A stretch of 64,000 nt of DNA. Source: a virus. Its lineage: Duplodnaviria; Caudoviricetes. Shown one piece after another: positions 1-64,000 of the stretch. The DNA is taken from the IMG/VR virus record IMGVR_UViG_2974670102_000001, positions 128,001 through 192,000 of that record; one strand, given 5' to 3'. The position numbers and the translations under genes were made by a program. The number at the start of each line of letters is the position of its first letter. Positions within the stretch are counted from its first letter, which is position 1. The notes under the pieces were generated by a model, which was given only the letters and a program-made list of their open reading frames with translations, made no database searches and was not told the origin of the DNA.

Positions 1-2410
1 CATCCAGTTTGCGATGGATACGAACCCAGACCGTGGGTACGTGGTGTCGGTAGATCATCCGCTGGCCCACTGGACGAAGGAAGAGCGGCTGCACATCAAG
101 CGCGAGTTGAAGAAGTTCTTCAGCGCCAAGAAGGGGCCGATGCTTCTCACCTTCAACGGTATGTTCGATTTGCGGGTCGTGCGCCAGCAACTGCGCATCC
201 CAATCATCTGGCATCCGGTGTGGGAGATCACGTTCGGTGAGCACGCGCTGGACGAGAACATTTCGTCGCTCAACAAGGTGTGTAGCATGCCTGACGAGCA
301 GTTGAAGGACTCGTCAAAGTTCGGTGGTCTTCGTCCAATCCTGTGTTCGTACGGCAACGACTTCTACTTCAGGGATGACACGGAGTTCGGTAAGGGTGAT
401 CGCGGAAACATCGCGAACATCGACCCGCAGAATCCGGACTTCTTGATGTATGCGGCGATGGACGTTCAATCGCTGCTGCGCATCAAGCAGGAGCAGTTGC
501 GCCGTGCGGACCGGATCATGCTCGCGGGCAAGGTCTGGCGTCCGCATTACGAGCGCCATATGATTCACCAGATGGGGTGGACGGCTCACCAGCTTTCGCA
601 CCTCAAGCAGGACGGGTCGAAGATCAGCAAGTCGTACCTGCGCACCCTGCTCTCGAAAGAAGGGCCCCTGCGTAAGGAGTTGCGTCGAGCCATTGCCGAG
701 TTCCGGGTCTACAAGGAAGTGCGTCAGGCAAACTCGGAACTGCTCAAGGAGTCGGGCTTCAAGGCCGGGTTCCTGTTCGGTGCGGCAAAGGCAGCAGGCA
801 ACTGGATGTTTAAGCTGAGTCGAACGCCACACAAGGCGAAACTCTTCTTCGATATCTTGGGGTTGCAGCCGCTGTCGAAGACGAAGAGCGGGAACGATGC
901 TATCGACAAGGAGTTCGTGGCCCATTACCGGGACAAGAACAAGATTGTCGGGCTGTATGGTGAGTATCAGGCGCTGACGAAGTTGTTGAGCACGTACGCG
1001 CGTGGCTGGTTCAAGCGATTGACCACCAACATGGACGCGGCAAAGGACAACCACCTTCGACCCGACTACTCGGTGTGGGCGGTTGTGACCGGGCGTCTGG
1101 CGTCGATGGGTCCGAACCTCCAGCAGATTCCGAGCCGTGGGAAACTGGCCAAGATCATCAAGAAGATGTTCGTGAGTACTCCGGGCTATCTCATGATCCG
1201 ATACGACTATTCGGCACACGAGGTGCGAATCTGGAGTGTTGCATCAGGCGACGATGCGCTGGCCGAGGCGTTCCGTGCGGGCCAGAAATTGCGGCAGGCG
1301 TACATCGCGGCCACGACCGACGAAGAGCGGGCCGAGATCAAGGCGCAGTTGAAGACGAAGGGCGACATTCACATCCAGAACGTCTTCCGATTCTTCAAGC
1401 AGTGGGTGGACAAGGACCATCCGCTGCGACATGCGATTAAGGCGGTTGTGTTCGGCGTGCTGTACGGTAAGTCGGCCAAGACGCTGGGCATCGACACGAA
1501 GCAGTCTGACCTTGGTGCAATCAAAGGCCAGATCAGTACGCTGTACGAAGAATCGTTGAAGCCTGAGACCGATAAGAAGCGAGTGGCCGAGATCAACCGG
1601 CTGATCGAAGAACTCGATCTGAAGCTGACGGCACTGATCGAAGAAGATCGGACGCCGTACGCACAGGACATCATCGACAAGATGTTCAAGGCGTTCCCGC
1701 AGGGTGCGACGTGGACTGAAGGCATGCAGCGCATGGCAGAAGAAGAGTACTACGTGTACAGCCCGAGTGGTCGTCGCCGGTTCTTGCCCGCTGCTATGAC
1801 ACAGGATCAGCAGATCGTTGCGCAGCAGGTGCGACGCGGTTCGAACGCCCCGATTCAGGGTTTTGCATCCGAGATCGGTGTGCGGGCTGGGCGCGAAATT
1901 CTGGAGGCGTACTACGATGCGCTGCCGCAATTCCGCGAATGGCTTGGGCTCGAAGGCACAGACTGGGACTGGCGTGTCCTGTTCAACCGGACGGTGCACG
2001 ACGCGAACTACTACAGCGTTCCGTACGCTATGGTGATCCCGTTCCTGCATATGATGCAGTATCAGGCGACGTATGGTGTGACGGCCGCGTTCAAGCGCGA
2101 CTTCAACATCAAGTTCACCATCGAGCCTGAGATCGAAGCCGAGATCATGGGTGCGAACGATACGGAAGGCAGTGCTTGGGACTGGAGCCTGAACAACCTG
2201 ATGGACTCGCTAAAAGCCGCACTCAAGAGTCAGGCTGCGGCCGGTCTCCTGAAAGGAACGGAAAGCGAAGTGTTTGAGCAAATCGTCAAACCTTGGCGCT
2301 CGAAGAAAATGCGTGGCTGGTTGCAAGAGAACTATCCGATGTTGGACGTTCGTGATCTGGACACGCAGATTCGTGGTGCCCTGAAACACGCTGACAAGGA
2401 GGCTGCATGA
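1..2410 (+). CDS. polA: DNA polymerase, family A, with 3'-5' exonuclease (probably 5'-truncated by the window edge)
   Basis: ExoII TFNGMFD, ExoIII YAAMD, TGRLASMGPNLQQIP, motif A DYSAHEVR, motif B RHAIKAVVFGVLYG, NAPIQGFASE, motif C VHD. The frame is open back to position 2 (IQFAMDT). Confidence 0.95.
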   Translation, partial: IQFAMDTNPDRGYVVSVDHPLAHWTKEERLHIKRELKKFFSAKKGPMLLTFNGMFDLRVVRQQLRIPIIWHPVWEITFGEHALDENISSLNKVCSMPDEQLKDSSKFGGLRPILCSYGNDFYFRDDTEFGKGDRGNIANIDPQNPDFLMYAAMDVQSLLRIKQEQLRRADRIMLAGKVWRPHYERHMIHQMGWTAHQLSHLKQDGSKISKSYLRTLLSKEGPLRKELRRAIAEFRVYKEVRQANSELLKESGFKAGFLFGAAKAAGNWMFKLSRTPHKAKLFFDILGLQPLSKTKSGNDAIDKEFVAHYRDKNKIVGLYGEYQALTKLLSTYARGWFKRLTTNMDAAKDNHLRPDYSVWAVVTGRLASMGPNLQQIPSRGKLAKIIKKMFVSTPGYLMIRYDYSAHEVRIWSVASGDDALAEAFRAGQKLRQAYIAATTDEERAEIKAQLKTKGDIHIQNVFRFFKQWVDKDHPLRHAIKAVVFGVLYGKSAKTLGIDTKQSDLGAIKGQISTLYEESLKPETDKKRVAEINRLIEELDLKLTALIEEDRTPYAQDIIDKMFKAFPQGATWTEGMQRMAEEEYYVYSPSGRRRFLPAAMTQDQQIVAQQVRRGSNAPIQGFASEIGVRAGREILEAYYDALPQFREWLGLEGTDWDWRVLFNRTVHDANYYSVPYAMVIPFLHMMQYQATYGVTAAFKRDFNIKFTIEPEIEAEIMGANDTEGSAWDWSLNNLMDSLKAALKSQAAAGLLKGTESEVFEQIVKPWRSKKMRGWLQENYPMLDVRDLDTQIRGALKHADKEAA

Positions 2411-2823
2411 TCGACAAAACCCTGTCGGCAGAGCGGGTAGGGGAAGAACTGCTATGGCAGATTTACGTGGAGCCGGAAGAAATGACGGCAGAGCAGTTGA
2501 ACGGTGAGGGCGAACAGCCTGACTACTACGCTCTCTACCTCACGGAGGCGGCCCACGGACATTTCAACATGCAGGTGGTGTTGGCGCGCGTGTTGCCCGG
2601 TGAGCCTGACCTAGGTGACATATACGTCTACGATCATGAAGTGTACAGCACGTTCGTATACATCGCGCCCGGCCGTCGTGCCGACGCGGAGGAACTGCTA
2701 TGTGACATGATCCGCATGCTCAGCGCCGGGAACGTAATCAACCCGATTGAATTGACACACGCGTTCGGTGGGATGGTGCGCGGTCGCCCGGTGCAGATGG
2801 GCACCATGCATCCGACCCACTGA
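2407..2823 (+). CDS. hypothetical protein
   Basis: ATGA overlap with the polA stop; AAGGAGG RBS. Confidence 0.75.
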   Translation: MIDKTLSAERVGEELLWQIYVEPEEMTAEQLNGEGEQPDYYALYLTEAAHGHFNMQVVLARVLPGEPDLGDIYVYDHEVYSTFVYIAPGRRADAEELLCDMIRMLSAGNVINPIELTHAFGGMVRGRPVQMGTMHPTH

Positions 2824-3543
2824 GTGCACTTAACGCTAGACGTTCACATGACACACATTTATGGGTCACTAACTATCGACGCGCAGTCGTCGATGCCAGT
2901 GCTGCCCGTGCTAGACGTTGAACACGTCATGCATGGTCAGCACACCAACTCGTGGTACAAGGGCCAGTGGTCTATGGCACATGTGCCGGGGACCGCCCAC
3001 ACAGTGGTGGCGCTTCCGCAGCGCGGTAAATTCATGGACGTGTACACTGCGTCCGCTGATCTGGAGCGTACGGAAGCAATCGGTCAGCACATTGCGGACA
3101 GTCTGCGCGATCTCGATTCGAAGCATGCGGGCTCGCGGTGGCTGTACAAGCTGCACATGCTGATGCAGGAAACTGGTGCCGACGTTCCGTACACGTCGAT
3201 CATCAACAACATGAGCGAGCATGCGTCGTTCTCGCTCCTGAGCCAAGGGATTGACCTAGGGGTCTACGGTGTATATGATACGGTTAATCGTAGCGTACAA
3301 CTCGTGTGGACTACCGATCCCGACTTCGTTCAGAGGACGCGGGCAACGGAGCCCACGCGGTATCTTTTCCACCGCTACCCCGTAGTCCGTGACCGTCCCT
3401 TGTTCATACACACAGAGAACGTGTGTGCCAAGTGGTACGTGTGGAAGCAAGCATTCACGAACGTTGACGGGGTTCTCAAGGCATTCAACGTGCTCGAAAA
3501 CTTTCTCTTCAAGAATCCAGAAGTAGCTGAAATCCGGAGGTGA
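2824..3543 (+). CDS. hypothetical protein
   Basis: 239-aa ORF tightly filling the gap between its neighbours; start uncertain. Confidence 0.7.
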   Translation: MHLTLDVHMTHIYGSLTIDAQSSMPVLPVLDVEHVMHGQHTNSWYKGQWSMAHVPGTAHTVVALPQRGKFMDVYTASADLERTEAIGQHIADSLRDLDSKHAGSRWLYKLHMLMQETGADVPYTSIINNMSEHASFSLLSQGIDLGVYGVYDTVNRSVQLVWTTDPDFVQRTRATEPTRYLFHRYPVVRDRPLFIHTENVCAKWYVWKQAFTNVDGVLKAFNVLENFLFKNPEVAEIRR

Positions 3544-3547
3544 TCTG

Positions 3548-4615
3548 ATGGGCGTATTGTCTCAAGAACGCCTCGAACACATCCGGCAGCAACTGGCCAT
3601 GCTTCCTAATGCAAAGCGTGGTGGCGCAAACCGGATCATGGTCTGCTGCCCCTATCATGGGGAGTCAAACCCGAGTGCCGGTATCTGGACGGAGGGGCCC
3701 TACGCCGGTCTCTTCCGATGCTTCGCGTGTAAGGCACGTGCCAAATGGGACGAGGTGGCTCCGAAGCTGGGGCTGAAGGCGTTCTATGATGGGCCGCCGC
3801 GCGAAGAGAACACGTCGAATCTGTTGATGAGTCGACTGAAGCAAGTCGAGGCCGCAACGAGCGCCGTGGACGCAATGCATGAGCGGGGTTACCGCGAAGA
3901 GAAGCTGAAGTTCTCGCGACTGGCCCCCAACAAGAAGTGGCGCACGATACCGACCAACCTGCTTCTGGAGTTGGGCGGAAAGATGTGCGTGAAGTATCTC
4001 GACGACTACAACACGTGGTCGACGACGAAGTTCATCTACCTGCCGGTCATGATCCGGGGCGAACAGCGCGGCTATTTCCGGGCCCGGCTCAAGAAAGACG
4101 AGAGCGGTAAGAACCTGCCGTCGTACCTGTTGGCTCCGGGCACACGAGGCTCGAACTGGTCGTCTCAAGACGGCCTGTGGCCCTACGATCATGCGATAGG
4201 CATGATGAAGAAGATGAAATCCAAGACCGTGGTATTGGTCGAAGGGCAGCGCGACGCACTGCGTCTGATCTTGGCTGGAATACCAGCCATGTGCATCTTC
4301 GGAACTCAGTCGTGGTCAACACATAAGGCGCGTCACCTCAGCCTCGGAGGCGTGAAGCGCGTTGTACTTTTCATGGACGGTGATGCCGCTGGCTTCCACG
4401 CAACGGAGCACATCAAGCCGAGCCTGAAGAACGAGGTTGAAGTGCGGGCTCTCTCACTGTGGAAGATGAAGGGCTCCCCGCTGCTTCCGTATCTCGAAGA
4501 CCTCGAAATCGACGATGCTACGAAGGCCGCAAAGAAGGACGGCGTGACGCTATGGGACCCGGGTTGCGTCCCGGATCGTATCATCAACCGTCTCCGTGAG
4601 AAGTATTTCGAGTGA
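3548..4615 (+). CDS. DNA primase (CHC2 zinc finger + TOPRIM)
   Basis: CCPYH...CFAC zinc finger; TOPRIM VLVEGQRDAL and VLFMDGDAAG; GGAGG RBS. Confidence 0.9.
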   Translation: MGVLSQERLEHIRQQLAMLPNAKRGGANRIMVCCPYHGESNPSAGIWTEGPYAGLFRCFACKARAKWDEVAPKLGLKAFYDGPPREENTSNLLMSRLKQVEAATSAVDAMHERGYREEKLKFSRLAPNKKWRTIPTNLLLELGGKMCVKYLDDYNTWSTTKFIYLPVMIRGEQRGYFRARLKKDESGKNLPSYLLAPGTRGSNWSSQDGLWPYDHAIGMMKKMKSKTVVLVEGQRDALRLILAGIPAMCIFGTQSWSTHKARHLSLGGVKRVVLFMDGDAAGFHATEHIKPSLKNEVEVRALSLWKMKGSPLLPYLEDLEIDDATKAAKKDGVTLWDPGCVPDRIINRLREKYFE

Positions 4616-4622
4616 GGACAAG

Positions 4623-5009
4623 ATGCTTTTTCTGAAGAAGTATGCGATTGAAATAGTGCTGCTGATCGCGTTTGCAGCGCTTTGCGTTATGGTCGGCTAC
4701 GGCCACGGCTACAAGTCCGGTTGGGCTGCGCAGCAGGTCACCATCGACAAGATGGCGAAGGACGAAAACGCAAAGCGCGACAGCGACAACGGCCGTCTGA
4801 ACGCGGCCGAGCAGCAGGCACCGAAAGTCGCTGCGCAGGTCGCAACCACGGTACAGACGAAGGTCGAATATCGCGACCGCATCGTTCGCGAGTACTACGA
4901 AAAGACTCCCAGTGCTGAAACCTGCAAGTGGGCAGTCCCGACGATCAACCTGATCAACCAAGTCATCGACGGCCCGAGCCCGGCGTCGGACGCAGCAACG
5001 GAGAAGTAA
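4623..5009 (+). CDS. inner-membrane spanin (Rz-like)
   Basis: N-terminal TM helix followed by GYxxG, a helical periplasmic domain with VEYRDRIV and a C-terminal Cys; directly upstream of a lipoprotein gene. Confidence 0.7.
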   Translation: MLFLKKYAIEIVLLIAFAALCVMVGYGHGYKSGWAAQQVTIDKMAKDENAKRDSDNGRLNAAEQQAPKVAAQVATTVQTKVEYRDRIVREYYEKTPSAETCKWAVPTINLINQVIDGPSPASDAATEK

Positions 5010-5010
5010 C

Positions 5011-5319
5011 ATGCGATTGACAAAGACCGCCGTTTGTGCAATACTCACGGCCGCAGTACTTTCGGGCTGCGGAACCGCGCCGACACCCAGCACACCGGTT
5101 CTCGTGAGCGAGAAGCAGTCGCTCAACATCGATCCGAAGTCGCTGGATTGCGACGGATTGTCAAAGCTTGATCCGTCCAAGCCATACGGTGAGAAAGAAC
5201 AAGTCAAGGCCATCGAGGTATGGGCCAACGAGTTCGACACGTGCCGCCTGAAGTTCCGTGGGTTCGTCACCCTCGTCACCCCGCTCCTGCGCATCAACCA
5301 GCCTGCCGCTAGTAAATAA
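5011..5319 (+). CDS. outer-membrane spanin lipoprotein (Rz1-like)
   Basis: Signal peptide with lipobox LSGC, Pro-rich linker and two further Cys; adjacent to the Rz-like gene. Confidence 0.7.
   Translation: MRLTKTAVCAILTAAVLSGCGTAPTPSTPVLVSEKQSLNIDPKSLDCDGLSKLDPSKPYGEKEQVKAIEVWANEFDTCRLKFRGFVTLVTPLLRINQPAASK
5310..5318 (+). promoter_or_regulatory. class A motif TAGTAAATA (putative phage promoter)
   Basis: One of five exact copies found at gene boundaries. Confidence 0.6.
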
Positions 5320-5356
5320 GAGTGGTAGCTACCCTATAACCCCATAGAGGATCAAC

Positions 5357-6655
5357 ATGTCTGTATCTGAAAACATCGACTTCCTGACGCCCGGCTCGGT
5401 CTGGCTTCGTGAGGCCGATGGCTCCGTAGCGAAGTTCCTGATGCTCACGAACACGAGCCTGAAGAAGAAAACGCAGGAGCAGCACCCGCCGCAAGTCATC
5501 TACGTTGACGCGCAGGGGAACTTCTACAACCGACGCGTCGAGGACTTCTTCAAGGTCTACACGTTCCACAGCGTCGACGGCGACCTCGAACGTCGTCTCG
5601 AATCCCTGATCCAGTTCAACGAAGCCGATCTGGAGCACGTGCACGACCCGGAAGACGAGCCGGTGTCCGAAGTCGCTGACGCGCTGATCAACGAAGTCGT
5701 GGACGAAGTCCCGGGCGAGTTGAGCGCCCCTGCATTCGTGGAGCAGTTCGCAACGGACCCGAGCCGGTCCCTCAACGTGTACTTCGGTCTGATCAAGAAG
5801 GAAGACACGCGAATGCCAGTGCTGTCAGCCGCCGACCTGAACGACGCGCTGGTCCACTACTCGCAGAACCCGAACCAAGAGTACGGGATCACCGAGCACC
5901 GCCTCATGTTCTCGCTCGGCGGCCCGGTCACCATCGAGAGCCTGACGGAAGCGTTCCACCCGAGCCTCGAAGTCAGCACGTACGACTGGTTCGACGTGCA
6001 CGCAAACGAGAAATCGGAAGCCATCGTCTGGGAATCGTGGATCGGTGTCTACCCCGAATACTCGATCCGGGGCCTGTACGCGACTGTCATCGTTGGTGTG
6101 CCTGACGCAAGCGCCACTGCCGCAGAAACTACCACGATGATGGAGACTCTGGAAGCCGCGAGCCGTGAAGGCAACCCGGTCCCGCTCGAAATGTGGACAG
6201 CAGCCGCAGGTGTCGATAGCGCGGCACTTCTGGCTGAAGTCGATCCTGCTGTGCACACAGCGGGGTACGCGCAGGCAGCGCCGCTTACGGTCCCGGCCGA
6301 GACGACGGAAGCCGAACTGAACGTGATGCAGCAAGCATTCATCGATGCGACGGCGCACGCGCAGCCCGAAGAAGTTTCGATTCCGGCAGCTACCATGAGC
6401 CAGACGGAAGAGATCGCGATGCTCGTCCAGAGCCTCGGTCTGACTACCGACGCCGCAAGCGAACTGGCAGCAGATGCTGAAGTCATGGCCGCAATCGCTG
6501 CGGTTCAGGCAAAACGTCGTGAAGGCACGATCACACTGCGCAACGCAGAGCCGGTATCGGACGTGACCGACGTGGAAGCCACTGACATCGTTGTCGAACC
6601 TGCGTTCTCTCCTGAGACCGCAGCCGAGATCGGGCTGAACCAACAACAGCAGTAA
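5357..6655 (+). CDS. hypothetical acidic protein with Ala/Glu/Thr-rich C-terminal half
   Basis: 432-aa ORF, GAGGA RBS, followed by a terminator. Confidence 0.8.
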   Translation: MSVSENIDFLTPGSVWLREADGSVAKFLMLTNTSLKKKTQEQHPPQVIYVDAQGNFYNRRVEDFFKVYTFHSVDGDLERRLESLIQFNEADLEHVHDPEDEPVSEVADALINEVVDEVPGELSAPAFVEQFATDPSRSLNVYFGLIKKEDTRMPVLSAADLNDALVHYSQNPNQEYGITEHRLMFSLGGPVTIESLTEAFHPSLEVSTYDWFDVHANEKSEAIVWESWIGVYPEYSIRGLYATVIVGVPDASATAAETTTMMETLEAASREGNPVPLEMWTAAAGVDSAALLAEVDPAVHTAGYAQAAPLTVPAETTEAELNVMQQAFIDATAHAQPEEVSIPAATMSQTEEIAMLVQSLGLTTDAASELAADAEVMAAIAAVQAKRREGTITLRNAEPVSDVTDVEATDIVVEPAFSPETAAEIGLNQQQQ

Positions 6656-6669
6656 GCGGGTAACCGCAG

Positions 6670-6695
6670 TACCCGGGCCGAGTCCCGGGTATTTT
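6670..6695 (+). terminator. intrinsic terminator
   Basis: TACCCGGG-ccgagt-CCCGGGTA then TTTT. Confidence 0.6.
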
Positions 6696-6711
6696 CGTTT
6701 AAGGAGTTGCA

Positions 6712-7725
6712 ATGAAAGTCGATGTAGGCGATTACGTAATCGCTAAGCCCGAAGGTGCAAAGCGCGCAGTTTTCTTCAAGGTCTCGGGCATTTCCAAGGG
6801 TATCGTGTCCGGGCGTCTGGAGAAGGACGGCCACCTGCCCAATCAAGAGAGCAAGGCAATCGAGGCACCCGTCTCCCAACTGATCGCGAACTTGGGCACC
6901 GACCCGGGCCGTGGCCGTGCGTACGGCTGCGACACGAGCCTCGTGTACAAGGGCCGCAAGACCCATGACAAGTTCGGCCCGCTCTACTGGTTCTACAAGC
7001 CGGAAGGAGACGCAGGTGAACGTGTTGTGCGCGCCTTTGACAAAGCGTACAAAGTCTTGAAGAAGAACGGCTTGGACTTCATCATCCAGCCCGAGACGTG
7101 CGTCTGGGAGATCACGCCCCCGAACGGTGAGCGGTATGCTGGCATGTACAAGCGCTCGTCCAAGCCGGAGAAGAACCCGCACCGCCTGATCATCCGTCCG
7201 GAGGTCATGGAAGAGAAGGACTGGGCGTACGTGATCTACCACGAACTGGCAGGCCACCACCTGCACTACGAGTTCCTGACGGGCTCGAAGCTGGAAGGCG
7301 CGTGGGTGAAGCTGTACAACCGAAGCGTGAAGGTCAGCGTCGTCAAGAAGGAAGACTGTGCGCGTATCCTCGAAGATTTTCTGGGTCAGGAGACCCGGCT
7401 CTCGGACTACAAGGGCCAACTCGGTGAGGATGACGCAGAGGCCCTGAAGTGGATTCTCAAGGCCATCAAGACGAACCACAAGATTTCGCTTTCCGAGATC
7501 GATTTGCTGTTTGCTGCCGACTACGCGGACGACATCCGCGCGATCTGGCCGCAGCGGGTGTCGCGCGTCGATCTGGAGCCGCTGGTCACGGAATACGCGC
7601 TCAAGAACTACAAGGAGTTGATCGCTGAGTCGATTGCGTGGTATCTTTCGGGACTCCAGCTTCCGAAGGACGTGACGAAGCTCGTGGAGAAGACTCTTGC
7701 CTACGTGAAGGCGAACCATGAGTAA
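6712..7725 (+). CDS. putative zincin-like metallopeptidase
   Basis: VIYHELAGHH (HExxxH) plus a distal YAxxNxxELIAES motif; AAGGAG RBS. Confidence 0.5.
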   Translation: MKVDVGDYVIAKPEGAKRAVFFKVSGISKGIVSGRLEKDGHLPNQESKAIEAPVSQLIANLGTDPGRGRAYGCDTSLVYKGRKTHDKFGPLYWFYKPEGDAGERVVRAFDKAYKVLKKNGLDFIIQPETCVWEITPPNGERYAGMYKRSSKPEKNPHRLIIRPEVMEEKDWAYVIYHELAGHHLHYEFLTGSKLEGAWVKLYNRSVKVSVVKKEDCARILEDFLGQETRLSDYKGQLGEDDAEALKWILKAIKTNHKISLSEIDLLFAADYADDIRAIWPQRVSRVDLEPLVTEYALKNYKELIAESIAWYLSGLQLPKDVTKLVEKTLAYVKANHE

Positions 7726-8059
7726 CATTCGCACCGTCGGCACGGACCTGCGTGTCCTTATCAACTCGTTCTCGTGTCACGTATCGAAGACGCAGCGGGC
7801 CACGATAAATATCAGTGGACAGGTTGAAAGAATTGGGGTATCATGCCACTTCACTTTTCAACTCGGCCCCAAGAAGACGCGTCTGACGTTCAAGGACGCG
7901 TGGATCAGGGACCAGTCTCATCCGCAAGAAGTGGCGTTTGCCGTTAAGTGCGCGCTGGCCGACTTCATTCGCAAGACTGATGTGGTGCCCGACGCTTATC
8001 GGGAACAGCTAGTTCAATTGGTGCTTCGGCATCACCTACAGGACAAGGAGCAACGATGA
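7718..8059 (+). CDS. hypothetical protein
   Basis: ORF overlapping both neighbours in the operon. Confidence 0.65.
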   Translation: MSNIRTVGTDLRVLINSFSCHVSKTQRATINISGQVERIGVSCHFTFQLGPKKTRLTFKDAWIRDQSHPQEVAFAVKCALADFIRKTDVVPDAYREQLVQLVLRHHLQDKEQR

Positions 8060-8520
8060 TCGAATACACCAACCGCGAAGACTTCGATGACGGGCTGGAC
8101 AGCGAACTTCTCGTCAAGTTCGACTCGCTGTTGGGCGAGACCATCGTCGGCGTCGAAGACGACCCGCAGCGACGCTACATCATCTTCACGACGATGAGCG
8201 GGCGTATGCTCAAGCTTTACCACATGGACAGTTGTTGCGAGGATGTGTACATCGAATCGATCACTGGTGACCTGTTCGATCTGTTGGGCACCCCGCTTCT
8301 GCTGGCCAACGAGTCGACGAGCGACGAGAACCCGAAGGCGCAGCCGCGACCAGACTACCTCGATGAAGAGGACGACTGGGATGGGACGCCGGAACATTTC
8401 CAGTGGACGTTCTATCGACTGGCTACCGCACGCGGTTTCGTCGACATCCGATTCTACGGTTCGAGCAACGGGCACTACTCGGTGAAGGTACGGCTCGCAG
8501 ACATTACGGACAACCAATGA
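8056..8520 (+). CDS. conserved small phage protein (DCCE...WTFY...GxSNGxYS type)
   Basis: HMDSCCEDVYIE, WTFYRLAT and YGSSNGHYS motifs that I recognise from phage hypothetical proteins; AAGGAG RBS. Confidence 0.75.
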   Translation: MIEYTNREDFDDGLDSELLVKFDSLLGETIVGVEDDPQRRYIIFTTMSGRMLKLYHMDSCCEDVYIESITGDLFDLLGTPLLLANESTSDENPKAQPRPDYLDEEDDWDGTPEHFQWTFYRLATARGFVDIRFYGSSNGHYSVKVRLADITDNQ

Positions 8521-8876
8521 CGATCAAGATCGTGGTGCCGCCTTCGGGCGGTATCGAGTGGGTCAAGAAAAAGAAGAACGTGCTCGTATCCGATTCTTGG
8601 CTACCACTAGCCTTTGCCCGCGAGGCCCACATCGAGGAACGGGAAGAAATGGTGATGGTGCGAAAGCCCACGCTGGTTACTCTCGACTTCGGTGCCGACT
8701 TCGACATGGAGCCGTGGATCGAACTGCTGTATAGGTACGCGCGCAGCAGCATGAGCGGCCGGTCGCCCAAGCGGGATATCGAGGTCGAGGGGTTGCTGTT
8801 GCGCGGCGTGTATCCGATGGACAACGTAGAGGGTAGCACGTGGGTGTGCTCCATCGACATGTGGGAGAAAGCATGA
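8517..8876 (+). CDS. hypothetical protein
   Basis: ATGA-coupled start at 8517. Confidence 0.65.
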   Translation: MTIKIVVPPSGGIEWVKKKKNVLVSDSWLPLAFAREAHIEEREEMVMVRKPTLVTLDFGADFDMEPWIELLYRYARSSMSGRSPKRDIEVEGLLLRGVYPMDNVEGSTWVCSIDMWEKA

Positions 8877-9334
8877 AGGTAGTGGACAAAGACATCATGA
8901 ACGGGGTGCTGGTCGTCGACTTCGAGGACTACGACGTTCAGGGTTGGTTCGAGGAAGTCACGGCTCCCAGCACGGATGTGGCGTTCGGCGCACCGCGCAT
9001 GTACCGACGTGATCTCGTGATCGACGGTACACTATACATCGGCCTGTTCCCGGTCATCCGCCGTGGCACGAGCACCGTGTGGGAGTGCAGTGTCCGGTAT
9101 ACGGACCCGCGCTACACCAATGTCAAGTTCGTTGTATGCGCTGACGACGTGAAGAGCAAGCACGATGGGCAGTGGCATTTCGTGTCAGCCCAGCAGATCG
9201 CGCGCCTCCACAACCTGCGGCCCAGTCAGTGGGTCACGTTGCAGCAGGCACAGAAAATCGGACTCTCGCTTGAGGGCCTTACGATCCTGCGCCCGCGATT
9301 CGACGGGGACTACAAGGACTACAGCGGGGCATGA
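8873..9334 (+). CDS. hypothetical protein
   Basis: ATGA-coupled start at 8873; GGAG RBS. Confidence 0.65.
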   Translation: MKVVDKDIMNGVLVVDFEDYDVQGWFEEVTAPSTDVAFGAPRMYRRDLVIDGTLYIGLFPVIRRGTSTVWECSVRYTDPRYTNVKFVVCADDVKSKHDGQWHFVSAQQIARLHNLRPSQWVTLQQAQKIGLSLEGLTILRPRFDGDYKDYSGA

Positions 9335-9720
9335 TGTTTAGCACCACCGCGTACCATTCGTCGAACTTCCTGTTCGATTTCCCCGTACAGGCAAAGGCTA
9401 ACGCGAATCGTAAATACACAGATCGGCATGCCAATGGCCTTCTAGGTCTGTGGTGCTCCGTTACCGAGCGCGGGCGCTCCGCATTCGGACGTTACCTGTA
9501 TGAATTCGAGATCGACGCTGACTGGCCTTCGGTCCTGAACATCAAGTTGAGCACTCTGTTCGGGATCAGTGATCCGACAGAGTTGCGTGACTTGCGTAAG
9601 ACTTGGCTCGATAATGGGACCAAGGTAGTGCGGCTTAGCGAGTGCGATCAGGTCTTTCAGGCCATTGTGCTCGATTTCCGCGTCATCAAAAACTGGCACC
9701 TAGTTGAAGAGAAGAAATGA
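9331..9720 (+). CDS. putative small ADP-ribosyltransferase-fold protein
   Basis: AYHSS...F-F, GLLGLWCS, AFGRYLYEFEI, NG, QAIVLD...I spacing resembles the ART-PolyVal-type fold. Confidence 0.4.
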   Translation: MMFSTTAYHSSNFLFDFPVQAKANANRKYTDRHANGLLGLWCSVTERGRSAFGRYLYEFEIDADWPSVLNIKLSTLFGISDPTELRDLRKTWLDNGTKVVRLSECDQVFQAIVLDFRVIKNWHLVEEKK

Positions 9721-10637
9721 GCCACACAAATCAACCGTTTCACGGTAAAGTTTCAGAAGTACGCGTGATCGAGCATTCGCGCTCATCGAAGTCGGGCACT
9801 GACCTGATCACGTTCCAACTGAAGTACCCACGCTACATCCACGCTGAGTTCATGACCCATCGTGTATTCAGCCGCAACGCCAGCAGCAGTCGTGCGATCC
9901 CAGCCAAAAAGCTGATCGCACAAGTCCGCGAAGAGCCGGTGTTCTTTGCTCACGTTGGCAAGAACATCCCGGGCATGCAGGCAGTCGACGAAGTGCACGC
10001 CGACACGCTGTCCCAGTTCCAATCCGAATGGAAGGAACTGGCCAACATCACTGCCGACTACGTAGAGCGTTGGTCCAACGACTACGGCATCCACAAGCAG
10101 GTTGCGAACCGCGTGCTCGAAGCATTCACGAGCATCAGCGTCGTGGTAACGTCGAGCCAGTGGGACAACTTCTTCGAACTGCGCGACCACGCGGATGCGC
10201 AGCCTGAGATCAAGGACTTGGCCGGAACCATGCGTGCAGCGCTCGCTGCGTCGGTGCCGCGTATCCTCGATCCGAAGGTGCTGACGGACCCGCGTGCATG
10301 GCACTTGCCGTACGTGACAATGCAAGAGCGTCAAGCTCATCCGATCACCGAGTTGCTGGCAATGAGTGCAGCGCGTTGCGCCCGGGTCTCGTACTTGACG
10401 CACGACGGCATGAATCCGCTGCTGGCCAAGGACATCGAGTTGTACCGTCGACTGGTCGAGAGCAAGCCGCTGCACGCGTCACCGCTCGAACATCAGGCGA
10501 TTGCTACATCCTTTGACTATCCGTCGAAAAACTTGACGGGTGGCTGGATGCAGCACCGGACGCTGCTTGAAACTGCTGGCTCCATCGATCAGATGCACGA
10601 ACGCATGGGCTTTGCCCCGGCACCCGTTACGCAATAA
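9717..10637 (+). CDS. thyX: flavin-dependent thymidylate synthase
   Basis: RYIHAEFMTHRVFSRNASSSRAIP, HKQVANR, FFELR...AQPEI, SAARCARVSY, HASPLEH. Confidence 0.9.
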   Translation: MSHTNQPFHGKVSEVRVIEHSRSSKSGTDLITFQLKYPRYIHAEFMTHRVFSRNASSSRAIPAKKLIAQVREEPVFFAHVGKNIPGMQAVDEVHADTLSQFQSEWKELANITADYVERWSNDYGIHKQVANRVLEAFTSISVVVTSSQWDNFFELRDHADAQPEIKDLAGTMRAALAASVPRILDPKVLTDPRAWHLPYVTMQERQAHPITELLAMSAARCARVSYLTHDGMNPLLAKDIELYRRLVESKPLHASPLEHQAIATSFDYPSKNLTGGWMQHRTLLETAGSIDQMHERMGFAPAPVTQ

Positions 10638-10652
10638 GGGCCCGGCGCTACG

Positions 10653-10661
10653 TAATTTGAT
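10653..10661 (+). promoter_or_regulatory. class B motif variant TAATTTGAT
   Basis: Intergenic variant of CAATTTTA upstream of the SWIM/sigma genes. Confidence 0.4.
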
Positions 10662-10681
10662 TGGGTGAATAAGGAGGGCTT

Positions 10682-11353
10682 ATGCTCACACTACCCCAGA
10701 TTGCGCAGCGCACGAGTGCACGACGTAAAGAGAGCGCTAAGTACGTGAAGATCACGTACCAGAAGCGTGGGTGGGATAGCCTCGGACGTGGCTATGTCGC
10801 CTGCGCCTCTTACTCGACCAAAATCTGGGACCCGTATAAGCGGAAATATGTTCGCAACACGCGGGGCCCCGGTGGTAAGCCGAGACGGTACGTGACTGTT
10901 ATTGTTTTTCTTGACCCGAGGCTGCATGTTGCTGTATCATGTAGCTGCCCAGACTTCCGCTACCGCTGGGAAGTCGCGTTGAACCGGAAACAAGCCGCCG
11001 AGATCGAATACTCGAACGGGGAATTGCCGGTAATACGAAATCCGCGCATGACCACCTCGTCTTGTAAGCATTTGTTCAAGCTTTACGAGACGATCAAACC
11101 TCAGCTTCCGGCCCGTCGCGCAGGCGACGATACGCCGCCGATTGCACCGCCCCAGATCGGGGTCGCACCGTCTCAGCTACGGAAGGTCGAGGAAGCGCGT
11201 CGCGCGGCCCTGAAGAACGCGGTTAAACCCGTGGTGATCAAGGCTCCGACAAACGTGCAAAGGTCGGTCAAACCGGGCAAGAAGCAATCCACGCTGCCGC
11301 GCTCTGCCGTCGCGCCTATTGCGCAACGCATGAAGCAGAGAAGGAATAAGTGA
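10682..11353 (+). CDS. SWIM-type zinc-finger protein with basic tail
   Basis: SCSCPDFRY...NP...CKHL; AAGGAGG RBS. Confidence 0.7.
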   Translation: MLTLPQIAQRTSARRKESAKYVKITYQKRGWDSLGRGYVACASYSTKIWDPYKRKYVRNTRGPGGKPRRYVTVIVFLDPRLHVAVSCSCPDFRYRWEVALNRKQAAEIEYSNGELPVIRNPRMTTSSCKHLFKLYETIKPQLPARRAGDDTPPIAPPQIGVAPSQLRKVEEARRAALKNAVKPVVIKAPTNVQRSVKPGKKQSTLPRSAVAPIAQRMKQRRNK

Positions 11354-12321
11354 TGAAAAGTTATGAACACTCAGCCTCGTTCTCGAAGCTGAAAAACATC
11401 ACGGAGAGGATTAGCAAGAACCTGACGACGCTGGAATATCTCCACACGCTCGACATGTTCTTGTGGAAGGCGCTCGCGCCGATCCACGCGGAGTGTCCGT
11501 CGCTTTTCCAGAACTACGTGGCAAAGATTGTGGCACGGCAGACCCGCAAGGCGAGCCGACGCTTCACCTCGGACGACCGGACAAAGCTTCCGATTCACCT
11601 GTTCAACATGGTGACTACGAAGGACCCGAAGAAGGCACACGAGCACGCACGTGCCATGCACCTGAATCGCGGTCTCATGTTCGGTTTCATCGCCCTGTTC
11701 TTCAGGCGCGTTGAACAGTACGAGCACCTGCACACTGCTCTCGATCTCGATCCGATTGTTCGGAATTCGAAGATTTACGAGATCGAGCGCAGTATCGGCC
11801 TCCGTCCCGGGGCCGCGCTGTTCACGGCGGTGCAGGAGGCGCGCTTCTGGTACACGAAAGCCCGCAACTTCAAGAACATGATTCTTGAAAAATACACGCG
11901 ACTCGCGCTAATGCATGCGAAGACCACGTATAAGGACTTCAACCACCACGTACGTCTGGATGACGTTATCCAGATTTACATGATCGTTGTGTCCCGGGCA
12001 ATCGACCGCTGCGACGCGCGTCAGGGCGTGCTCACCACGTTCATCACGAACTGGTTCAAGAGCGCGCGGTCCGAGGTCGCTGAAATGGCCAAGGATCAGG
12101 GTGATCAGTCGTACGAAGCACTGGTCGAGGAAATGGGGGACGCGAGTTCGGAGATTCTGGGCTCGACGGACGGAGGTCTGGGTGACGACATGCACGACCA
12201 CATCGCGTATGTTGCCAAGCAGATCGACAAGCAAGGCTATGTCCGGGCCGCACTCCATATCCCCGAGCGGCTATCGAAAAAACAGCTTCAGATTCTTGAG
12301 GCATTCGTTCTGGAGGAATGA
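11350..12321 (+). CDS. phage sigma70-family factor (region 2 present, region 4.2 absent)
   Basis: LEKYTRLALMHAK...DDVIQ...RAIDRCDARQGVLTTFITNWFK aligns by eye with sigma70 region 2 (NLRLVxxIAK..DLIQ..KAVDKFD..G..FSTYAxWWI). Confidence 0.7.
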   Translation: MMKSYEHSASFSKLKNITERISKNLTTLEYLHTLDMFLWKALAPIHAECPSLFQNYVAKIVARQTRKASRRFTSDDRTKLPIHLFNMVTTKDPKKAHEHARAMHLNRGLMFGFIALFFRRVEQYEHLHTALDLDPIVRNSKIYEIERSIGLRPGAALFTAVQEARFWYTKARNFKNMILEKYTRLALMHAKTTYKDFNHHVRLDDVIQIYMIVVSRAIDRCDARQGVLTTFITNWFKSARSEVAEMAKDQGDQSYEALVEEMGDASSEILGSTDGGLGDDMHDHIAYVAKQIDKQGYVRAALHIPERLSKKQLQILEAFVLEE

Positions 12322-12322
12322 T

Positions 12323-12673
12323 TTGAGCAATCCGCTCGAACTGTCGGTGACGGCAATGAAATCGTTGCTTGCCGACTACGCGCTCCGTGCGAAGCAAGCT
12401 GAGGAAACCGCAGGACTGCTAATGGCCAAGACGCTGGATGAGGTCGGCCGCCTGCACCTGTTCCAGTTGCTTCAGCAGCACATCGAGGCACGGGCCCACG
12501 ACAGAGCAGTTCACCAGCAGGCCGTGATTCAAACCACGTGCTTAGCACTCGCAACTGCGCTGTCGCAGGACGACGAATCCCTGCGTGACGCAGTGATACG
12601 CATCCACAAGAACCTGTCGCTCGCGGCTGATGCTGCGATGCAAGTACCCATATCGGCCGACGCTAGTAAATAA
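12323..12673 (+). CDS. hypothetical helical protein
   Basis: TTG start after GGAGG; 3' part of the track ORF 11987..12673. Confidence 0.6.
   Translation: MSNPLELSVTAMKSLLADYALRAKQAEETAGLLMAKTLDEVGRLHLFQLLQQHIEARAHDRAVHQQAVIQTTCLALATALSQDDESLRDAVIRIHKNLSLAADAAMQVPISADASK
12664..12672 (+). promoter_or_regulatory. class A motif TAGTAAATA
   Basis: Exact copy upstream of the SSB-like gene. Confidence 0.6.
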
Positions 12674-12720
12674 GGTCAGCAGTAGCAACAGCAACCAACC
12701 AATCGCAAGAAGGAAGAAGT

Positions 12721-14256
12721 ATGGCACGCCAAAAGGGCACCGATTTCGACAACATCAACACCAACGGCAACAAACGTGACAAAGTGAAGGTCACGGACGT
12801 GGTGACCCTGTTCAAGTTCCCGGAAAAGAAGTGGGTGACTCTGCGCCTGTACGGTGACATCCACTCGTACGCAACCGCGTGGGTGAAGACGAAGACGAAG
12901 GACGGCAAGTCCACGAAGTTCCCGATCGATCTTCCGTCGTACGACCCGACGACCCAGACGTTCGACAGCACGAAGTACGACCCGTGGTACGAGTTCTCGC
13001 AACAAGAGCGCGACAACAACGTCGAGCGTGACGACCAGATGATTCAGGTCGGCCGCAAGTTCTACATGAACGCGCTGCTGCGTCACCTCCAGAAGCAACA
13101 ACCGAGCACGAAGATTCGTCCGACGAGCACCGAGAAGGAAACGGGCTTCAAGGACAAGGACAGCGACACGTGGACGCCGTGGCAAGTTCTGGCGCTGAGC
13201 CCGGGCCTGATCGGCAAGATTCGCGAACTGAAGGGTCTCAACACCGTGACCTCGAAGAAGACGGGTGCCACGAAGACGTACAACGTGTCGGACGAGAAGT
13301 TCGGTCGCGACATCCGTATCCTGTACGATTCGACGAAATCGCCGGGTGACCAGTACCAAGTGGTGCCGGGTGATTCGCGCACTCCGATGACGGAAGAAGA
13401 ACTCTCGTTCCTGCGCTGGGACACGTCGGCTCTCGCATCGGAACCGCCGAGCGACGAGGAAACGAAGAAGGAATTCGAGTCGTGGGCCAAGCGCAACGGC
13501 ATCAAGCTGAAGTCGGGCAAGCGCCGTGACGAAGAGGACATCGACGAGGACGAAGACGAGTCCCCGAAGAAGGGCAAGTCGAAGAAGACGACGACCTCGA
13601 AGAAGAAGCAAGTCGAAGAAGACGACGAGGACGATGAAGACCTCGACGGTGACGACGATGGCCTCGACGAGGACGAAGACGACGAACCGGCTCCGAAGAA
13701 GGGCAAGAAGGCCCCGGCCAAGGGCAAGAAGGTCGTCGAAGAAGACGACGATGACGACCTCGACGAAGACGAAGACGAAGACGAAGACGAGGATGACGAA
13801 CCGGCCCCGAAGAAGGGCAAGAAGGCGGCTCCTGCCAAGGGCAAGAAGAAGCAGGTCGACGAAGACGACGAGGACGAAGACGACGAAGACCTCGATGACG
13901 ACGAAGACGACGAACCTGCACCCAAGAAAGGCAAGGCAGTGAAGGGCAAGAAGAAGCCGGTCGAAGAAGACGACGAAGACGAGGACGATGACGACCTCGA
14001 CGAAGACGAGGACGAAGACGACGAGCCCGCGCCGAAGAAGAGCAAGAAGGCTGCACCGAAGGGCAAGAAGAAGCCTGTCGAGGACGACGAAGACGAGGAT
14101 GAAGACGAAGACCTCGACGACGATGAAGACGACGAGGACGAAGAACCGGCCCCGAAGAAGAGCAAGAAGCCTGCTGCGAAGAAGGTGGCAAAGAAGACCA
14201 GCAAGAAGAAGCCGGTCGAAGAAGACGAGGACGACGAAGACGACCTCGACGACTAA
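12721..14256 (+). CDS. probable single-stranded DNA-binding protein (gp32-like) with long acidic/basic repeat tail
   Basis: N-terminal domain with LRLYG, KFYMNALLR and DEKFGRDIRI; acidic C-terminus; directly upstream of recA. Confidence 0.55.
   Translation: MARQKGTDFDNINTNGNKRDKVKVTDVVTLFKFPEKKWVTLRLYGDIHSYATAWVKTKTKDGKSTKFPIDLPSYDPTTQTFDSTKYDPWYEFSQQERDNNVERDDQMIQVGRKFYMNALLRHLQKQQPSTKIRPTSTEKETGFKDKDSDTWTPWQVLALSPGLIGKIRELKGLNTVTSKKTGATKTYNVSDEKFGRDIRILYDSTKSPGDQYQVVPGDSRTPMTEEELSFLRWDTSALASEPPSDEETKKEFESWAKRNGIKLKSGKRRDEEDIDEDEDESPKKGKSKKTTTSKKKQVEEDDEDDEDLDGDDDGLDEDEDDEPAPKKGKKAPAKGKKVVEEDDDDDLDEDEDEDEDEDDEPAPKKGKKAAPAKGKKKQVDEDDEDEDDEDLDDDEDDEPAPKKGKAVKGKKKPVEEDDEDEDDDDLDEDEDEDDEPAPKKSKKAAPKGKKKPVEDDEDEDEDEDLDDDEDDEDEEPAPKKSKKPAAKKVAKKTSKKKPVEEDEDDEDDLDD
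13525..14253 (+). repeat. coding tandem repeat: 7 D/E blocks alternating with 6 K/A/P/G blocks (about 35-45 aa per unit)
   Basis: GAAGAC/GACGAG runs; EPAPKK(G/S)K recurs five times. Confidence 0.9.
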
Positions 14257-14269
14257 GCCAGCGTCGACG

Positions 14270-14278
14270 TAGTAAATA
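14270..14278 (+). promoter_or_regulatory. class A motif TAGTAAATA
   Basis: Exact copy between the SSB-like gene and recA. Confidence 0.6.
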
Positions 14279-14287
14279 AAGTAGGAC

Positions 14288-14323
14288 AGAGCCCGGTAGG
14301 CAGAAGTCTATCGGGCTCTTTTT
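14288..14323 (+). terminator. intrinsic terminator-like hairpin
   Basis: AGAGCCCGGTAGGC-agaa-GTCTATCGGGCTCT then TTTT. Confidence 0.7.
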
Positions 14324-14350
14324 GTTTCCTAATAACCGGAACATAGCTAC

Positions 14351-15847
14351 ATGGCAACGAAAAAGGCAGCAGCACCGGCAGCAAAGAAGGCGGCACCCAA
14401 GAAGGCACCGGCCGCTAAAAAGACGGCCGTGAAAGACGAAGTACTCGCGGAAATCGAAGCCGCGACCAAGACACCGAAGTTCGACGTGCGTTCGTTCTAT
14501 CGTGGAACCATTGACGACGTGAGCCGTCGTCAGGGCGTTGAGGCCGATCCCATGGAGGACATCAAGCCGCTGAGCACTGGCCTGCTGATGCTGGACCTGC
14601 TGTACGGCGGTGGTATCCGACCAGCGATGTACACGCACGCTGGCGACGAACAGACGGCAAAGACGACGCTGGCACTGATGGTCATGGTCAACGCAGTCAA
14701 CAAGAACGTGCCGCTGATCGCGTTCTGGGACTACGAGGGCTCGACGAAGAACTCGAAACCGTATCTCGCATCGATCCTGCGTTCGATGGGTGCCAAGGTC
14801 GGCATTCGAGACGTGTTCGGCAAGAAAGACAAGGAAACGGGCCAGTGGCTCGTGCATCCGGTCGTTCAGTACTACCCAGAAACCATTGGCGAGAAGTTCT
14901 TCTCGTGGATGGCCGCAATCCAAAAGCAGTACCCGGACAAGCGTCTGGTGGCCGGTAAGTGGTGGCTGATTTACGACGACAACAAAGCCAACAAAGCCAT
15001 GATCGGTGACGCACACGATCCGAAGATGGCCAAGAAATACGGAAAGGGCCTGTGGGTCGAAGCCCCGGACGGCAACCTTCAGGGTGTGGTCATCGTCGAC
15101 TCGTACCCGGCAATGAACCCGGAGTCGAACGACGACGAGGACGCAGACAACTCGTTGGGCGTCCACGCGCGATTCTTCGCCAAGCACCTTCCGCGCGTGA
15201 AGGGCCGCATGGGCAAGAAGATGATTGCACTGCTCGGCATGAACCAGCTTTCGGATATTCCGATGGCCATGTACGGGCCGAAGCAACAAGAGTCGTGCGG
15301 CAAGAAGCTGCGCTACTACTCGGATGTCCGAATCTGGAACACGAAGCGTGGCTCCGGCATGCCGTTCAACGCAGTCTTCGACAAGGAAGAAGGCACCGAA
15401 CTCGAAAAGAGCGTGACGGGCAAGGGCAACGACTCGTATCGGTATATCCAGACGAAGACGGTCAAGAACAAGCTGTGGACGCCGGGCCGGAAAGCGTGGT
15501 TCCGCATCTGGGTTGCAGACGCCGAAGGCAACGGCTGCGGTCTCGACCCGTTCTTCGACACGATCATGTATCTGAAGGAGACGGGACAGCTTGTCGGTAA
15601 CGACCGCAAGCGCCTGACCCTGAAGCTTGACGGCCTCGATCCGATCCACAAGCCCACGTGGATGGAACTCAAGACGTGGGTGCTCGGGACCAAGGAACAG
15701 AAGGTCGAAATCTGCAAGAAGTTCAAGATCGCGAAGCCGTTCTGTCTGCGTGCATGGTGCTTCAAGCAGAGCGAATCGGGTAAGGGCGAAACGCTCTACG
15801 TCGAGCAGAAGGGTGAGAAGAAGGTCAGCGAGGAATCGGAGGACTAA
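14351..15847 (+). CDS. recA: RecA/UvsX-like recombinase
   Basis: LSTGLLMLDLLYGGG, Walker A variant GDEQTAKTT, FWDYEG, Walker B VIVDS, NQL, KKLRYYSDVRI, KTVKNK. Confidence 0.85.
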   Translation: MATKKAAAPAAKKAAPKKAPAAKKTAVKDEVLAEIEAATKTPKFDVRSFYRGTIDDVSRRQGVEADPMEDIKPLSTGLLMLDLLYGGGIRPAMYTHAGDEQTAKTTLALMVMVNAVNKNVPLIAFWDYEGSTKNSKPYLASILRSMGAKVGIRDVFGKKDKETGQWLVHPVVQYYPETIGEKFFSWMAAIQKQYPDKRLVAGKWWLIYDDNKANKAMIGDAHDPKMAKKYGKGLWVEAPDGNLQGVVIVDSYPAMNPESNDDEDADNSLGVHARFFAKHLPRVKGRMGKKMIALLGMNQLSDIPMAMYGPKQQESCGKKLRYYSDVRIWNTKRGSGMPFNAVFDKEEGTELEKSVTGKGNDSYRYIQTKTVKNKLWTPGRKAWFRIWVADAEGNGCGLDPFFDTIMYLKETGQLVGNDRKRLTLKLDGLDPIHKPTWMELKTWVLGTKEQKVEICKKFKIAKPFCLRAWCFKQSESGKGETLYVEQKGEKKVSEESED

Positions 15848-16545
15848 TGGGATACAATCCGCTCGTGCTCTCCACACGTGAAGAGCAAGAACAGGCGGAT
15901 GACTTCCTGATGTCCCTGACGCAATTGGCACGGACTACTACCAATCCGCAAGGTAGTTCTCCTATGCAAGAGATTGAGCGGAGACTAGCCGAGGCGCAGG
16001 CCCCGGAACAAAACGCGAGCGCTCCGGCCCCCCAGCGGGTACGACGTTCGCGTTTTTTCTATTCTCCGACCAAGAGCTTCAAGGAGGCCGTAGACGATGC
16101 TAAGGGGATTTCTGAACCGAAGTCATTGCCTGTTGAAAATGGTGAGATAAACGACCGGGCCGAGGCGTACGCGCGTGAACTCCCTGTCGCGCTCTCGGAC
16201 AAGATCGCGGTTATACGCGAGTACCTGTTGAACGAGTGGGCACCGTCTGCGTTTGCGACGAGCGCGGCCACCGCACAGTTCATGGATGTTGCGCAACGTA
16301 CACTTGGGACTGCCATCGACACGCAGCCCATGATGAAGCTGCAACTCATGGTCGACAAGGCACTCACCGTCAAGATGGCTGAGTTCGTAGCCCAGTTCAT
16401 GAATCTGGACCCTTCGCAGGCACCGGCACTAGCAGATCACGTGGCCCCCAAGAAGGAGGCCATCATCATCCATCCACATGACGACGAGCGCCGTCAGCGG
16501 CAGCGTCCAGCACCACGCAGAGAACGAGAAGATGAAGAAGATTGA
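15847..16545 (+). CDS. hypothetical protein
   Basis: TAATG-coupled ORF with GGAGG RBS. Confidence 0.7.
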   Translation: MGYNPLVLSTREEQEQADDFLMSLTQLARTTTNPQGSSPMQEIERRLAEAQAPEQNASAPAPQRVRRSRFFYSPTKSFKEAVDDAKGISEPKSLPVENGEINDRAEAYARELPVALSDKIAVIREYLLNEWAPSAFATSAATAQFMDVAQRTLGTAIDTQPMMKLQLMVDKALTVKMAEFVAQFMNLDPSQAPALADHVAPKKEAIIIHPHDDERRQRQRPAPRREREDEED

Positions 16546-18736
16546 CTATTCGAAGGTGACCGGCGTAGCTGATCATCTTGCGGAACTTGCCGAGTCGGGT
16601 GATTACAATCTGTTTCCCGGCCTCCTTTCGGACTCCGAAATGGAAGAGATTCAGCGTCGACGCGTGAAGGCAAAGCCGAAGGGCAAAGTCGCCACCGTGC
16701 GCGAAGACGAGTACATCATCAAGGGTGGCGGTGTCAGCGACGATGGTGAGGTCGTCGACGACTTTGACATCGCACGCTACATGGCAGAGGCCGAGGACAA
16801 GGAAACGGGCGTCCTGCACGATCTGAAGATCGATACGCGCGACATGCGCGCTGCCAAGAACTTCTACGACTACGCATTCAACATGCAGTCGGCAAAGGCA
16901 AACCCTCCGTGGTCGCGCCAGATGTGGGTTGGCCTGATGCTATTCGGTGAGGTGTGTCCACGCTGTTCGGATCACGACTGGCTAGACATTCACAACGTTC
17001 CGGTCGACTTCAAGGCCAAGGACATGCCGGATCGCCTACAGTTGCTGGAGTTCGGAAAGTGCCCGCGTTGCGGCTCCGACAAGTGGGACCTGATTCAAAA
17101 CCACGGACTCCGAAACTACATGCAGTACGTGGGCGTGATCGGGCAGCGGGGCTCGAAGTCGTCGCTCACCGCACTCCTGTCCTCGTACTCGCTGCATCGG
17201 TTTGTCAAGTTCCCGAACTACGCATCGCTGTCGAAGTCGATGCAGGCGTCGACCGAGTTGACCGGCACGTTCGTATCGCTGACGTTTGCCAAGGCCGTTG
17301 GTGTTCTGTGGACTCCGTTCAAGAAGATCATCGAAGAGAGCGACTGGTGGAAGGGATTGTTCGATATCCTGAAGCATCACGGTAACCAGATGGGCACCGA
17401 GTTGTACACGATGTCGAGCCTGTACCTGACGCTAGGCTACAAGAACATACGATTCTACCCAAGCGGCCCGAAGTCGAGCACGCTGCGGGGGGACACGCGG
17501 ATTCTTGCGGCACTGGACGAATTGGGTCTGTTCCCGCTTCCGACAGGAGATAGTGAGGAAGACGAAACAAGTGAACGTGCAAACTCGGACGAGGCGCACA
17601 AGTCGCTGTACAACAGTCTCGGTACTGTTTCGGTCACCTACGAAAACCTGCTGAAGGAAGGCGTATCCAGCGCACCGCCACCTCTGCTCTTCAACGTGTC
17701 GTCGCCGTACTCGCAGCGCGACAAGATGATGCGGCTGCTTCGGGAGGCGCGGACGCCGGACGGTGAGAAGGTGATGCTTGGCGTCAACCTCGCGACGTGG
17801 GAAATGAACCCGTTCTACACGCGAAACTCCCAGATCATCGCACAGGCGTACGCAGCCAACCCCGAAAAGGCGGCTCGTGACTGGGGTGCAAGTCCTCCGG
17901 CCGTACACTCGCGATTCATCCATCCGGATACTGTGGGCGAAGGTGTGTTTGTTGGCGGTCCTAACGCTCACAACTTCATCTACCAATTCGACAAGCCGGG
18001 TGAGGTGTATGGGCGCATCGAGCGGGTACGCGGTAACCAGTGGCCGAGCATCATCGCTATCGACGCAGGTTCCTCGAACAACTCGTTCTGTATCGCGGCC
18101 GTGCACTACAACTTCGAGACCGGGAAGACGGTGGTCGGAACCGCACTCGAATGTATTCCGATGAACGGGAAGAAGGTAAACTTCAACCTGCTGTACCTGA
18201 ACGTGATCCTGAAACTGGCGCGCGAAACGAATGCGGTTGGCATGGTGGCCGACCAATGGCAGTCGATTGATCTGTTGCAGCGTATCCGCGAGGACATGGG
18301 CCTGAATCCGCTCGGGAAACCCCGGTGCTTGCCTCGTCAGTACTCGCCACGTCGTAAGGACTTCGATGCATGTCGCGCGATGCTCACGTCGAAGAACCTG
18401 ATTCTTCCGACAATCACCGAGTCTGATCGGGATCGGATTGTGGCGGGCGGTATCGACGATTACCGCTCTGAATTCATGAACCGTCCGGTTCCCCACATTC
18501 TGCACCAGATGATCACGGTGCGCGATGTGGGCCCCGAAAAGTGCCCGGAAAAGGGCGAAGGCTACACCGACGACATGTTCCGGGCCATCGTTTTGGGCTC
18601 TACCATCGTCCACCATCCGAGAGTGATGGAGCGTCTGGCAGAAGCGCGGAACTTCAACTACGGCGGCGACAACGGAAACCGTATGCCGGAACCCGGATTT
18701 GCTGGTCGCTCGGGTGGCTTCGGGGCACGTCGATAA
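16532..18736 (+). CDS. terminase large subunit
   Basis: Walker A-like GQRGSKS, Walker B LAALDE, coupling motif VSSP, nuclease IAIDAG, ADQWQS, terminal DD; portal gene nearby. Confidence 0.85.
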   Translation: MKKIDYSKVTGVADHLAELAESGDYNLFPGLLSDSEMEEIQRRRVKAKPKGKVATVREDEYIIKGGGVSDDGEVVDDFDIARYMAEAEDKETGVLHDLKIDTRDMRAAKNFYDYAFNMQSAKANPPWSRQMWVGLMLFGEVCPRCSDHDWLDIHNVPVDFKAKDMPDRLQLLEFGKCPRCGSDKWDLIQNHGLRNYMQYVGVIGQRGSKSSLTALLSSYSLHRFVKFPNYASLSKSMQASTELTGTFVSLTFAKAVGVLWTPFKKIIEESDWWKGLFDILKHHGNQMGTELYTMSSLYLTLGYKNIRFYPSGPKSSTLRGDTRILAALDELGLFPLPTGDSEEDETSERANSDEAHKSLYNSLGTVSVTYENLLKEGVSSAPPPLLFNVSSPYSQRDKMMRLLREARTPDGEKVMLGVNLATWEMNPFYTRNSQIIAQAYAANPEKAARDWGASPPAVHSRFIHPDTVGEGVFVGGPNAHNFIYQFDKPGEVYGRIERVRGNQWPSIIAIDAGSSNNSFCIAAVHYNFETGKTVVGTALECIPMNGKKVNFNLLYLNVILKLARETNAVGMVADQWQSIDLLQRIREDMGLNPLGKPRCLPRQYSPRRKDFDACRAMLTSKNLILPTITESDRDRIVAGGIDDYRSEFMNRPVPHILHQMITVRDVGPEKCPEKGEGYTDDMFRAIVLGSTIVHHPRVMERLAEARNFNYGGDNGNRMPEPGFAGRSGGFGARR

Positions 18737-18749
18737 GCGGTTAAATCCT

Positions 18750-18758
18750 CAATTTTAG
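18750..18758 (+). promoter_or_regulatory. class B motif CAATTTTAG
   Basis: Intergenic; shares the 13-mer CAATTTTAGTGTA with the minus-strand copy at 46570-46582. Confidence 0.6.
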
Positions 18759-18782
18759 TGTACCAATTATTGAGGATTGCGT

Positions 18783-19409
18783 ATGGCTAAAAAGAAAGTG
18801 AAAAAGCCGCGCGAAGCCTACGTTTTGCCCGAGACCTCGGGTCTGGCACCTGACACCAAGCGTGTTTTGGCGCTGGACCCGGGGTCTAGCAACACGGGTA
18901 TCGCGCTAGTTGCCGTAAATTCGGCAGGGCGGGTGAAAGTCATGGCCAACGCGGTACTGGAAAAGCCAGTAGCAGACCTAACCAAGTTCGGAGAATCGCG
19001 GACCGCGTTTTTGGCAGAGATTAAACGGTGGGTCGACTTGTACCAACCGCAGGGTTTCATTGCCGAGCGGTTCATGACGCGCGGACAGCAATCGATGGGT
19101 ACTACTATCGAATGCGTGTCCGTCATGATCGGGCTGATGGCCGGAACCTATCCGGAAATTCCGATGCTCACGATCCCGGCAGCGCAGTGGAAGAACGCAT
19201 GGCACCACAGGCACAAGGGTGCCACGCTCGAAGAGACGTACAAGATTTCGCGCACAACCCCTCACCAAGTAGATGCCGCGTTCATTGGCATCTACGCACT
19301 GGAGCGTGGGTTGGGCAAGACGTTCGAATACGACCCGATGCGTATCGTTCACCAAGCAGAGATCACAAGCTGTACCAGACTTGTAAATCGTAGACCAAAG
19401 AAGAGGTGA
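18783..19409 (+). CDS. RuvC-like Holliday junction resolvase
   Basis: VLALDPGSSNTGIA, FIAE, WK, HQVDA. Confidence 0.8.
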   Translation: MAKKKVKKPREAYVLPETSGLAPDTKRVLALDPGSSNTGIALVAVNSAGRVKVMANAVLEKPVADLTKFGESRTAFLAEIKRWVDLYQPQGFIAERFMTRGQQSMGTTIECVSVMIGLMAGTYPEIPMLTIPAAQWKNAWHHRHKGATLEETYKISRTTPHQVDAAFIGIYALERGLGKTFEYDPMRIVHQAEITSCTRLVNRRPKKR

Positions 19410-19413
19410 GGAC

Positions 19414-19653
19414 ATGAAAGCACAACTTCCTCAAGCATTCACGAGTGCGGGCGTTACCCGCACCCAGATCGCAGCCGCAATCGCGCCCGCAAACAAGATC
19501 GAAGCGCGCATCAACATGAGCGCTGAAGTGGCGGGTGCCGGGCTCTGCCCCGAGTGTAAGAAGCCAATGGAACGCAGCAACGCCAACGGCTTCCCAGTCC
19601 TGATCTGTGAGGCGCACCGTATCGCTATACCGATGCCCAACGGAACCGTGTGA
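19414..19653 (+). CDS. small zinc-ribbon protein
   Basis: CPEC...CEAH; GAGG RBS. Confidence 0.65.
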   Translation: MKAQLPQAFTSAGVTRTQIAAAIAPANKIEARINMSAEVAGAGLCPECKKPMERSNANGFPVLICEAHRIAIPMPNGTV

Positions 19654-19660
19654 GGCTCCT

Positions 19661-20527
19661 ATGGCTGAGAAAAAGAAACCCGCGCTGACCATCGAAGAAA
19701 TGATGGGCTTTGATCTGCGGGACAAAACCGATGCGGTGCCCAAGAAGGTGAAGAAGGACAAGACGAAGGTAAAACGGGCTCCGGCTCTGGATATCGAAGA
19801 CGTGGAAGCGGTCGAGATTCCGGTGCCGAAGAAAAAGAAGCGAGGGCGTCCACCGGAACCGCGCAACGACGAAATGACCCGTCGCGAGCGTGACCGGGAC
19901 GCACCAGCCCCGTCTACGGCTCTCGAAGTCATTGGGCGCGATCCGCTCGAAGACGACGAAGACGACATGGCGCTTACTGCGGTCAAGAAAAAGAAACATA
20001 AGGAGTCCGACGAAGATTCCGGAAACCGAATCTCTCGACTGAAGTCTAGCGGCCTGAACTCCATTCTTGGTGACGATGCCGAAAAGCTGCAACAGCTTCT
20101 CGAAGACGGTGACGCCGATTCAGCGGCCAACGCTCTTCAGAAGCGGATGCTTCAGACCTGTATTGACCTGATTGCAGAGGTTGAAAACGGGGTTCGTGAA
20201 TCGAAGGGGCGCTACGGTGTCCACTCGTTCAACAACCTCATCATGTCGATTCGTGAACTCATGACCGACATGCAACAAACGAAGGATCGGGGCGCTATAG
20301 GGCTGACTATCAGTGAGACGGTGTTGCGACCGCTCTTGCTCGACATTGCGATGATGATCATGAACGAAACAGCGGCTATTACGGCTGCTGTGAAGCCTTT
20401 AGTATCCCTTGACGACTTCAAAGAGTTTCGTAAAGAGATAGATGAGGTTCGCGCGCGTACCGGCGCGTTCATGCAGTCGTCGTATGCGGGGGCACGAGAT
20501 CGCATCATCGAGTTCATGCAACGTTAA
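19661..20527 (+). CDS. hypothetical DNA-binding protein, possibly terminase small subunit
   Basis: AT-hook-like KKKKRGRPP and a helical C-terminal domain; lies between terL and portal. Confidence 0.4.
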   Translation: MAEKKKPALTIEEMMGFDLRDKTDAVPKKVKKDKTKVKRAPALDIEDVEAVEIPVPKKKKRGRPPEPRNDEMTRRERDRDAPAPSTALEVIGRDPLEDDEDDMALTAVKKKKHKESDEDSGNRISRLKSSGLNSILGDDAEKLQQLLEDGDADSAANALQKRMLQTCIDLIAEVENGVRESKGRYGVHSFNNLIMSIRELMTDMQQTKDRGAIGLTISETVLRPLLLDIAMMIMNETAAITAAVKPLVSLDDFKEFRKEIDEVRARTGAFMQSSYAGARDRIIEFMQR

Positions 20528-20541
20528 CGAAGGTGGTGATC

Positions 20542-20679
20542 ATGGTCTTGTCGGCTTATGCTTCAGCGGTGCACCTCGGTGCCTTCATTCTTTCGGTGTA
20601 CGGAGTAGCGGAGTTCGCGCACGAGGTAACGCTGCACATAGCAGCAAAGGATATGTGGTGGCAAAGAAATCGACAATGA
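20542..20679 (+). CDS. small hypothetical protein (45 aa, not in ORF track)
   Basis: AAGGTGGT RBS; stop overlaps the next ATG (ATGA). Confidence 0.45.
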   Translation: MVLSAYASAVHLGAFILSVYGVAEFAHEVTLHIAAKDMWWQRNRQ

Positions 20680-21152
20680 CGCGTGCCGAGGTGGCAAGTA
20701 CCATCAAGGCCAAGGTAGCGGATTATTGGCGAGAGAAAATGTATGCCGTTAGCGCAGAGGTCGGCCTGAATAAGGGCGGTTCTCTGCGCGCTGACGTTTT
20801 AGCGGTCCACATGAAGAACGAAATCGTGATGGTGGAAGTCAAGTCGTGTTTGGCCGACTTCCGAAACGACCGCAAGTGGCCGCAGTACCTGAAGTACTGC
20901 AATCGACTGTTCTTCGCAGTCGGTGCCGCGACATACGAGAAAATCAAAGCTGATATTCCGCCTGAAGTTGGGGTGTTCGTCATTCGCTCCTATCTAAACA
21001 AGAAGTATTCGTACAAGCGTACAGCCATACGAATGGTCAGGTCTGCGAAGCATCGTGAGATCGACCCGAGCATTATGGCCAACGTGGCTATTCGCATGGC
21101 ATACCGTGGTGCCGACATGACGCGGTTCCGGGTAAACAACAGAATCAAATAA
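20676..21152 (+). CDS. MmcB-like PD-(D/E)XK endonuclease
   Basis: RADVLA...VEVKSCLADFRNDRKWPQYLKYCNRLFFAV...IPPEVG. Confidence 0.8.
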   Translation: MTRAEVASTIKAKVADYWREKMYAVSAEVGLNKGGSLRADVLAVHMKNEIVMVEVKSCLADFRNDRKWPQYLKYCNRLFFAVGAATYEKIKADIPPEVGVFVIRSYLNKKYSYKRTAIRMVRSAKHREIDPSIMANVAIRMAYRGADMTRFRVNNRIK

Positions 21153-21162
21153 GGAGTAGTCA

Positions 21163-23118
21163 ATGTACACGCGCAATCGCATTCTCGGGGTCCATGGTGG
21201 CTCCATCAACGTAGACCCGGTTGGTGACAGTAACGTGGTTGCTGCCCGGGCAGTGCGCGCGAACATGATGCCTGTGACCGCGAACATGGGTTACGGCGGT
21301 CTGGGCCTCGGCGGCGGTTCCGGTGCCTCCACAAACGTCAACAGTTTCTGGGCATCGAACTATCAGTACATGATGACGGGCATCCTGCCCGCAGACCCCG
21401 GTCTTACCGATACTGCCAACCTGAAGCTGTTCTATCGGGACATCTACCTGTTCGACAGCACGGCCGGTTCCGCAATCGACATTCAGTCGCACTTCCCATT
21501 CTCGGACTGGGAATTGCGTGGCCTCACGGAGAAGGAACTTGCTCCGTTCAACGAGACGCTGATGCGCCTCAACATCCGCCAGATGCTGCCGTTGATCAGC
21601 ACTGCTTATCTGGTAGACGGATTCTTCTGCGGGTCCATGGTGTTCGATCCGCGTTCGCGCCAGTTCATGGATACGCTAATCCACGACGCGCTTTCCTGCA
21701 ACGTGCTTCCGTCGTCGTTCTTCTGCATCGATCCCGAGATCAGTGTGACTACGAGTCAGGCAACGCAGCAGATGTTGCATTCTGCCTCAGAGTACACGCG
21801 TCGCTATCTCGATTCGATGCCGCAGTCGTTTGTGAACCAGCTTCGCGACGGCGCGTTCACGTTGGACCCAGTGACCATGCTGTATGTGGCGCGTCGCTCC
21901 ACCACGGACCGTGCGTCGACCTCGTACCTGCACCGTATTCTCCCGATGTACCTGATCGAGAAGACGCTGTTCCGGGGCACGCTCACCGAGGCGCAACGAC
22001 GCCAGCGTGCAATGACCCACCTGACGGCCGGCGACGACAAGTGGACGCCGACTGGCGAAGAACTGAACGCGCTGGTCCGCACGTTCCAGCAGGCCGAATA
22101 CGATCCGCTCGGCGGCTGGGTGTCGACTCGTAACGCGGTTCAGGCGGTCGACATTCGACCCGGTGGTGACTTCTGGCGCTGGTACGATACGGCCGACGTT
22201 CTGGTGCCGTACAAGCTGCGTGCCATGGGCATCAGCGAGGCGTTCATGGAAGGCGACACTTCGTACGCGGCAGCAGAGTCTGCGTACTCGTCGTTCCTTG
22301 AGACCCAGAACTCGTACCGACAGTACCTGACGGACTCGATCTTCTACTCGAAGATTTTCCCGCTCGTCGCCGTCATCAACGACCTGTACAAGGACCCGAA
22401 GAAGCGTGCGCAGACCGGTCACGTCGTCGACTTCCTGTTCAACAAGGGCAACCGCCAGAACCTCAAGATGCCGCAGCTTCACTGGCACAAGAAGCTTGAG
22501 GTGAAGGGCGAAGAGAACATGATGGAAATGCTCGAACTCGCATCCGAGAAGGGCGTTCCAGTTCCGCTCAAGATGTGGATGGCAGCAGCCCAGATCGATC
22601 CGGAAGCGCTCGACCGCGACCTCAAGGAAGATCGTGCGTATCGCGCGATGCTCCAGAAGTACACGGGCAAGGACACCAGCTTCCAAGCCGAGACCGAGAA
22701 CATCAACAGCCCTTGGGTGGGCAAAGAGGGTGGATGGGGTCATGGTGGCCCGCGCAGTGATCGTGATGAAATGGAAGACCGTGGTATCGAGCGAGCCGAG
22801 GAACCCGAGTTGCGCGCCCTGTTCGAACGCACGGCCGCTGGTAACCGCACCAGCGAATCCTTCAACCTCAATAGCCGGGGCTACCGTCAGCCGCTGCTGG
22901 CACGTGAATTCGAAGGCGACTCGTGGACGTTGACGAAGACTGGCAAAATCAAGCACAACCCGAATCCGGTGAACGCTCGACGCCAGATGAACGACAACAT
23001 CTACAAGATCGCGAAGCGCGCGACACGCGATCCGAACTACCGTGCGGAGTTGAAGAAACGCAATATCGAAAAACGGGGAAGCGCGGTCCTGCGCCACAAC
23101 CCCGCACTCAAGGACTGA
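21163..23118 (+). CDS. portal protein
   Basis: 651 aa downstream of terminase; YRDIY..D...GSAID..FP and LRAMGISEAF..GDTSYA segments typical of portals; AAGGAG RBS. Confidence 0.7.
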   Translation: MYTRNRILGVHGGSINVDPVGDSNVVAARAVRANMMPVTANMGYGGLGLGGGSGASTNVNSFWASNYQYMMTGILPADPGLTDTANLKLFYRDIYLFDSTAGSAIDIQSHFPFSDWELRGLTEKELAPFNETLMRLNIRQMLPLISTAYLVDGFFCGSMVFDPRSRQFMDTLIHDALSCNVLPSSFFCIDPEISVTTSQATQQMLHSASEYTRRYLDSMPQSFVNQLRDGAFTLDPVTMLYVARRSTTDRASTSYLHRILPMYLIEKTLFRGTLTEAQRRQRAMTHLTAGDDKWTPTGEELNALVRTFQQAEYDPLGGWVSTRNAVQAVDIRPGGDFWRWYDTADVLVPYKLRAMGISEAFMEGDTSYAAAESAYSSFLETQNSYRQYLTDSIFYSKIFPLVAVINDLYKDPKKRAQTGHVVDFLFNKGNRQNLKMPQLHWHKKLEVKGEENMMEMLELASEKGVPVPLKMWMAAAQIDPEALDRDLKEDRAYRAMLQKYTGKDTSFQAETENINSPWVGKEGGWGHGGPRSDRDEMEDRGIERAEEPELRALFERTAAGNRTSESFNLNSRGYRQPLLAREFEGDSWTLTKTGKIKHNPNPVNARRQMNDNIYKIAKRATRDPNYRAELKKRNIEKRGSAVLRHNPALKD

Positions 23119-23124
23119 CAAATT

Positions 23125-23367
23125 ATGTACTCCTTTCTTGTGAACTCTAGCCGACCGGACCCCAACGATTTCAGTTGGCACGTTTACTCGAAAGCTACAC
23201 CCACGGCAGTCAGCGCGAACCTCACGCTCGAAAAAGGCGTCAAGTTTGGGGTTCGCGCGCACCCGGTGTCGCAACACTCTGTTCAGGTGGTAGTCGCTGG
23301 TGCGTCGCGCGTCTATAGCGTGAGTGCCCACCGACTTCCCCGCCTCTCCAAAGGAGCACGAAAATGA
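23125..23367 (+). CDS. hypothetical protein
   Basis: 80-aa ORF in operon. Confidence 0.6.
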   Translation: MYSFLVNSSRPDPNDFSWHVYSKATPTAVSANLTLEKGVKFGVRAHPVSQHSVQVVVAGASRVYSVSAHRLPRLSKGARK

Positions 23368-23810
23368 AGCCGAACATTCTGCACTGGGGAATCGTGTACG
23401 ACAGGTACACCCCGGCCGTCGAAGGGCAGATCGTTCGCGATCTGATCCTCGTCATCAATAAGGCACGTAGTGAGTACTCCGACGTAATCGTCGTGTGCGA
23501 ATCCGATGAGCCGCGTCGCGCGGTCGAAGCTCTTGGCATAGACCTCGATAACACGGTTGAACTCGCGAAATACTGGGTGCAGTACAAGACAGGAGAGCGC
23601 TGGCCCCCGGTCCCCGGCAACGCCCGAGCCATCGTTCAGCGTGACCTGTATCAGAAGCCCGCAAAGGTACGTATGGACCCGAGCGGTCGTGACAAGGGCT
23701 TCTTCCTGCCAGAACAGGGGAAGCCAAACAACAACTACCTGACGCTAAACCGGCCAGCGCCTAACGGCTATGCGCCGGTTGACCCGATTCTGGTGTCGTT
23801 GTGGACCTAA
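23364..23810 (+). CDS. hypothetical protein
   Basis: ATGA-coupled; AAGGAG RBS. Confidence 0.65.
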   Translation: MKPNILHWGIVYDRYTPAVEGQIVRDLILVINKARSEYSDVIVVCESDEPRRAVEALGIDLDNTVELAKYWVQYKTGERWPPVPGNARAIVQRDLYQKPAKVRMDPSGRDKGFFLPEQGKPNNNYLTLNRPAPNGYAPVDPILVSLWT

Positions 23811-23819
23811 AGGACGATC

Positions 23820-24089
23820 ATGGAGATCAATGCAGCAACTCGTTTGGTGGCAACCGAGAAATGGAGCCACGATGTGCACACGAAAAAGCATCCGCCTGAG
23901 CACAAGTTCAGCGACGGCTCTGCCGAGTCGATTGCGGAATGGGCGCGCAAGTCGCACGGTGGCGACACCAAGAAGGCGATGGATTCGCTCAACTTCTACA
24001 TCAACCGGGCCGGTCACAACCTGAGCGAAGAGCAGCGGTCGAAGGTCGAGCACGCCAAGAAGCTGTTGGGCGGCGGGGACAAAAAGTAA
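23820..24089 (+). CDS. DUF3175-like small protein
   Basis: WSHDV...F...IA...AMDSLNFYINRAGHNL...EHAK. Confidence 0.7.
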   Translation: MEINAATRLVATEKWSHDVHTKKHPPEHKFSDGSAESIAEWARKSHGGDTKKAMDSLNFYINRAGHNLSEEQRSKVEHAKKLLGGGDKK

Positions 24090-24094
24090 GTTCC

Positions 24095-24103
24095 CAATTT
24101 TAT
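24095..24103 (+). promoter_or_regulatory. class B motif CAATTTTAT
   Basis: Intergenic copy. Confidence 0.6.
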
Positions 24104-24104
24104 A

Positions 24105-24238
24105 GCGGTAATCCCGTGAGCGTATGGGACGTTTTTCTTCAGGCGAGTGTTGGTTTTGGGCCTGTACGCTGTTGTAGGAGAGGTCGTGCTTCGGCAGGCT
24201 GGTTCGCGGGAACCAGTTTAGACCTCTCCTTTCTTTTT
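24105..24238 (+). ncRNA. candidate structured small RNA (three-way junction with U tail)
   Basis: AGGAGAGGTC/GACCTCTCCT 10-bp stem enclosing a cUUCGg hairpin and a CTGGTTC/GAACCAG hairpin, then TTCTTTTT. Confidence 0.45.
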
Positions 24239-24312
24239 GCCCCGGTGCTGGCAATCACCGTGAGGATCGCATATCTGCCAGCACAAAGGGCCTCAGTATA
24301 AGCGAGCGCCAA

Positions 24313-25062
24313 ATGAAGTCCCCCATGAATTTTTATGTGTACCAACTGAGGCGCGCGGATCAGTCCCTGCCATTCTATGTAGGCAAAGGGAAGGATGATC
24401 GCGCTTGGGACCATACGCGTCCCTACAACCTCCGAAAAGACAAGTCGTTCAAGGCGAACGTCATACGCGCTGCGCACAGGGAAGGCGTAGAGATTGTAGT
24501 TGAGATAGTGCACACGAACCTCACGAGTGTGGCCGCTATCGATCTTGAAGAATACTGGATTGATTTCTACGGACGCCGCGATACCGGCACAGGATGCTTA
24601 GCCAATCTCACAGATGGCCGTGAAGGCACGTCGGGATTCAAGTGGTCCGAAGAGGCTAAGGCCAAGCTCATGGAGGCGCTGGCAGTAGCTAACAACACCA
24701 GAGAGGCTAGGGCGGCTAAATCGAAAGCACTCCTTGGCAAGAAGCGTGTTGCTGAATTGAAGCCGCGCAAGAAGAAGCCGCTTTCCGGAAAACCTGATCG
24801 CATGACTCCGCAGGGACGGGCACGACAGCTTGAATCGATCGTTGGAAAGCCACTATCTGAAGAAACCAAGACTAAGCTGCGCGTGGTATGTGCTGGAGAA
24901 AAGGCGTACAACGCAAGCTTCACTGCACAGCAGGTAATGGAGATACGGGCAGAGCACGCCAAGGGTGAGAAGTCAGCCACTCAACTTGCCAAGGACTACG
25001 GAGTATCCCTATCGGCCATGGGCAAATTGATTAACAGGCAGACGTATAAGGAGGTCCCATGA
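24313..25062 (+). mobile_element. free-standing GIY-YIG homing endonuclease gene (NUMOD3-like repeats, C-terminal HTH)
   Basis: FYVYQL...PFYVGKG..RAWDH, catalytic E, YGR...GCLANLTDG, SEEAKAK and SEETKTKL repeats, TQLAKDYGVS HTH. Confidence 0.85.
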
Positions 25063-26207
25063 GTTTTTTGAGCGACGCAGTATCAAGAGCTACCCAGCAG
25101 ATTAAGACTGGCGTGAACTCACAAATTAGCAGACAGGTTCAAGGTATCAAGGGCGCAGTGTCCAGTGCCGAGAACGCTGTAGTAAACGCAGCGGCAGGTG
25201 TCGTAAATAATACGGTACGCACTGCTGTTGGCACCGCCATTGGCGCAGCCGCAGACCTATTGTCCGGTAACCCGGGAGGTGCGCTGACGACTCTGGCCAA
25301 TGCGCCAGAAAAGATTTTGGGCTCTGCACTAGGCGGCCTAGGCGGCTTTGCCGGGCCTTCGTCACTGGACCTAACGGGCCCGGGGACGCTATCGGAAATG
25401 TCGAGTTCGGGTGGTATCAACCCGGGCGACAACTTGTTCGGTGCCCTAAACCGCACGGACCCGATGATGAACTACAGTTGGTACTGCCAACTTCCGGTGA
25501 TCAGTCCGGGCTCCACGCAATCGGAATCTCCCACATCTGGTTCGATTCTCGGGAACTTGGCAGGTAGCCTAGGCAACATCCTGAAGTCGAGTATCGCAGG
25601 TTCCGTCAGCACGAGCGGAAGCGCGCAGCTTCCATGGTACTTCGTGGAGGGCGCTACGTGCCCGTTCCGTCAGTACGACACGGTGACGATCTTCCGTGAG
25701 GGCCGAGACCGCAAGTACCCGTCGAAGTATTCGGTGGACAACCTGCAACTTACGATGTACGCGGACTCCGCAAACCAAACCTTCCAGTACCTGCAAGCGT
25801 GGAACAACGCGATCCTGACGCCCTTCGGCGCGACGGCCGCTGCAACCATGGGCGGGGGCTGGGGACGCCCGAGCGACTACAAGAAGCCGATCTTCATCTA
25901 CCTGCTGGACGTTACGAATCAGGTAGTAGCCCTAATCGAATACGTGGAATGCTGGCCCGTGTCCGTCGAGCAGTACACATTGGAGTCCGGCTCTAGCCAG
26001 CGTGTTGTCAACCGCGTGAACTTCTCGGTCGGTGACGTGTTCATCAACCTGATGGAAGTGTCGAGCGATCTGATCGGTGAGGTGCTGTACAACGCAGGTG
26101 CAAGTGCAGTGAACGCAGGTGTGAGCGCCGTGGGCGGTTTGGCCCAGCAAGGCTTGAACACCGCAATCAATTCCATGAGCGGCGCGCTCGATGGAATTTT
26201 CTCATAA
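25059..26207 (+). CDS. baseplate tail-tube initiator (gp54/gp19-fold like)
   Basis: REGRDRKYP...LTMY...W...YVECWPVSVEQYTL...VNFS tube-fold pattern; first gene of the baseplate operon. Confidence 0.55.
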   Translation: MSFLSDAVSRATQQIKTGVNSQISRQVQGIKGAVSSAENAVVNAAAGVVNNTVRTAVGTAIGAAADLLSGNPGGALTTLANAPEKILGSALGGLGGFAGPSSLDLTGPGTLSEMSSSGGINPGDNLFGALNRTDPMMNYSWYCQLPVISPGSTQSESPTSGSILGNLAGSLGNILKSSIAGSVSTSGSAQLPWYFVEGATCPFRQYDTVTIFREGRDRKYPSKYSVDNLQLTMYADSANQTFQYLQAWNNAILTPFGATAAATMGGGWGRPSDYKKPIFIYLLDVTNQVVALIEYVECWPVSVEQYTLESGSSQRVVNRVNFSVGDVFINLMEVSSDLIGEVLYNAGASAVNAGVSAVGGLAQQGLNTAINSMSGALDGIFS

Positions 26208-26221
26208 GTAGGTAGACCTAA

Positions 26222-27652
26222 ATGTCCGAACAAAACTACGTACCGCAATCCCAGACGACTAGCTTCTCTGCGTTTCCAGCAGACAGGCAAGCCGAACTGG
26301 CTCGCATTCAGGCCAACAAGATGCAGAGCCTAGCGCATCTGCCTATGCCCGTGAAGATGCCGGACGGCACGGAACATCCGGGTCACCCGGGCGGCCCACG
26401 CGGCCCGCAGCACGTAGGCGCAGCAGCCCGACAGGCCGCGCGTCCCACGCACATGCCACAGGGGCCAGTGCTTGCGACCATCGACCCTAACCTCCAGATG
26501 CCTGCCTCTGCGCCTCCTGCCGTTCGACCGGGTGTAGCAGTCCATCGACAAGCAGAGCAGCAAGCGGATGCCATGTTCGCAGCCGCAGCCGGGGGCTTTA
26601 CGTCGCCCGTACCGCAGCCTCTTCCGGTGCCGGTCCCTAACACGCCTCCGGTGGCACACGCGATGGTTCCGCAGCATCAGTTCCATGCAGCGCCGATCCC
26701 GACTCCGCAGCCTATGGCACCTGCACCCGTAGCCCCGAACTTGGTTCAGGCGTACGTGAATCAGGTGGCGACGCAGCATCCCGGCGTCATTAACCCGGTG
26801 GCGGATTCCGAGTACATGTCGGTCGAGCTTCCCTCGCGTTTCTCCTATTACGGATTTACCGACCTGTACGTGTGTCCGTTCCGGGCGAAGCATCTGAGCA
26901 AGCTTCAGAAGGCGCATCGTGAGCAGTCGTTGCTTGCCATGGTCGAAGCCGTATCGGCAGTGTGCTATACGACAAGCCCTGAATACGCGGGTCGTCCGAT
27001 GGCGTTCGAACTCACGCTCCCTGACTTCTTCTTCGTCCTGTACTGGCTGCGCCTGAACTCGTTCACGAAGAGCAACTACGTGCACAACACGGTGTGCGAA
27101 GACAAGGGCCACGTAAAGCGCGTGTCATACACGCTGAACGCGCGCGAGTTCGATGAGCAGGTGGCTCGTGGTGATATGACGGCAGAGGAACGGGCACAGA
27201 TCGCGGCACTTGCGCTGCCCCCGGAATCGCTGAAGCTGTCGCAGATCATCACGCAGACCAACATGAAGGTTCGCGAACTGGAGACAAAGCCGGACCCGGC
27301 AGTCTACTGTCTGGCCGACGCGCCGGAACTGATCATGCGGCCCCCGACCATGCGCGATGTTCTGGAGTTTGCAGAGTCCCCAGAAATGAAGGACCCCGAA
27401 CAACGTTCGGAATTCTCGTTCTTGGCGCAACTCGCGACTCATATCCAGCACACTGCTGGCTACCTGACGCTGCGTCAACGCCTCGACATCGTTGGCGAGT
27501 GCTCGGCTGATCAGGTATCGCTGATCAAGGACTTCGAGAACCAGTTGAAAGACTACGGTGTCGAAGAGCGTGTACGTATCCAGTGCAAGGAGTGTGGTGC
27601 GGTCTCGGAGACGAAGTTGTCTCTGGCCGCCCACAGCTTCTTTCCCTCTTAA
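26222..27652 (+). CDS. baseplate hub assembly chaperone (gp26-like) with Pro-rich N-terminus
   Basis: VELPS, PFRAK, LTLPDFFFVLYWLRLNS, MRPPT, CKECG, terminal FF. Confidence 0.65.
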   Translation: MSEQNYVPQSQTTSFSAFPADRQAELARIQANKMQSLAHLPMPVKMPDGTEHPGHPGGPRGPQHVGAAARQAARPTHMPQGPVLATIDPNLQMPASAPPAVRPGVAVHRQAEQQADAMFAAAAGGFTSPVPQPLPVPVPNTPPVAHAMVPQHQFHAAPIPTPQPMAPAPVAPNLVQAYVNQVATQHPGVINPVADSEYMSVELPSRFSYYGFTDLYVCPFRAKHLSKLQKAHREQSLLAMVEAVSAVCYTTSPEYAGRPMAFELTLPDFFFVLYWLRLNSFTKSNYVHNTVCEDKGHVKRVSYTLNAREFDEQVARGDMTAEERAQIAALALPPESLKLSQIITQTNMKVRELETKPDPAVYCLADAPELIMRPPTMRDVLEFAESPEMKDPEQRSEFSFLAQLATHIQHTAGYLTLRQRLDIVGECSADQVSLIKDFENQLKDYGVEERVRIQCKECGAVSETKLSLAAHSFFPS

Positions 27653-27668
27653 TAGCAGCAAGGACACG

Positions 27669-27821
27669 ATGGAACGGTACAACCTGATCGTTTCGGAGTA
27701 CGGTGTATATCCTCCGGACGACATGCCGATCTATCGCTTCCAGCAACTCAGTGAGTCGGCGCAGGCGCGTCGCGACAAGCGGATCGAGGCTGCTGAGAAG
27801 GGACACACTTTCGTAGGCTAA
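27669..27821 (+). CDS. small hub/tail assembly protein (gp51-like)
   Basis: DDMPIYRF motif; lies between the gp26-like gene and the tape-measure-like gene. Confidence 0.5.
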   Translation: MERYNLIVSEYGVYPPDDMPIYRFQQLSESAQARRDKRIEAAEKGHTFVG

Positions 27822-27833
27822 CAGAGGTGAGCC

Positions 27834-29717
27834 ATGCCACAATTCAGTAGTGATTACGAAAGGCGCAAGTGGCAGTCGTTGCAGAATTCAGCGGGCGCGT
27901 CGCTCACGCATATCGTTCAGGGCCGTGCGTCCATGGCCGACGTGCAAAAGGTGACGACCGCGCTGAATGGTCTCAACAAGCTGGCGGCCGACGTGTTCTC
28001 ACGTGCCGTTAGCGCTGCCGAAGTTCAGGCCAAGAAGTTCGAGGCTCAGTACGAGCAGGTCCGAATGGATCAAGCTATCGACACGCTGACCTCGTTCGAA
28101 ATGGCGCTGAACGAAGCGCTTAAACCGCTGGTGCCTGAGTTGATGTCGAATATTCAAGAGGCTCTTGCTCTTGAGTTGTACGAAGCAACCGACGCACTGC
28201 AAAACAATCTGGGTCGAAAGTTCGATCATCTGCGCGAACTGATGCCCCCGAAGGACTTGCCAACCGTCAACGACGTGCTGGCGGCCAATGAACTGCTGGT
28301 CGAAGAGATCGGCCGTGTTGACGATGATAAGTGGGGACGACGCGAGCCCGTTCTTATAGACAAGATTGCCGACGTATTCCGTGGAACACTGCGTGATCTG
28401 GCTGACCAGATCAATCGTGAGCGCGCGGCCCAGCGTCAGGCTCAGGGTGGTTCGCGTCACCTCAGTCTGGAAGGGCCGAAGGGCCATGCCACGGTCGAAG
28501 TGCCGATGGTCGAGGAATCACCTATCATGTCGCGGGTCTCGGGGCTTCTGGGCGCACCTTCTGGTGCCACAGCAGCTTCGGGGCCTGTTGGCGCATCTGG
28601 TTCCCACCAAACTGCGTCGACTTCCATAGCGAGCGGTGCACTCGCCGCAGCCAATGGCCAGCGCACCAGCATCACGCTAAGCCACTCTGCCGAGAACGCA
28701 ATCGAGAACGCTGCCAATCACCAGACGGAGTTGTACAAGCGATTGTTCGACTTCCTAAGTGGTCGCAAGGGCTCGCAGGGTTCTGGTGATCACGATGGTG
28801 TGCAAGGTGCACTGGACGAGGAAGAAAAGGCTGACATCTGGTGGCGCTCATTCCGGAACTGGATGGGTCGTGACCTAGGTAAATCGCGCAAGAAGAGTGA
28901 GAAAGACGACGGTCCGTTCAAATGGCTCAAATGGCTGAAGGGACTGGGCCCCGTACTGCTATCTATGGTCACGAACCCAGAACTCTATCGGGCTATGGGA
29001 GAGTTGATCGAGAAGTACGTGACGTGGGATAACGTCAAGACCGCATTCAGCGCTGCGTGGGACTTTGTGGCCAAGGAAGCATCAGACACCATCGACTGGG
29101 TTATGGACAAGCTGCACCTGAAGGAAGTGGGTGAGTGGCTTGCCAAGCAAGGCAAGGGGATGGCTGAGAAGGTCGGGAAGTTCTTCGGCATCAATGAGAA
29201 CACCGGCAAGATCGGTAACGACATGAGCGGGGGCGGCGGTGAGAACCCCGACTTCGACAAGTCGCGAACGGGCGATCCGTACAAGAACGGCGGCCCTCCG
29301 GGTGCCGCAGCCGGTGTCTCTATGCCGGTGCCAGTTGGTAAGGACGGCCAACCGCTTCCGAATGCGCGCTCCGAGAAGGGCGACACGTACGTAAGCAAGT
29401 TGATGCAGAGCATAGGCTTGAACGCGGGTGATTCGTCGACCTATCAACAGGCGCTGATCAACAATCGCTCGACGCTGGTCACGCCTGCGGGCCTAACGGG
29501 CATGCGTGGAACGTACTCGGTCCCACAAAACCCTGCGATGATGAAGCCCGGCGTCTCGATTGATCCCAATGCAGTGGGCGTCATAGCCGAGTCCTCGGAG
29601 TTCACGCTCCCGGGTGCTGCAAAGGGCACAACGCAGGTTGGCATTGACACGTTCGGCTTCCAAGCAGCCTCGTCCGATTCGCTGCTGATGATGAACACGC
29701 ACTTCTTCACATCATGA
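27834..29717 (+). CDS. tape-measure/hub (gp29-like) protein
   Basis: Long helical protein with Trp-rich amphipathic segments; position in the operon. Confidence 0.5.
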   Translation: MPQFSSDYERRKWQSLQNSAGASLTHIVQGRASMADVQKVTTALNGLNKLAADVFSRAVSAAEVQAKKFEAQYEQVRMDQAIDTLTSFEMALNEALKPLVPELMSNIQEALALELYEATDALQNNLGRKFDHLRELMPPKDLPTVNDVLAANELLVEEIGRVDDDKWGRREPVLIDKIADVFRGTLRDLADQINRERAAQRQAQGGSRHLSLEGPKGHATVEVPMVEESPIMSRVSGLLGAPSGATAASGPVGASGSHQTASTSIASGALAAANGQRTSITLSHSAENAIENAANHQTELYKRLFDFLSGRKGSQGSGDHDGVQGALDEEEKADIWWRSFRNWMGRDLGKSRKKSEKDDGPFKWLKWLKGLGPVLLSMVTNPELYRAMGELIEKYVTWDNVKTAFSAAWDFVAKEASDTIDWVMDKLHLKEVGEWLAKQGKGMAEKVGKFFGINENTGKIGNDMSGGGGENPDFDKSRTGDPYKNGGPPGAAAGVSMPVPVGKDGQPLPNARSEKGDTYVSKLMQSIGLNAGDSSTYQQALINNRSTLVTPAGLTGMRGTYSVPQNPAMMKPGVSIDPNAVGVIAESSEFTLPGAAKGTTQVGIDTFGFQAASSDSLLMMNTHFFTS

Positions 29718-31192
29718 ACCTGACCGACGCCCTAGCGTGGACGGGGCCTAGCCCCTCCACCGTTAATTCGCATGACGCGGAACCGCTTAGCACTCGTCTG
29801 GACTACCTATCCGAGTCGATGGACCTTGAAACGTTCATAGACCACACGATGTATCCCAATGAGCAGCGCGTATCCGAAATGGAGTGGACGCTTTCTGGTC
29901 TAGCGAACTGGGGGGCGTCCGGACACAACAGCAGTGGTGATGGGGTTGAGCATCTGATCTCGTGGCCGCTGTTCAATTACCTGAAGCAGTCAGGACACCT
30001 TGATAATGGCGAGAGTCGTGATGGCTTCATGGCCAACGTCAGGTTGCGTCTCGACAAGATTCTCAAGCGCTTTGTGAAGAAGAGGCTCAAGAAGTGGTTC
30101 TGGCGATTCCTGCGCAAGGTCTTGAAGAAGGCCGTGCGTATTCTGTGGAACGCAGCACGCTGGATCATCGAGAACACATTCCGCGCGATTATCCGGCTAC
30201 TCGTACGCCCACTCATCGTTGGCGTGCTTGAGTTGATCGGCCTGAACCCGGAACTATGGCCATTCATTGCAGTGGCTGGCGGTATAGCGGTAGGCGGCTG
30301 GTGGGCTTGGAACAAGTTCTTCGGAGACAAGGCCCATGACACCACAGGCACTATCGTTGACACCGCAATGACCGTCGTCGGGCCGTCAGGCGCAGAGGCC
30401 CCTATAGGCGCAGGTGCTCCGATGGCGGCAAACGCGCCCGGAACCCGCTATGCTCCGGCCACCGAATTGAGCGGCCTGATCGCACGTGGTGAAGGTGACT
30501 ACAACGTGGTCAACTACGGCACGCGCGTCAAGGACAAGAAAAAGCGCAAGAGGGCAGGCACCGAAGACCTTGAGAACATGACCGTCAACGAGGTCATGCA
30601 GCATCAGCAGGCCGGTGACTTCAACGCTGCTGGTCGCTACCAGATCATCACGGACACAATGCCTGAGATTGTCCGTGGAATGGGCCTTACTGGTAATGAG
30701 AAGTTCGACAGGACTACTCAGGACCGCATGTTCAACTACCTGATCACGGTGAAGCGCCGACCCATTGGTGACTACATCAGTGGTCGCTCAAATGATTTGA
30801 ACGCCGCTATCTACGCAGCGTCCATGGAGTGGGCTTCGGTGGCAGCACCCGCTGGTATGCCGCTGTTCAAGAAGAAAAAGACCGACGTTACGCGTTATGG
30901 CGACGGAGAAACTTCGTACTACTCAGGAGTTCAGGGTAATCGGGCTTCGATACCTGCGATTGAAATGGGTGAAATGCTGGAGCGCGAGCGTATACGCGCG
31001 GCTGGCGGCCAGACCCAGACGCAGCAGTCGACGGTTCAAACACGTGACGGTACGACCATGGCGCAGGCGGATGCAGTGAAGGCCCGGCAGCGACAGGCAC
31101 AGCCACGTGGTGCACCACCGCCACAGCAGCAACAAAAAGACAAGGAAATCATACTCGGAAAGAACGGTGAACTAATCAACGTAACTTCGTAG
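29714..31192 (+). CDS. tail-associated lysozyme-fold peptidoglycan hydrolase with membrane segment
   Basis: LIARGEGDYN, MTVNEV, AAGRYQII, FDRTTQD and EWASV motifs; upstream cationic helix and TM segment. Confidence 0.75.
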   Translation: MNLTDALAWTGPSPSTVNSHDAEPLSTRLDYLSESMDLETFIDHTMYPNEQRVSEMEWTLSGLANWGASGHNSSGDGVEHLISWPLFNYLKQSGHLDNGESRDGFMANVRLRLDKILKRFVKKRLKKWFWRFLRKVLKKAVRILWNAARWIIENTFRAIIRLLVRPLIVGVLELIGLNPELWPFIAVAGGIAVGGWWAWNKFFGDKAHDTTGTIVDTAMTVVGPSGAEAPIGAGAPMAANAPGTRYAPATELSGLIARGEGDYNVVNYGTRVKDKKKRKRAGTEDLENMTVNEVMQHQQAGDFNAAGRYQIITDTMPEIVRGMGLTGNEKFDRTTQDRMFNYLITVKRRPIGDYISGRSNDLNAAIYAASMEWASVAAPAGMPLFKKKKTDVTRYGDGETSYYSGVQGNRASIPAIEMGEMLERERIRAAGGQTQTQQSTVQTRDGTTMAQADAVKARQRQAQPRGAPPPQQQQKDKEIILGKNGELINVTS

Positions 31193-31200
31193 GATTCATT

Positions 31201-32142
31201 ATGGCATCCTCTCCATACACAGTACTCATTCAGCGCTCCATGTCAGCGGACCCGATTTCGGTTCAGGCTCCGATGCCAGAAACGTTCTCGATGGACGCGG
31301 GTGCCTCATACGAGCAGCCGTTGCCGCAGGGCTTCACGAGCAGCGGCACAATTAACGCAGCGTTTGCCGCATTCGGTGTTCGTCTGGCGGTTCAGGCCAT
31401 GAGCGCCCAGCTATGGTCTGGCAACACAGAAACGAACCTGAGTCTCGAACTCCAGTTCCATACGGAGACCGATCCAGTTCAGGACGTGCGCACACCAATC
31501 GTGAACCTGCTGAAGCTGACAATGCCTAGCACCAGCAGCACCACCGGCCTGCTGGAAAGTCCGGGGCCCTCTATCGACTTCTCGAATCAGGCTGCTGCAA
31601 TAGGTAGCGACGCATTCTCGGCATTTGGAACTTCCATAGGCTCGGTTCTGGGGTCTGTCGGCACTACGGTACGCAACGCGTTCAACCGTGGGGGCCCGAC
31701 GCCGCAACCCGGATCGATAACAGAAACCAGCAAACAGTCCAACGACAGTTCGAACGGAACGGTTCCACAGGCAGTGATCCAAAACCCAAGCCTCGGGACC
31801 GCAGCCTACTGGAACACGAAGCTCAAGAACAAGATTTCGATCAAGCTCGGGAACTACATGTTCTTCGAGTCCGTGGTGATCACACGAGTGTCTATCACGG
31901 CGGCTTCGAATTTCGATGCGCAAACTGGACTACCTCATCACTGTCGCGTGCTCGTTGAGTTCAAGCCTCTGTTCATGCTCACACAGCAAGACCTCGACAC
32001 ACTGTTCGTTAATCCGGGCGGTGGTTCGGGTGGGACTCCGGGTAACAACTCGTACGGCTTCTCGTTGCCCATGGAATCTATCAACGGCGTGGCCAAGAAC
32101 GTGTTCAATAGCGTTCAGTCGACACTCGGTAACCTATTCTAG
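31201..32142 (+). CDS. baseplate tube-cap protein (gp48-like)
   Basis: QLWSG...LSLELQF, IKLGNYMFF..VVITRV..., GLP...V.VEF tube-fold pattern. Confidence 0.55.
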   Translation: MASSPYTVLIQRSMSADPISVQAPMPETFSMDAGASYEQPLPQGFTSSGTINAAFAAFGVRLAVQAMSAQLWSGNTETNLSLELQFHTETDPVQDVRTPIVNLLKLTMPSTSSTTGLLESPGPSIDFSNQAAAIGSDAFSAFGTSIGSVLGSVGTTVRNAFNRGGPTPQPGSITETSKQSNDSSNGTVPQAVIQNPSLGTAAYWNTKLKNKISIKLGNYMFFESVVITRVSITAASNFDAQTGLPHHCRVLVEFKPLFMLTQQDLDTLFVNPGGGSGGTPGNNSYGFSLPMESINGVAKNVFNSVQSTLGNLF

Positions 32143-32150
32143 GAGTTAGC

Positions 32151-32501
32151 ATGGACGGATACTCTGGCGACATGAATTGGTCGCGATACACGCCGGTCGA
32201 TAGCACGACCACGAACTATGACTTGTTTCGATCGGCATTCCGAAATGTTCGGTTCAACGTGGAATCCCAAACGCGCTACCAGATCACGAGTCTAGACATG
32301 GCTAACCTGCCGGGACTCGCGTACAAGTTCTTCGGGGACACCAGCCTGTGGCGCGCGCTCATGGCCTATAACGGCATCACAGACCCGCTTTCTGGGGTTT
32401 GCGTAGGACTCACGATCAAGGTTCCTACTAAGGCCGCACTTCAGAACTATGTGACTGGTCAGGTCAAGAGCCAACAGCAGCGCCAGTCGATCATTATCTA
32501 A
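32151..32501 (+). CDS. baseplate wedge LysM-like protein (gp53-like)
   Basis: LAYKFFGDTSLWRALMAYNGITDPL...GLTIKVP. Confidence 0.8.
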   Translation: MDGYSGDMNWSRYTPVDSTTTNYDLFRSAFRNVRFNVESQTRYQITSLDMANLPGLAYKFFGDTSLWRALMAYNGITDPLSGVCVGLTIKVPTKAALQNYVTGQVKSQQQRQSIII

Positions 32502-32510
32502 GGAATTCAG

Positions 32511-33632
32511 ATGGGTTTCGCAGTCAACGACCGGCTGGAGGTCAGTCTGTTCATCAACGATCAGGAGTTCCCTCTTGATTCATTGAACGTGCTTCACTTC
32601 CTGCACATAGCGTGGGGGACGCGTGGTCTAGTCCCTACCATCCACCTGTCCGTGTTTGATGCGCAGCACACGCTGGATGCCGTTCCGCTTCAGGACGGCA
32701 TACCTATTCGAGTGGCGATCCGCGCGTATCAGGGCCAGACGCAGACCTACAACTTCCGGAAATACGACCACAAAAAGACGAACACCGGCAACGGCTTCAC
32801 GTATAGGCTGGACGGCTATCTGGACGTTCCAAAGTACTGGCTAGGGACATCCGTTGTTGGGATACGTGGCACTTCTAACGAAGTGCTGAATCAGATAGCA
32901 ACCTCGTGTGGCATGAAGTATGAAGGCGTGTCCACGGCCGACAGTCAGTTGTGGCTACCGCGTAACCGTACGTACGCAGAATTTGCACGCCACGTAGCCG
33001 ATGCTGGCTACGCCACTGACTCATCGTACATGGAAATGGCGGTCACGAGCTACGGAGCAATACGCTATCTGGATGTGAATGCACTACCACAGACCACCAC
33101 GAAGGTTACGCTCGGCCAGTTTGTGCAGGGGTCACTTACCGCTGCTGATTACAAGCCTCATGCCCGATCCGGTATGAACAACAAGATGACGGGTTACCAG
33201 AACACAAAGTACTCCCAATCGTTGTCCGGTGACGTGCTGAATAGTGCGACCTCGACCCTTGTGTTCAATCCGGATTCGAGTGCTCCGCTCTTCAACGCGA
33301 AGGTGCGCGAGGACGCGGCGCGCGGCTACCAGACGTTTGGTGGTATCGACGTTGGGAACACACACGCTAACTACGACAAGGCCCTGTACCAGAACCTCCG
33401 GTACTCGAACCTGTTCTCGCTCGACGTGGAGTTCCTGATGGCGTCACCTACCACATTCGAGCCCATGGACACGTTCTCGTTCATCGTGGATCAGGAAACG
33501 AATTTGGTCGACCGCGCATACGCCGGGACCTATACGGTGGTGGCACGCGCCATCTTCATCACGGGTGCTACGTACGCCGAAAAGATTCTGGGCACGCGCA
33601 GCGGCATGGACACGACATACACGAGTGGTTGA
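32511..33632 (+). CDS. baseplate hub protein (gp27-like)
   Basis: Size and position between the gp53-like gene and the spike gene. Confidence 0.6.
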   Translation: MGFAVNDRLEVSLFINDQEFPLDSLNVLHFLHIAWGTRGLVPTIHLSVFDAQHTLDAVPLQDGIPIRVAIRAYQGQTQTYNFRKYDHKKTNTGNGFTYRLDGYLDVPKYWLGTSVVGIRGTSNEVLNQIATSCGMKYEGVSTADSQLWLPRNRTYAEFARHVADAGYATDSSYMEMAVTSYGAIRYLDVNALPQTTTKVTLGQFVQGSLTAADYKPHARSGMNNKMTGYQNTKYSQSLSGDVLNSATSTLVFNPDSSAPLFNAKVREDAARGYQTFGGIDVGNTHANYDKALYQNLRYSNLFSLDVEFLMASPTTFEPMDTFSFIVDQETNLVDRAYAGTYTVVARAIFITGATYAEKILGTRSGMDTTYTSG

Positions 33633-33634
33633 TC

Positions 33635-34435
33635 ATGGGATTCAAAACACAGAATGCAAGCGTTAGGCAGACCGAAGATTATGGCAGCAGCTATTACGTC
33701 GGCGTCGTAACCGCAAACAACGATCCACTTGGCCTCAGCCGAGTGCAGGCCAACGTGCCGGGCCTCATGGATACTGCGGCCGGTGAGGTTCCTTGGATCG
33801 GGAGCCTGCGAGACAGTCCGTTTGGCTACGGAACAGGACCCAAGGGCCCTTATGGCTGGTACGGGAGCCCGCAGGTAGGCTCCAAGATCAAGGCAGAGGC
33901 GCAGGGTGGGGACATCCTGCGATGCCTCTACACGAGCCTTCTGACGAAGCCGGATATGCACCCGTGGTTCACGAACCCGCAGCGCTGGGGTTATGTCGAT
34001 CCGTCTGGCAACAGCCTACAAGTCGACATGGCGGCCGGTACGTGGGTGTGGACGCATGTTTCGGGTGACCAGATATCCTACGATGGCAGTGGCAATCGTG
34101 TGAACGTGATCAAGGCCAACGAGACAACGAATGTGCAGGGCAGCGAGACCCACAACATTCAGGGCAGTCTCCAGTTCAACGTGAGTGGCAATGCGACGGT
34201 CCAGTGTTCGTCGTTCAATCTCCAGTGCAGTGGCAACGCTTCGTACTCGGCGGTCACACACCAATTCAACGGGCCCGTGACGATGAGCAGCACTCTTGCC
34301 ACAGGCGGTGACATAACGGATCAGACAGCAAGCGGCAACAGCACGACAGTGGGTCAGTTCCGCACGGCTTACCGCAATCACTACCACCACGTGCCGGACA
34401 ACCCAGACACCAGTACTCCGATCCCGCAGTTCTAA
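33635..34435 (+). CDS. baseplate central spike (gp5/gpV-like)
   Basis: GVVTANNDPLGLSRVQ OB-fold, PQVGS, beta-helix repeats, C-terminal HYHH metal-binding tip. Confidence 0.85.
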   Translation: MGFKTQNASVRQTEDYGSSYYVGVVTANNDPLGLSRVQANVPGLMDTAAGEVPWIGSLRDSPFGYGTGPKGPYGWYGSPQVGSKIKAEAQGGDILRCLYTSLLTKPDMHPWFTNPQRWGYVDPSGNSLQVDMAAGTWVWTHVSGDQISYDGSGNRVNVIKANETTNVQGSETHNIQGSLQFNVSGNATVQCSSFNLQCSGNASYSAVTHQFNGPVTMSSTLATGGDITDQTASGNSTTVGQFRTAYRNHYHHVPDNPDTSTPIPQF

Positions 34436-34442
34436 ATTTAAT
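34433..34442 (+). promoter_or_regulatory. class B motif variant TAAATTTAAT
   Basis: At the spike/gp25 boundary. Confidence 0.45.
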
Positions 34443-34456
34443 AGAAAGGAGTGCTT

Positions 34457-34885
34457 ATGAGTACACCAACAGCATACCAACTTAGCACCGTCGACGCGGT
34501 GTGGGTAGATGCGAGTTCGAAGTTCACGATGGACGGCAACCCGGACCTGCTGCCGGATGTGCTGGCTGTAAATAACTCGCTCTACAACCTGTTCTCATGT
34601 CAGATCGGGGCGCGGGCCCGTATCTTCCAACCGGAGTACGGAGCCGCGTTGCTGACGTTCCTTCAGGAACCACTGGATCAGGGAACAGCAGACAAAATTC
34701 AGGTGGCTTTCATTCAGGCAATCGCTCGATGGGAGCCGCGCATCAAACTCGACTTCAGCAACACGTGGGTCCGTCCGGACTACACGCTGCCCGGCTACCA
34801 GATTCGAATAGCGTACGCGCTGAACCTGAACCTGAGCACGCAGGGCGTTGCTGGTTTCACGATCAAGACTTCATCCACCCAGTAA
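34457..34885 (+). CDS. baseplate wedge protein (gp25/GpW-like)
   Basis: GARARIFQPEYG...LQEP...AIARWEPRI. Confidence 0.85.
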   Translation: MSTPTAYQLSTVDAVWVDASSKFTMDGNPDLLPDVLAVNNSLYNLFSCQIGARARIFQPEYGAALLTFLQEPLDQGTADKIQVAFIQAIARWEPRIKLDFSNTWVRPDYTLPGYQIRIAYALNLNLSTQGVAGFTIKTSSTQ

Positions 34886-34894
34886 GGTTCAACG

Positions 34895-36724
34895 ATGGCC
34901 ACCTCAACTCGTCCCAACACACTAGAACTGTCGGACATGACTGCTGACGTTGATCAGTTCGTTCAGCAGTTTCAAGCGTTTCTGCAAGGCCGTCCAACGT
35001 GGGTTGGCAACCTGACGACCGCTACCTCGGAAACCCTGATTGAACTCGCGGCCTCGGTGGGCGCGTTCGCTCAAGGTCGTATCATTCGTGCTGCTGAGGA
35101 TTGCTTTGCGGAGACCGCACAGTCGGACTCATCGATCCTCAGCATCACTCAGATGCAGGGCTTGCGCATATCGCGCTATCTGCCTGCTGGTCTCCCGACG
35201 CAACTCTCGTCCCCGGTTCCGCTGACCGTGCCCCCGCTCACGCAGTTTCAGTGTGCGGGGCAATTCTTTTTCAACCGAGAGCAGATAACATTCACTGACA
35301 CGAACCCGGTGAACGTCACGCTGTTCGAGGGGCAGGTCTACGCCTACGTCATGAATGGTAAGGGTTCCGAACGACAGACGTTTGTCGGAGCCCAAGACGC
35401 GTTCGCAGTGTCTGACCGGGACGTTCAGGTGACGCTCAACGGCATGATCTTGCCCAAAGCGTACGGTGGCCTGTGGAACTTCGACGGGTTGCCCGGCTAT
35501 TCGGACCAGACGATGAGCGACGGTCGACTGCTCATCCAGTTCGGTAACTACGGCGGCCTGAATGGCTTCTTCGGCACGATCCCGGGCATCAACGATCAGA
35601 TTATCGTCAGCTACCCCATCACTCAGGGTATTTCGGGCAATAGCTTCACGACCATCAACAAGCAGGTGACGGTCGCTGGGTTCCCAGAAATCGGGGGCGT
35701 CGCAACCGCAAACCCGACGGGCGGCTCGAACGCGAATCCTATCGTGTCCTACAAGAACGTGGCGTCTGGAGGCTTCGGCACCTATCAGTCTGGTGTAACG
35801 AAATCGCAGTACCAGTCGATCATTGCTACGTATCCGGGCATCGTCGACGTGATGACGCAGGCCCAGCGTGAGATCGATCCTTCGGACCTCAAGTGGATGA
35901 ACGTGGTGCGTGTTGCGGCTCTCACATCGAGCCCGTGGACGCAGGCGCAAATTCAGGACTTCTTGAAGTACTGCCAATCGGTGACCATGTACAGCACGTA
36001 CTTCCATTGGCAGGATGCTATCCCGATTGACCGCGATGTCGAGGTCGATGTTTACATCTTCAACTCGGCAACTATCGAGGCAGTGCGAGAAGCTGTGGTG
36101 TCCGAGATAAATGGCCTGTTCGCACCGCGTCCCGGTATCTTGACCACCAACTTCTACGTCTCGGATTTGGAACGCGCGATCTTCCGCGCGGGTAAAGGTG
36201 CGGTGTCCTACATTATCCCTCGTAGTCCTACCGGTTCCATGATCGTCGGTGCGCCGCCGTCTCCGGTTGCCACGTACACAATCAATCCGAATCAGGCACA
36301 GGGCCTTCCGCAGCTTGTGTACGCGTATGGTATCTCGACGGACATGCAGAACGGTGACGTGGGCTATCCGAGTTCGTGGGTGTACCCGCAGGTTACGCAG
36401 GCAGATGGCACGTCGACGATAACGCTGACGTGGCCCGAAGTTTACGGGGCAAGTAAATACCATGTTTGGGGACGCGATTCGGCGCAAGGTTTCGGTCTGC
36501 TCGCCACGATCAATGCGGGCGATCCGCTGACGTTCACGGATAACGGGACCATCACGCCTGTGGGTCCACTTCCGCCTTCGGGCAACTGGCCGATTCGCTA
36601 CAACCGGCTGCGTCCGGTTGACCCGAATGACCCTACGAAGGGCACAACACTCAAAGTGAATGTGTTCTACGCAGAGCGTCAGCAGCGCTTCGACACGAAT
36701 CCGACCCGCATGCAACTTGGGTGA
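34895..36724 (+). CDS. baseplate wedge protein (gp6/baseplate J-like)
   Basis: TLIEL...TAQSDSSI, IQFG, TGGSN, GVTKSQY..I...YPGI. Confidence 0.8.
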   Translation: MATSTRPNTLELSDMTADVDQFVQQFQAFLQGRPTWVGNLTTATSETLIELAASVGAFAQGRIIRAAEDCFAETAQSDSSILSITQMQGLRISRYLPAGLPTQLSSPVPLTVPPLTQFQCAGQFFFNREQITFTDTNPVNVTLFEGQVYAYVMNGKGSERQTFVGAQDAFAVSDRDVQVTLNGMILPKAYGGLWNFDGLPGYSDQTMSDGRLLIQFGNYGGLNGFFGTIPGINDQIIVSYPITQGISGNSFTTINKQVTVAGFPEIGGVATANPTGGSNANPIVSYKNVASGGFGTYQSGVTKSQYQSIIATYPGIVDVMTQAQREIDPSDLKWMNVVRVAALTSSPWTQAQIQDFLKYCQSVTMYSTYFHWQDAIPIDRDVEVDVYIFNSATIEAVREAVVSEINGLFAPRPGILTTNFYVSDLERAIFRAGKGAVSYIIPRSPTGSMIVGAPPSPVATYTINPNQAQGLPQLVYAYGISTDMQNGDVGYPSSWVYPQVTQADGTSTITLTWPEVYGASKYHVWGRDSAQGFGLLATINAGDPLTFTDNGTITPVGPLPPSGNWPIRYNRLRPVDPNDPTKGTTLKVNVFYAERQQRFDTNPTRMQLG

Positions 36725-36726
36725 TC

Positions 36727-37545
36727 ATGACTTACTTCAATTACCAACTCGATTGGCCAAGCACGGATTACAGGGAGAGTCTGCGTCTGGGTTACCGGAC
36801 ACCGCGCTCGATTCTGCTGCCTCCGTACTTGGCAATCAATCCGTACTACGTAGATTACGTGAACGCGATTGACAACGTGTTTGATGAGCAGGTGGACCTG
36901 AAGACTGAGACGCTTCTGAACCTTCGCAACATGTGGGTAACAAACCCGACCATGGAGCAGGAAATCGTGGATCAGGTCCCGGGCGCAGACCCAAACAATC
37001 CCGGAGGCCACATCGTTGAATTCGATGACTGGTCGCAGCCGGAGCGCGATCTTCTCGTCAAACAGGTGAACGCTCTTGGCATGAAGCTTGCGAATGCTGG
37101 CATCATCAGCAACAACTCGTATCAAGCAATCGCCCGCTGGGTCGGTATGTACTGGTACGGAAAGGGCACGCGAGCATTCATCGACTTCATCAACTACAGC
37201 CTGTCCTCGTTCCTAGATGTGAAGCCACTCTGGACGCAGGACTACGTGCACTTCTATAAACCGGACGATCCAGCCATCGGCGCGAAAATCTGGGAAGGCG
37301 GCACGTGGTATCCGACGACGCATGTGCAGATCATCGCGAAGGGCGGCCTTGGCGACCTAGATATCAACACGCTGGTGGCGTTCTTCTACGAGATCGCGAA
37401 CTACAACCTCGTGCTCTACTCGGTCGACGAAGAGTTCGACATGCCGATCACAGACGATCCGACGTTGGCGCGTACGGACGCGCAGATCGTGGCTCTCGGG
37501 CTCTGGGAGCACCAGACCATTTTCATTCAACCCAATACGAACTAA
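36727..37545 (+). CDS. baseplate wedge protein (gp7/gpI-like)
   Basis: LLPPYL and YWYGKGT motifs; follows the J-like gene. Confidence 0.65.
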   Translation: MTYFNYQLDWPSTDYRESLRLGYRTPRSILLPPYLAINPYYVDYVNAIDNVFDEQVDLKTETLLNLRNMWVTNPTMEQEIVDQVPGADPNNPGGHIVEFDDWSQPERDLLVKQVNALGMKLANAGIISNNSYQAIARWVGMYWYGKGTRAFIDFINYSLSSFLDVKPLWTQDYVHFYKPDDPAIGAKIWEGGTWYPTTHVQIIAKGGLGDLDINTLVAFFYEIANYNLVLYSVDEEFDMPITDDPTLARTDAQIVALGLWEHQTIFIQPNTN

Positions 37546-37557
37546 GGACTACGCATC

Positions 37558-39303
37558 ATGGCAGACCCTATCGTACCAAACAGTGCGTCGTTCCTGATCA
37601 CAGATGTGGGCTTGGCCGCTGCATCTGTCGCAAAACCCGATGGCCCGTATATCGAGATCGTGGAGTTCCGCATAGGCGACGGCTACGGCTACACGCCGAG
37701 CGCCAGTGACGTTGGCCTGAACGGCAACACCGTGTACACAGGCATCCCGACTTCCTACCAGTTCGTGGGCCCGGACACGCTGGACATCCTGTGTGAGTTG
37801 CCCCCGGACGCTGGCTATTTCGAGTTCGGTGAAGTCGGCCTCTTCCTTCCGGGCGGCGTGCTGTTTGCGAAGGCCGTGTTCCAGAAGCCGCAGCAGAAGT
37901 TCCCGAAGATGACGAGCGCGACCGTCAACACGTACTCGCTGCACTGCCTGCTGAAACTCAAGCAAGCGCTGGCTCTCATCAACGTGACGGTGCAACAAAA
38001 TCCAGCAATCCTGAACGTGTATTGCTGGTCGGATGTGCGGCCGCCTTCGCTTATGGTGAATCCGTACATTCCGGAACTGCTGGTGCACGAGTTGAGCAAC
38101 CGCGACGACGCCACAATCCTGACGCAGGCCGACGTCAACAGTTGGACTGCTGGGAGTACCAGCTACGCCACGTACTCGCCCAACGGCACGAACGCCACAT
38201 ACTTCCAAGCAGTTGCAGGTAGTTCCACGTGGTTCGAAGTACCGGCCGCACAGTGTCACCCATCCGATCTGGGTCAGGCTAACCGTCAGTTCATGGTGCG
38301 GACGTTCGACGGTTACTTCCGTTCCGTCAACAACATCACGGTCAGCGGCTCAAACTACCGATTCAACCTGAACTGCACGAACGACGGTACGTACAACAAC
38401 ACACCGTTGCCGCGTGCCATCGCCCCCGGCGACACGATTCGGATTTACCGCGACGATCAGATGGGCGGCTCGATCTACTACTCGCAGATCGTAGACCCGC
38501 CGTCGATACCGCTGGCCACGCTTGGCAATCCGGGTCTCGCGTATGGTCGCTACGGCACGTACATGCCGGGCCCGGGCGTCATCGAGACATACGGTATGTT
38601 GCAGAGCCCGAGTCTTGGTGTGAACCAGATTGTGGGTGCTGGCGAGGACATGAACAAAACCTCGTGGGTGTCGGGTCTGTACACCATCGATCAGAATGGT
38701 CACGGGCTACCTGCCAACCTGCCAGTGTCGGCCTCTGGACACGCATGGGTGCACTCGGAAAATGCACTTGCCGTGCAGCAGGGTACGCATAGCAACAACG
38801 TCACCCAGATTTTCTATCCGGCAGGTAATGGCGGTGGTGATAATCGTGGGCGTGGTGGCTACCCTCCGTACTGGCGTGAATGGAACGCCCTCAATGACCA
38901 GAACAATGGTCAGGGAGGCTGGACGGACTGGTTCGCGTTGAACGTCATCGGCAAGCAGGGAGGTGGCACCGGTAGCGTAGTGTCCGCGATGAGTCCCAAC
39001 TCGAACGTCGAAATCGACAAGATTGTCACGCTGACGATTCCATCGGCAGGCAACTGGACCATCATGGGCTGGGCGCACGGCATGGTGAGTGTGTACCATG
39101 GTGCGGTTCTGTACATCGACGCAGCGGCCGTGGACTCCACTGGCGCTTACGGTGATACCGAGGGTATCGGGTTCAACACGCTGTGGGGCACGGTCAGCCA
39201 AGGCTACAGCGCCGGGCAGCAGGTGCAGGTGCGTATGCACACCAACTCGACCACTGACAACTACGGCGATTTCCGCGTGATGGCTCTCGCACTGAAACTT
39301 TAA
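37558..39303 (+). CDS. baseplate-anchored tail fibre
   Basis: N-terminal ITDVGLAAA...FRIGDG...GEVGLF...LFA anchor domain; TQIFY...YWR...WTDW fibre module. Confidence 0.75.
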   Translation: MADPIVPNSASFLITDVGLAAASVAKPDGPYIEIVEFRIGDGYGYTPSASDVGLNGNTVYTGIPTSYQFVGPDTLDILCELPPDAGYFEFGEVGLFLPGGVLFAKAVFQKPQQKFPKMTSATVNTYSLHCLLKLKQALALINVTVQQNPAILNVYCWSDVRPPSLMVNPYIPELLVHELSNRDDATILTQADVNSWTAGSTSYATYSPNGTNATYFQAVAGSSTWFEVPAAQCHPSDLGQANRQFMVRTFDGYFRSVNNITVSGSNYRFNLNCTNDGTYNNTPLPRAIAPGDTIRIYRDDQMGGSIYYSQIVDPPSIPLATLGNPGLAYGRYGTYMPGPGVIETYGMLQSPSLGVNQIVGAGEDMNKTSWVSGLYTIDQNGHGLPANLPVSASGHAWVHSENALAVQQGTHSNNVTQIFYPAGNGGGDNRGRGGYPPYWREWNALNDQNNGQGGWTDWFALNVIGKQGGGTGSVVSAMSPNSNVEIDKIVTLTIPSAGNWTIMGWAHGMVSVYHGAVLYIDAAAVDSTGAYGDTEGIGFNTLWGTVSQGYSAGQQVQVRMHTNSTTDNYGDFRVMALALKL

Positions 39304-39315
39304 AGAGGTGTACTT

Positions 39316-39960
39316 ATGAATACAGCGGTTGAAGAAGTGAGCACAGTGCAGGAGCAGGAACCACAACCGATCCTGCGCACGTATTACCAGTACATTCCAG
39401 TAGAAGTGGCGGGTATCAAACTGTTCCAGTACAGCGGGAGCAAGATTCAGGCGCAGGAAGGCGATCAGCCTGCCAATTCCACTGAACTTGAACCGCCCCT
39501 CAGCATAGGGCCCACCCTGTGCTACTACTGGGACCAAGATCGCTATCGGTGGTTCTGGTCACCGGACCTCACGAAGCTGGACGGCGCTGGTGCGATCACG
39601 CGTGCAACTGCGGCGGCCGACGCCGCGTTCTCGAAGGCTATGGCCGCTCTCAACCGAGAGTATCCGGAGGCCGAACGCGCTACGTGGGTGCAACAGCGAG
39701 CCGCAGCCGATGCCGTGCTTGCAGGCGGCACCTCGAAGTTGCTGGCCTCGATGCTGTGTGCTGGAGAAACGGCTGAAGAGCTTGCGCTGAAGATCGCGAC
39801 AAAGGCAGATGCGTACGATGCGGCGCTTGGTGCCGCGCTGTTTGATCTCCGGAAGGCCCGCGCAGAAGCTGCTGCGGCCACGCTCGATTCGGCACTGGCT
39901 TCGTGCAAGACCGTGGAAGACCTAGTGAACTACGCGTGGGCTTCCGAGGACATCAAATGA
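39316..39960 (+). CDS. tail fibre assembly protein
   Basis: YPEAERATWVQQRAAA...LLASM...ELALKI motif; follows the fibre gene. Confidence 0.65.
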   Translation: MNTAVEEVSTVQEQEPQPILRTYYQYIPVEVAGIKLFQYSGSKIQAQEGDQPANSTELEPPLSIGPTLCYYWDQDRYRWFWSPDLTKLDGAGAITRATAAADAAFSKAMAALNREYPEAERATWVQQRAAADAVLAGGTSKLLASMLCAGETAEELALKIATKADAYDAALGAALFDLRKARAEAAAATLDSALASCKTVEDLVNYAWASEDIK

Positions 39961-40469
39961 GCCAAGCTATCTACGCGCGAATCCTGTACGACGAGATTCG
40001 CATGATGGACCCAAAATCGGGCCTCTACGTCTGGTGTGATCCGGACGAGGCCGGAGTTCTGGAGATTCAGCGCATACTGCATGGCGCTCCGTTTAAAGTG
40101 GAAAACAGTACGGAGTACCACGTAACGGTTCTGTATCACGAGGGCAAGATGCCTGAGCGCATACAGATTCCGGTAGATCGGCCGACAAGTGCGCGGCTTG
40201 CCGGATTCGAGGTGTGGCCGACGGAAAAGGGCAATGTCATGGTGCTGCGTCTAGACAGCCCCGAGCTACAGGAACTCCACGCTGAGTTGCTGCGAACCGG
40301 GCTGACCCACTCGTTCCCGGACTTCAAAGCACACCTAACGGTTGCCAAGAACGTGGACATGAACGACAGAAAGACGCTCGGCTGGTATCTGTCTCGTAAT
40401 CATTACCTGAAGTACTGCCCTACCCATATCACGCTCGATGAACGTGTGAAAGCGTCGTCGCTCGCATGA
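39957..40469 (+). CDS. acb1: Acb1-like 2H phosphodiesterase (anti-CBASS; T4 gp57B family)
   Basis: SGLYV, HVTVLY, EVWPTEKG..VLRLDS..L...H, GLTHSFPDFKAHLTVAKNV match T4 57B motifs as I recall them; two HxT motifs. Confidence 0.8.
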   Translation: MSQAIYARILYDEIRMMDPKSGLYVWCDPDEAGVLEIQRILHGAPFKVENSTEYHVTVLYHEGKMPERIQIPVDRPTSARLAGFEVWPTEKGNVMVLRLDSPELQELHAELLRTGLTHSFPDFKAHLTVAKNVDMNDRKTLGWYLSRNHYLKYCPTHITLDERVKASSLA

Positions 40470-40475
40470 CGCATG

Positions 40476-40514
40476 AAAAGCCCCGTACACTTGTTAGGTG
40501 TACGGGGCTTTTTT
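40476..40514 (+). terminator. intrinsic terminator ending the baseplate operon
   Basis: AAAAGCCCCGTACAC...GTGTACGGGGCTTTTTT. Confidence 0.85.
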
Positions 40515-40534
40515 GTTACATCTTCTTACATCCT

Positions 40535-40543
40535 CAATTTTAT
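40535..40543 (+). promoter_or_regulatory. class B motif CAATTTTAT
   Basis: Intergenic copy just after the terminator. Confidence 0.6.
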
Positions 40544-40625
40544 CGTGCAGAGCCAATTCGGACCTGTCTTCGTGCGAAAGTGACCAGTCGCACGTTGTTA
40601 GCAATACTGAAAGGATCAGAAGATC

Positions 40626-40844
40626 ATGCACTACGAAGAAAAAGGCCAAAAGCTGCAACGGGAAGAAAAGCTGCTGAACATTTCGGCAGCAGTACAGAGG
40701 AAATCGAACCGAACCCTTCTGTATTCTGGATTCTGCTATTACTGCTACGAACGAGTGCATTCGCCGCATATCTTCTGCGACAATGCTTGCCGTGAGGACT
40801 ACGAAAAGGAAATGCGCATCAAGAACGCCACGACATCACGGTAA
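40626..40844 (+). CDS. small C4 zinc-finger protein
   Basis: GFCYYC...FCDNACREDYE. Confidence 0.7.
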   Translation: MHYEEKGQKLQREEKLLNISAAVQRKSNRTLLYSGFCYYCYERVHSPHIFCDNACREDYEKEMRIKNATTSR

Positions 40845-40845
40845 G

Positions 40846-40885
40846 CAAAAGCCCCACAAGGACTGAGTCCTTGTGGGGCTTTTTG
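40846..40885. terminator. bidirectional intrinsic terminator
   Basis: CAAAAGCCCCACAAGGAC-tga-GTCCTTGTGGGGCTTTTTG between convergent genes. Confidence 0.9.
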
Positions 40886-40886
40886 T

Positions 40887-41276
40887 TTATGCGCTGTTCT
40901 GCGCGTAGTACACAGACAGAAACGCAGACTCCGTAGCGGTCGACGGGTTCTGAATTGTCACCGTGTCGTACGCGTCATCGATCACCAGCACCTTGTTCAC
41001 GTTGATGGTCGTCATCAACGTGCTGATGCCAAGGGTGACTTGCACTGGTGCACTCGTCCCTAGGCAGAACGCTGTGACCTTCTTCAGGGTGATAGAGGAA
41101 CCGGGGGAAAGACCGACGGACTGTGCCGCCATGTCGTCGGTTCCGTAAATCCCATCAACTTCACCGAGTTGCTTCAGGACCAGCCTGTTGCCGCCCGTCA
41201 CGTTGAGCCGGAAGCGCAGTGTCCGGGGCTTGACCGGAGGCAGGTTCGTGATGCCGCACACTTGATTAGTAGCCAT
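40887..41276 (-). CDS. small virion protein homologous to the N-terminal domain of fibre 44453-46459
   Basis: LSPG...T..PV.V...V...L.IDD..D...I.N.S shared pattern; GGAG RBS. Confidence 0.65.
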   Translation of the reverse strand: MATNQVCGITNLPPVKPRTLRFRLNVTGGNRLVLKQLGEVDGIYGTDDMAAQSVGLSPGSSITLKKVTAFCLGTSAPVQVTLGISTLMTTINVNKVLVIDDAYDTVTIQNPSTATESAFLSVYYAQNSA

Positions 41277-41285
41277 TAGCTTCTC

Positions 41286-43175
41286 CTAGATTACCGGAAT
41301 AGGGTTGCTGACGCGCTGTGCCAACGACGTGTAGCTGATTTCCATGTTTGCTACCTCTATGGAAAGTGGCACAGAGTCTGTTGCACGCGCGATGCCGTAA
41401 GATAGAGTTGCGGCACCCGATCCCATGGCCCCCGAGTAGTTCACCACGGGCTTGGAGTCGCGCCACACCTGAAGAGTGCCCTGCGAGCCCAGCACTACGT
41501 GCATCACGTAGTTCACCCAAACGCCTCGTTGTAGAAGCGCATCGGAGTACTGAATGATGGGTATGACATCGGTGGACGCTTGGGTGCGTATCGAAAGCGT
41601 ATCCTGCGCCACGTCCACGGTCAGCGTCTTGGTCGAGGCATCGCGGTCCAGCCCGAATACAGAGCACTGGGACGCTGTGCCTATGATTCCCGGATCGATC
41701 CTGAGCGCGAAGCTGAACCAAATGTCGGTGCCCGTGTTGAGCGTGGCCGTATCGACAAGATCAGCGCGATCAACTGTTGTAAGGTCCGAAACATCACGGT
41801 CACCCGGATTCACCAAGAACTGCTGGGCCGACTGCCTGTTACGGGCCTCCGTGTAGCCACCCAGTACACCGCGCACCGCCATTTGCCGCCCCGATACTGT
41901 ACGCACAGTGGTGGGACCGAACGTCAGCGTGTAGTTGATTGGCCATACGGCTTCCGCGAATCGCGTTGCGTACGCGCTATCGACGTTCGGTGCGAGTGCA
42001 ACCACCGATTCGATGGCCAGCGATCCATACTGGGGCACCGGAATCGTATAGCCGTCTGGTGTGGCAACCACTTGTCGAGACCACACACCACCGTCACGCC
42101 CCTGAATCGCGAGCGTATAGCCGCCATTAGGAATGAACAGTTTGGTCGTGGATGCGACGCGCGTTGTCGCCACAAACGCTGTGTTGTCCGAAGCATTTGC
42201 CCCGTCCTCGATCTGCGGCTTCGAAATTTCGACGGTTATGGAGAACGGGTCCGTGTCGTTGGTTGTGGCAATCACAAGGGCTGCGGACATCTGATCGCCT
42301 GCGATAGCCGAGTTCCAGATGCTGACGCGGCGACGCCCGTATGCGGGAAGCACCGTGTACGATGCGGCTCGCGCATTGCCCGTTTTGAGCACAACGCCGG
42401 TAGCCACGCCCCCAACGTTCAGCACGTTCACGGTCGCTGCGGTTGTGAGGCCGCCACGAGTCAGCGTGGGTGCCGTGCCCGAGCCGCTGTTGAAGCTGAG
42501 CGGAACGCCTGCTGGACTTGCTTCAGTACGCGTGAACCTGATCTGGAGTTTCGGGCCGACCTGCAACACCTCCCACAGAAGTGTAGGATCGCTAACTGTC
42601 CAGCCAGTTGGTAGTGAGCCACCGTTTGCGGACGTGCCGACCAAGGCCCCTGCGAAAGTGGGGTTGGTGATCAGGTTGCTTGTACCGCGCTGAACCATCA
42701 ACCGGCCATCCTCGTCGCGATCATCAACCGTCTGGTTGAATGTCTCGAACGGGTACGCCAGATCACGATAGCGCCAGAAGCGCCCGGCCATAAAGTCTGC
42801 TTTGTACAGCGAGGTGCGCGCCGTATTCAGGTGCGCGGTGCTAACAAACATCGGATCGATGAAGAGGTTGCCCTTCGTATCGATCTTCAGTTCTTGTCGT
42901 GGGACCACGGTTCCGAGTGTGCTATCCGTAGCCACATCGGAACCACGCAATTCCCAGACTGGGGCTTTGTACAGTACGCCATCGCGATACAGGGGAACGG
43001 TGTCGTCGGCTTGTAGCGGGATCGAGGCTTGCGCCATGGAGCCCGTGTAGAGCGTGTCTAGCGCAGAACCTACCGTACCCGATTCGTGTCCGATCAGCGT
43101 AGAGCCGTTCGGCGCGCGCAGCCACGCGGCAATGCGCTGCCGGAAACTCTCGTACAGTGCTGGTATGGAGTACAT
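41286..43175 (-). CDS. tailspike/fibre-like protein with C-terminal ConA/polysaccharide-lyase-like domain
   Basis: LRAPNGSTLIG..GTV..AL tailspike neck motif, PQIEDG...TTR, WFSFALRI...RGVWVNYVMHV...GTLQVWRD. Confidence 0.6.
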   Translation of the reverse strand: MYSIPALYESFRQRIAAWLRAPNGSTLIGHESGTVGSALDTLYTGSMAQASIPLQADDTVPLYRDGVLYKAPVWELRGSDVATDSTLGTVVPRQELKIDTKGNLFIDPMFVSTAHLNTARTSLYKADFMAGRFWRYRDLAYPFETFNQTVDDRDEDGRLMVQRGTSNLITNPTFAGALVGTSANGGSLPTGWTVSDPTLLWEVLQVGPKLQIRFTRTEASPAGVPLSFNSGSGTAPTLTRGGLTTAATVNVLNVGGVATGVVLKTGNARAASYTVLPAYGRRRVSIWNSAIAGDQMSAALVIATTNDTDPFSITVEISKPQIEDGANASDNTAFVATTRVASTTKLFIPNGGYTLAIQGRDGGVWSRQVVATPDGYTIPVPQYGSLAIESVVALAPNVDSAYATRFAEAVWPINYTLTFGPTTVRTVSGRQMAVRGVLGGYTEARNRQSAQQFLVNPGDRDVSDLTTVDRADLVDTATLNTGTDIWFSFALRIDPGIIGTASQCSVFGLDRDASTKTLTVDVAQDTLSIRTQASTDVIPIIQYSDALLQRGVWVNYVMHVVLGSQGTLQVWRDSKPVVNYSGAMGSGAATLSYGIARATDSVPLSIEVANMEISYTSLAQRVSNPIPVI

Positions 43176-43184
43176 AGGAATCCT

Positions 43185-43403
43185 TTAAGTGCAAATACAA
43201 ATTACAGGTACTTTGGGGGCAACCACGGCTTCCGTGATGACTTCTACCCACTGCTTACGCATACGTGTGGACGCTGGGTAAGTAGTGAGTGAGTCGGTCA
43301 CAACCTCCACATAACTCTTACGGACTCCAGTGGAAGCCGCAAGTGTAGAATTCGTAACCACCTCACCGTACACCTTACTTACTTGTGTGGTAGGCGTAGC
43401 CAT
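43185..43403 (-). CDS. small triple-repeat protein
   Basis: VSKVYGEVVT / VRKSYVEVVT / MRKQWVEVIT. Confidence 0.7.
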   Translation of the reverse strand: MATPTTQVSKVYGEVVTNSTLAASTGVRKSYVEVVTDSLTTYPASTRMRKQWVEVITEAVVAPKVPVICICT

Positions 43404-43405
43404 GA

Positions 43406-44443
43406 TTAGTCACCCATACCGACCTGTGCCGCGTTGACGCTGGTAACAGTCCATGCGCTACCTGCGCTGTCCCGCGTGAACACATCGGAGTACACAACGT
43501 TCGTGCCCACCAGCGAGCGCACTGCACCCGGGACTACGGTTCCGTTCGACTTTATCTGGGCCGTAACCGAGTGCTGAGCGTCTGCCCCGGGGTTCGAGGC
43601 ACAGGTGTTGACGACAACGGCGTTTACGTTTTGGGCTGCATATGGAAGCGCGCTCATCGTGTACAGATCAGACTTACCTGTCGTCGCGTCTGTCAGCGTC
43701 GCGGTCCCGGTCCACGGCTGCGATGCCACCTGCCAGTTGGCCCCGGCGCTGGGCGCGAATTGAGTGCTATCACCAGCACCAGCAGGATTCATTAGGCCGA
43801 TACGACGCGCGCCCACCGGAAACGTGTTGAAATCGGTGCCTGTGGTGTCCCAGATCAGGAAGTCGTCCAGATACGACAGGTTGTTGCTGGGTGTGTAATC
43901 GGTGCCGATAAACAGCGTCGGTATCACCTGTGCGGGATGATTGCTCAGGTTGTACGTACCACTGAATTGCTGAACACCATCCACGTAGGCCGTCACCTGA
44001 GAGTTGGCCCCATTCAGCGTGAACGAGACTTCGATCCAGTGATAGCCGTCACCCAAATACGTGGTGCCAGTTGCTACAGGCGTCGTCGTGTTGTTGTGCA
44101 GCGTCAAATAGCTGCCGTTGTACGACAGTAGCGTAGCGTTGGGGAGGCTGACCAAACAGTACTTGGGTAGATTGCTACCGCCACCGCCGTTCAGACGCAG
44201 CCGCCACCAACCAGCCACGTAGAACGTAGCGCCCGAGGCCACGCCTGCGCCCGGAAGATCACAGCGTAGCGAGGCCGCGTATCCCGCTGTGTTGTTGCAG
44301 AAGGCACGGCCGCCGAAGCGGCCGTTCGTGGGGTCGAGCCCGGCATTGCCCGCAGGCAGCGCAATCTGCTTGTACTTGCCGCTGTTTGCAACGTCGGTGA
44401 TTGTCGCGTACGAATCCCAGCCTTCAGAAAATAGGAGTGCCAT
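43406..44443 (-). CDS. LamG/ConA-like virion protein, paralogue 1
   Basis: EGWD N-terminus, YHWIEV, YVDG, YLDD, then P.GAG..QF.P...NW...D.Y C-terminal domain. Confidence 0.65.
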   Translation of the reverse strand: MALLFSEGWDSYATITDVANSGKYKQIALPAGNAGLDPTNGRFGGRAFCNNTAGYAASLRCDLPGAGVASGATFYVAGWWRLRLNGGGGSNLPKYCLVSLPNATLLSYNGSYLTLHNNTTTPVATGTTYLGDGYHWIEVSFTLNGANSQVTAYVDGVQQFSGTYNLSNHPAQVIPTLFIGTDYTPSNNLSYLDDFLIWDTTGTDFNTFPVGARRIGLMNPAGAGDSTQFAPSAGANWQVASQPWTGTATLTDATTGKSDLYTMSALPYAAQNVNAVVVNTCASNPGADAQHSVTAQIKSNGTVVPGAVRSLVGTNVVYSDVFTRDSAGSAWTVTSVNAAQVGMGD

Positions 44444-44452
44444 ATTCTTTCC

Positions 44453-46459
44453 TTATCGCGTGCCGTTGAGCGTGATCGATACGCCGCTAAAAGTCGTGTC
44501 CGTGACGCCCGCAGCGAATGTCATCACGTCGCCTGCTGCAAACGTGACCGGGTTCGATATGTTCACGGTGCCAGTCGACGAGCCCGCAGGATACGTGATG
44601 TCACCCACCATTACACCGTTCTTGTAGATGCCTATGATCACGATGCCCGTCGTAGCCACCAGCGAACTCGACAAGTTTCCGGTGATGCCGGAGAGTCCCG
44701 CAGCGAACGCCACGCTACGCGCGAAGATCGTTCGGTAGAACGTAGCCCCAGCCACCGGAGTTCCCGGATAGAACGTCATGATGTCGTACGGCTGCGGCGG
44801 TATGGTTGCGGTGGGCGGCGCTGTCCATGTACCGTCTTCCCGCAGATACCTCGTGGTGCCAGCCGTCGAACCCGGGCTCGGAACAAGACCGTTTTTGGCG
44901 TTGACACCGGACGGACCGAACGTCGGAACGTTCATCTGGATCGACACGTTGTCGTTGCCGTCGGCCCCTACTATGATGTTGCTGTCGTATGCCACGATCT
45001 TGCGGAAACGCGTCTTGCCCGAGCCGTCGTTTGCAGCCGACATAACCGACGTGCCTGACGGTGCCGTGTTGTCGTAGGGCACTAGGTTCACGTTGCCGTT
45101 GCCGTCTGGCGACGCCCCGTTGACGGTCTTGACAGTTCCCGATGCCGTGATGTTGACCGTACCGTCTGCGGCCATCGACATGCCAGTCCCTAGCTTGATG
45201 CCACCGAGGACCGTACTCGATGCTTGTGGCAGCGTGTACGGGGCCGGTATAATAGGCAGTCCTAGCAAGTCTGAGTAGTTGCCAGTCTTAGCCACGGTGG
45301 CCAGATTCTGAACGTCGCTGGCTCGAATGGTCAACACATAGTTGCCTGTGTTGTCTGGGCCCGTCCCATTGATGCTAAGCACACCCAAGTTTGTGATCGT
45401 ACTGTTCGTATAGTCGATCCCACGGCCTGCCGTGATGCCTTGACCCAAGTTCGAGCGTATATCGTCGAGCACCGCCTGAAGGTTCTTGCCGTAAGTAGTG
45501 CCAACGAGTGCTGCGCCACCCGCACTGCCCAGATCGGATTCGGCTACAACGTCCGCTATCCGTAGTGCGTTGATCTCGACCGTGACGAGCGGCGCTCCTG
45601 CCACCACCATGGCCGCGACTTCTGGGGCAAGCACGATTTGAATGCCGCCCGTGCCGTCATAGGCCAGTCGTTCGAGATATGCACCCATCAAATAAACGTC
45701 AACGACGTTCGGGGTAAAGCCACCGGGTATCACGAACGTGCCCTGACCATCGGCGGTCGCGTACACGATCTTAATGGTACGTCGGTTCAGGTCGCCACTC
45801 ACTATCAGGTTATCGTTAGGATCACGATCGATTGTGATGTTGGCACCTGCTACCAGTGTTCGGAACTTCATGCGCGCGTCATGTGCGCCGGAGTCCGAGA
45901 TCAACGAGTTGCCGGTTCCGGGGTGTGCATCGACAGCCTCGATGGTGAGACTGCCGTCCCCCATGGGGTACATGTCGTTGATACGAAGGACGCCCGTGTT
46001 ATTGACCCTGATGGTGCTGCCCGTGTTGTCGATGCCGATGCCGGGGCCGCCCTCGATCACCACCTCGCCTGTCTTGTTGTTGACACTGGTGACAATACCC
46101 TTGATGGGCATTGGATCAGTAGTCGAGTGAACGACGAATGTGATCTGCACCACTGCGGTGTCAGTGTCCGAGCGGTTGGTGATGAAGAACTGATCTACCG
46201 GATCGTCAATGGACAGTTGCTGATCGACCGCTACTGCTGTTGGGGTTCCGGTTCCTACCACAGTCGACACAAACACAGGCTTGTCTGTGCTGATCGTGAG
46301 CGCCGAGAACCCAACATCCGCATCCCATTGCTGTCCCGGCTTCAGAACAATCGTTTGGTTGATGGTCTGATTGGCGTAGTACTTTGCCACCAGATTCTCG
46401 TTGATGACTGGAACACCGGAGCCGCGAGTGCCTGTCTTGATTACGAAGCTGTCGCCCAT
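44453..46459 (-). CDS. fibre protein
   Basis: VTSVNNKTG, VAKTGNYSDL, YTLPQASSTVLGG, GLVP.P....YLREDGTW repeats; AAGD C-terminal domain. Confidence 0.75.
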   Translation of the reverse strand: MGDSFVIKTGTRGSGVPVINENLVAKYYANQTINQTIVLKPGQQWDADVGFSALTISTDKPVFVSTVVGTGTPTAVAVDQQLSIDDPVDQFFITNRSDTDTAVVQITFVVHSTTDPMPIKGIVTSVNNKTGEVVIEGGPGIGIDNTGSTIRVNNTGVLRINDMYPMGDGSLTIEAVDAHPGTGNSLISDSGAHDARMKFRTLVAGANITIDRDPNDNLIVSGDLNRRTIKIVYATADGQGTFVIPGGFTPNVVDVYLMGAYLERLAYDGTGGIQIVLAPEVAAMVVAGAPLVTVEINALRIADVVAESDLGSAGGAALVGTTYGKNLQAVLDDIRSNLGQGITAGRGIDYTNSTITNLGVLSINGTGPDNTGNYVLTIRASDVQNLATVAKTGNYSDLLGLPIIPAPYTLPQASSTVLGGIKLGTGMSMAADGTVNITASGTVKTVNGASPDGNGNVNLVPYDNTAPSGTSVMSAANDGSGKTRFRKIVAYDSNIIVGADGNDNVSIQMNVPTFGPSGVNAKNGLVPSPGSTAGTTRYLREDGTWTAPPTATIPPQPYDIMTFYPGTPVAGATFYRTIFARSVAFAAGLSGITGNLSSSLVATTGIVIIGIYKNGVMVGDITYPAGSSTGTVNISNPVTFAAGDVMTFAAGVTDTTFSGVSITLNGTR

Positions 46460-46487
46460 AATTATCTCCGTTATGATGCTCTGCTAA

Positions 46488-46496
46488 CTAAAATTA
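46488..46496 (-). promoter_or_regulatory. class B motif TAATTTTAG
   Basis: About 30 nt upstream of the fibre ATG at 46459. Confidence 0.55.
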
Positions 46497-46502
46497 CACA
46501 CC

Positions 46503-46533
46503 AAAAGAAAAACCCGGCTCGGGGCCGGGTTCT
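46503..46533 (-). terminator. intrinsic terminator
   Basis: Minus strand: AACCCGGC-cccga-GCCGGGTT then TTTCTTTT. Confidence 0.75.
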
Positions 46534-46573
46534 TCTGCGTGCCGCCTATTAATGTACCCATTGCATAGATACA

Positions 46574-46582
46574 CTAAAATTG
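46574..46582 (-). promoter_or_regulatory. class B motif CAATTTTAG
   Basis: Intergenic copy. Confidence 0.55.
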
Positions 46583-46617
46583 GCTGTTCGGTTATTGCCA
46601 ATACAGGGCCCTATTCG

Positions 46618-47112
46618 CTACGCGGTTGGCAATTCTGCGTTTACGGTCATGCCAAAACTACAGGTTCCGAAGCCTCCTAGTAGTTGGTTACCGGCAGGCA
46701 AGTTCAGGCGCACTGCGTTGTTCGTCTGTGAGGCCACGGTCGGATTGCCTGAGCTAAGGTTGGATACAGACACACCGCTGAACGCAAGCGTCGGGTTGCT
46801 GATACGCTTGTACTCGTACTGCGCCGTCATCTGCGGAACCTGTCCGTTGCCTACCTGTCCGGACCACGCGAAAGGTGTTCCAGAGAACGCTTCGTAGTAG
46901 AACAGACAGTCGTTGAGCATGGACGCTAGGTCGCGAAACTCGTAGCCCGTAAATTGCGGCCCGAACTCAAGCTGAACTTCAGACAGCAGCGCCGTGAACG
47001 TGCCGGGAGACGCAGCAGTAGCAATCTGCAATCTCAGGTAGTGGTTGGTCCCCAGAGTTTTGCCCACAACCGAGGGCAGCGCAAACGTCTGCTGACACCG
47101 CGTCCACGTGTA
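46618..47112 (-). pseudogene. headless C-terminal fragment of a tail fibre
   Basis: TWTR.QQTFALPSVVGKTLGTN...VQLEFG...YEFR.L...L.DC..YYE fibre motif begins right after an in-frame TAG (47113-47115); no start with RBS. Confidence 0.55.
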
Positions 47113-47134
47113 CTACTGGGGCCCCCGCCCCGAT

Positions 47135-47620
47135 TTACTGCGCTGTTGCCACAAGCCGTGCAGCGGCCCCCAGTCCACTGTCAAGCGCCGGTTGATCCTG
47201 CGGAATCTCGGTGCTGTTCGTGAACAGGGACCAGTTTGCATCGGCCGCTGTCTCGGTCTTGTTTGCGTCTTTGTTCTGTTCTTCAGGCGTCTTGCCGTCA
47301 CGCACACCATACGCGTCGTCGAGCGCTTTCTTGGCGTCGTAGAGGCGGGACTTGTCTGCGCCCTGAAGGTTTCGTCCCTTGCGATTGATGAACCCGTTCA
47401 ACTTCGAACTGGCCTCACCACGATCTTCTGAGTGCTGCTTGAGTTGGCGCGCGATCTCGCTGGGGCTCTCGGTGAACGTGCCCTTCGGCAATTCTGAGCC
47501 TGCGCGTCGGCCCTTGCCTCGGTACTGCTGGTCCATGCGCTGCTGCCACGTCTTGTCCTGATCCTGCTTAGGCGGGTCCGTGATTTGGCGCTCAGCCAGC
47601 AGCCTATAGGCTGCTTTCAT
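47135..47620 (-). CDS. DUF3175-like protein, paralogue of 23820-24089
   Basis: LPKGTF..SPSEIA..L...ASSKLNGFINRKGRNL...LYDAKKAL; GGAGAAGG RBS before ATG 47620. Confidence 0.65.
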   Translation of the reverse strand: MKAAYRLLAERQITDPPKQDQDKTWQQRMDQQYRGKGRRAGSELPKGTFTESPSEIARQLKQHSEDRGEASSKLNGFINRKGRNLQGADKSRLYDAKKALDDAYGVRDGKTPEEQNKDANKTETAADANWSLFTNSTEIPQDQPALDSGLGAAARLVATAQ

Positions 47621-47643
47621 AACCTTCTCCATGTTCTCTGGCT

Positions 47644-47677
47644 GCAATAAAATTGGGACGCCTCAGCGTCCCAATTT
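47644..47677 (-). terminator. terminator hairpin whose 3' arm and U tail contain the class B motif CAATTTTAT (47647-47655)
   Basis: Minus strand: AATTGGGACGC-tgag-GCGTCCCAATT then TTATT. Confidence 0.6.
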
Positions 47678-47678
47678 G

Positions 47679-47966
47679 TTAAGTCGCCGATGTATCGCTT
47701 GGCGGTACAGGCAATAGCTGTAGTATGTAGGCCGTGTACGGCCGCACAATTGTCGTGTTGCCTATGTGCTCGGTCTCGTAGTACGTACGCTCATCGTAGT
47801 GCAGTTCACGACTAGTACCAAGTGCCGCTGGATCGAGTATCAGGACCCCATAGTTGAACTCGATTAGGTAGTCGTCCGGAACACTTGCGAGTACGTCAGG
47901 CCACTCTGTTTCGTCCCACGTCGCTACGTAGAACGTTTTGCTTATATCATCCTTGTAGGTGTCCAT
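47679..47966 (-). CDS. hypothetical protein
   Basis: 95-aa ORF; AAGGA RBS. Confidence 0.65.
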   Translation of the reverse strand: MDTYKDDISKTFYVATWDETEWPDVLASVPDDYLIEFNYGVLILDPAALGTSRELHYDERTYYETEHIGNTTIVRPYTAYILQLLPVPPSDTSAT

Positions 47967-47975
47967 ATGTTCCTT

Positions 47976-48341
47976 TTAACTCGGTGTGAACCAAGTAATA
48001 GTGGTCATTGGTTTAGCTGGGTCCAAGGTTGTCTGCGCTATGACCTCCAGCGTAACACCACTGTCTTGTGTGGTATACGGAAGGCCCGCTATGACTTCCA
48101 TGGATACACCATAATCGTTTGCCGGAATTAGGCCGGACGCCAACACCTCCATTTGAACCGCATAGTCATTCGCATTGAGCGGGGGTATGATCAGGACTTG
48201 TCGTGCTACAGCCTGACTCTTAACCGCCGATGACTGCGACAGTAGAACCTGCCGCGCTACTGCCCTAGCAGTAGACGCGGGAGATTGAACCGTGAGTAGC
48301 TGTCTGGCTAGGGCTTGGGCCTTTACTGGGTTACCTGCCAT
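47976..48341 (-). CDS. small protein with two different triple repeats
   Basis: 3x A(L/V)ARQ(L/V)L, then 3x D(Y/S)xVx(M/L)EV(L/I)A. Confidence 0.7.
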   Translation of the reverse strand: MAGNPVKAQALARQLLTVQSPASTARAVARQVLLSQSSAVKSQAVARQVLIIPPLNANDYAVQMEVLASGLIPANDYGVSMEVIAGLPYTTQDSGVTLEVIAQTTLDPAKPMTTITWFTPS

Positions 48342-48355
48342 GGGCTACTCCGTGA

Positions 48356-50608
48356 TTACGTTATGTGGTTCAAAGCAAACTGCGAGGCTTTGATCGAGTT
48401 GGTGGTCCACGCCTTGTTGCCGTTCGGATCGATATCAGACAGAACCGACACGTATGCAGGAGTCGTACCTGACACCGTGACTTGCGAACTGTCCGTTTCA
48501 GCACCGCTACTCCGCAACCCGACGCTAACAACCGGGGCCGTGGTCGAGGTTTTGGTGAAATACGTCTCCACCAACTGTGCCCGAGCCGTATAGCCTGCCG
48601 GAATCGTGTCTGCCGAAGAGTACACGTCAACGTCTCCGGAGTTCGAGGACGCTACGTTCTTCGAACTCAGGCTCGATAGTGCAGCCTGATTCACTGCGCT
48701 GGCGTTAGTGCCCGAGCCACCGGTCGGGACCCATTGGGCCTGAACATCGGCATCGGGACGCTGAACCGCGATGTTGATTTGACCGAGGTTACCGCTAAGG
48801 CCGGTGCCGTCTTCGAGCGTCACGTAGATATCGTCGATTGCGGTAAAGCACCCCGAACGTTGGAAGCCGATCAGGAACAGGCCCGTCGTGTCGATGTTGC
48901 GTGTGAACTGATAGGTGAACTTCGAGCCGATCTGCACACCGTCAATGTACATGTACACATCGAACTGGTTGACTGACGCGCTGTTCTTGACATACCGCAT
49001 TTCGAAGTAGTGATACAGGTTCGACGTTGCAGACAGCGATCCTGTCAGATACGTTGTGCTGTTTCCTACCGAATCCAGAATACCCCACTGACGATTGCCA
49101 CCAGAGGCCCCCGCCACGAATAGGTGCAAGAATCCACCGTACGTGTTGAAGACCGTAAACTGGCCGTTCGCGGCGGGCGCTCCGGATGCAGATACCACCA
49201 GACCGCTGCCAACACCACCTGTCAATCCAGTTGCTGTGGCGTCGAGCGCCTCGTATACGTTCAGCGCCTGCCAATTGGTCACCATGTCTGGGGTGGTGGC
49301 GATAATACCGGTAACGGAGCTTGAGAACAGTACGTATTTGCTACCGTCATACAGATAATTTGTATAGCCGCCGGTCGCGACGTTCGTGAGTGGAGTGCCC
49401 ACCAGAGTCCATGTAACACCATCTAGTGTGCTGTATACCGACCCACCGTTTGTCACCGCATAGAGCGTGCTGCCGACCAGTATAAGCTGGGTCGGCAGTA
49501 CTGGCAAACTCAGACCCAGCGTCATCGTCACTGTTCCGGACAGCGGACTAGGCGTTCCGGGAGTGCCGCCCGGATTGGTCGCGTACATAAGGCCCATGTT
49601 CGTGGCAAACACATAGCGATTCGCAGCGGGCAAGAACGCCATATCCGTAATGTAGTTACCACTTGGACCCGGTGCCGTCCAACCCGTGGCGGTCACCGTG
49701 AAGCTGGTCCACGCGCCCGATGTGTTCAGCGCTGAGTTTGCGGCAACTGCCATCAGCCCGTAACCGGAGTAGAAAAGAGCAACAACACCACTGCTACCGC
49801 CCAACAAACGACTTACGGTAGAAACCGCGTTAATGGCTTGAGTTGCACCGCCCCCGCTCGACGCTAGGGTAAAGTTGCCAGCGCCCTTCTTGGCGTCCCC
49901 CACCATTGCATACATGATGCCCTGAAATCCTGAACTGGTATTGGATATCACTGGAACAACATGAGGAAACGCCGAGTTGCCGGTGTCCACTGGACACATT
50001 GGGCTGGAAACCGACGCACTCGGAGTGACTGGTAGTGCTACGTTAGTCCAAGACGAACCGTTATTCGTTGAGTAGTTTATAGCCGTCGTATTAGTGCTTG
50101 TGTTGGAGACAACCAGCGGCACGCTAGACGTTTGGGAGTACGTCATAGCTAGGGCACCCGATATCTGTGCTGGCGTGTCCGTCCAGTTGATCAGGTCTGG
50201 CGACGTGCTGATGTTCGTGCCTGTTGCCCGACGGAACCCCCAGTAACGGGTTCCGTCAAAACCGCACCCTTGGCCCAGTGCTGCGCTAACGTAATACCCA
50301 GCGTTGCTGTTGAGTTTGGCACCAAAACCGAGTGTGATACCGCCCGCGTTCCAAGCCTGTTGAACTGTGTAGCCCGTATTGTAGTATCCCCACGTCTGGT
50401 CAGCAGCAGCGCCCCACAGAGCCGACGATGCCGCAGACGACTGAAACGCACCCACGGGACGCAGTGACGTTCCCGGGACGTTAGTAACGCTAGGCGCAAA
50501 CGTCACCTTCTTGGTTGTGGGAGCCTGTGGGGAAACGCTCCAGTTTTGCAGCCGCAGGTCGCTGTCGTCGCGGGTCGTTTCAAAACCCTGCATGTATTTG
50601 AGACTCAT
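48356..50608 (-). CDS. LamG/ConA-like virion protein, paralogue 3, with large inserted beta-rich domain
   Basis: QGFE N-terminus, YHYFEM, YIDG, IDD, QWVP..N...D.Y; inserted SPDLINWT, STNNGSSWT and TLDGVTWT Asp-box/BNR-like motifs. Confidence 0.65.
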   Translation of the reverse strand: MSLKYMQGFETTRDDSDLRLQNWSVSPQAPTTKKVTFAPSVTNVPGTSLRPVGAFQSSAASSALWGAAADQTWGYYNTGYTVQQAWNAGGITLGFGAKLNSNAGYYVSAALGQGCGFDGTRYWGFRRATGTNISTSPDLINWTDTPAQISGALAMTYSQTSSVPLVVSNTSTNTTAINYSTNNGSSWTNVALPVTPSASVSSPMCPVDTGNSAFPHVVPVISNTSSGFQGIMYAMVGDAKKGAGNFTLASSGGGATQAINAVSTVSRLLGGSSGVVALFYSGYGLMAVAANSALNTSGAWTSFTVTATGWTAPGPSGNYITDMAFLPAANRYVFATNMGLMYATNPGGTPGTPSPLSGTVTMTLGLSLPVLPTQLILVGSTLYAVTNGGSVYSTLDGVTWTLVGTPLTNVATGGYTNYLYDGSKYVLFSSSVTGIIATTPDMVTNWQALNVYEALDATATGLTGGVGSGLVVSASGAPAANGQFTVFNTYGGFLHLFVAGASGGNRQWGILDSVGNSTTYLTGSLSATSNLYHYFEMRYVKNSASVNQFDVYMYIDGVQIGSKFTYQFTRNIDTTGLFLIGFQRSGCFTAIDDIYVTLEDGTGLSGNLGQINIAVQRPDADVQAQWVPTGGSGTNASAVNQAALSSLSSKNVASSNSGDVDVYSSADTIPAGYTARAQLVETYFTKTSTTAPVVSVGLRSSGAETDSSQVTVSGTTPAYVSVLSDIDPNGNKAWTTNSIKASQFALNHIT

Positions 50609-50617
50609 ACGTATTCC

Positions 50618-51760
50618 TTAACGAGAAGTCTGGCCGAACTCTCCGGCATTCAGACTGGCTGTTGTCCAAGGGTTCGTGCCGTCTGTTTCTGCCACCGATA
50701 GATAGCGCGACGGGCCGTTCGATGTTGTCATTTGCGTCACACCGGACGAGCTTGATGTTTTGAAAGACCCCTGAATGTTCTGATACCGATTCGAGTTGCC
50801 ACGCATCACGACCGCACGCACATCGGATACCGCAGGCACATTCCATTTGTACGTATCGGTCTGGCCGGTGGCGCTTGCGGTCACGTAGTTGGCACCGGTC
50901 GTATCGGTGGCCGATTGCCAGTTGGGTTCGGCACCAGATGGAGTCCACTGGGTGACCGATCCGTTGCCCGTTGCCGAGACTGCGTAAATACGGCGTGCCG
51001 TGATAGCGGGTTCCGTTTCCGGGGTCGGCCACACACCAGCACCGAGAGGCCACGCGGCGTCCGCACCCGAAACGTTCTGAACCACGAGGTCATCAACGAA
51101 GTAGCTGATGAAGTTCGAGGCGAAGAACTTGAGGCGGTTCGCGATCTGCCCGGCCGTGAAGTTGTCTGCACTCCACGTCACCGGAATATCCTGCTGCAAC
51201 GTCGTGCCGTTGATCGTGTACGTGGCAGTCAGGACAGCCGACGATGCAGTCGATGTCGTGCTGTAGTACGAGAACTGAAGCTGTACCCAGTAGTACGTGT
51301 TCAACTGGATGTTGAAGTTGTACGGAGAACTGGTCGGGCTGTTGATGTTGGTGACGAACTGTAGGTTGGTGCCGCCCGACGACGAATTGCTGATGTTCAG
51401 GAGCGGATACCACGAGCCCGGAACGCCTGCGGTTCCGAGTGCGAGCAACGTGCCAGACCCCGGGTTCATCGTGTTGATGTTCAACCAGAAGTTGAAGGCG
51501 AACGCGGCCTTACCGCTGGTGGCAGTGTTCCCGCGAATCATCTGCATGGTCGACGGGAACTGGTACTCGAAGCCCGAGGTCAGGGACGCTGGGGCCCCCG
51601 ACGACGGGAACGTGAGAGCGGCACCGCCAAATGCGCCAGCCGACAAGTTCACCTGTCCGGCTATGGAACTGTTGGTCACGAACCATGGGTAGTTTGCGGC
51701 AAGCGTGCCTGAAGGGTAGATGTCAAACCCCTCGGCCGCTGCAATAAATTGTGCTGCCAT
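50618..51760 (-). CDS. LamG/ConA-like virion protein, paralogue 2
   Basis: EGFD N-terminus, GAFGG, YYWVQL, FVDD, G.G..TQWTPSG..NW...TG..D.Y. Confidence 0.65.
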   Translation of the reverse strand: MAAQFIAAAEGFDIYPSGTLAANYPWFVTNSSIAGQVNLSAGAFGGAALTFPSSGAPASLTSGFEYQFPSTMQMIRGNTATSGKAAFAFNFWLNINTMNPGSGTLLALGTAGVPGSWYPLLNISNSSSGGTNLQFVTNINSPTSSPYNFNIQLNTYYWVQLQFSYYSTTSTASSAVLTATYTINGTTLQQDIPVTWSADNFTAGQIANRLKFFASNFISYFVDDLVVQNVSGADAAWPLGAGVWPTPETEPAITARRIYAVSATGNGSVTQWTPSGAEPNWQSATDTTGANYVTASATGQTDTYKWNVPAVSDVRAVVMRGNSNRYQNIQGSFKTSSSSGVTQMTTSNGPSRYLSVAETDGTNPWTTASLNAGEFGQTSR

Positions 51761-51770
51761 TTGTTACTCC

Positions 51771-53066
51771 TTATTGCCACGTGCCACGTATGGTGATGGT
51801 GATGAGCGAAACGTTCGTCGTCGCAAACTGATAGGACAACTGATCGCCTGCTGCGTAATTGGTTGTGCTACCCGTGCTCGTAAACGAGTTGCCGTTCACC
51901 GTGTCGATGTTGAGCGTGCCGACCTGCGTACCAGTATTCGGGGTGGCCGCCGGATACTTCATGATGCGTATGGTAGCGGTAGTGCCGCTGATCAGCCGCA
52001 CGTTTGCCACCGAGTTCGCCCAGTTCTGCGGGAACTGGCACGGGTCCGTGAACATGTAGAACACTTCGTTCACGATGTTCGGATTGCCCTGAACGTTGAC
52101 TGGCAGACGCGCGATGCTCGGGTTGGGCGGTTGGTTCAGCAGGTCCGTGTAGGAGCCAGTGAGCGCAACCGTCGACAGCGTACCCGACGCGAGGTTACCT
52201 GCGGTCGCTGCGGTGTTCGTGAACTGCACGCCACCCAGCGTTGTGGTAGTTGCCTTGGGCAGCGAATACGGCGTAGGCTTGTTCGACAGGTCGTTGTAGT
52301 TGCCGGACGTGGCGACGGTCGCAAAGCCCGCGATGTCGGTAGCCGTCAGCGTGACCGTGCCAGTCTTACCGTTCACGGACGTGACGTTGGAGCCAGAGTT
52401 AGCGATCTTCGTCCACACGTTGTTCGACACCAGCGCCAAGTCACCGACAGCCCACGTGCTGATACCGTCGATTGATGTGGAGCCCGCAACCGATACCACG
52501 TAGTACGAACCGTTTGCCTGCGCAGTGCCACCAGCAACACCACCGTTTGCGAGAACCGGGTTGTTCGCGTTAGCGTCCCAGTTCCCCTTGTACGACAGGC
52601 CCCCCGTGATAGACGACGGCAGATATTTTGATGCGACAGTGCCCGACGGTCCTGACAGCAGGTCGGTTGGTAGACCAACGTCTGCGGCCGTAAGCGTCAC
52701 GGTGCCCGAGCGCGAGTTGACGCTTACGACACCAGCGTTGGTGATATTGCCGTTCGAATCCACAGCCAGACCGCCGCTGGCCGGAACCATCACGCCACCG
52801 AGCACCGCTGCCGATGCTTTCGGGAGTACGTAGTTGCCAGCCGATGGTTTGTTGGTCAGGTCGTTGTAGTTGCCGGTGAACGCCACCGTGGACAGGTCAC
52901 CCGGACCCAGACCGATCTCCTGAATAGCACCCGTGTTGTCGAGTGTGTACAGTTTTCGGTCTGGGAAGTTGATGGCCAACTGGCCGGTGAGTATCTGCGC
53001 CGTGGTGGGGCGAGCACCAGCGGTCAGCAGCCGTGGGTGCTGAACCGGGATGTTAAGAGCAGTCAT
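51771..53066 (-). CDS. distal fibre subunit with T4 gp37-like N-terminus
   Basis: R..TAGARP....TGQLAINFPDRKLYT.D..G.I..IG resembles the gp37 N-terminus; VATSGNYNDL and ATTTTLGG repeats; AAGD C-domain. Confidence 0.7.
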   Translation of the reverse strand: MTALNIPVQHPRLLTAGARPTTAQILTGQLAINFPDRKLYTLDNTGAIQEIGLGPGDLSTVAFTGNYNDLTNKPSAGNYVLPKASAAVLGGVMVPASGGLAVDSNGNITNAGVVSVNSRSGTVTLTAADVGLPTDLLSGPSGTVASKYLPSSITGGLSYKGNWDANANNPVLANGGVAGGTAQANGSYYVVSVAGSTSIDGISTWAVGDLALVSNNVWTKIANSGSNVTSVNGKTGTVTLTATDIAGFATVATSGNYNDLSNKPTPYSLPKATTTTLGGVQFTNTAATAGNLASGTLSTVALTGSYTDLLNQPPNPSIARLPVNVQGNPNIVNEVFYMFTDPCQFPQNWANSVANVRLISGTTATIRIMKYPAATPNTGTQVGTLNIDTVNGNSFTSTGSTTNYAAGDQLSYQFATTNVSLITITIRGTWQ

Positions 53067-53079
53067 TGTGTATTCCTAA

Positions 53080-55404
53080 TTAGCCGATGACGCCGCCATC
53101 GATAGTCAAGTTCTGCAAGAACGAAAGCGGAACTGCCGCGTCGCCCGTTGTTGGTGTGGTCAGCCCATTCAGGACTTGGCTACCCATGCTCAGCGGGCCC
53201 GTCATGGTCACGTTGCCCGAGACGGGCACCGCGTTCACGTTTGCAGCCGTGAGCGACACGTTACCGCTGCCGTTCGGGCTGACGCCGTTGACTGTCGACA
53301 CGGTGCCTGCGGGAATCGCGGCGGTGATCGTGACCAAGCCGTTTGCTTCGGCCAACGTAACGTTTTGACCAGCAACCAGCGACTTGATGATCGCAGAGTT
53401 TGCGGGCGGGTTGGATTCGACGAGCAGTACAGCGCCTGTGCCTGTTTGGCCCGTGACCGACGTTATCGCGTTAGCGATGGACGGAACAACAGACCAGCCC
53501 AAGTTCTGGCGCATGTAGCCGTTGCCATCGTTCGGGGCCTCCGGAACGCCGGTCCCCGAAATCTGGATGGAGTTGCCGGTGTTCGACAGCGAAATCGAGG
53601 GGCCTGCCGTGAACGTGATAGCGCCAGTCAGCGCGCCGGACGTTCCTGCCGTGATGGACGAAACTCCACCCGTGGCAGTCGACGCGATGGAAAGGTTCCC
53701 GTTCGCGTCCGGCGTGATCGTCACGCCCGATCCAGCAACCAGCGTCTTCAGCTTAATGTTACCGGTCGTCGACCCGTTGTTGCTGATGAGCGACGTGCCT
53801 GTTGCAGCGTTGTTGTCCGTGGCCTGCACAACTACCACACCGGTTTGTCCGGACACCGAAGCAACAGCACCAGTTGCCGAGATCGTGCCGTCCGCCGCGA
53901 TGCTGATGCCCGGACCGGCTTTGACGCCGCCTAGGTTCACGCCGGTCGGTGCCGCAAGCGACAGGTTACCTGTTCCGTCCACAGTCAGACCGGCCTTGAC
54001 AATCACACCACCGATGGTGGTGGTCGTAGCAGGGTTCAGCACTTGGTTCGCAGCAATCGTCAGCGTCTTGTTGTCGCCAGATGGCGTGATCGTGACGTTG
54101 GAGCCTGCGGCCAGCGACTTAATCGTCGCGATACCACCCGCAGTCCCGTTGTTGTCCACCAGACCAGTGCCAGTGCCTTCGTTGTTCACTGCCGTCAGCG
54201 CGCCCGAGGTTGCTGTCGAACTGATGGTGATGTTGCCGTTAGCGTCCGTGCCAAGCTGAATCAAGTTACCAGCAACCAGCGTCTTCAGCTTAGCGTTGCC
54301 AGTTGTTGCACCTGCGTTCGCGATCAGCGACGTGCCAGTTGCAGGATTGTTGTCTGTAGTACTGATAACAACTATGCCAGTCTGGCCCGAAACCGATTGC
54401 ACGTTACCCTGCGCATTGATTTGCAGGTTGCCGTTAGGGTCAGCAGCCAGTGTCACGTTGGAGCCAGCGACCAGCGTTTTCAGCTTGATGTTGCCGGTCG
54501 TCGCGCCACTATCCGTAATCAGCGACGTACCGGTTGCCCCGTTGTTGTTCGTAGCCTGAATGATAACGGCACCAGTTTGTGCGGACACCGAAGAAACCGG
54601 AGCCGGGACTGGTGCCGGGACTGAGATCGTGCCGTCAGCCGTCACGTTGATGTTGGCACCGATCTTGACTGCGCCAAGAACTGTGCTCGATGCCACGGCC
54701 GATACAATCTTGCCATCGGCACTCAACTGGATGCCCTGACCTTGCGGTACATACACACCGCCTAGGTGGGCCGCGTCCTGTCCCGCTGCCGGAAGAACGT
54801 ACTGGTTTGCGCCCGTCAGGACGAGGTTGCCCGATCCGTCTGGTGCGATGGTGATGCCCGAGCCCGCGACAAGCATCGCTAGACTCAAATTACCGGTTGT
54901 GGACCCATCGTTCTTGATGAGCGACACGCCGTTAGGAGCATTGTTGTCGACAAGCTTCACTACGACGTTGCCCTGCGAGTCCGGCGTCTGGTTGTTGACC
55001 GACCGAACGTCACCGGCAGTGTAGTTGGCCGTCGTCGTAGCCCCGTACACGGACCCATCGTTTGCGATGAACGTGGGGCCGCCCGGGTACTCGACACCGT
55101 TACGCCACACCTTCGAGCGTGTCGGCAGGCCCGAGTTGGGGTCCGTTACTTCGTAGAACAGATCGATTGCAGCACCGTCGATGATGCCTTGGCAGATCGC
55201 GGTGTACGGAAGGGCAAAGCGCCACCGGCTCTGGCCGATGTCGTAGATGTACGCGCCCTTGTCACGACCCGGGCCCTCTGTGGACGCCAAGATGACTGCT
55301 TCGGCCGTAGGGTCGATCGGCAGCGTGTCCACAGTAGGTGCCACCACCGTGTTCGCCACCCCGTTTCGGTGTAGCGTCAGGGAGTAGTAAAAAGTGCTGT
55401 CCAT
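53080..55404 (-). CDS. repetitive fibre subunit (gp36-like C-terminus)
   Basis: Repeated VSGQTG..DNN..TGTSLI...TTGN.KLKTLVAG units; ends TMTGPL...TIDGGVIG. Confidence 0.7.
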   Translation of the reverse strand: MDSTFYYSLTLHRNGVANTVVAPTVDTLPIDPTAEAVILASTEGPGRDKGAYIYDIGQSRWRFALPYTAICQGIIDGAAIDLFYEVTDPNSGLPTRSKVWRNGVEYPGGPTFIANDGSVYGATTTANYTAGDVRSVNNQTPDSQGNVVVKLVDNNAPNGVSLIKNDGSTTGNLSLAMLVAGSGITIAPDGSGNLVLTGANQYVLPAAGQDAAHLGGVYVPQGQGIQLSADGKIVSAVASSTVLGAVKIGANINVTADGTISVPAPVPAPVSSVSAQTGAVIIQATNNNGATGTSLITDSGATTGNIKLKTLVAGSNVTLAADPNGNLQINAQGNVQSVSGQTGIVVISTTDNNPATGTSLIANAGATTGNAKLKTLVAGNLIQLGTDANGNITISSTATSGALTAVNNEGTGTGLVDNNGTAGGIATIKSLAAGSNVTITPSGDNKTLTIAANQVLNPATTTTIGGVIVKAGLTVDGTGNLSLAAPTGVNLGGVKAGPGISIAADGTISATGAVASVSGQTGVVVVQATDNNAATGTSLISNNGSTTGNIKLKTLVAGSGVTITPDANGNLSIASTATGGVSSITAGTSGALTGAITFTAGPSISLSNTGNSIQISGTGVPEAPNDGNGYMRQNLGWSVVPSIANAITSVTGQTGTGAVLLVESNPPANSAIIKSLVAGQNVTLAEANGLVTITAAIPAGTVSTVNGVSPNGSGNVSLTAANVNAVPVSGNVTMTGPLSMGSQVLNGLTTPTTGDAAVPLSFLQNLTIDGGVIG

Positions 55405-55409
55405 AGTTC

Positions 55410-56081
55410 TCACCACGTGAATGCGGCGTTAGCCGAGTTGAGGCTTGGCATGCGTTGTTGAACAAGCTGTGTCAACGCTTCGCCCTGAGCCCCGTTTATT
55501 TTTTGTGTAACCGCCGTGTATGCGTCCTGATCTGCGAGCGCGCTCAGTCCGTTCTGGCTCCAGTACCAACCGGCACTCATGAACAGATCGGCGGCCTGTG
55601 TCACAAGGTCGGGATTGCTGACGACGCGCGTATCCCCGTAGATGGCTTGGCTGTATGCTGTGTAGTTCGAGCGCCCCGTCAGGTGGAATGCACCTCGCCC
55701 GCGAAACAGCCAGCCATCACCAGAAGCCACGTTGCCGTTGCCCATGCGCGAGGCATAGACCAGATTCGCGAGCTTCTGCGGGTTGCCAACATAGCTCGGC
55801 GCATACGCCTTGCTGGTATCGGCTTGGTTCATGGTGAACCGCGAAGGCCACACGGCGACCAGCCGTTCCGGCGTCGTGTAGTTCAAGTTCTCCACGAGCT
55901 TCGAGAAGCCAGCCGTCTCGTACGCGGCTTGCGCCATGAAATAACGCACACGGCGCGGACTCGCGTCGATACCGAATTTTGCCATCGCCGCGTTTGCTGC
56001 GTCTGCCATCACCTGAAGCTGTGTGGCCGGAATTTGTGGCGCAAATTTTGCGAGTTGCGCGCTCGTGATTGCGTATGCCAT
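55410..56081 (-). CDS. endolysin, glycoside hydrolase family 19
   Basis: FMAQAAYET..F..LVENLNY, ANLVYASRMGN, DGWLFRGRG..HLTGRSNY, SAGWYW, TQKING. Confidence 0.9.
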   Translation of the reverse strand: MAYAITSAQLAKFAPQIPATQLQVMADAANAAMAKFGIDASPRRVRYFMAQAAYETAGFSKLVENLNYTTPERLVAVWPSRFTMNQADTSKAYAPSYVGNPQKLANLVYASRMGNGNVASGDGWLFRGRGAFHLTGRSNYTAYSQAIYGDTRVVSNPDLVTQAADLFMSAGWYWSQNGLSALADQDAYTAVTQKINGAQGEALTQLVQQRMPSLNSANAAFTW

Positions 56082-56545
56082 TAGTTCACCTCAAGAAATC
56101 CGATACGTGCGTCAACGACACCGTTCTTGAAAGGATTGAATTTGTAGATCATCTGAACGTGCGCCGTGTACGTGCCGGGGCGCAGGTTAGGAACTACCAG
56201 ATCGATCTTCTCAAAAGCGAAACCTTTGATCTCCACGTTCATGTGTTGCGGATACGTGTAGACGACGTTGCCTGCGGCATCCGTCAAGAACACGTTGTAG
56301 ATTGCACGTCGTTCGGTCTTGCTTTCGACGATGAGTGGTGGGTGGATAGAAACTTCGGACCCCGCACTAACTTGGTAGGTGTCCCTGATTGACACCGTTG
56401 TCTCTGGCGCGGGTTCGACGATCCAGACACAGGCCAAGATCATGAGCACGACCATCACCCATGGCGATAGTCGTGTAATCCATTGATCGACCCATAGTCC
56501 GAAACCAAAAAGTGCGTGGTGGCCGTTTCCTGCGAGCGTCTTCAC
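56081..56545 (-). CDS. single-pass membrane protein in the lysis cassette
   Basis: TM helix WVMVVLMILACVWI, then a beta-rich domain (LRPGTY); lies between holin and endolysin. Confidence 0.6.
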   Translation of the reverse strand: MKTLAGNGHHALFGFGLWVDQWITRLSPWVMVVLMILACVWIVEPAPETTVSIRDTYQVSAGSEVSIHPPLIVESKTERRAIYNVFLTDAAGNVVYTYPQHMNVEIKGFAFEKIDLVVPNLRPGTYTAHVQMIYKFNPFKNGVVDARIGFLEVN

Positions 56546-56546
56546 G

Positions 56547-56906
56547 TCATTCTCCTTTGTTTCCCTCAGTCGCCGGAGACTGGGCCGCGTCGTCCACCTT
56601 GAACCCCAGACTCTCCAAACGTTTCGTGTAAAAGCTTTCGAACAGCGCGATTGCGCGTGTCCCCATGAGACCGGCCGTCGCGATCAGGATTGCTGCAATC
56701 GGCCCGTCGATGTTGAACCACTCGCAAGCCCAGAACGTCATGAGACCTGCGAATCCCGCCGTGATCAGGTCGCGCACCAGCGTGACGAACCTGAAATCTT
56801 GCCCGTTGTTGAGGTACTTGACTGCGCCTCCGAAAATCGCGAGTCCGAAAACCCACGCGTACGTGCTTAGTCCGTAGCCGAACGGGTCCTTGTCACCCTG
56901 AAACAT
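56547..56906 (-). CDS. holin (LydA/HP1-like)
   Basis: KDP...WVFGLAIFGGAVKYL...DLITAGFAGLMTFWACE...GLMGTRAI; 2-3 TM segments. Confidence 0.85.
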   Translation of the reverse strand: MFQGDKDPFGYGLSTYAWVFGLAIFGGAVKYLNNGQDFRFVTLVRDLITAGFAGLMTFWACEWFNIDGPIAAILIATAGLMGTRAIALFESFYTKRLESLGFKVDDAAQSPATEGNKGE

Positions 56907-56945
56907 GATCGTGCTCCATGTCAGTCACTCCTAGATTAACCCGTT

Positions 56946-56984
56946 ATAAAATTGGCGAATCCCATAAAATTGGGCTAGTAAATA
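56946..56984. promoter_or_regulatory. divergent promoter hub: two minus-strand CAATTTTAT (56946-54, 56964-72) and a plus-strand TAGTAAATA (56976-84)
   Basis: Three motif copies within 39 bp between divergent operons. Confidence 0.65.
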
Positions 56985-57005
56985 GACCGGCAACAGGAGA
57001 AAACT

Positions 57006-57308
57006 ATGAAATACGGCGTCACTTTCTACTCGAACCTCAACGTCCTCAACCACGTGGACAACAGTCGAGAGATTGGCATGTTTGTCAAATCCGTGTTAGA
57101 ATCGGAGGATGCCCGAAGGCCGCTTGAGAACATTGAACTTTTTCGCGCGGCCCGTGACCGCCTGAACATCGAGATCGAAAAGCGGTTCGGTTCGGGCATG
57201 GAAGTTGTGTTGTTGGACGCCGAGGACTTCGACTTCGAGGCCGACGAGTTCAGCGACGCGATCTGTGTCAGCGTCCGTTCAAAGGAGAAGGGATACACCG
57301 TGCAATGA
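57006..57308 (+). CDS. hypothetical protein
   Basis: AGGAG RBS; ATGA-coupled to the next gene. Confidence 0.7.
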   Translation: MKYGVTFYSNLNVLNHVDNSREIGMFVKSVLESEDARRPLENIELFRAARDRLNIEIEKRFGSGMEVVLLDAEDFDFEADEFSDAICVSVRSKEKGYTVQ

Positions 57309-58219
57309 AGAAGGGAAAGAAAGGAAAAATCTACGTGGCAGATGGGAACTGGCTGCTGCACCGCGTGTTCTTCACGTTGCGCACACACCGGCCCATAGAA
57401 GAAGCTCTGCCATACGCGTTTCTGTCGTTGATCTGCAAGGACGCGATTGCGACACGCGCCGACAGGATGCTAATCGCGTTCGACGGCCCCAAGGTGTTCC
57501 GGTACGAGCTTTATCCGGAGTACAAAGCAAATCGCGACGACAAGAAATCGAGTGGGCCCGTGGTTGACACGCAGTTCACGCAGCCGCAGGGCGATGTGTA
57601 CGACTATCTGCCAGACGTGTACAGACTGTTGACCGAGGCCGGTATCACGTACTTCCAGCCGCGCAAGTACGAGGCAGATGACGTGCTGCGCTCCGTGGTG
57701 CACGAATACGTACCTGAGTACAGCGTCGTGTGCGGAGCGCAGGACAAAGACGACTACCAGTTTCTTGGCCCCGGTGTCTCGCTATACGATTCGTCTCGCA
57801 AGGGGCCGGACGGCAAACCCAAGCCAGCGACGATCACTGCAAAGTCAGTGATGGAAGAGTTTGGGCTGACCCCGGCCCAGTTTCTCCAGTACCAGATTCT
57901 GCTGGGCGATCCAATCGACAACATACCGCGCATCGGAAATTTCAAGCCGCTAGGAATCCGAAAGAAATTGATCGAGCACGGTACGATTGCAGATTGGTAC
58001 AAGGCAGAGCCGGACGATCAACGAACGTTCGACGTGAACCGTGTGAAGATCGCGCTGAACCGGAAACTCGTGACACTGTGCAAAGGCGTGCTGCCGCCGT
58101 CTACTCCGGATGAGTGGAAGCCGCCCAAGGTAAAGAGTGACGAGGCGCACGGATTTCCTGAGACCTACCACGCGTGGCACTCGACGCTGTACCCGAAGTC
58201 TCGTGGCCTTTTCGGCTAA
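57305..58219 (+). CDS. 5'-3' exonuclease / flap endonuclease (PolI 5' nuclease, T4 RNase H-like)
   Basis: DGNWLLHR, AFDG, FRYELYPEYKANR, YEADDV, DKD..Q, GDPIDNIP. Confidence 0.92.
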   Translation: MKKGKKGKIYVADGNWLLHRVFFTLRTHRPIEEALPYAFLSLICKDAIATRADRMLIAFDGPKVFRYELYPEYKANRDDKKSSGPVVDTQFTQPQGDVYDYLPDVYRLLTEAGITYFQPRKYEADDVLRSVVHEYVPEYSVVCGAQDKDDYQFLGPGVSLYDSSRKGPDGKPKPATITAKSVMEEFGLTPAQFLQYQILLGDPIDNIPRIGNFKPLGIRKKLIEHGTIADWYKAEPDDQRTFDVNRVKIALNRKLVTLCKGVLPPSTPDEWKPPKVKSDEAHGFPETYHAWHSTLYPKSRGLFG

Positions 58220-58221
58220 AG

Positions 58222-58259
58222 AAAAACCCCACATGGATTGCGGTCCATGTGGGGTTTTT
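58222..58259. terminator. bidirectional intrinsic terminator
   Basis: AAAAACCCCACATGGA...TCCATGTGGGGTTTTT between convergent genes. Confidence 0.9.
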
Positions 58260-58262
58260 GTG

Positions 58263-60698
58263 TTACGCGGAGCCCTTCAGGGTGAAGGCCGCGCTTGCGA
58301 GTGCTGTGTCGGCTGCGAGCGGGCCGACAACCAGCAGCGTGTCGCCTGCTGCCAGATTAAGGGCTGACGCCATCGTAAAGGTGGGCCGATTTGCGCCTAC
58401 CGCCCAGTTGATGGTGCCTACCGTCGTTGCCGTCGTGCTACCAGCCGGGATGCGCTGGATGTTGAACGTGGTAGCCGCAGCCGCGCCCGTCTGCGCATAA
58501 CCAGAACTGCCGGTCAAGCCAGCCGGAAGTGTGACTGCACGCGTGATCGGCATTTGCAGCACGATCTGCGAAGCCGTCATGGTGCCGCTCACACCGCCTG
58601 CAATGTCGTACGCCTGTGCAGGAGAGGTGCCGCTAACCTTGATCCAGTTCGTGTTGAACGCCAGCACCATATCCCCGACAGCCCAGCTACTCGTACCGTC
58701 TAGGCTGGTAGTACCGGCCACCGTTACTCGGTAGGCCGAACCGTTGCCCGGAACAGTCTGGTACACTTGCTGGCCTGCGGCCTGACGGAATGCCGTATCG
58801 ATGGTTTGCTGACCGCCCGTCAACAGCGCCGTGTTCGGGTCGATGGTGCCAAGACCCTGATACTGGGACACGTGGTTAGCGCTGGCATCCCAGTCACCGA
58901 TCACGTACACGGCCCCGAGAGGCAGTTGTGCGCGAGGCACGCGACCATACACGTAGCCATCTGTGGGGCCCGCGCTGCCCGTGTTCTGGTCAAGCGTGGC
59001 CACGCCTCCGGGCTGACCCTTCTGCGTAGTGGGTATAGCACCAACGTCGGAGGCGCTGAGCACTATGTTGGCATTGCTGTAACCGTTGACTGTTTGAATC
59101 TGGGTCTTCAGCAGGCCCGTTGAGTCGACGGTTAGACCCGCGCCCACGATCACGGCACCCAGTGTCGTGGTCGTCGCAATCGGAATCGAGCCGTTAGGAA
59201 CCGTGTTCCATGCACCCCACGTGTTGTTGACGCACGCGCGGTAGGCCATGCGCGTGCCCGATTTCCACGTTTGCACCACATCACCGCCAGTTCCCGTTGT
59301 CGTGAACGGCGCGACTTCTAGGATAGCAGCATCGGTTGCTGCGTTCGGCTTATTGAAGAGTGAGCTAACATCGGCAGAAAGCACAAAAAACAGGCCGGTC
59401 TGCTTATAAGCATTCATGTCAGCAGCGGCCGGTATTCTTGTTGGATGAACAAGACCAACTGTGGTATCCTGCACGACCACGTTTCCGTTTGCGTCGGGAC
59501 CCACACCATTCACAGTCATCACGGGGCTGATGCCTAGGTCGATGGTGCCGTCCCCAGCAATCGTGATGTGGCCGTTGGTCGGGGCCTTCACACCACCAAG
59601 CGTTGTGGTAGTGGCCACCGGCAGCGTGTACGGCACCGGCTTGTTTATCAGGTCGTTGTAGTCACCCGTGGCCGCTACCCGCGCCGCATCCGGAATGTCC
59701 CCGATCTTCAGGTTCACGTCCCCGGTCTTTCCGTTGACGCTGGTAACCGGGAAGATGCTCGAATTCACGTCCAGCACGCCTTGCGGAGTGATGGTCAGCG
59801 TGTTGCCCACGATCACGGCACCAAGATCAGTGTGCGTTGCAATCGGCAGGTTCGGAATCGTGGTGCTAAGTGCCTGTCGGCCGAACACCACGATTTTGTC
59901 ACCGACCGCAGGCAACTGCGCCAGCGGAGACGAAAACTGGAGCGTGGCGTCGGTCGAGGTCGTGATGACGCCCGTGACGTAGCGACAGAAGCTGAAGTTC
60001 TGGCCCGTCGCAAATTCAGCAATGATCTCGCCTGTGTACGCGGGGCTCATGCCCGGCACGTAGTCAGCAAGCGCGATCTTCACGGATTGCGTACCGACAC
60101 CTGTGATCGTGGCCAGCGCCTGATATGCGTAGTCGTACGCATCAAAGTTCCAGAGGCCGGAGCGGTCGGTGTAGGCTATGAACGCGGACTGTTTCTGGTC
60201 GACGCCCGTGATGATGTAAGCGTTCGGCGTTGCGTTGCTCGATTGCGGCAACTGATCCGGAGACCCGAGAACCGCCATCCGAAACTGGTTGTTCGATTCA
60301 GCCGTGTCGAGCCACATTTCGTAGTTCGTATCCACGACCGACAGGAATTCGTCGATGCGAATGGCGTTGCCGAGGCCCGGGCTCGATACCGATTCCTTTG
60401 TGATCAGTTTGTTCGAGACCGCGAGCGAGAAAAGTGTGTTGCCCACGTACATACCGATCTCACCGAACGCAAACGGGCCGAGTGAGTAATCGAGGTACGC
60501 GCTGTACTTCACGACGTTCGGATTTACTACGAACGGTGCTGTCGGCACGCCCTCGTAAATAGTATTGCCGTGGATATCAACGTCGCTTGGGCTTGGCGTG
60601 TAGTTGTACTGGTCGCCAATTTTGAACGACGTGATGGTGATCGGGCCGGTGGCCGCCCTGATCAGGGCTTCCCCGGCCGTTGTGAGTTGTACGAACAT
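58263..60698 (-). CDS. second baseplate-anchored tail fibre
   Basis: N-terminus paralogous to 37558 (FKIGDQYNYTPSPSDV..GNTIY.G.PT, GPFAFGEIG); fibre repeats; AAGD C-domain. Confidence 0.75.
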   Translation of the reverse strand: MFVQLTTAGEALIRAATGPITITSFKIGDQYNYTPSPSDVDIHGNTIYEGVPTAPFVVNPNVVKYSAYLDYSLGPFAFGEIGMYVGNTLFSLAVSNKLITKESVSSPGLGNAIRIDEFLSVVDTNYEMWLDTAESNNQFRMAVLGSPDQLPQSSNATPNAYIITGVDQKQSAFIAYTDRSGLWNFDAYDYAYQALATITGVGTQSVKIALADYVPGMSPAYTGEIIAEFATGQNFSFCRYVTGVITTSTDATLQFSSPLAQLPAVGDKIVVFGRQALSTTIPNLPIATHTDLGAVIVGNTLTITPQGVLDVNSSIFPVTSVNGKTGDVNLKIGDIPDAARVAATGDYNDLINKPVPYTLPVATTTTLGGVKAPTNGHITIAGDGTIDLGISPVMTVNGVGPDANGNVVVQDTTVGLVHPTRIPAAADMNAYKQTGLFFVLSADVSSLFNKPNAATDAAILEVAPFTTTGTGGDVVQTWKSGTRMAYRACVNNTWGAWNTVPNGSIPIATTTTLGAVIVGAGLTVDSTGLLKTQIQTVNGYSNANIVLSASDVGAIPTTQKGQPGGVATLDQNTGSAGPTDGYVYGRVPRAQLPLGAVYVIGDWDASANHVSQYQGLGTIDPNTALLTGGQQTIDTAFRQAAGQQVYQTVPGNGSAYRVTVAGTTSLDGTSSWAVGDMVLAFNTNWIKVSGTSPAQAYDIAGGVSGTMTASQIVLQMPITRAVTLPAGLTGSSGYAQTGAAAATTFNIQRIPAGSTTATTVGTINWAVGANRPTFTMASALNLAAGDTLLVVGPLAADTALASAAFTLKGSA

Positions 60699-60730
60699 AG
60701 TTTCTCCTGACGTGTTGTTTGCGTCTCCTT

Positions 60731-60740
60731 ATTAAATTGA
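60731..60740 (-). promoter_or_regulatory. class B motif variant TCAATTTAAT
   Basis: About 33 nt upstream of the fibre ATG at 60698. Confidence 0.5.
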
Positions 60741-60744
60741 CAAG

Positions 60745-61674
60745 ATGGCAATCCTCAAACCGATAGCCACGCAAACCCTTGCACGCTCGATCACGAAGCT
60801 GTACAGGGATGCCGTGGCAAATTACCACAGGGCCGAACTCGGGGACCCGACGCGCGTGCTGTTCTTGCGCCCGTCGCAACTCCCGTTCTGCCCAGCCGAC
60901 TTTTTCGTCCAAAACGCGGCCCACGGGACGATGCGCAGCCTAGATTTTGCAGGCTGCTTCTACACCAGTGTCGGGACCGTGGTCCACGAGGTGTTGCAGC
61001 AAGCGCTGTGTCTCTCGGGCAAGCTGCTGGCCAATTACGAGTGCAAAGAATGCGGAACGTGGCACAACATGTCGTACAAGTACGAATGCTGCGGATTCCC
61101 CACGACCTACCACGAACTGAGCATCAAGTACAAGGGCATCAGCGGCCACATCGACGGCGTGCTCGACATGGGTGACGGCACGCACTCGGTCATCGACTTC
61201 AAGACGACGGGCGTCAATGCGGCGGCCAAGAAAGCGAAAGACCCGGGTGTCGTGTACGTCGAACAGATCGAGGCGTACGCCGTACTTCTCGAACTTCAGT
61301 ACGGGTTGAAAATTTCAGGAATTTCTGATATCTTCGTGCTTCGCGACAATCCGACCAAGGACCCTGCGATCTTCACGCGCGCGATCACGGATGAACGCCG
61401 GTCGGTGATCAAGAAGCGGCTGAAACGCTACCTGAAGATGCACCGCGAGACGTTGGACGTGTCGACGCTGAAAGAGGCGCTGGCGCTGCTCGAATACGAC
61501 CGGTGCACCAACCCCTACTGCCCGGTCTGCAAGCTGGATGACGAAGGCCGACGCAGGGAAATCAAGAAAGCGTACAAGCTCGGCAAAGCCGCTGGCCACG
61601 TCCCGATACGGGGCATGGCAGAGCGTGCAGTCGCAGCCAAAGCCGCAAGCAGCAAGAAAAAGAAAGCCGCCTAG
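60745..61674 (+). CDS. Cas4/RecB-like PD-(D/E)XK exonuclease
   Basis: PSQLPFCP, GTVVH, GHIDG, IDFKTT, QIEAYA, C-terminal C..YCPVC; inserted CKEC/CC zinc ribbon. Confidence 0.8.
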   Translation: MAILKPIATQTLARSITKLYRDAVANYHRAELGDPTRVLFLRPSQLPFCPADFFVQNAAHGTMRSLDFAGCFYTSVGTVVHEVLQQALCLSGKLLANYECKECGTWHNMSYKYECCGFPTTYHELSIKYKGISGHIDGVLDMGDGTHSVIDFKTTGVNAAAKKAKDPGVVYVEQIEAYAVLLELQYGLKISGISDIFVLRDNPTKDPAIFTRAITDERRSVIKKRLKRYLKMHRETLDVSTLKEALALLEYDRCTNPYCPVCKLDDEGRRREIKKAYKLGKAAGHVPIRGMAERAVAAKAASSKKKKAA

Positions 61675-61680
61675 TAAATA
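61672..61680 (+). promoter_or_regulatory. class A motif TAGTAAATA
   Basis: Exact copy overlapping a stop codon. Confidence 0.6.
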
Positions 61681-61687
61681 GGTGGTG

Positions 61688-61710
61688 CAGGGGCCTAGGC
61701 CCCTGTTTTT
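61688..61710 (+). terminator. intrinsic terminator-like hairpin
   Basis: CAGGGGC-ctag-GCCCCTG then TTTTT. Confidence 0.65.
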
Positions 61711-61725
61711 CGTTCTGGAGGAAGA

Positions 61726-61941
61726 ATGGATTACGTTGTACGGTATCAACGACGCTGTATCCCAAGCGCTGATCGCATGCGCCCGATGGCCCAGTTCCCG
61801 GGTGTCGTAAAGCTGGATCGGATCGCGATGACGCTCGTGCGTGTCACGTGTGAGGGCGACCACGCGGCGTTTCTCGCGGCCACCGATCCGGGAGGCCCGA
61901 CCTACGACTGGAAACGGATGCCGCAGGATCAGGGAAAGTGA
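61726..61941 (+). CDS. hypothetical protein
   Basis: GGAGG RBS. Confidence 0.6.
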   Translation: MDYVVRYQRRCIPSADRMRPMAQFPGVVKLDRIAMTLVRVTCEGDHAAFLAATDPGGPTYDWKRMPQDQGK

Positions 61942-62258
61942 ATCACCCGCTTGTCCGTAACCAAAAAGACGAGTATGATGTGTACATTGGCCGACCCTCG
62001 CGTTGGGGAAATCCGTTTTCCCTTGAGGGCGGCACTCGCAAGCAGGTTCTAGCCCTGCATCGTAAGTGGATCGACGGCCTGATTGAAGCGCCGTGCGGAA
62101 CACGACCTCCAACCCGCGCTGAAATACGCAGAGAGTTGCGTGGCAAACGCTTGGGCTGCTTCTGCCGCCCGCGCGCCTGTCACGGTGACTATCTTGCGGA
62201 GATCGCGAACGCGAGCACTGGAGGTGGTCTTTTTGCCAATGTGAGGAAAAAGTCTTGA
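61938..62258 (+). CDS. DUF4326-family protein
   Basis: VYIGRPSRWGNPF...ELRGKRLGCFC.P..CHGD.L. Confidence 0.85.
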   Translation: MNHPLVRNQKDEYDVYIGRPSRWGNPFSLEGGTRKQVLALHRKWIDGLIEAPCGTRPPTRAEIRRELRGKRLGCFCRPRACHGDYLAEIANASTGGGLFANVRKKS

Positions 62259-62431
62259 CCCTTGACGAATTTGCCGGAGATTGGCAGCAGTTGATCAAGA
62301 ACTTCGTTGCCGACTACAAGGACGGCGCACGTAAAACCAAGCAGACGCAGGTGCGTCCTGCTGAACAATGGATGGAGTTACTGGATGAGTACGTTGAACA
62401 GCGCACTGACTTCGGCGGCCTTCGTCGATAA
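62255..62431 (+). CDS. small hypothetical protein (58 aa, TTG start, not in ORF track)
   Basis: TTGA overlap with the DUF4326 stop; GAGG RBS. Confidence 0.5.
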   Translation: MTLDEFAGDWQQLIKNFVADYKDGARKTKQTQVRPAEQWMELLDEYVEQRTDFGGLRR

Positions 62432-62693
62432 CGCGGCGCATCGCTCACTGGGCGGCGCTCTCGCGGATTTCATACACACCACGGCCTCGCGCTCTGGATT
62501 CGTGCGCTCGCTGTTCGAGTGGATCGAGTTCGACAAGACCAATCACACGTGTCCTGAGTACGGGCGCGACGAGTGGACGGTGGCGCGCCGTATCCTGAAC
62601 CGGGCGAAGAAGCGACACGCCATGATCAACCTCACGTACACCGAGCGCCTACGCTGCGTGCTGCGTGAAATTCGGAGAACCAAGTACCAATGA
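62385..62693 (+). CDS. hypothetical protein
   Basis: ATG at 62385 after GGAG. Confidence 0.6.
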   Translation: MSTLNSALTSAAFVDNAAHRSLGGALADFIHTTASRSGFVRSLFEWIEFDKTNHTCPEYGRDEWTVARRILNRAKKRHAMINLTYTERLRCVLREIRRTKYQ

Positions 62694-62920
62694 AGATCAG
62701 ACGAATCTCAGTGTCCCTGTCGAAGACGATTCAGGCGGCACGGTTCGAGCCCGTTGAAGTCGGCTTCTCTGTAGACGCCGATCTCGAAGATGACGATGAC
62801 ATTGCAGAGGCGCGTGCCGAACTCTACAAGGAAGCATCGAAGTCGGTGCGGCTGATGATGAAGCGCGATCTCAAGACGTGGCGCGCAGAACACGACCAAT
62901 GGCATGAGGAAAATTCGTGA
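62690..62920 (+). CDS. hypothetical protein
   Basis: ATGA-coupled. Confidence 0.65.
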   Translation: MKIRRISVSLSKTIQAARFEPVEVGFSVDADLEDDDDIAEARAELYKEASKSVRLMMKRDLKTWRAEHDQWHEENS

Positions 62921-63159
62921 TGACTACAGAAGATGTGAAGCAAGCATTCGCCACATTCCGGTCTACCGGCACCGTGAGCGTGATGAAGACTGCCGTCGAC
63001 GCGCTGGTGTCGGACGCCAAGTTCCTCGTCAAGTCCGGTGAGTTCGACATTCTTCCGGGTGACGCGCAGGACCACATCGAGCAGGCAGAAGATGCGCTAC
63101 GCAGTGCCGCGTGGTATCTGGATGCCGCTCTGTACGCACTCGGGAACTCGCGCCAATGA
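62917..63159 (+). CDS. hypothetical protein
   Basis: GTGA-coupled; GAGG RBS. Confidence 0.6.
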   Translation: MMTTEDVKQAFATFRSTGTVSVMKTAVDALVSDAKFLVKSGEFDILPGDAQDHIEQAEDALRSAAWYLDAALYALGNSRQ

Positions 63160-63341
63160 CACCGCAGCAACTGAAGAAAGCAGCGATGTACCTGTGCGCG
63201 CTGCGCGGACTCGATCCGAACGAGTTGGTGGCCCCAGACCCGAACGCACACCACACCGTCTACCAGTGGCGTCTGGCCGCTGACGAGATCGAGGCGCACC
63301 AGCAAATCGAAGCCGCTATCTACCACGCAACAAAAGGGTAA
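63156..63341 (+). CDS. hypothetical protein
   Basis: ATGA-coupled start MTPQQ. Confidence 0.55.
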   Translation: MTPQQLKKAAMYLCALRGLDPNELVAPDPNAHHTVYQWRLAADEIEAHQQIEAAIYHATKG

Positions 63342-63344
63342 TTG

Positions 63345-64000
63345 ATGTTCGCAAACGCAAAGAAGAAAACCGCAGCCACAACCGTGGACACGGAGCAGCA
63401 TGCGCTGCATCGCAAGTACCGTCCGACGAAACTCGACCGCTATCTGGGTCAGGAAGCTGTGGTGACGCGCATCCGTGGCATGCTCGAAACCGGAAAAATT
63501 CCGAGCGCGATGGCGTTCTTCGGACCGCGTGCCGCAGGCAAGACGACGCTCGCGCGTATCATCGCGACCGAGGTCAACGGTAAGCCTGTCGAGAAGCAGG
63601 GCGACTACAAGGAACTGAACGCCGCGACCCAGAAGGGCATCGACGACGTACGGGAACTCGAAAAGCTGTCGAAGTTCCGCGCCATGTCAAAGCGCCGCTT
63701 CATCGTCATCGACGAGGCCCAGCAATGGCTGTCGAACGCACAGGCGGCACAGGCCGTACTCAAGCCGCTGGAAGAGCCGTCGAAGGATACGACGTGGATC
63801 ATCTGTTCGATGGAGCCGGAGCGCTTCAACGCCACTGAAGTAGGCCGCGCCATCCTCTCGCGCTGCACCCAGTACGTGCTGGACGCGCCCACGGTTTCCG
63901 ATCTCGGGAAGCAGGCCCTGCGAATCGCCAAGGGCGAGGGCATGGACTACGTGCTGGACGAAGATCGCGCGATCATCAAGCAGGTGGCCAAGAACTGCAA
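63345..64000 (+). CDS. dnaX: clamp loader, DNA polymerase III gamma/tau-like AAA+ ATPase (3'-truncated by window)
   Basis: Manual translation: LHRKYRP...GQE, GPRAAGKTTLARI, ELNAA, IDEAQ, LKPLEEP, ILSRC. Confidence 0.9.
   Translation, partial: MFANAKKKTAATTVDTEQHALHRKYRPTKLDRYLGQEAVVTRIRGMLETGKIPSAMAFFGPRAAGKTTLARIIATEVNGKPVEKQGDYKELNAATQKGIDDVRELEKLSKFRAMSKRRFIVIDEAQQWLSNAQAAQAVLKPLEEPSKDTTWIICSMEPERFNATEVGRAILSRCTQYVLDAPTVSDLGKQALRIAKGEGMDYVLDEDRAIIKQVAKNC

Follow-up and report, generated by a model that had tools for sequence, protein, structure and literature searches.

Here we report two cassettes on the minus strand of a 64,000-nucleotide stretch of a jumbo-phage genome (Caudoviricetes; IMG/VR record IMGVR_UViG_2974670102_000001, positions 128,001 to 192,000; hereafter the window), in each of which a fibre gene with a common end domain is followed by one or two LamG-like genes and a coupled gene for a small repeat protein. 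A sequence-only reading of the window had described this order, and every open reading frame that it listed was recovered in place on the minus strand. We document the genes with their repeats, the conserved order of the three genes, the folds of the bead domains and a string length that rises as bead genes increase in number. We think it reasonably probable that each cassette specifies a string carrying beads, held by a dock at the far end of a tail fibre. The design has been solved in a few other phages; what is different here is the bead protein, and the module of three genes occurs widely and has gone without annotation.

In the assembly that we propose, the small protein would form an extended string, and each of its Glu- or Gln-centred units (∼10 residues) would be a beta-strand clamped by one LamG-like bead through beta-sheet augmentation, the bead probably being a dimer, as in the structures already solved. 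Through its hydrophobic C-terminal tail the string would be held on the jelly-roll domain (∼120 aa) at the fibre end. Unit types would select paralogues, the 345-aa protein going to C units, the 380-aa type to B units and the 750-aa type to A units, and the fibre tip would then present a short, programmed series of lectin-like domains with which to bind host-surface glycans. Every physical contact in this scheme, together with the stoichiometry, the presence in the virion and the binding of sugar, is something that we infer.

All genes discussed here lie on the minus strand of the window. Upstream of the cassette with two LamG-like genes, a proximal fibre protein of 778 aa (53080-55416) matches phrog_9625 (E 3.9e-35) and, by BLASTP, phiRSL1 ORF182 and BCSR5; together with the 431-aa fibre 2 (51771-53066), whose C-terminus also matches phrog_9625 (E 1.2e-40), it corresponds by BLASTP to the single 1586-aa fibre ORF182 of phiRSL1. 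Fibre 2 is followed by two candidate bead genes, encoding LamG-like paralogues of 380 aa (50618-51760; LamG-family HMM, E 1e-26) and of 750 aa with a large internal insertion (48356-50608; phrog_30887, E 1e-109), and, after a gap of 14 nt, by the gene for a 121-aa string protein (47976-48341). Next comes a conserved 95-aa protein (47679-47966), also found after the string gene in relatives (BLASTP to genes of loci L005, L006, L008 and L045) and assigned to no Pfam family. The other cassette consists of the 668-aa fibre 1 (44453-46459), with phrog_29809 and phrog_7049 on residues 548-662, a candidate bead gene for a LamG-like protein of 345 aa (43406-44443; phrog_2448, E 1.4e-18) and, 2 nt further on, the gene for a 72-aa string protein (43185-43403). 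Both cassettes had been correctly delimited in the sequence-only reading, which omitted the genes between them, namely those for the 95-aa protein, a DUF3175-like protein and a protein of 149 aa.

The small proteins consist of repeat units of ∼18 aa and a hydrophobic tail. The 72-aa protein carries one triplet of Glu-anchored C units (residues 8-17, 27-36 and 48-57) and ends in VICICT, and the 121-aa protein carries two triplets, three A units and three B units, with Gln-centred repeats at residues 9-16, 26-33 and 43-50, Glu-centred repeats at 59-68, 76-85 and 93-102, and a tail ending in TWFTPS. These triplets are as first described, and both tails are conserved among relatives, as are the units in homologues, which for the 121-aa protein were found in BCSR5, L005-L008 and L044-L047. 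The internal repeats are stronger than in any shuffled sequence (0 of 1000 reached the observed self-similarity), and across the whole genome exactly two of 2378 open reading frames have at least two units, these being the two string genes. Neither small protein has a family in Pfam or PHROGs, on which ground a PAAR cone on a trimeric spike was rejected; RsoM2USA encodes a true PAAR-like protein separately. Searched against PDB sequences, the two string profiles met chance matches only. Scans of viral contigs with either protein as a single query gave no matches, a word-index search brought up only five relatives for the 121-aa protein and not one for the 72-aa protein, and nothing informative came from the protein Atlas, where scores did not exceed 0.88.

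The LamG-like genes are real but distant paralogues (pairwise E 2e-9 between the 380-aa and 345-aa proteins, 1e-4 and 0.01 for the other pairs), in agreement with the earlier description. Pfam Laminin_G_3 was matched with E 3.9e-5 at 24.3 bits, under its curated cut-off of 27.6, and a PDB profile search with the family of the 345-aa protein (LamG345) returned LamG-type chains only (E 2e-6). In its AF2 model (pLDDT 89) the 345-aa protein is predicted to have a LamG-type jelly-roll fold: residues 1-213 match concanavalin-type jelly rolls, with a best VIA match of Z 15.4 (rmsd 3.1 over 190 residues), and are followed by a C-terminal beta-sandwich of ∼130 aa. The C-terminal domain (residues 205-345; model pLDDT 95.5) resembles generic CBM-like sandwiches at Foldseek E>=0.05 and VIA Z<=7.5. 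In 750-aa-type proteins of close relatives the LamG345 profile matches both ends, as if ∼350 aa had been inserted inside; the 750-aa protein of the window itself escaped this profile, and its link to the family is phrog_2448 over residues 521-744. A faint Sortilin/BNR match to Pfam lies within the 750-aa insertion.

The putative docks occupy residues 311-431 of fibre 2 (about 51771-52136) and 536-668 of fibre 1 (about 44453-44854). Compared directly by BLAST the two ends are only weakly alike (E 0.003), and an iterated profile search places both in one family (alignment A7), which bears out the common fibre-end domain, here ∼120 aa, that had been proposed for the two cassette fibres. There is also a third fibre: an 811-aa protein (58263-60698) has the same end domain (dock HMM E 1.7e-24, residues 689-810) and no bead or string genes after it. 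Its N-terminus carries a weak Phage_tail_fib domain.

Also carrying the module are phiRSL1, BCSR5, RsoM2USA, phiCbK and many contigs of ∼40 kb from phages or prophages. The order of dock-domain protein, LamG-like gene(s) and unit-bearing gene recurs in the jumbo relatives, and a locus scan run with alignment A4 (alignment A3 was too diverse) found it in about 20 of 33 distant loci of viral origin, the small gene adjoining a LamG-like gene in about 20 of the 33; in phiCbK the small gene precedes the LamG gene. Bead and string genes mostly overlap or are separated by 1-14 nt. Among 1807 open reading frames in these loci, 17 carry at least two units, and all but one of the 17 (16) adjoin a LamG gene. 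Units also occur within larger proteins, as an N-terminal extension of a distal-tail-protein (Dit-like) homologue in L028 and of a GTA-g12-like protein in L033, and as the N-terminal part of fibre-like proteins of 366-496 aa in some loci. The tight coupling, the adjacency and the fusions to Dit-like or fibre-like proteins all argue for the small proteins as structural partners of the LamG-like genes, as the sequence-only reading had supposed.

These fusions also bear on the possibility that the small proteins are assembly chaperones dedicated to the upstream LamG-like protein or the fibre, comparable to Tfa, gp38 or gp57A and absent from the virion. The small genes do lie directly after receptor-binding genes and are translationally coupled to them, we found no proteomic record of their products, and the phiCbK record flags gp317 as virion-associated and does not so flag gp315 or gp316. 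However, the same units sit covalently within large structural proteins of other phages, which suits a peptide that attaches to the virion better than it suits a chaperone; moreover, neither small protein resembles Tfa, gp38 or the chaperone families in Pfam or PHROGs, and a variable tandem copy number is not known in fibre chaperones. We thus regard a chaperone role as unlikely.

A survey of related loci revealed that string length rises with the number of bead genes. Units were counted by eye because an automatic counter could not be relied on (it scored nearly as many in shuffled sequences), and string length served as an objective proxy. Where one bead gene precedes a stand-alone string, the median length is 73 aa (about 3.3 units); where two precede it, the median is 120 aa (about 6.0 units), in a statistic that pools related genomes. 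Orthologous contrasts run in the same direction, more bead genes accompanying more units, both between the window's 72-aa string (one gene, three units) and its BCSR5 orthologue (two genes, five units) and between L044a and L044b. The window, BCSR5, L005-L008 and L044 have B units together with the 380-aa paralogue, and phiRSL1 and RsoM2USA have neither, a correspondence that amounts to about one evolutionary event; among the genomes compared, B units were found only where the 380-aa paralogue is present.

The trend between units and bead genes thus survives, whereas the strict rule of one triplet per paralogue does not. BCSR5 has five units after two LamG genes and phiRSL1 has four; L016 has three after two, L017 five after one, L019 4+3, and L044b and L047 5+3. 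In L008 there are four unit sets and three bead genes, with every 750-type gene having its own A+B string, an arrangement that refutes the strict count rule only and not a link between unit and paralogue. The rule belonged to the model of the sequence-only reading, in which the small protein, as a monomer with pseudo-threefold symmetry, plugs into the trimeric fibre tip as a spine, each triplet binding three copies of one paralogue in stacked rings. This model draws on a modal value of three units per bead gene in very distant lineages (the window, phiCbK, L009-L015, L025, L029 and L040), on an average of about three, and on the position-specific conservation of each of the three B units. It is nevertheless improbable, given that homologous strings have 1, 2, 4, 5, 7 or 8 units, that a second bead gene adds 0, 1, 2 or 4 units and never exactly three, and that a plug for a trimer is at odds with units fused to a Dit-like protein, whose rings have six members. 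The solved precedents are, furthermore, linear chains of dimers, in which the “three” of A511 and Milano is three dimers in a row, and a linear chain accounts for the unit counts better than pseudo-threefold rings do. Least credible of all, and very improbable in our view, is that the repeat proteins form trimers, each a short mini-fibre of beta-structure in its own right, and share no more than an operon with the LamG-like genes: beta-type repeats of ∼18 aa do recall fibre shaft repeats, and repeats precede long fibre-like proteins in several loci, but the repeat genes keep far too specifically to the neighbourhood of LamG genes, string length follows the number of bead genes, and 72 aa with three units would be very short for an autonomous fibre.

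If the bead-on-string reading is right, it would give a structural role to a large block of unexplained genes beside phage receptor-binding genes. The LamG345 family, with at least 1754 cluster representatives at E<=1e-3, is nearly always annotated as hypothetical, and its small partner genes have often gone unnoticed; phiRSL1 ORF183-185, BCSR5 QRE00314-320 and phiCbK gp315-316 are among the genes that would gain a role. More tentatively, we suggest that dock, LamG-like bead and mini-string may constitute a portable three-gene module for programmable adhesin display, in which the type and order of units encode the lectin paralogue at each position, with about three positions each, and that jumbo myophages, phiCbK-type siphophages and ∼40-kb temperate phages may give their fibre tips new targets through duplication of a bead gene and a few units with it. 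The proposed correspondence between unit type and paralogue offers a testable rule for how mixed lectin arrays are assembled in phages.

The sequence-only reading knew of no description of such a system; bead-on-string fibres have in fact already been published. Docking on a repeat peptide by beta-strand addition, the mechanism proposed there and here, has direct precedent in A1002, A511 and Milano. The T-even adhesin gp38 is likewise a separate protein on the distal end (the gp37 tip) of the long tail fibre, encoded just after the fibre gene; in contrast to the present arrangement it binds the tip directly, without a repeat string or a multi-copy array. It was rejected as a relative since no sequence or family similarity was found in Pfam or PHROGs.

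Closer in design are the fibres of the podophages GP4, VP1 and A1002, which share with the cassettes a polypeptide of tandem docking units and one or more adjacent bead genes. In fibre I of GP4, gp80 dimers sit on a separately encoded rope (PDB 8JOU), and the chain-like fibres of A1002 combine the nozzle-rope protein gp39, which has 11 docking sites, with dimers of gp40 and gp41, the two bead proteins occupying separate segments and each dimer forming an augmented beta-sheet (PMC13730344). The placing of two bead paralogues on separate stretches of rope recalls the A and B units of the 121-aa string, and the rope may stand alone, as in GP4, or lie within a larger tail protein, as in A1002, both forms being present in the family described here. 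The known beads of this group are proteins of 140-171 aa, however, whereas those of the window would be two-domain LamG-like proteins of 345-750 aa; the strings here are very short (3-8 units); and their genes follow a jumbo-myophage long-tail-fibre gene rather than a podophage nozzle or neck gene. The LamG345 profile had no detectable sequence relation to GP4 gp80 (hhalign probability 0.2%), 8JOU was not among the structure matches listed for the bead C-terminal domain, and the string units, compared by eye, are unlike the candidate GP4 rope gene.

The garlands of A511 and Milano (grouped with T4 gp8 and the BW3TFN connectors) resemble the proposed assembly in belonging to myophages, in placing beads at receptor-binding proteins and in having three bead positions per string. 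In A511, three gp105 dimers are strung along an extended chain of gp104 (PMC10811340), and there the string, unlike those of the window, belongs to a baseplate wedge protein. In Milano, gp125 and gp127 surround the tailspike gp124, with three bead dimers on a string (PMC10811340; PDB 8FQC). The Milano beads differ in being 141 aa long with a gp8-like fold that is not LamG; the bead family had no detectable sequence relation to gp125 (hhalign probability <1%), gp8-type chains were not among the structure-search matches listed for the bead, and gp126, which has been proposed as the string, has a proline-rich N-terminus and no Glu-anchored units, unlike the strings here. The bead genes of Milano nonetheless lie directly after the spike gene, and its tailspike ends in a jelly roll (8FQC, residues 478-581) that the dock profile A7 matches weakly (E 0.0016) over 114 of 121 profile positions. 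If the small proteins of the window are indeed strings, they would provide a concrete candidate type to look for as the string of the Milano garland.

The window spans bases 128001-192000 of a 262,653-bp phage genome (IMG/VR), and its proteins have relatives in Burkholderia phage BCSR5, Ralstonia phages phiRSL1 and RsoM2USA, and Achromobacter phage Motura. A single long fibre module runs on the minus strand from ∼56 kb down to 40.9 kb of the window. It opens with a GH19-type endolysin, followed by fibre proteins of 778 and 431 aa (the latter at 51771-53066), whose joint counterpart in phiRSL1 is one ORF, the 1586-aa ORF182, LamG-like proteins of 380 aa (50618-51760) and 750 aa (48356-50608), a 121-aa repeat protein (47976-48341), and proteins of 95, ∼170 (DUF3175-like) and 149 aa. 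Next come a fibre of 668 aa (44453-46459), a 345-aa LamG-like protein (43406-44443) and a 72-aa repeat protein (43185-43403), and the module closes with a 629-aa protein, one end of which resembles a polysaccharide lyase, and a protein of 129 aa. The genes, repeats and gene order listed in the sequence-only reading were all found.

The remaining genes of this region include a lysine-rich DUF3175-like protein (47135-47647, minus), which has a weak paralogue at 23820-24089 (plus) and homologues at the equivalent position in BCSR5 (two copies), phiRSL1 (ORF186) and viral locus L008. The 149-aa ORF (46618-47067, minus) aligns with no more than the C-terminal end of tail-fibre PHROG 4492 and is 55% identical to part of a 371-aa protein of metagenome locus L047, so that it may be a truncated remnant of a fibre tip. 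The 629-aa gene (41286-43175, minus) starts 9 nt past the 72-aa gene, and the C-terminal part of its product weakly resembles a concanavalin-like polysaccharide lyase (E 1.7e-5, below cut-off). The structural operon on the plus strand closes with a gene (39903-40469) whose 188-aa product scores above the curated cut-off for the anti-CBASS nuclease family Acb1 (PF23474, E 1.4e-15). RsoM2USA has, in its version of this fibre module, a 95-aa protein (RsoM2USA_426, L004:16413-16700) that by eye looks like a PAAR-type spike tip; the window's 95-aa protein, at a comparable place, is unrelated to it.

The repeats go well past chance expectation, with none of 1000 shuffles reaching the observed self-similarity, and a unit HMM found at least two units in just two of 2378 genome ORFs, the 72-aa and 121-aa proteins. 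All three LamG-like genes are paralogues, though distant ones. As modelled by AF2 (pLDDT 89), the 345-aa protein has a concanavalin/LamG jelly roll in residues 1-213 (VIA Z 15.4) and, after it, a beta-sandwich of ∼130 aa, which, modelled separately (pLDDT 95.5), resembles solely generic carbohydrate-binding modules (Z ≤7.5). Close relatives of the 750-aa type match the LamG profile at both ends, with a ∼350-aa insertion between. The ends of the 668-aa and 431-aa fibres are weakly similar by BLAST (E 0.003) and were joined in one family by iterated profile search. A third fibre (811 aa, 58263-60698, minus) ends in a domain of this type (E 1.7e-24) with no LamG-like or repeat-protein gene following, and might share the LamG-like proteins of the other cassettes.

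At E ≤1e-3 the 345-aa family comprises 1754 cluster representatives. A profile of its close members retrieved 33 viral loci, and in roughly 20 of them the gene that starts no more than a few bases from the LamG stop codon opens with tandem units of ∼17-20 aa like those of the window, each with a core of a hydrophobic residue, Glu (or Gln/Asp) and two aliphatic residues. Many of these genes encode stand-alone proteins of 63-85 aa, with three units before a short hydrophobic tail. In other loci the units are N-terminal extensions: in L028/L030 of a distal-tail-protein homologue, in L033 of a GTA-g12-like protein, and in L021, L026 and L029 of fibre-like proteins of 366-496 aa. phiCbK encodes a 69-aa protein with three units, gp316, between tail protein gp317 and LamG-like gp315. 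The unit HMM was specific, with at least two units in 17 of 1807 locus ORFs, 16 of which adjoin a LamG gene. In most of these loci the protein encoded immediately upstream of the LamG gene has at its end the ∼120-aa domain of the window's fibres. The conserved module therefore consists of three genes, encoding this end domain, one or more LamG-like proteins and a unit-bearing protein.

Other motifs and other placements were also seen. A 122-aa protein after a LamG-family gene (L031:6579-6947) has three Gly-rich, Asp-anchored units, which hints at further motifs for this family, and in L011:7053-8546 (HMM matches at residues 432 and 469), L034 and L037 the protein following the LamG gene carries its unit-like motifs close to the C-terminus instead of at the N-terminus. 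The nearest database relatives found for the 121-aa protein (P0009, P0010 and P0012; identity 67-82%) are recorded as partial proteins of Enterococcus faecalis and Staphylococcus aureus, from contigs of ∼0.6-1.3 kb, and probably represent related-phage contamination of those assemblies.

Units were counted by eye from printed sequences, an automatic counter being unreliable. With one LamG-like gene upstream there are three units in the window's 72-aa protein, RsoM2USA, phiCbK, L009, L010, L012-L015, L021, L025, L029, L038 and L040; four in L022, L026 and L033; five in L017/L018; two in L028/L030; one in L023; and two sets of three (3+3) in L008b. With two such genes the counts are 3+3 in the window's 121-aa protein, BCSR5 cassette 2, L005, L006 and L044a; 2+3 in L007 and L008a; 4+3 in L019; 5+3 in L044b and L047; and five, four and three in BCSR5 cassette 1, phiRSL1 and L016, respectively. 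Among stand-alone proteins, median length rises from 73 to 120 aa and mean unit number from 3.3 to 6.0 between one and two genes (Mann-Whitney p ∼1e-4, uncorrected for relatedness); length thus tracks gene number, with a ratio of units to genes near three. The proposal that triplets equal paralogues in number, for which a survey across genomes had been suggested, is upheld as this positive trend but not as a strict rule, since an added gene is accompanied by 0, 1, 2 or 4 extra units and never by exactly three. The Glu-centred units of the 121-aa protein are confined to genomes with the 380-aa paralogue, both being absent genome-wide from phiRSL1 and RsoM2USA, and in L044b two 750-type genes precede five units of the Gln-centred type that alternate between two subtypes. 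Unit type probably chooses the LamG-like paralogue.

The sequence-only reading knew of no such system, yet bead-on-rope fibres are already published. The A1002 nozzle-rope protein has 11 docking sites, occupied by gp40 (dimers 1-7) and gp41 (dimers 8-11) through an augmented beta-sheet between each dimer and the rope, and in GP4 a separately encoded rope carries five gp80 dimers (PMC13730344). Milano gp125/gp127 dimers form a garland around the receptor-binding proteins, three per tailspike, and three A511 gp105 dimers are beads along an extended chain of a wedge protein (PMC10811340). Milano gp126 (L049:496-990) has been proposed as the garland string; its C-terminal part weakly resembles the fibre-end domain (pairwise E 0.005 by hhalign, 7% probability).

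Most likely, then, the small repeat proteins serve as strings, with the LamG-like proteins as their beads and the fibre-end domain as the dock; all contacts, the stoichiometry and virion presence we infer. The earlier proposal, partly supported here, placed the repeat proteins with LamG-like partners in a fibre accessory, which it arranged as threefold rings. The prevalence of three units is real, and matches the three dimers per string of A511 and Milano. A linear chain accounts better than such rings for the variable counts, the units fused to other proteins and the published precedents. No sequence relation was found between the LamG family and GP4 gp80 or Milano gp125, nor any match of the units to PDB chains or, by eye, to the GP4 gene taken as rope candidate. 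The dock profile weakly matches, over almost its full length, the C-terminal jelly roll of Milano tailspike gp124 (PDB 8FQC, E 0.0016). The likeness to GP4, A1002, A511 and Milano lies in the overall plan, with sharing limited to, at most, the dock domain, and the module is a new variant within a known type of phage fibre, directly testable in cultured relatives.
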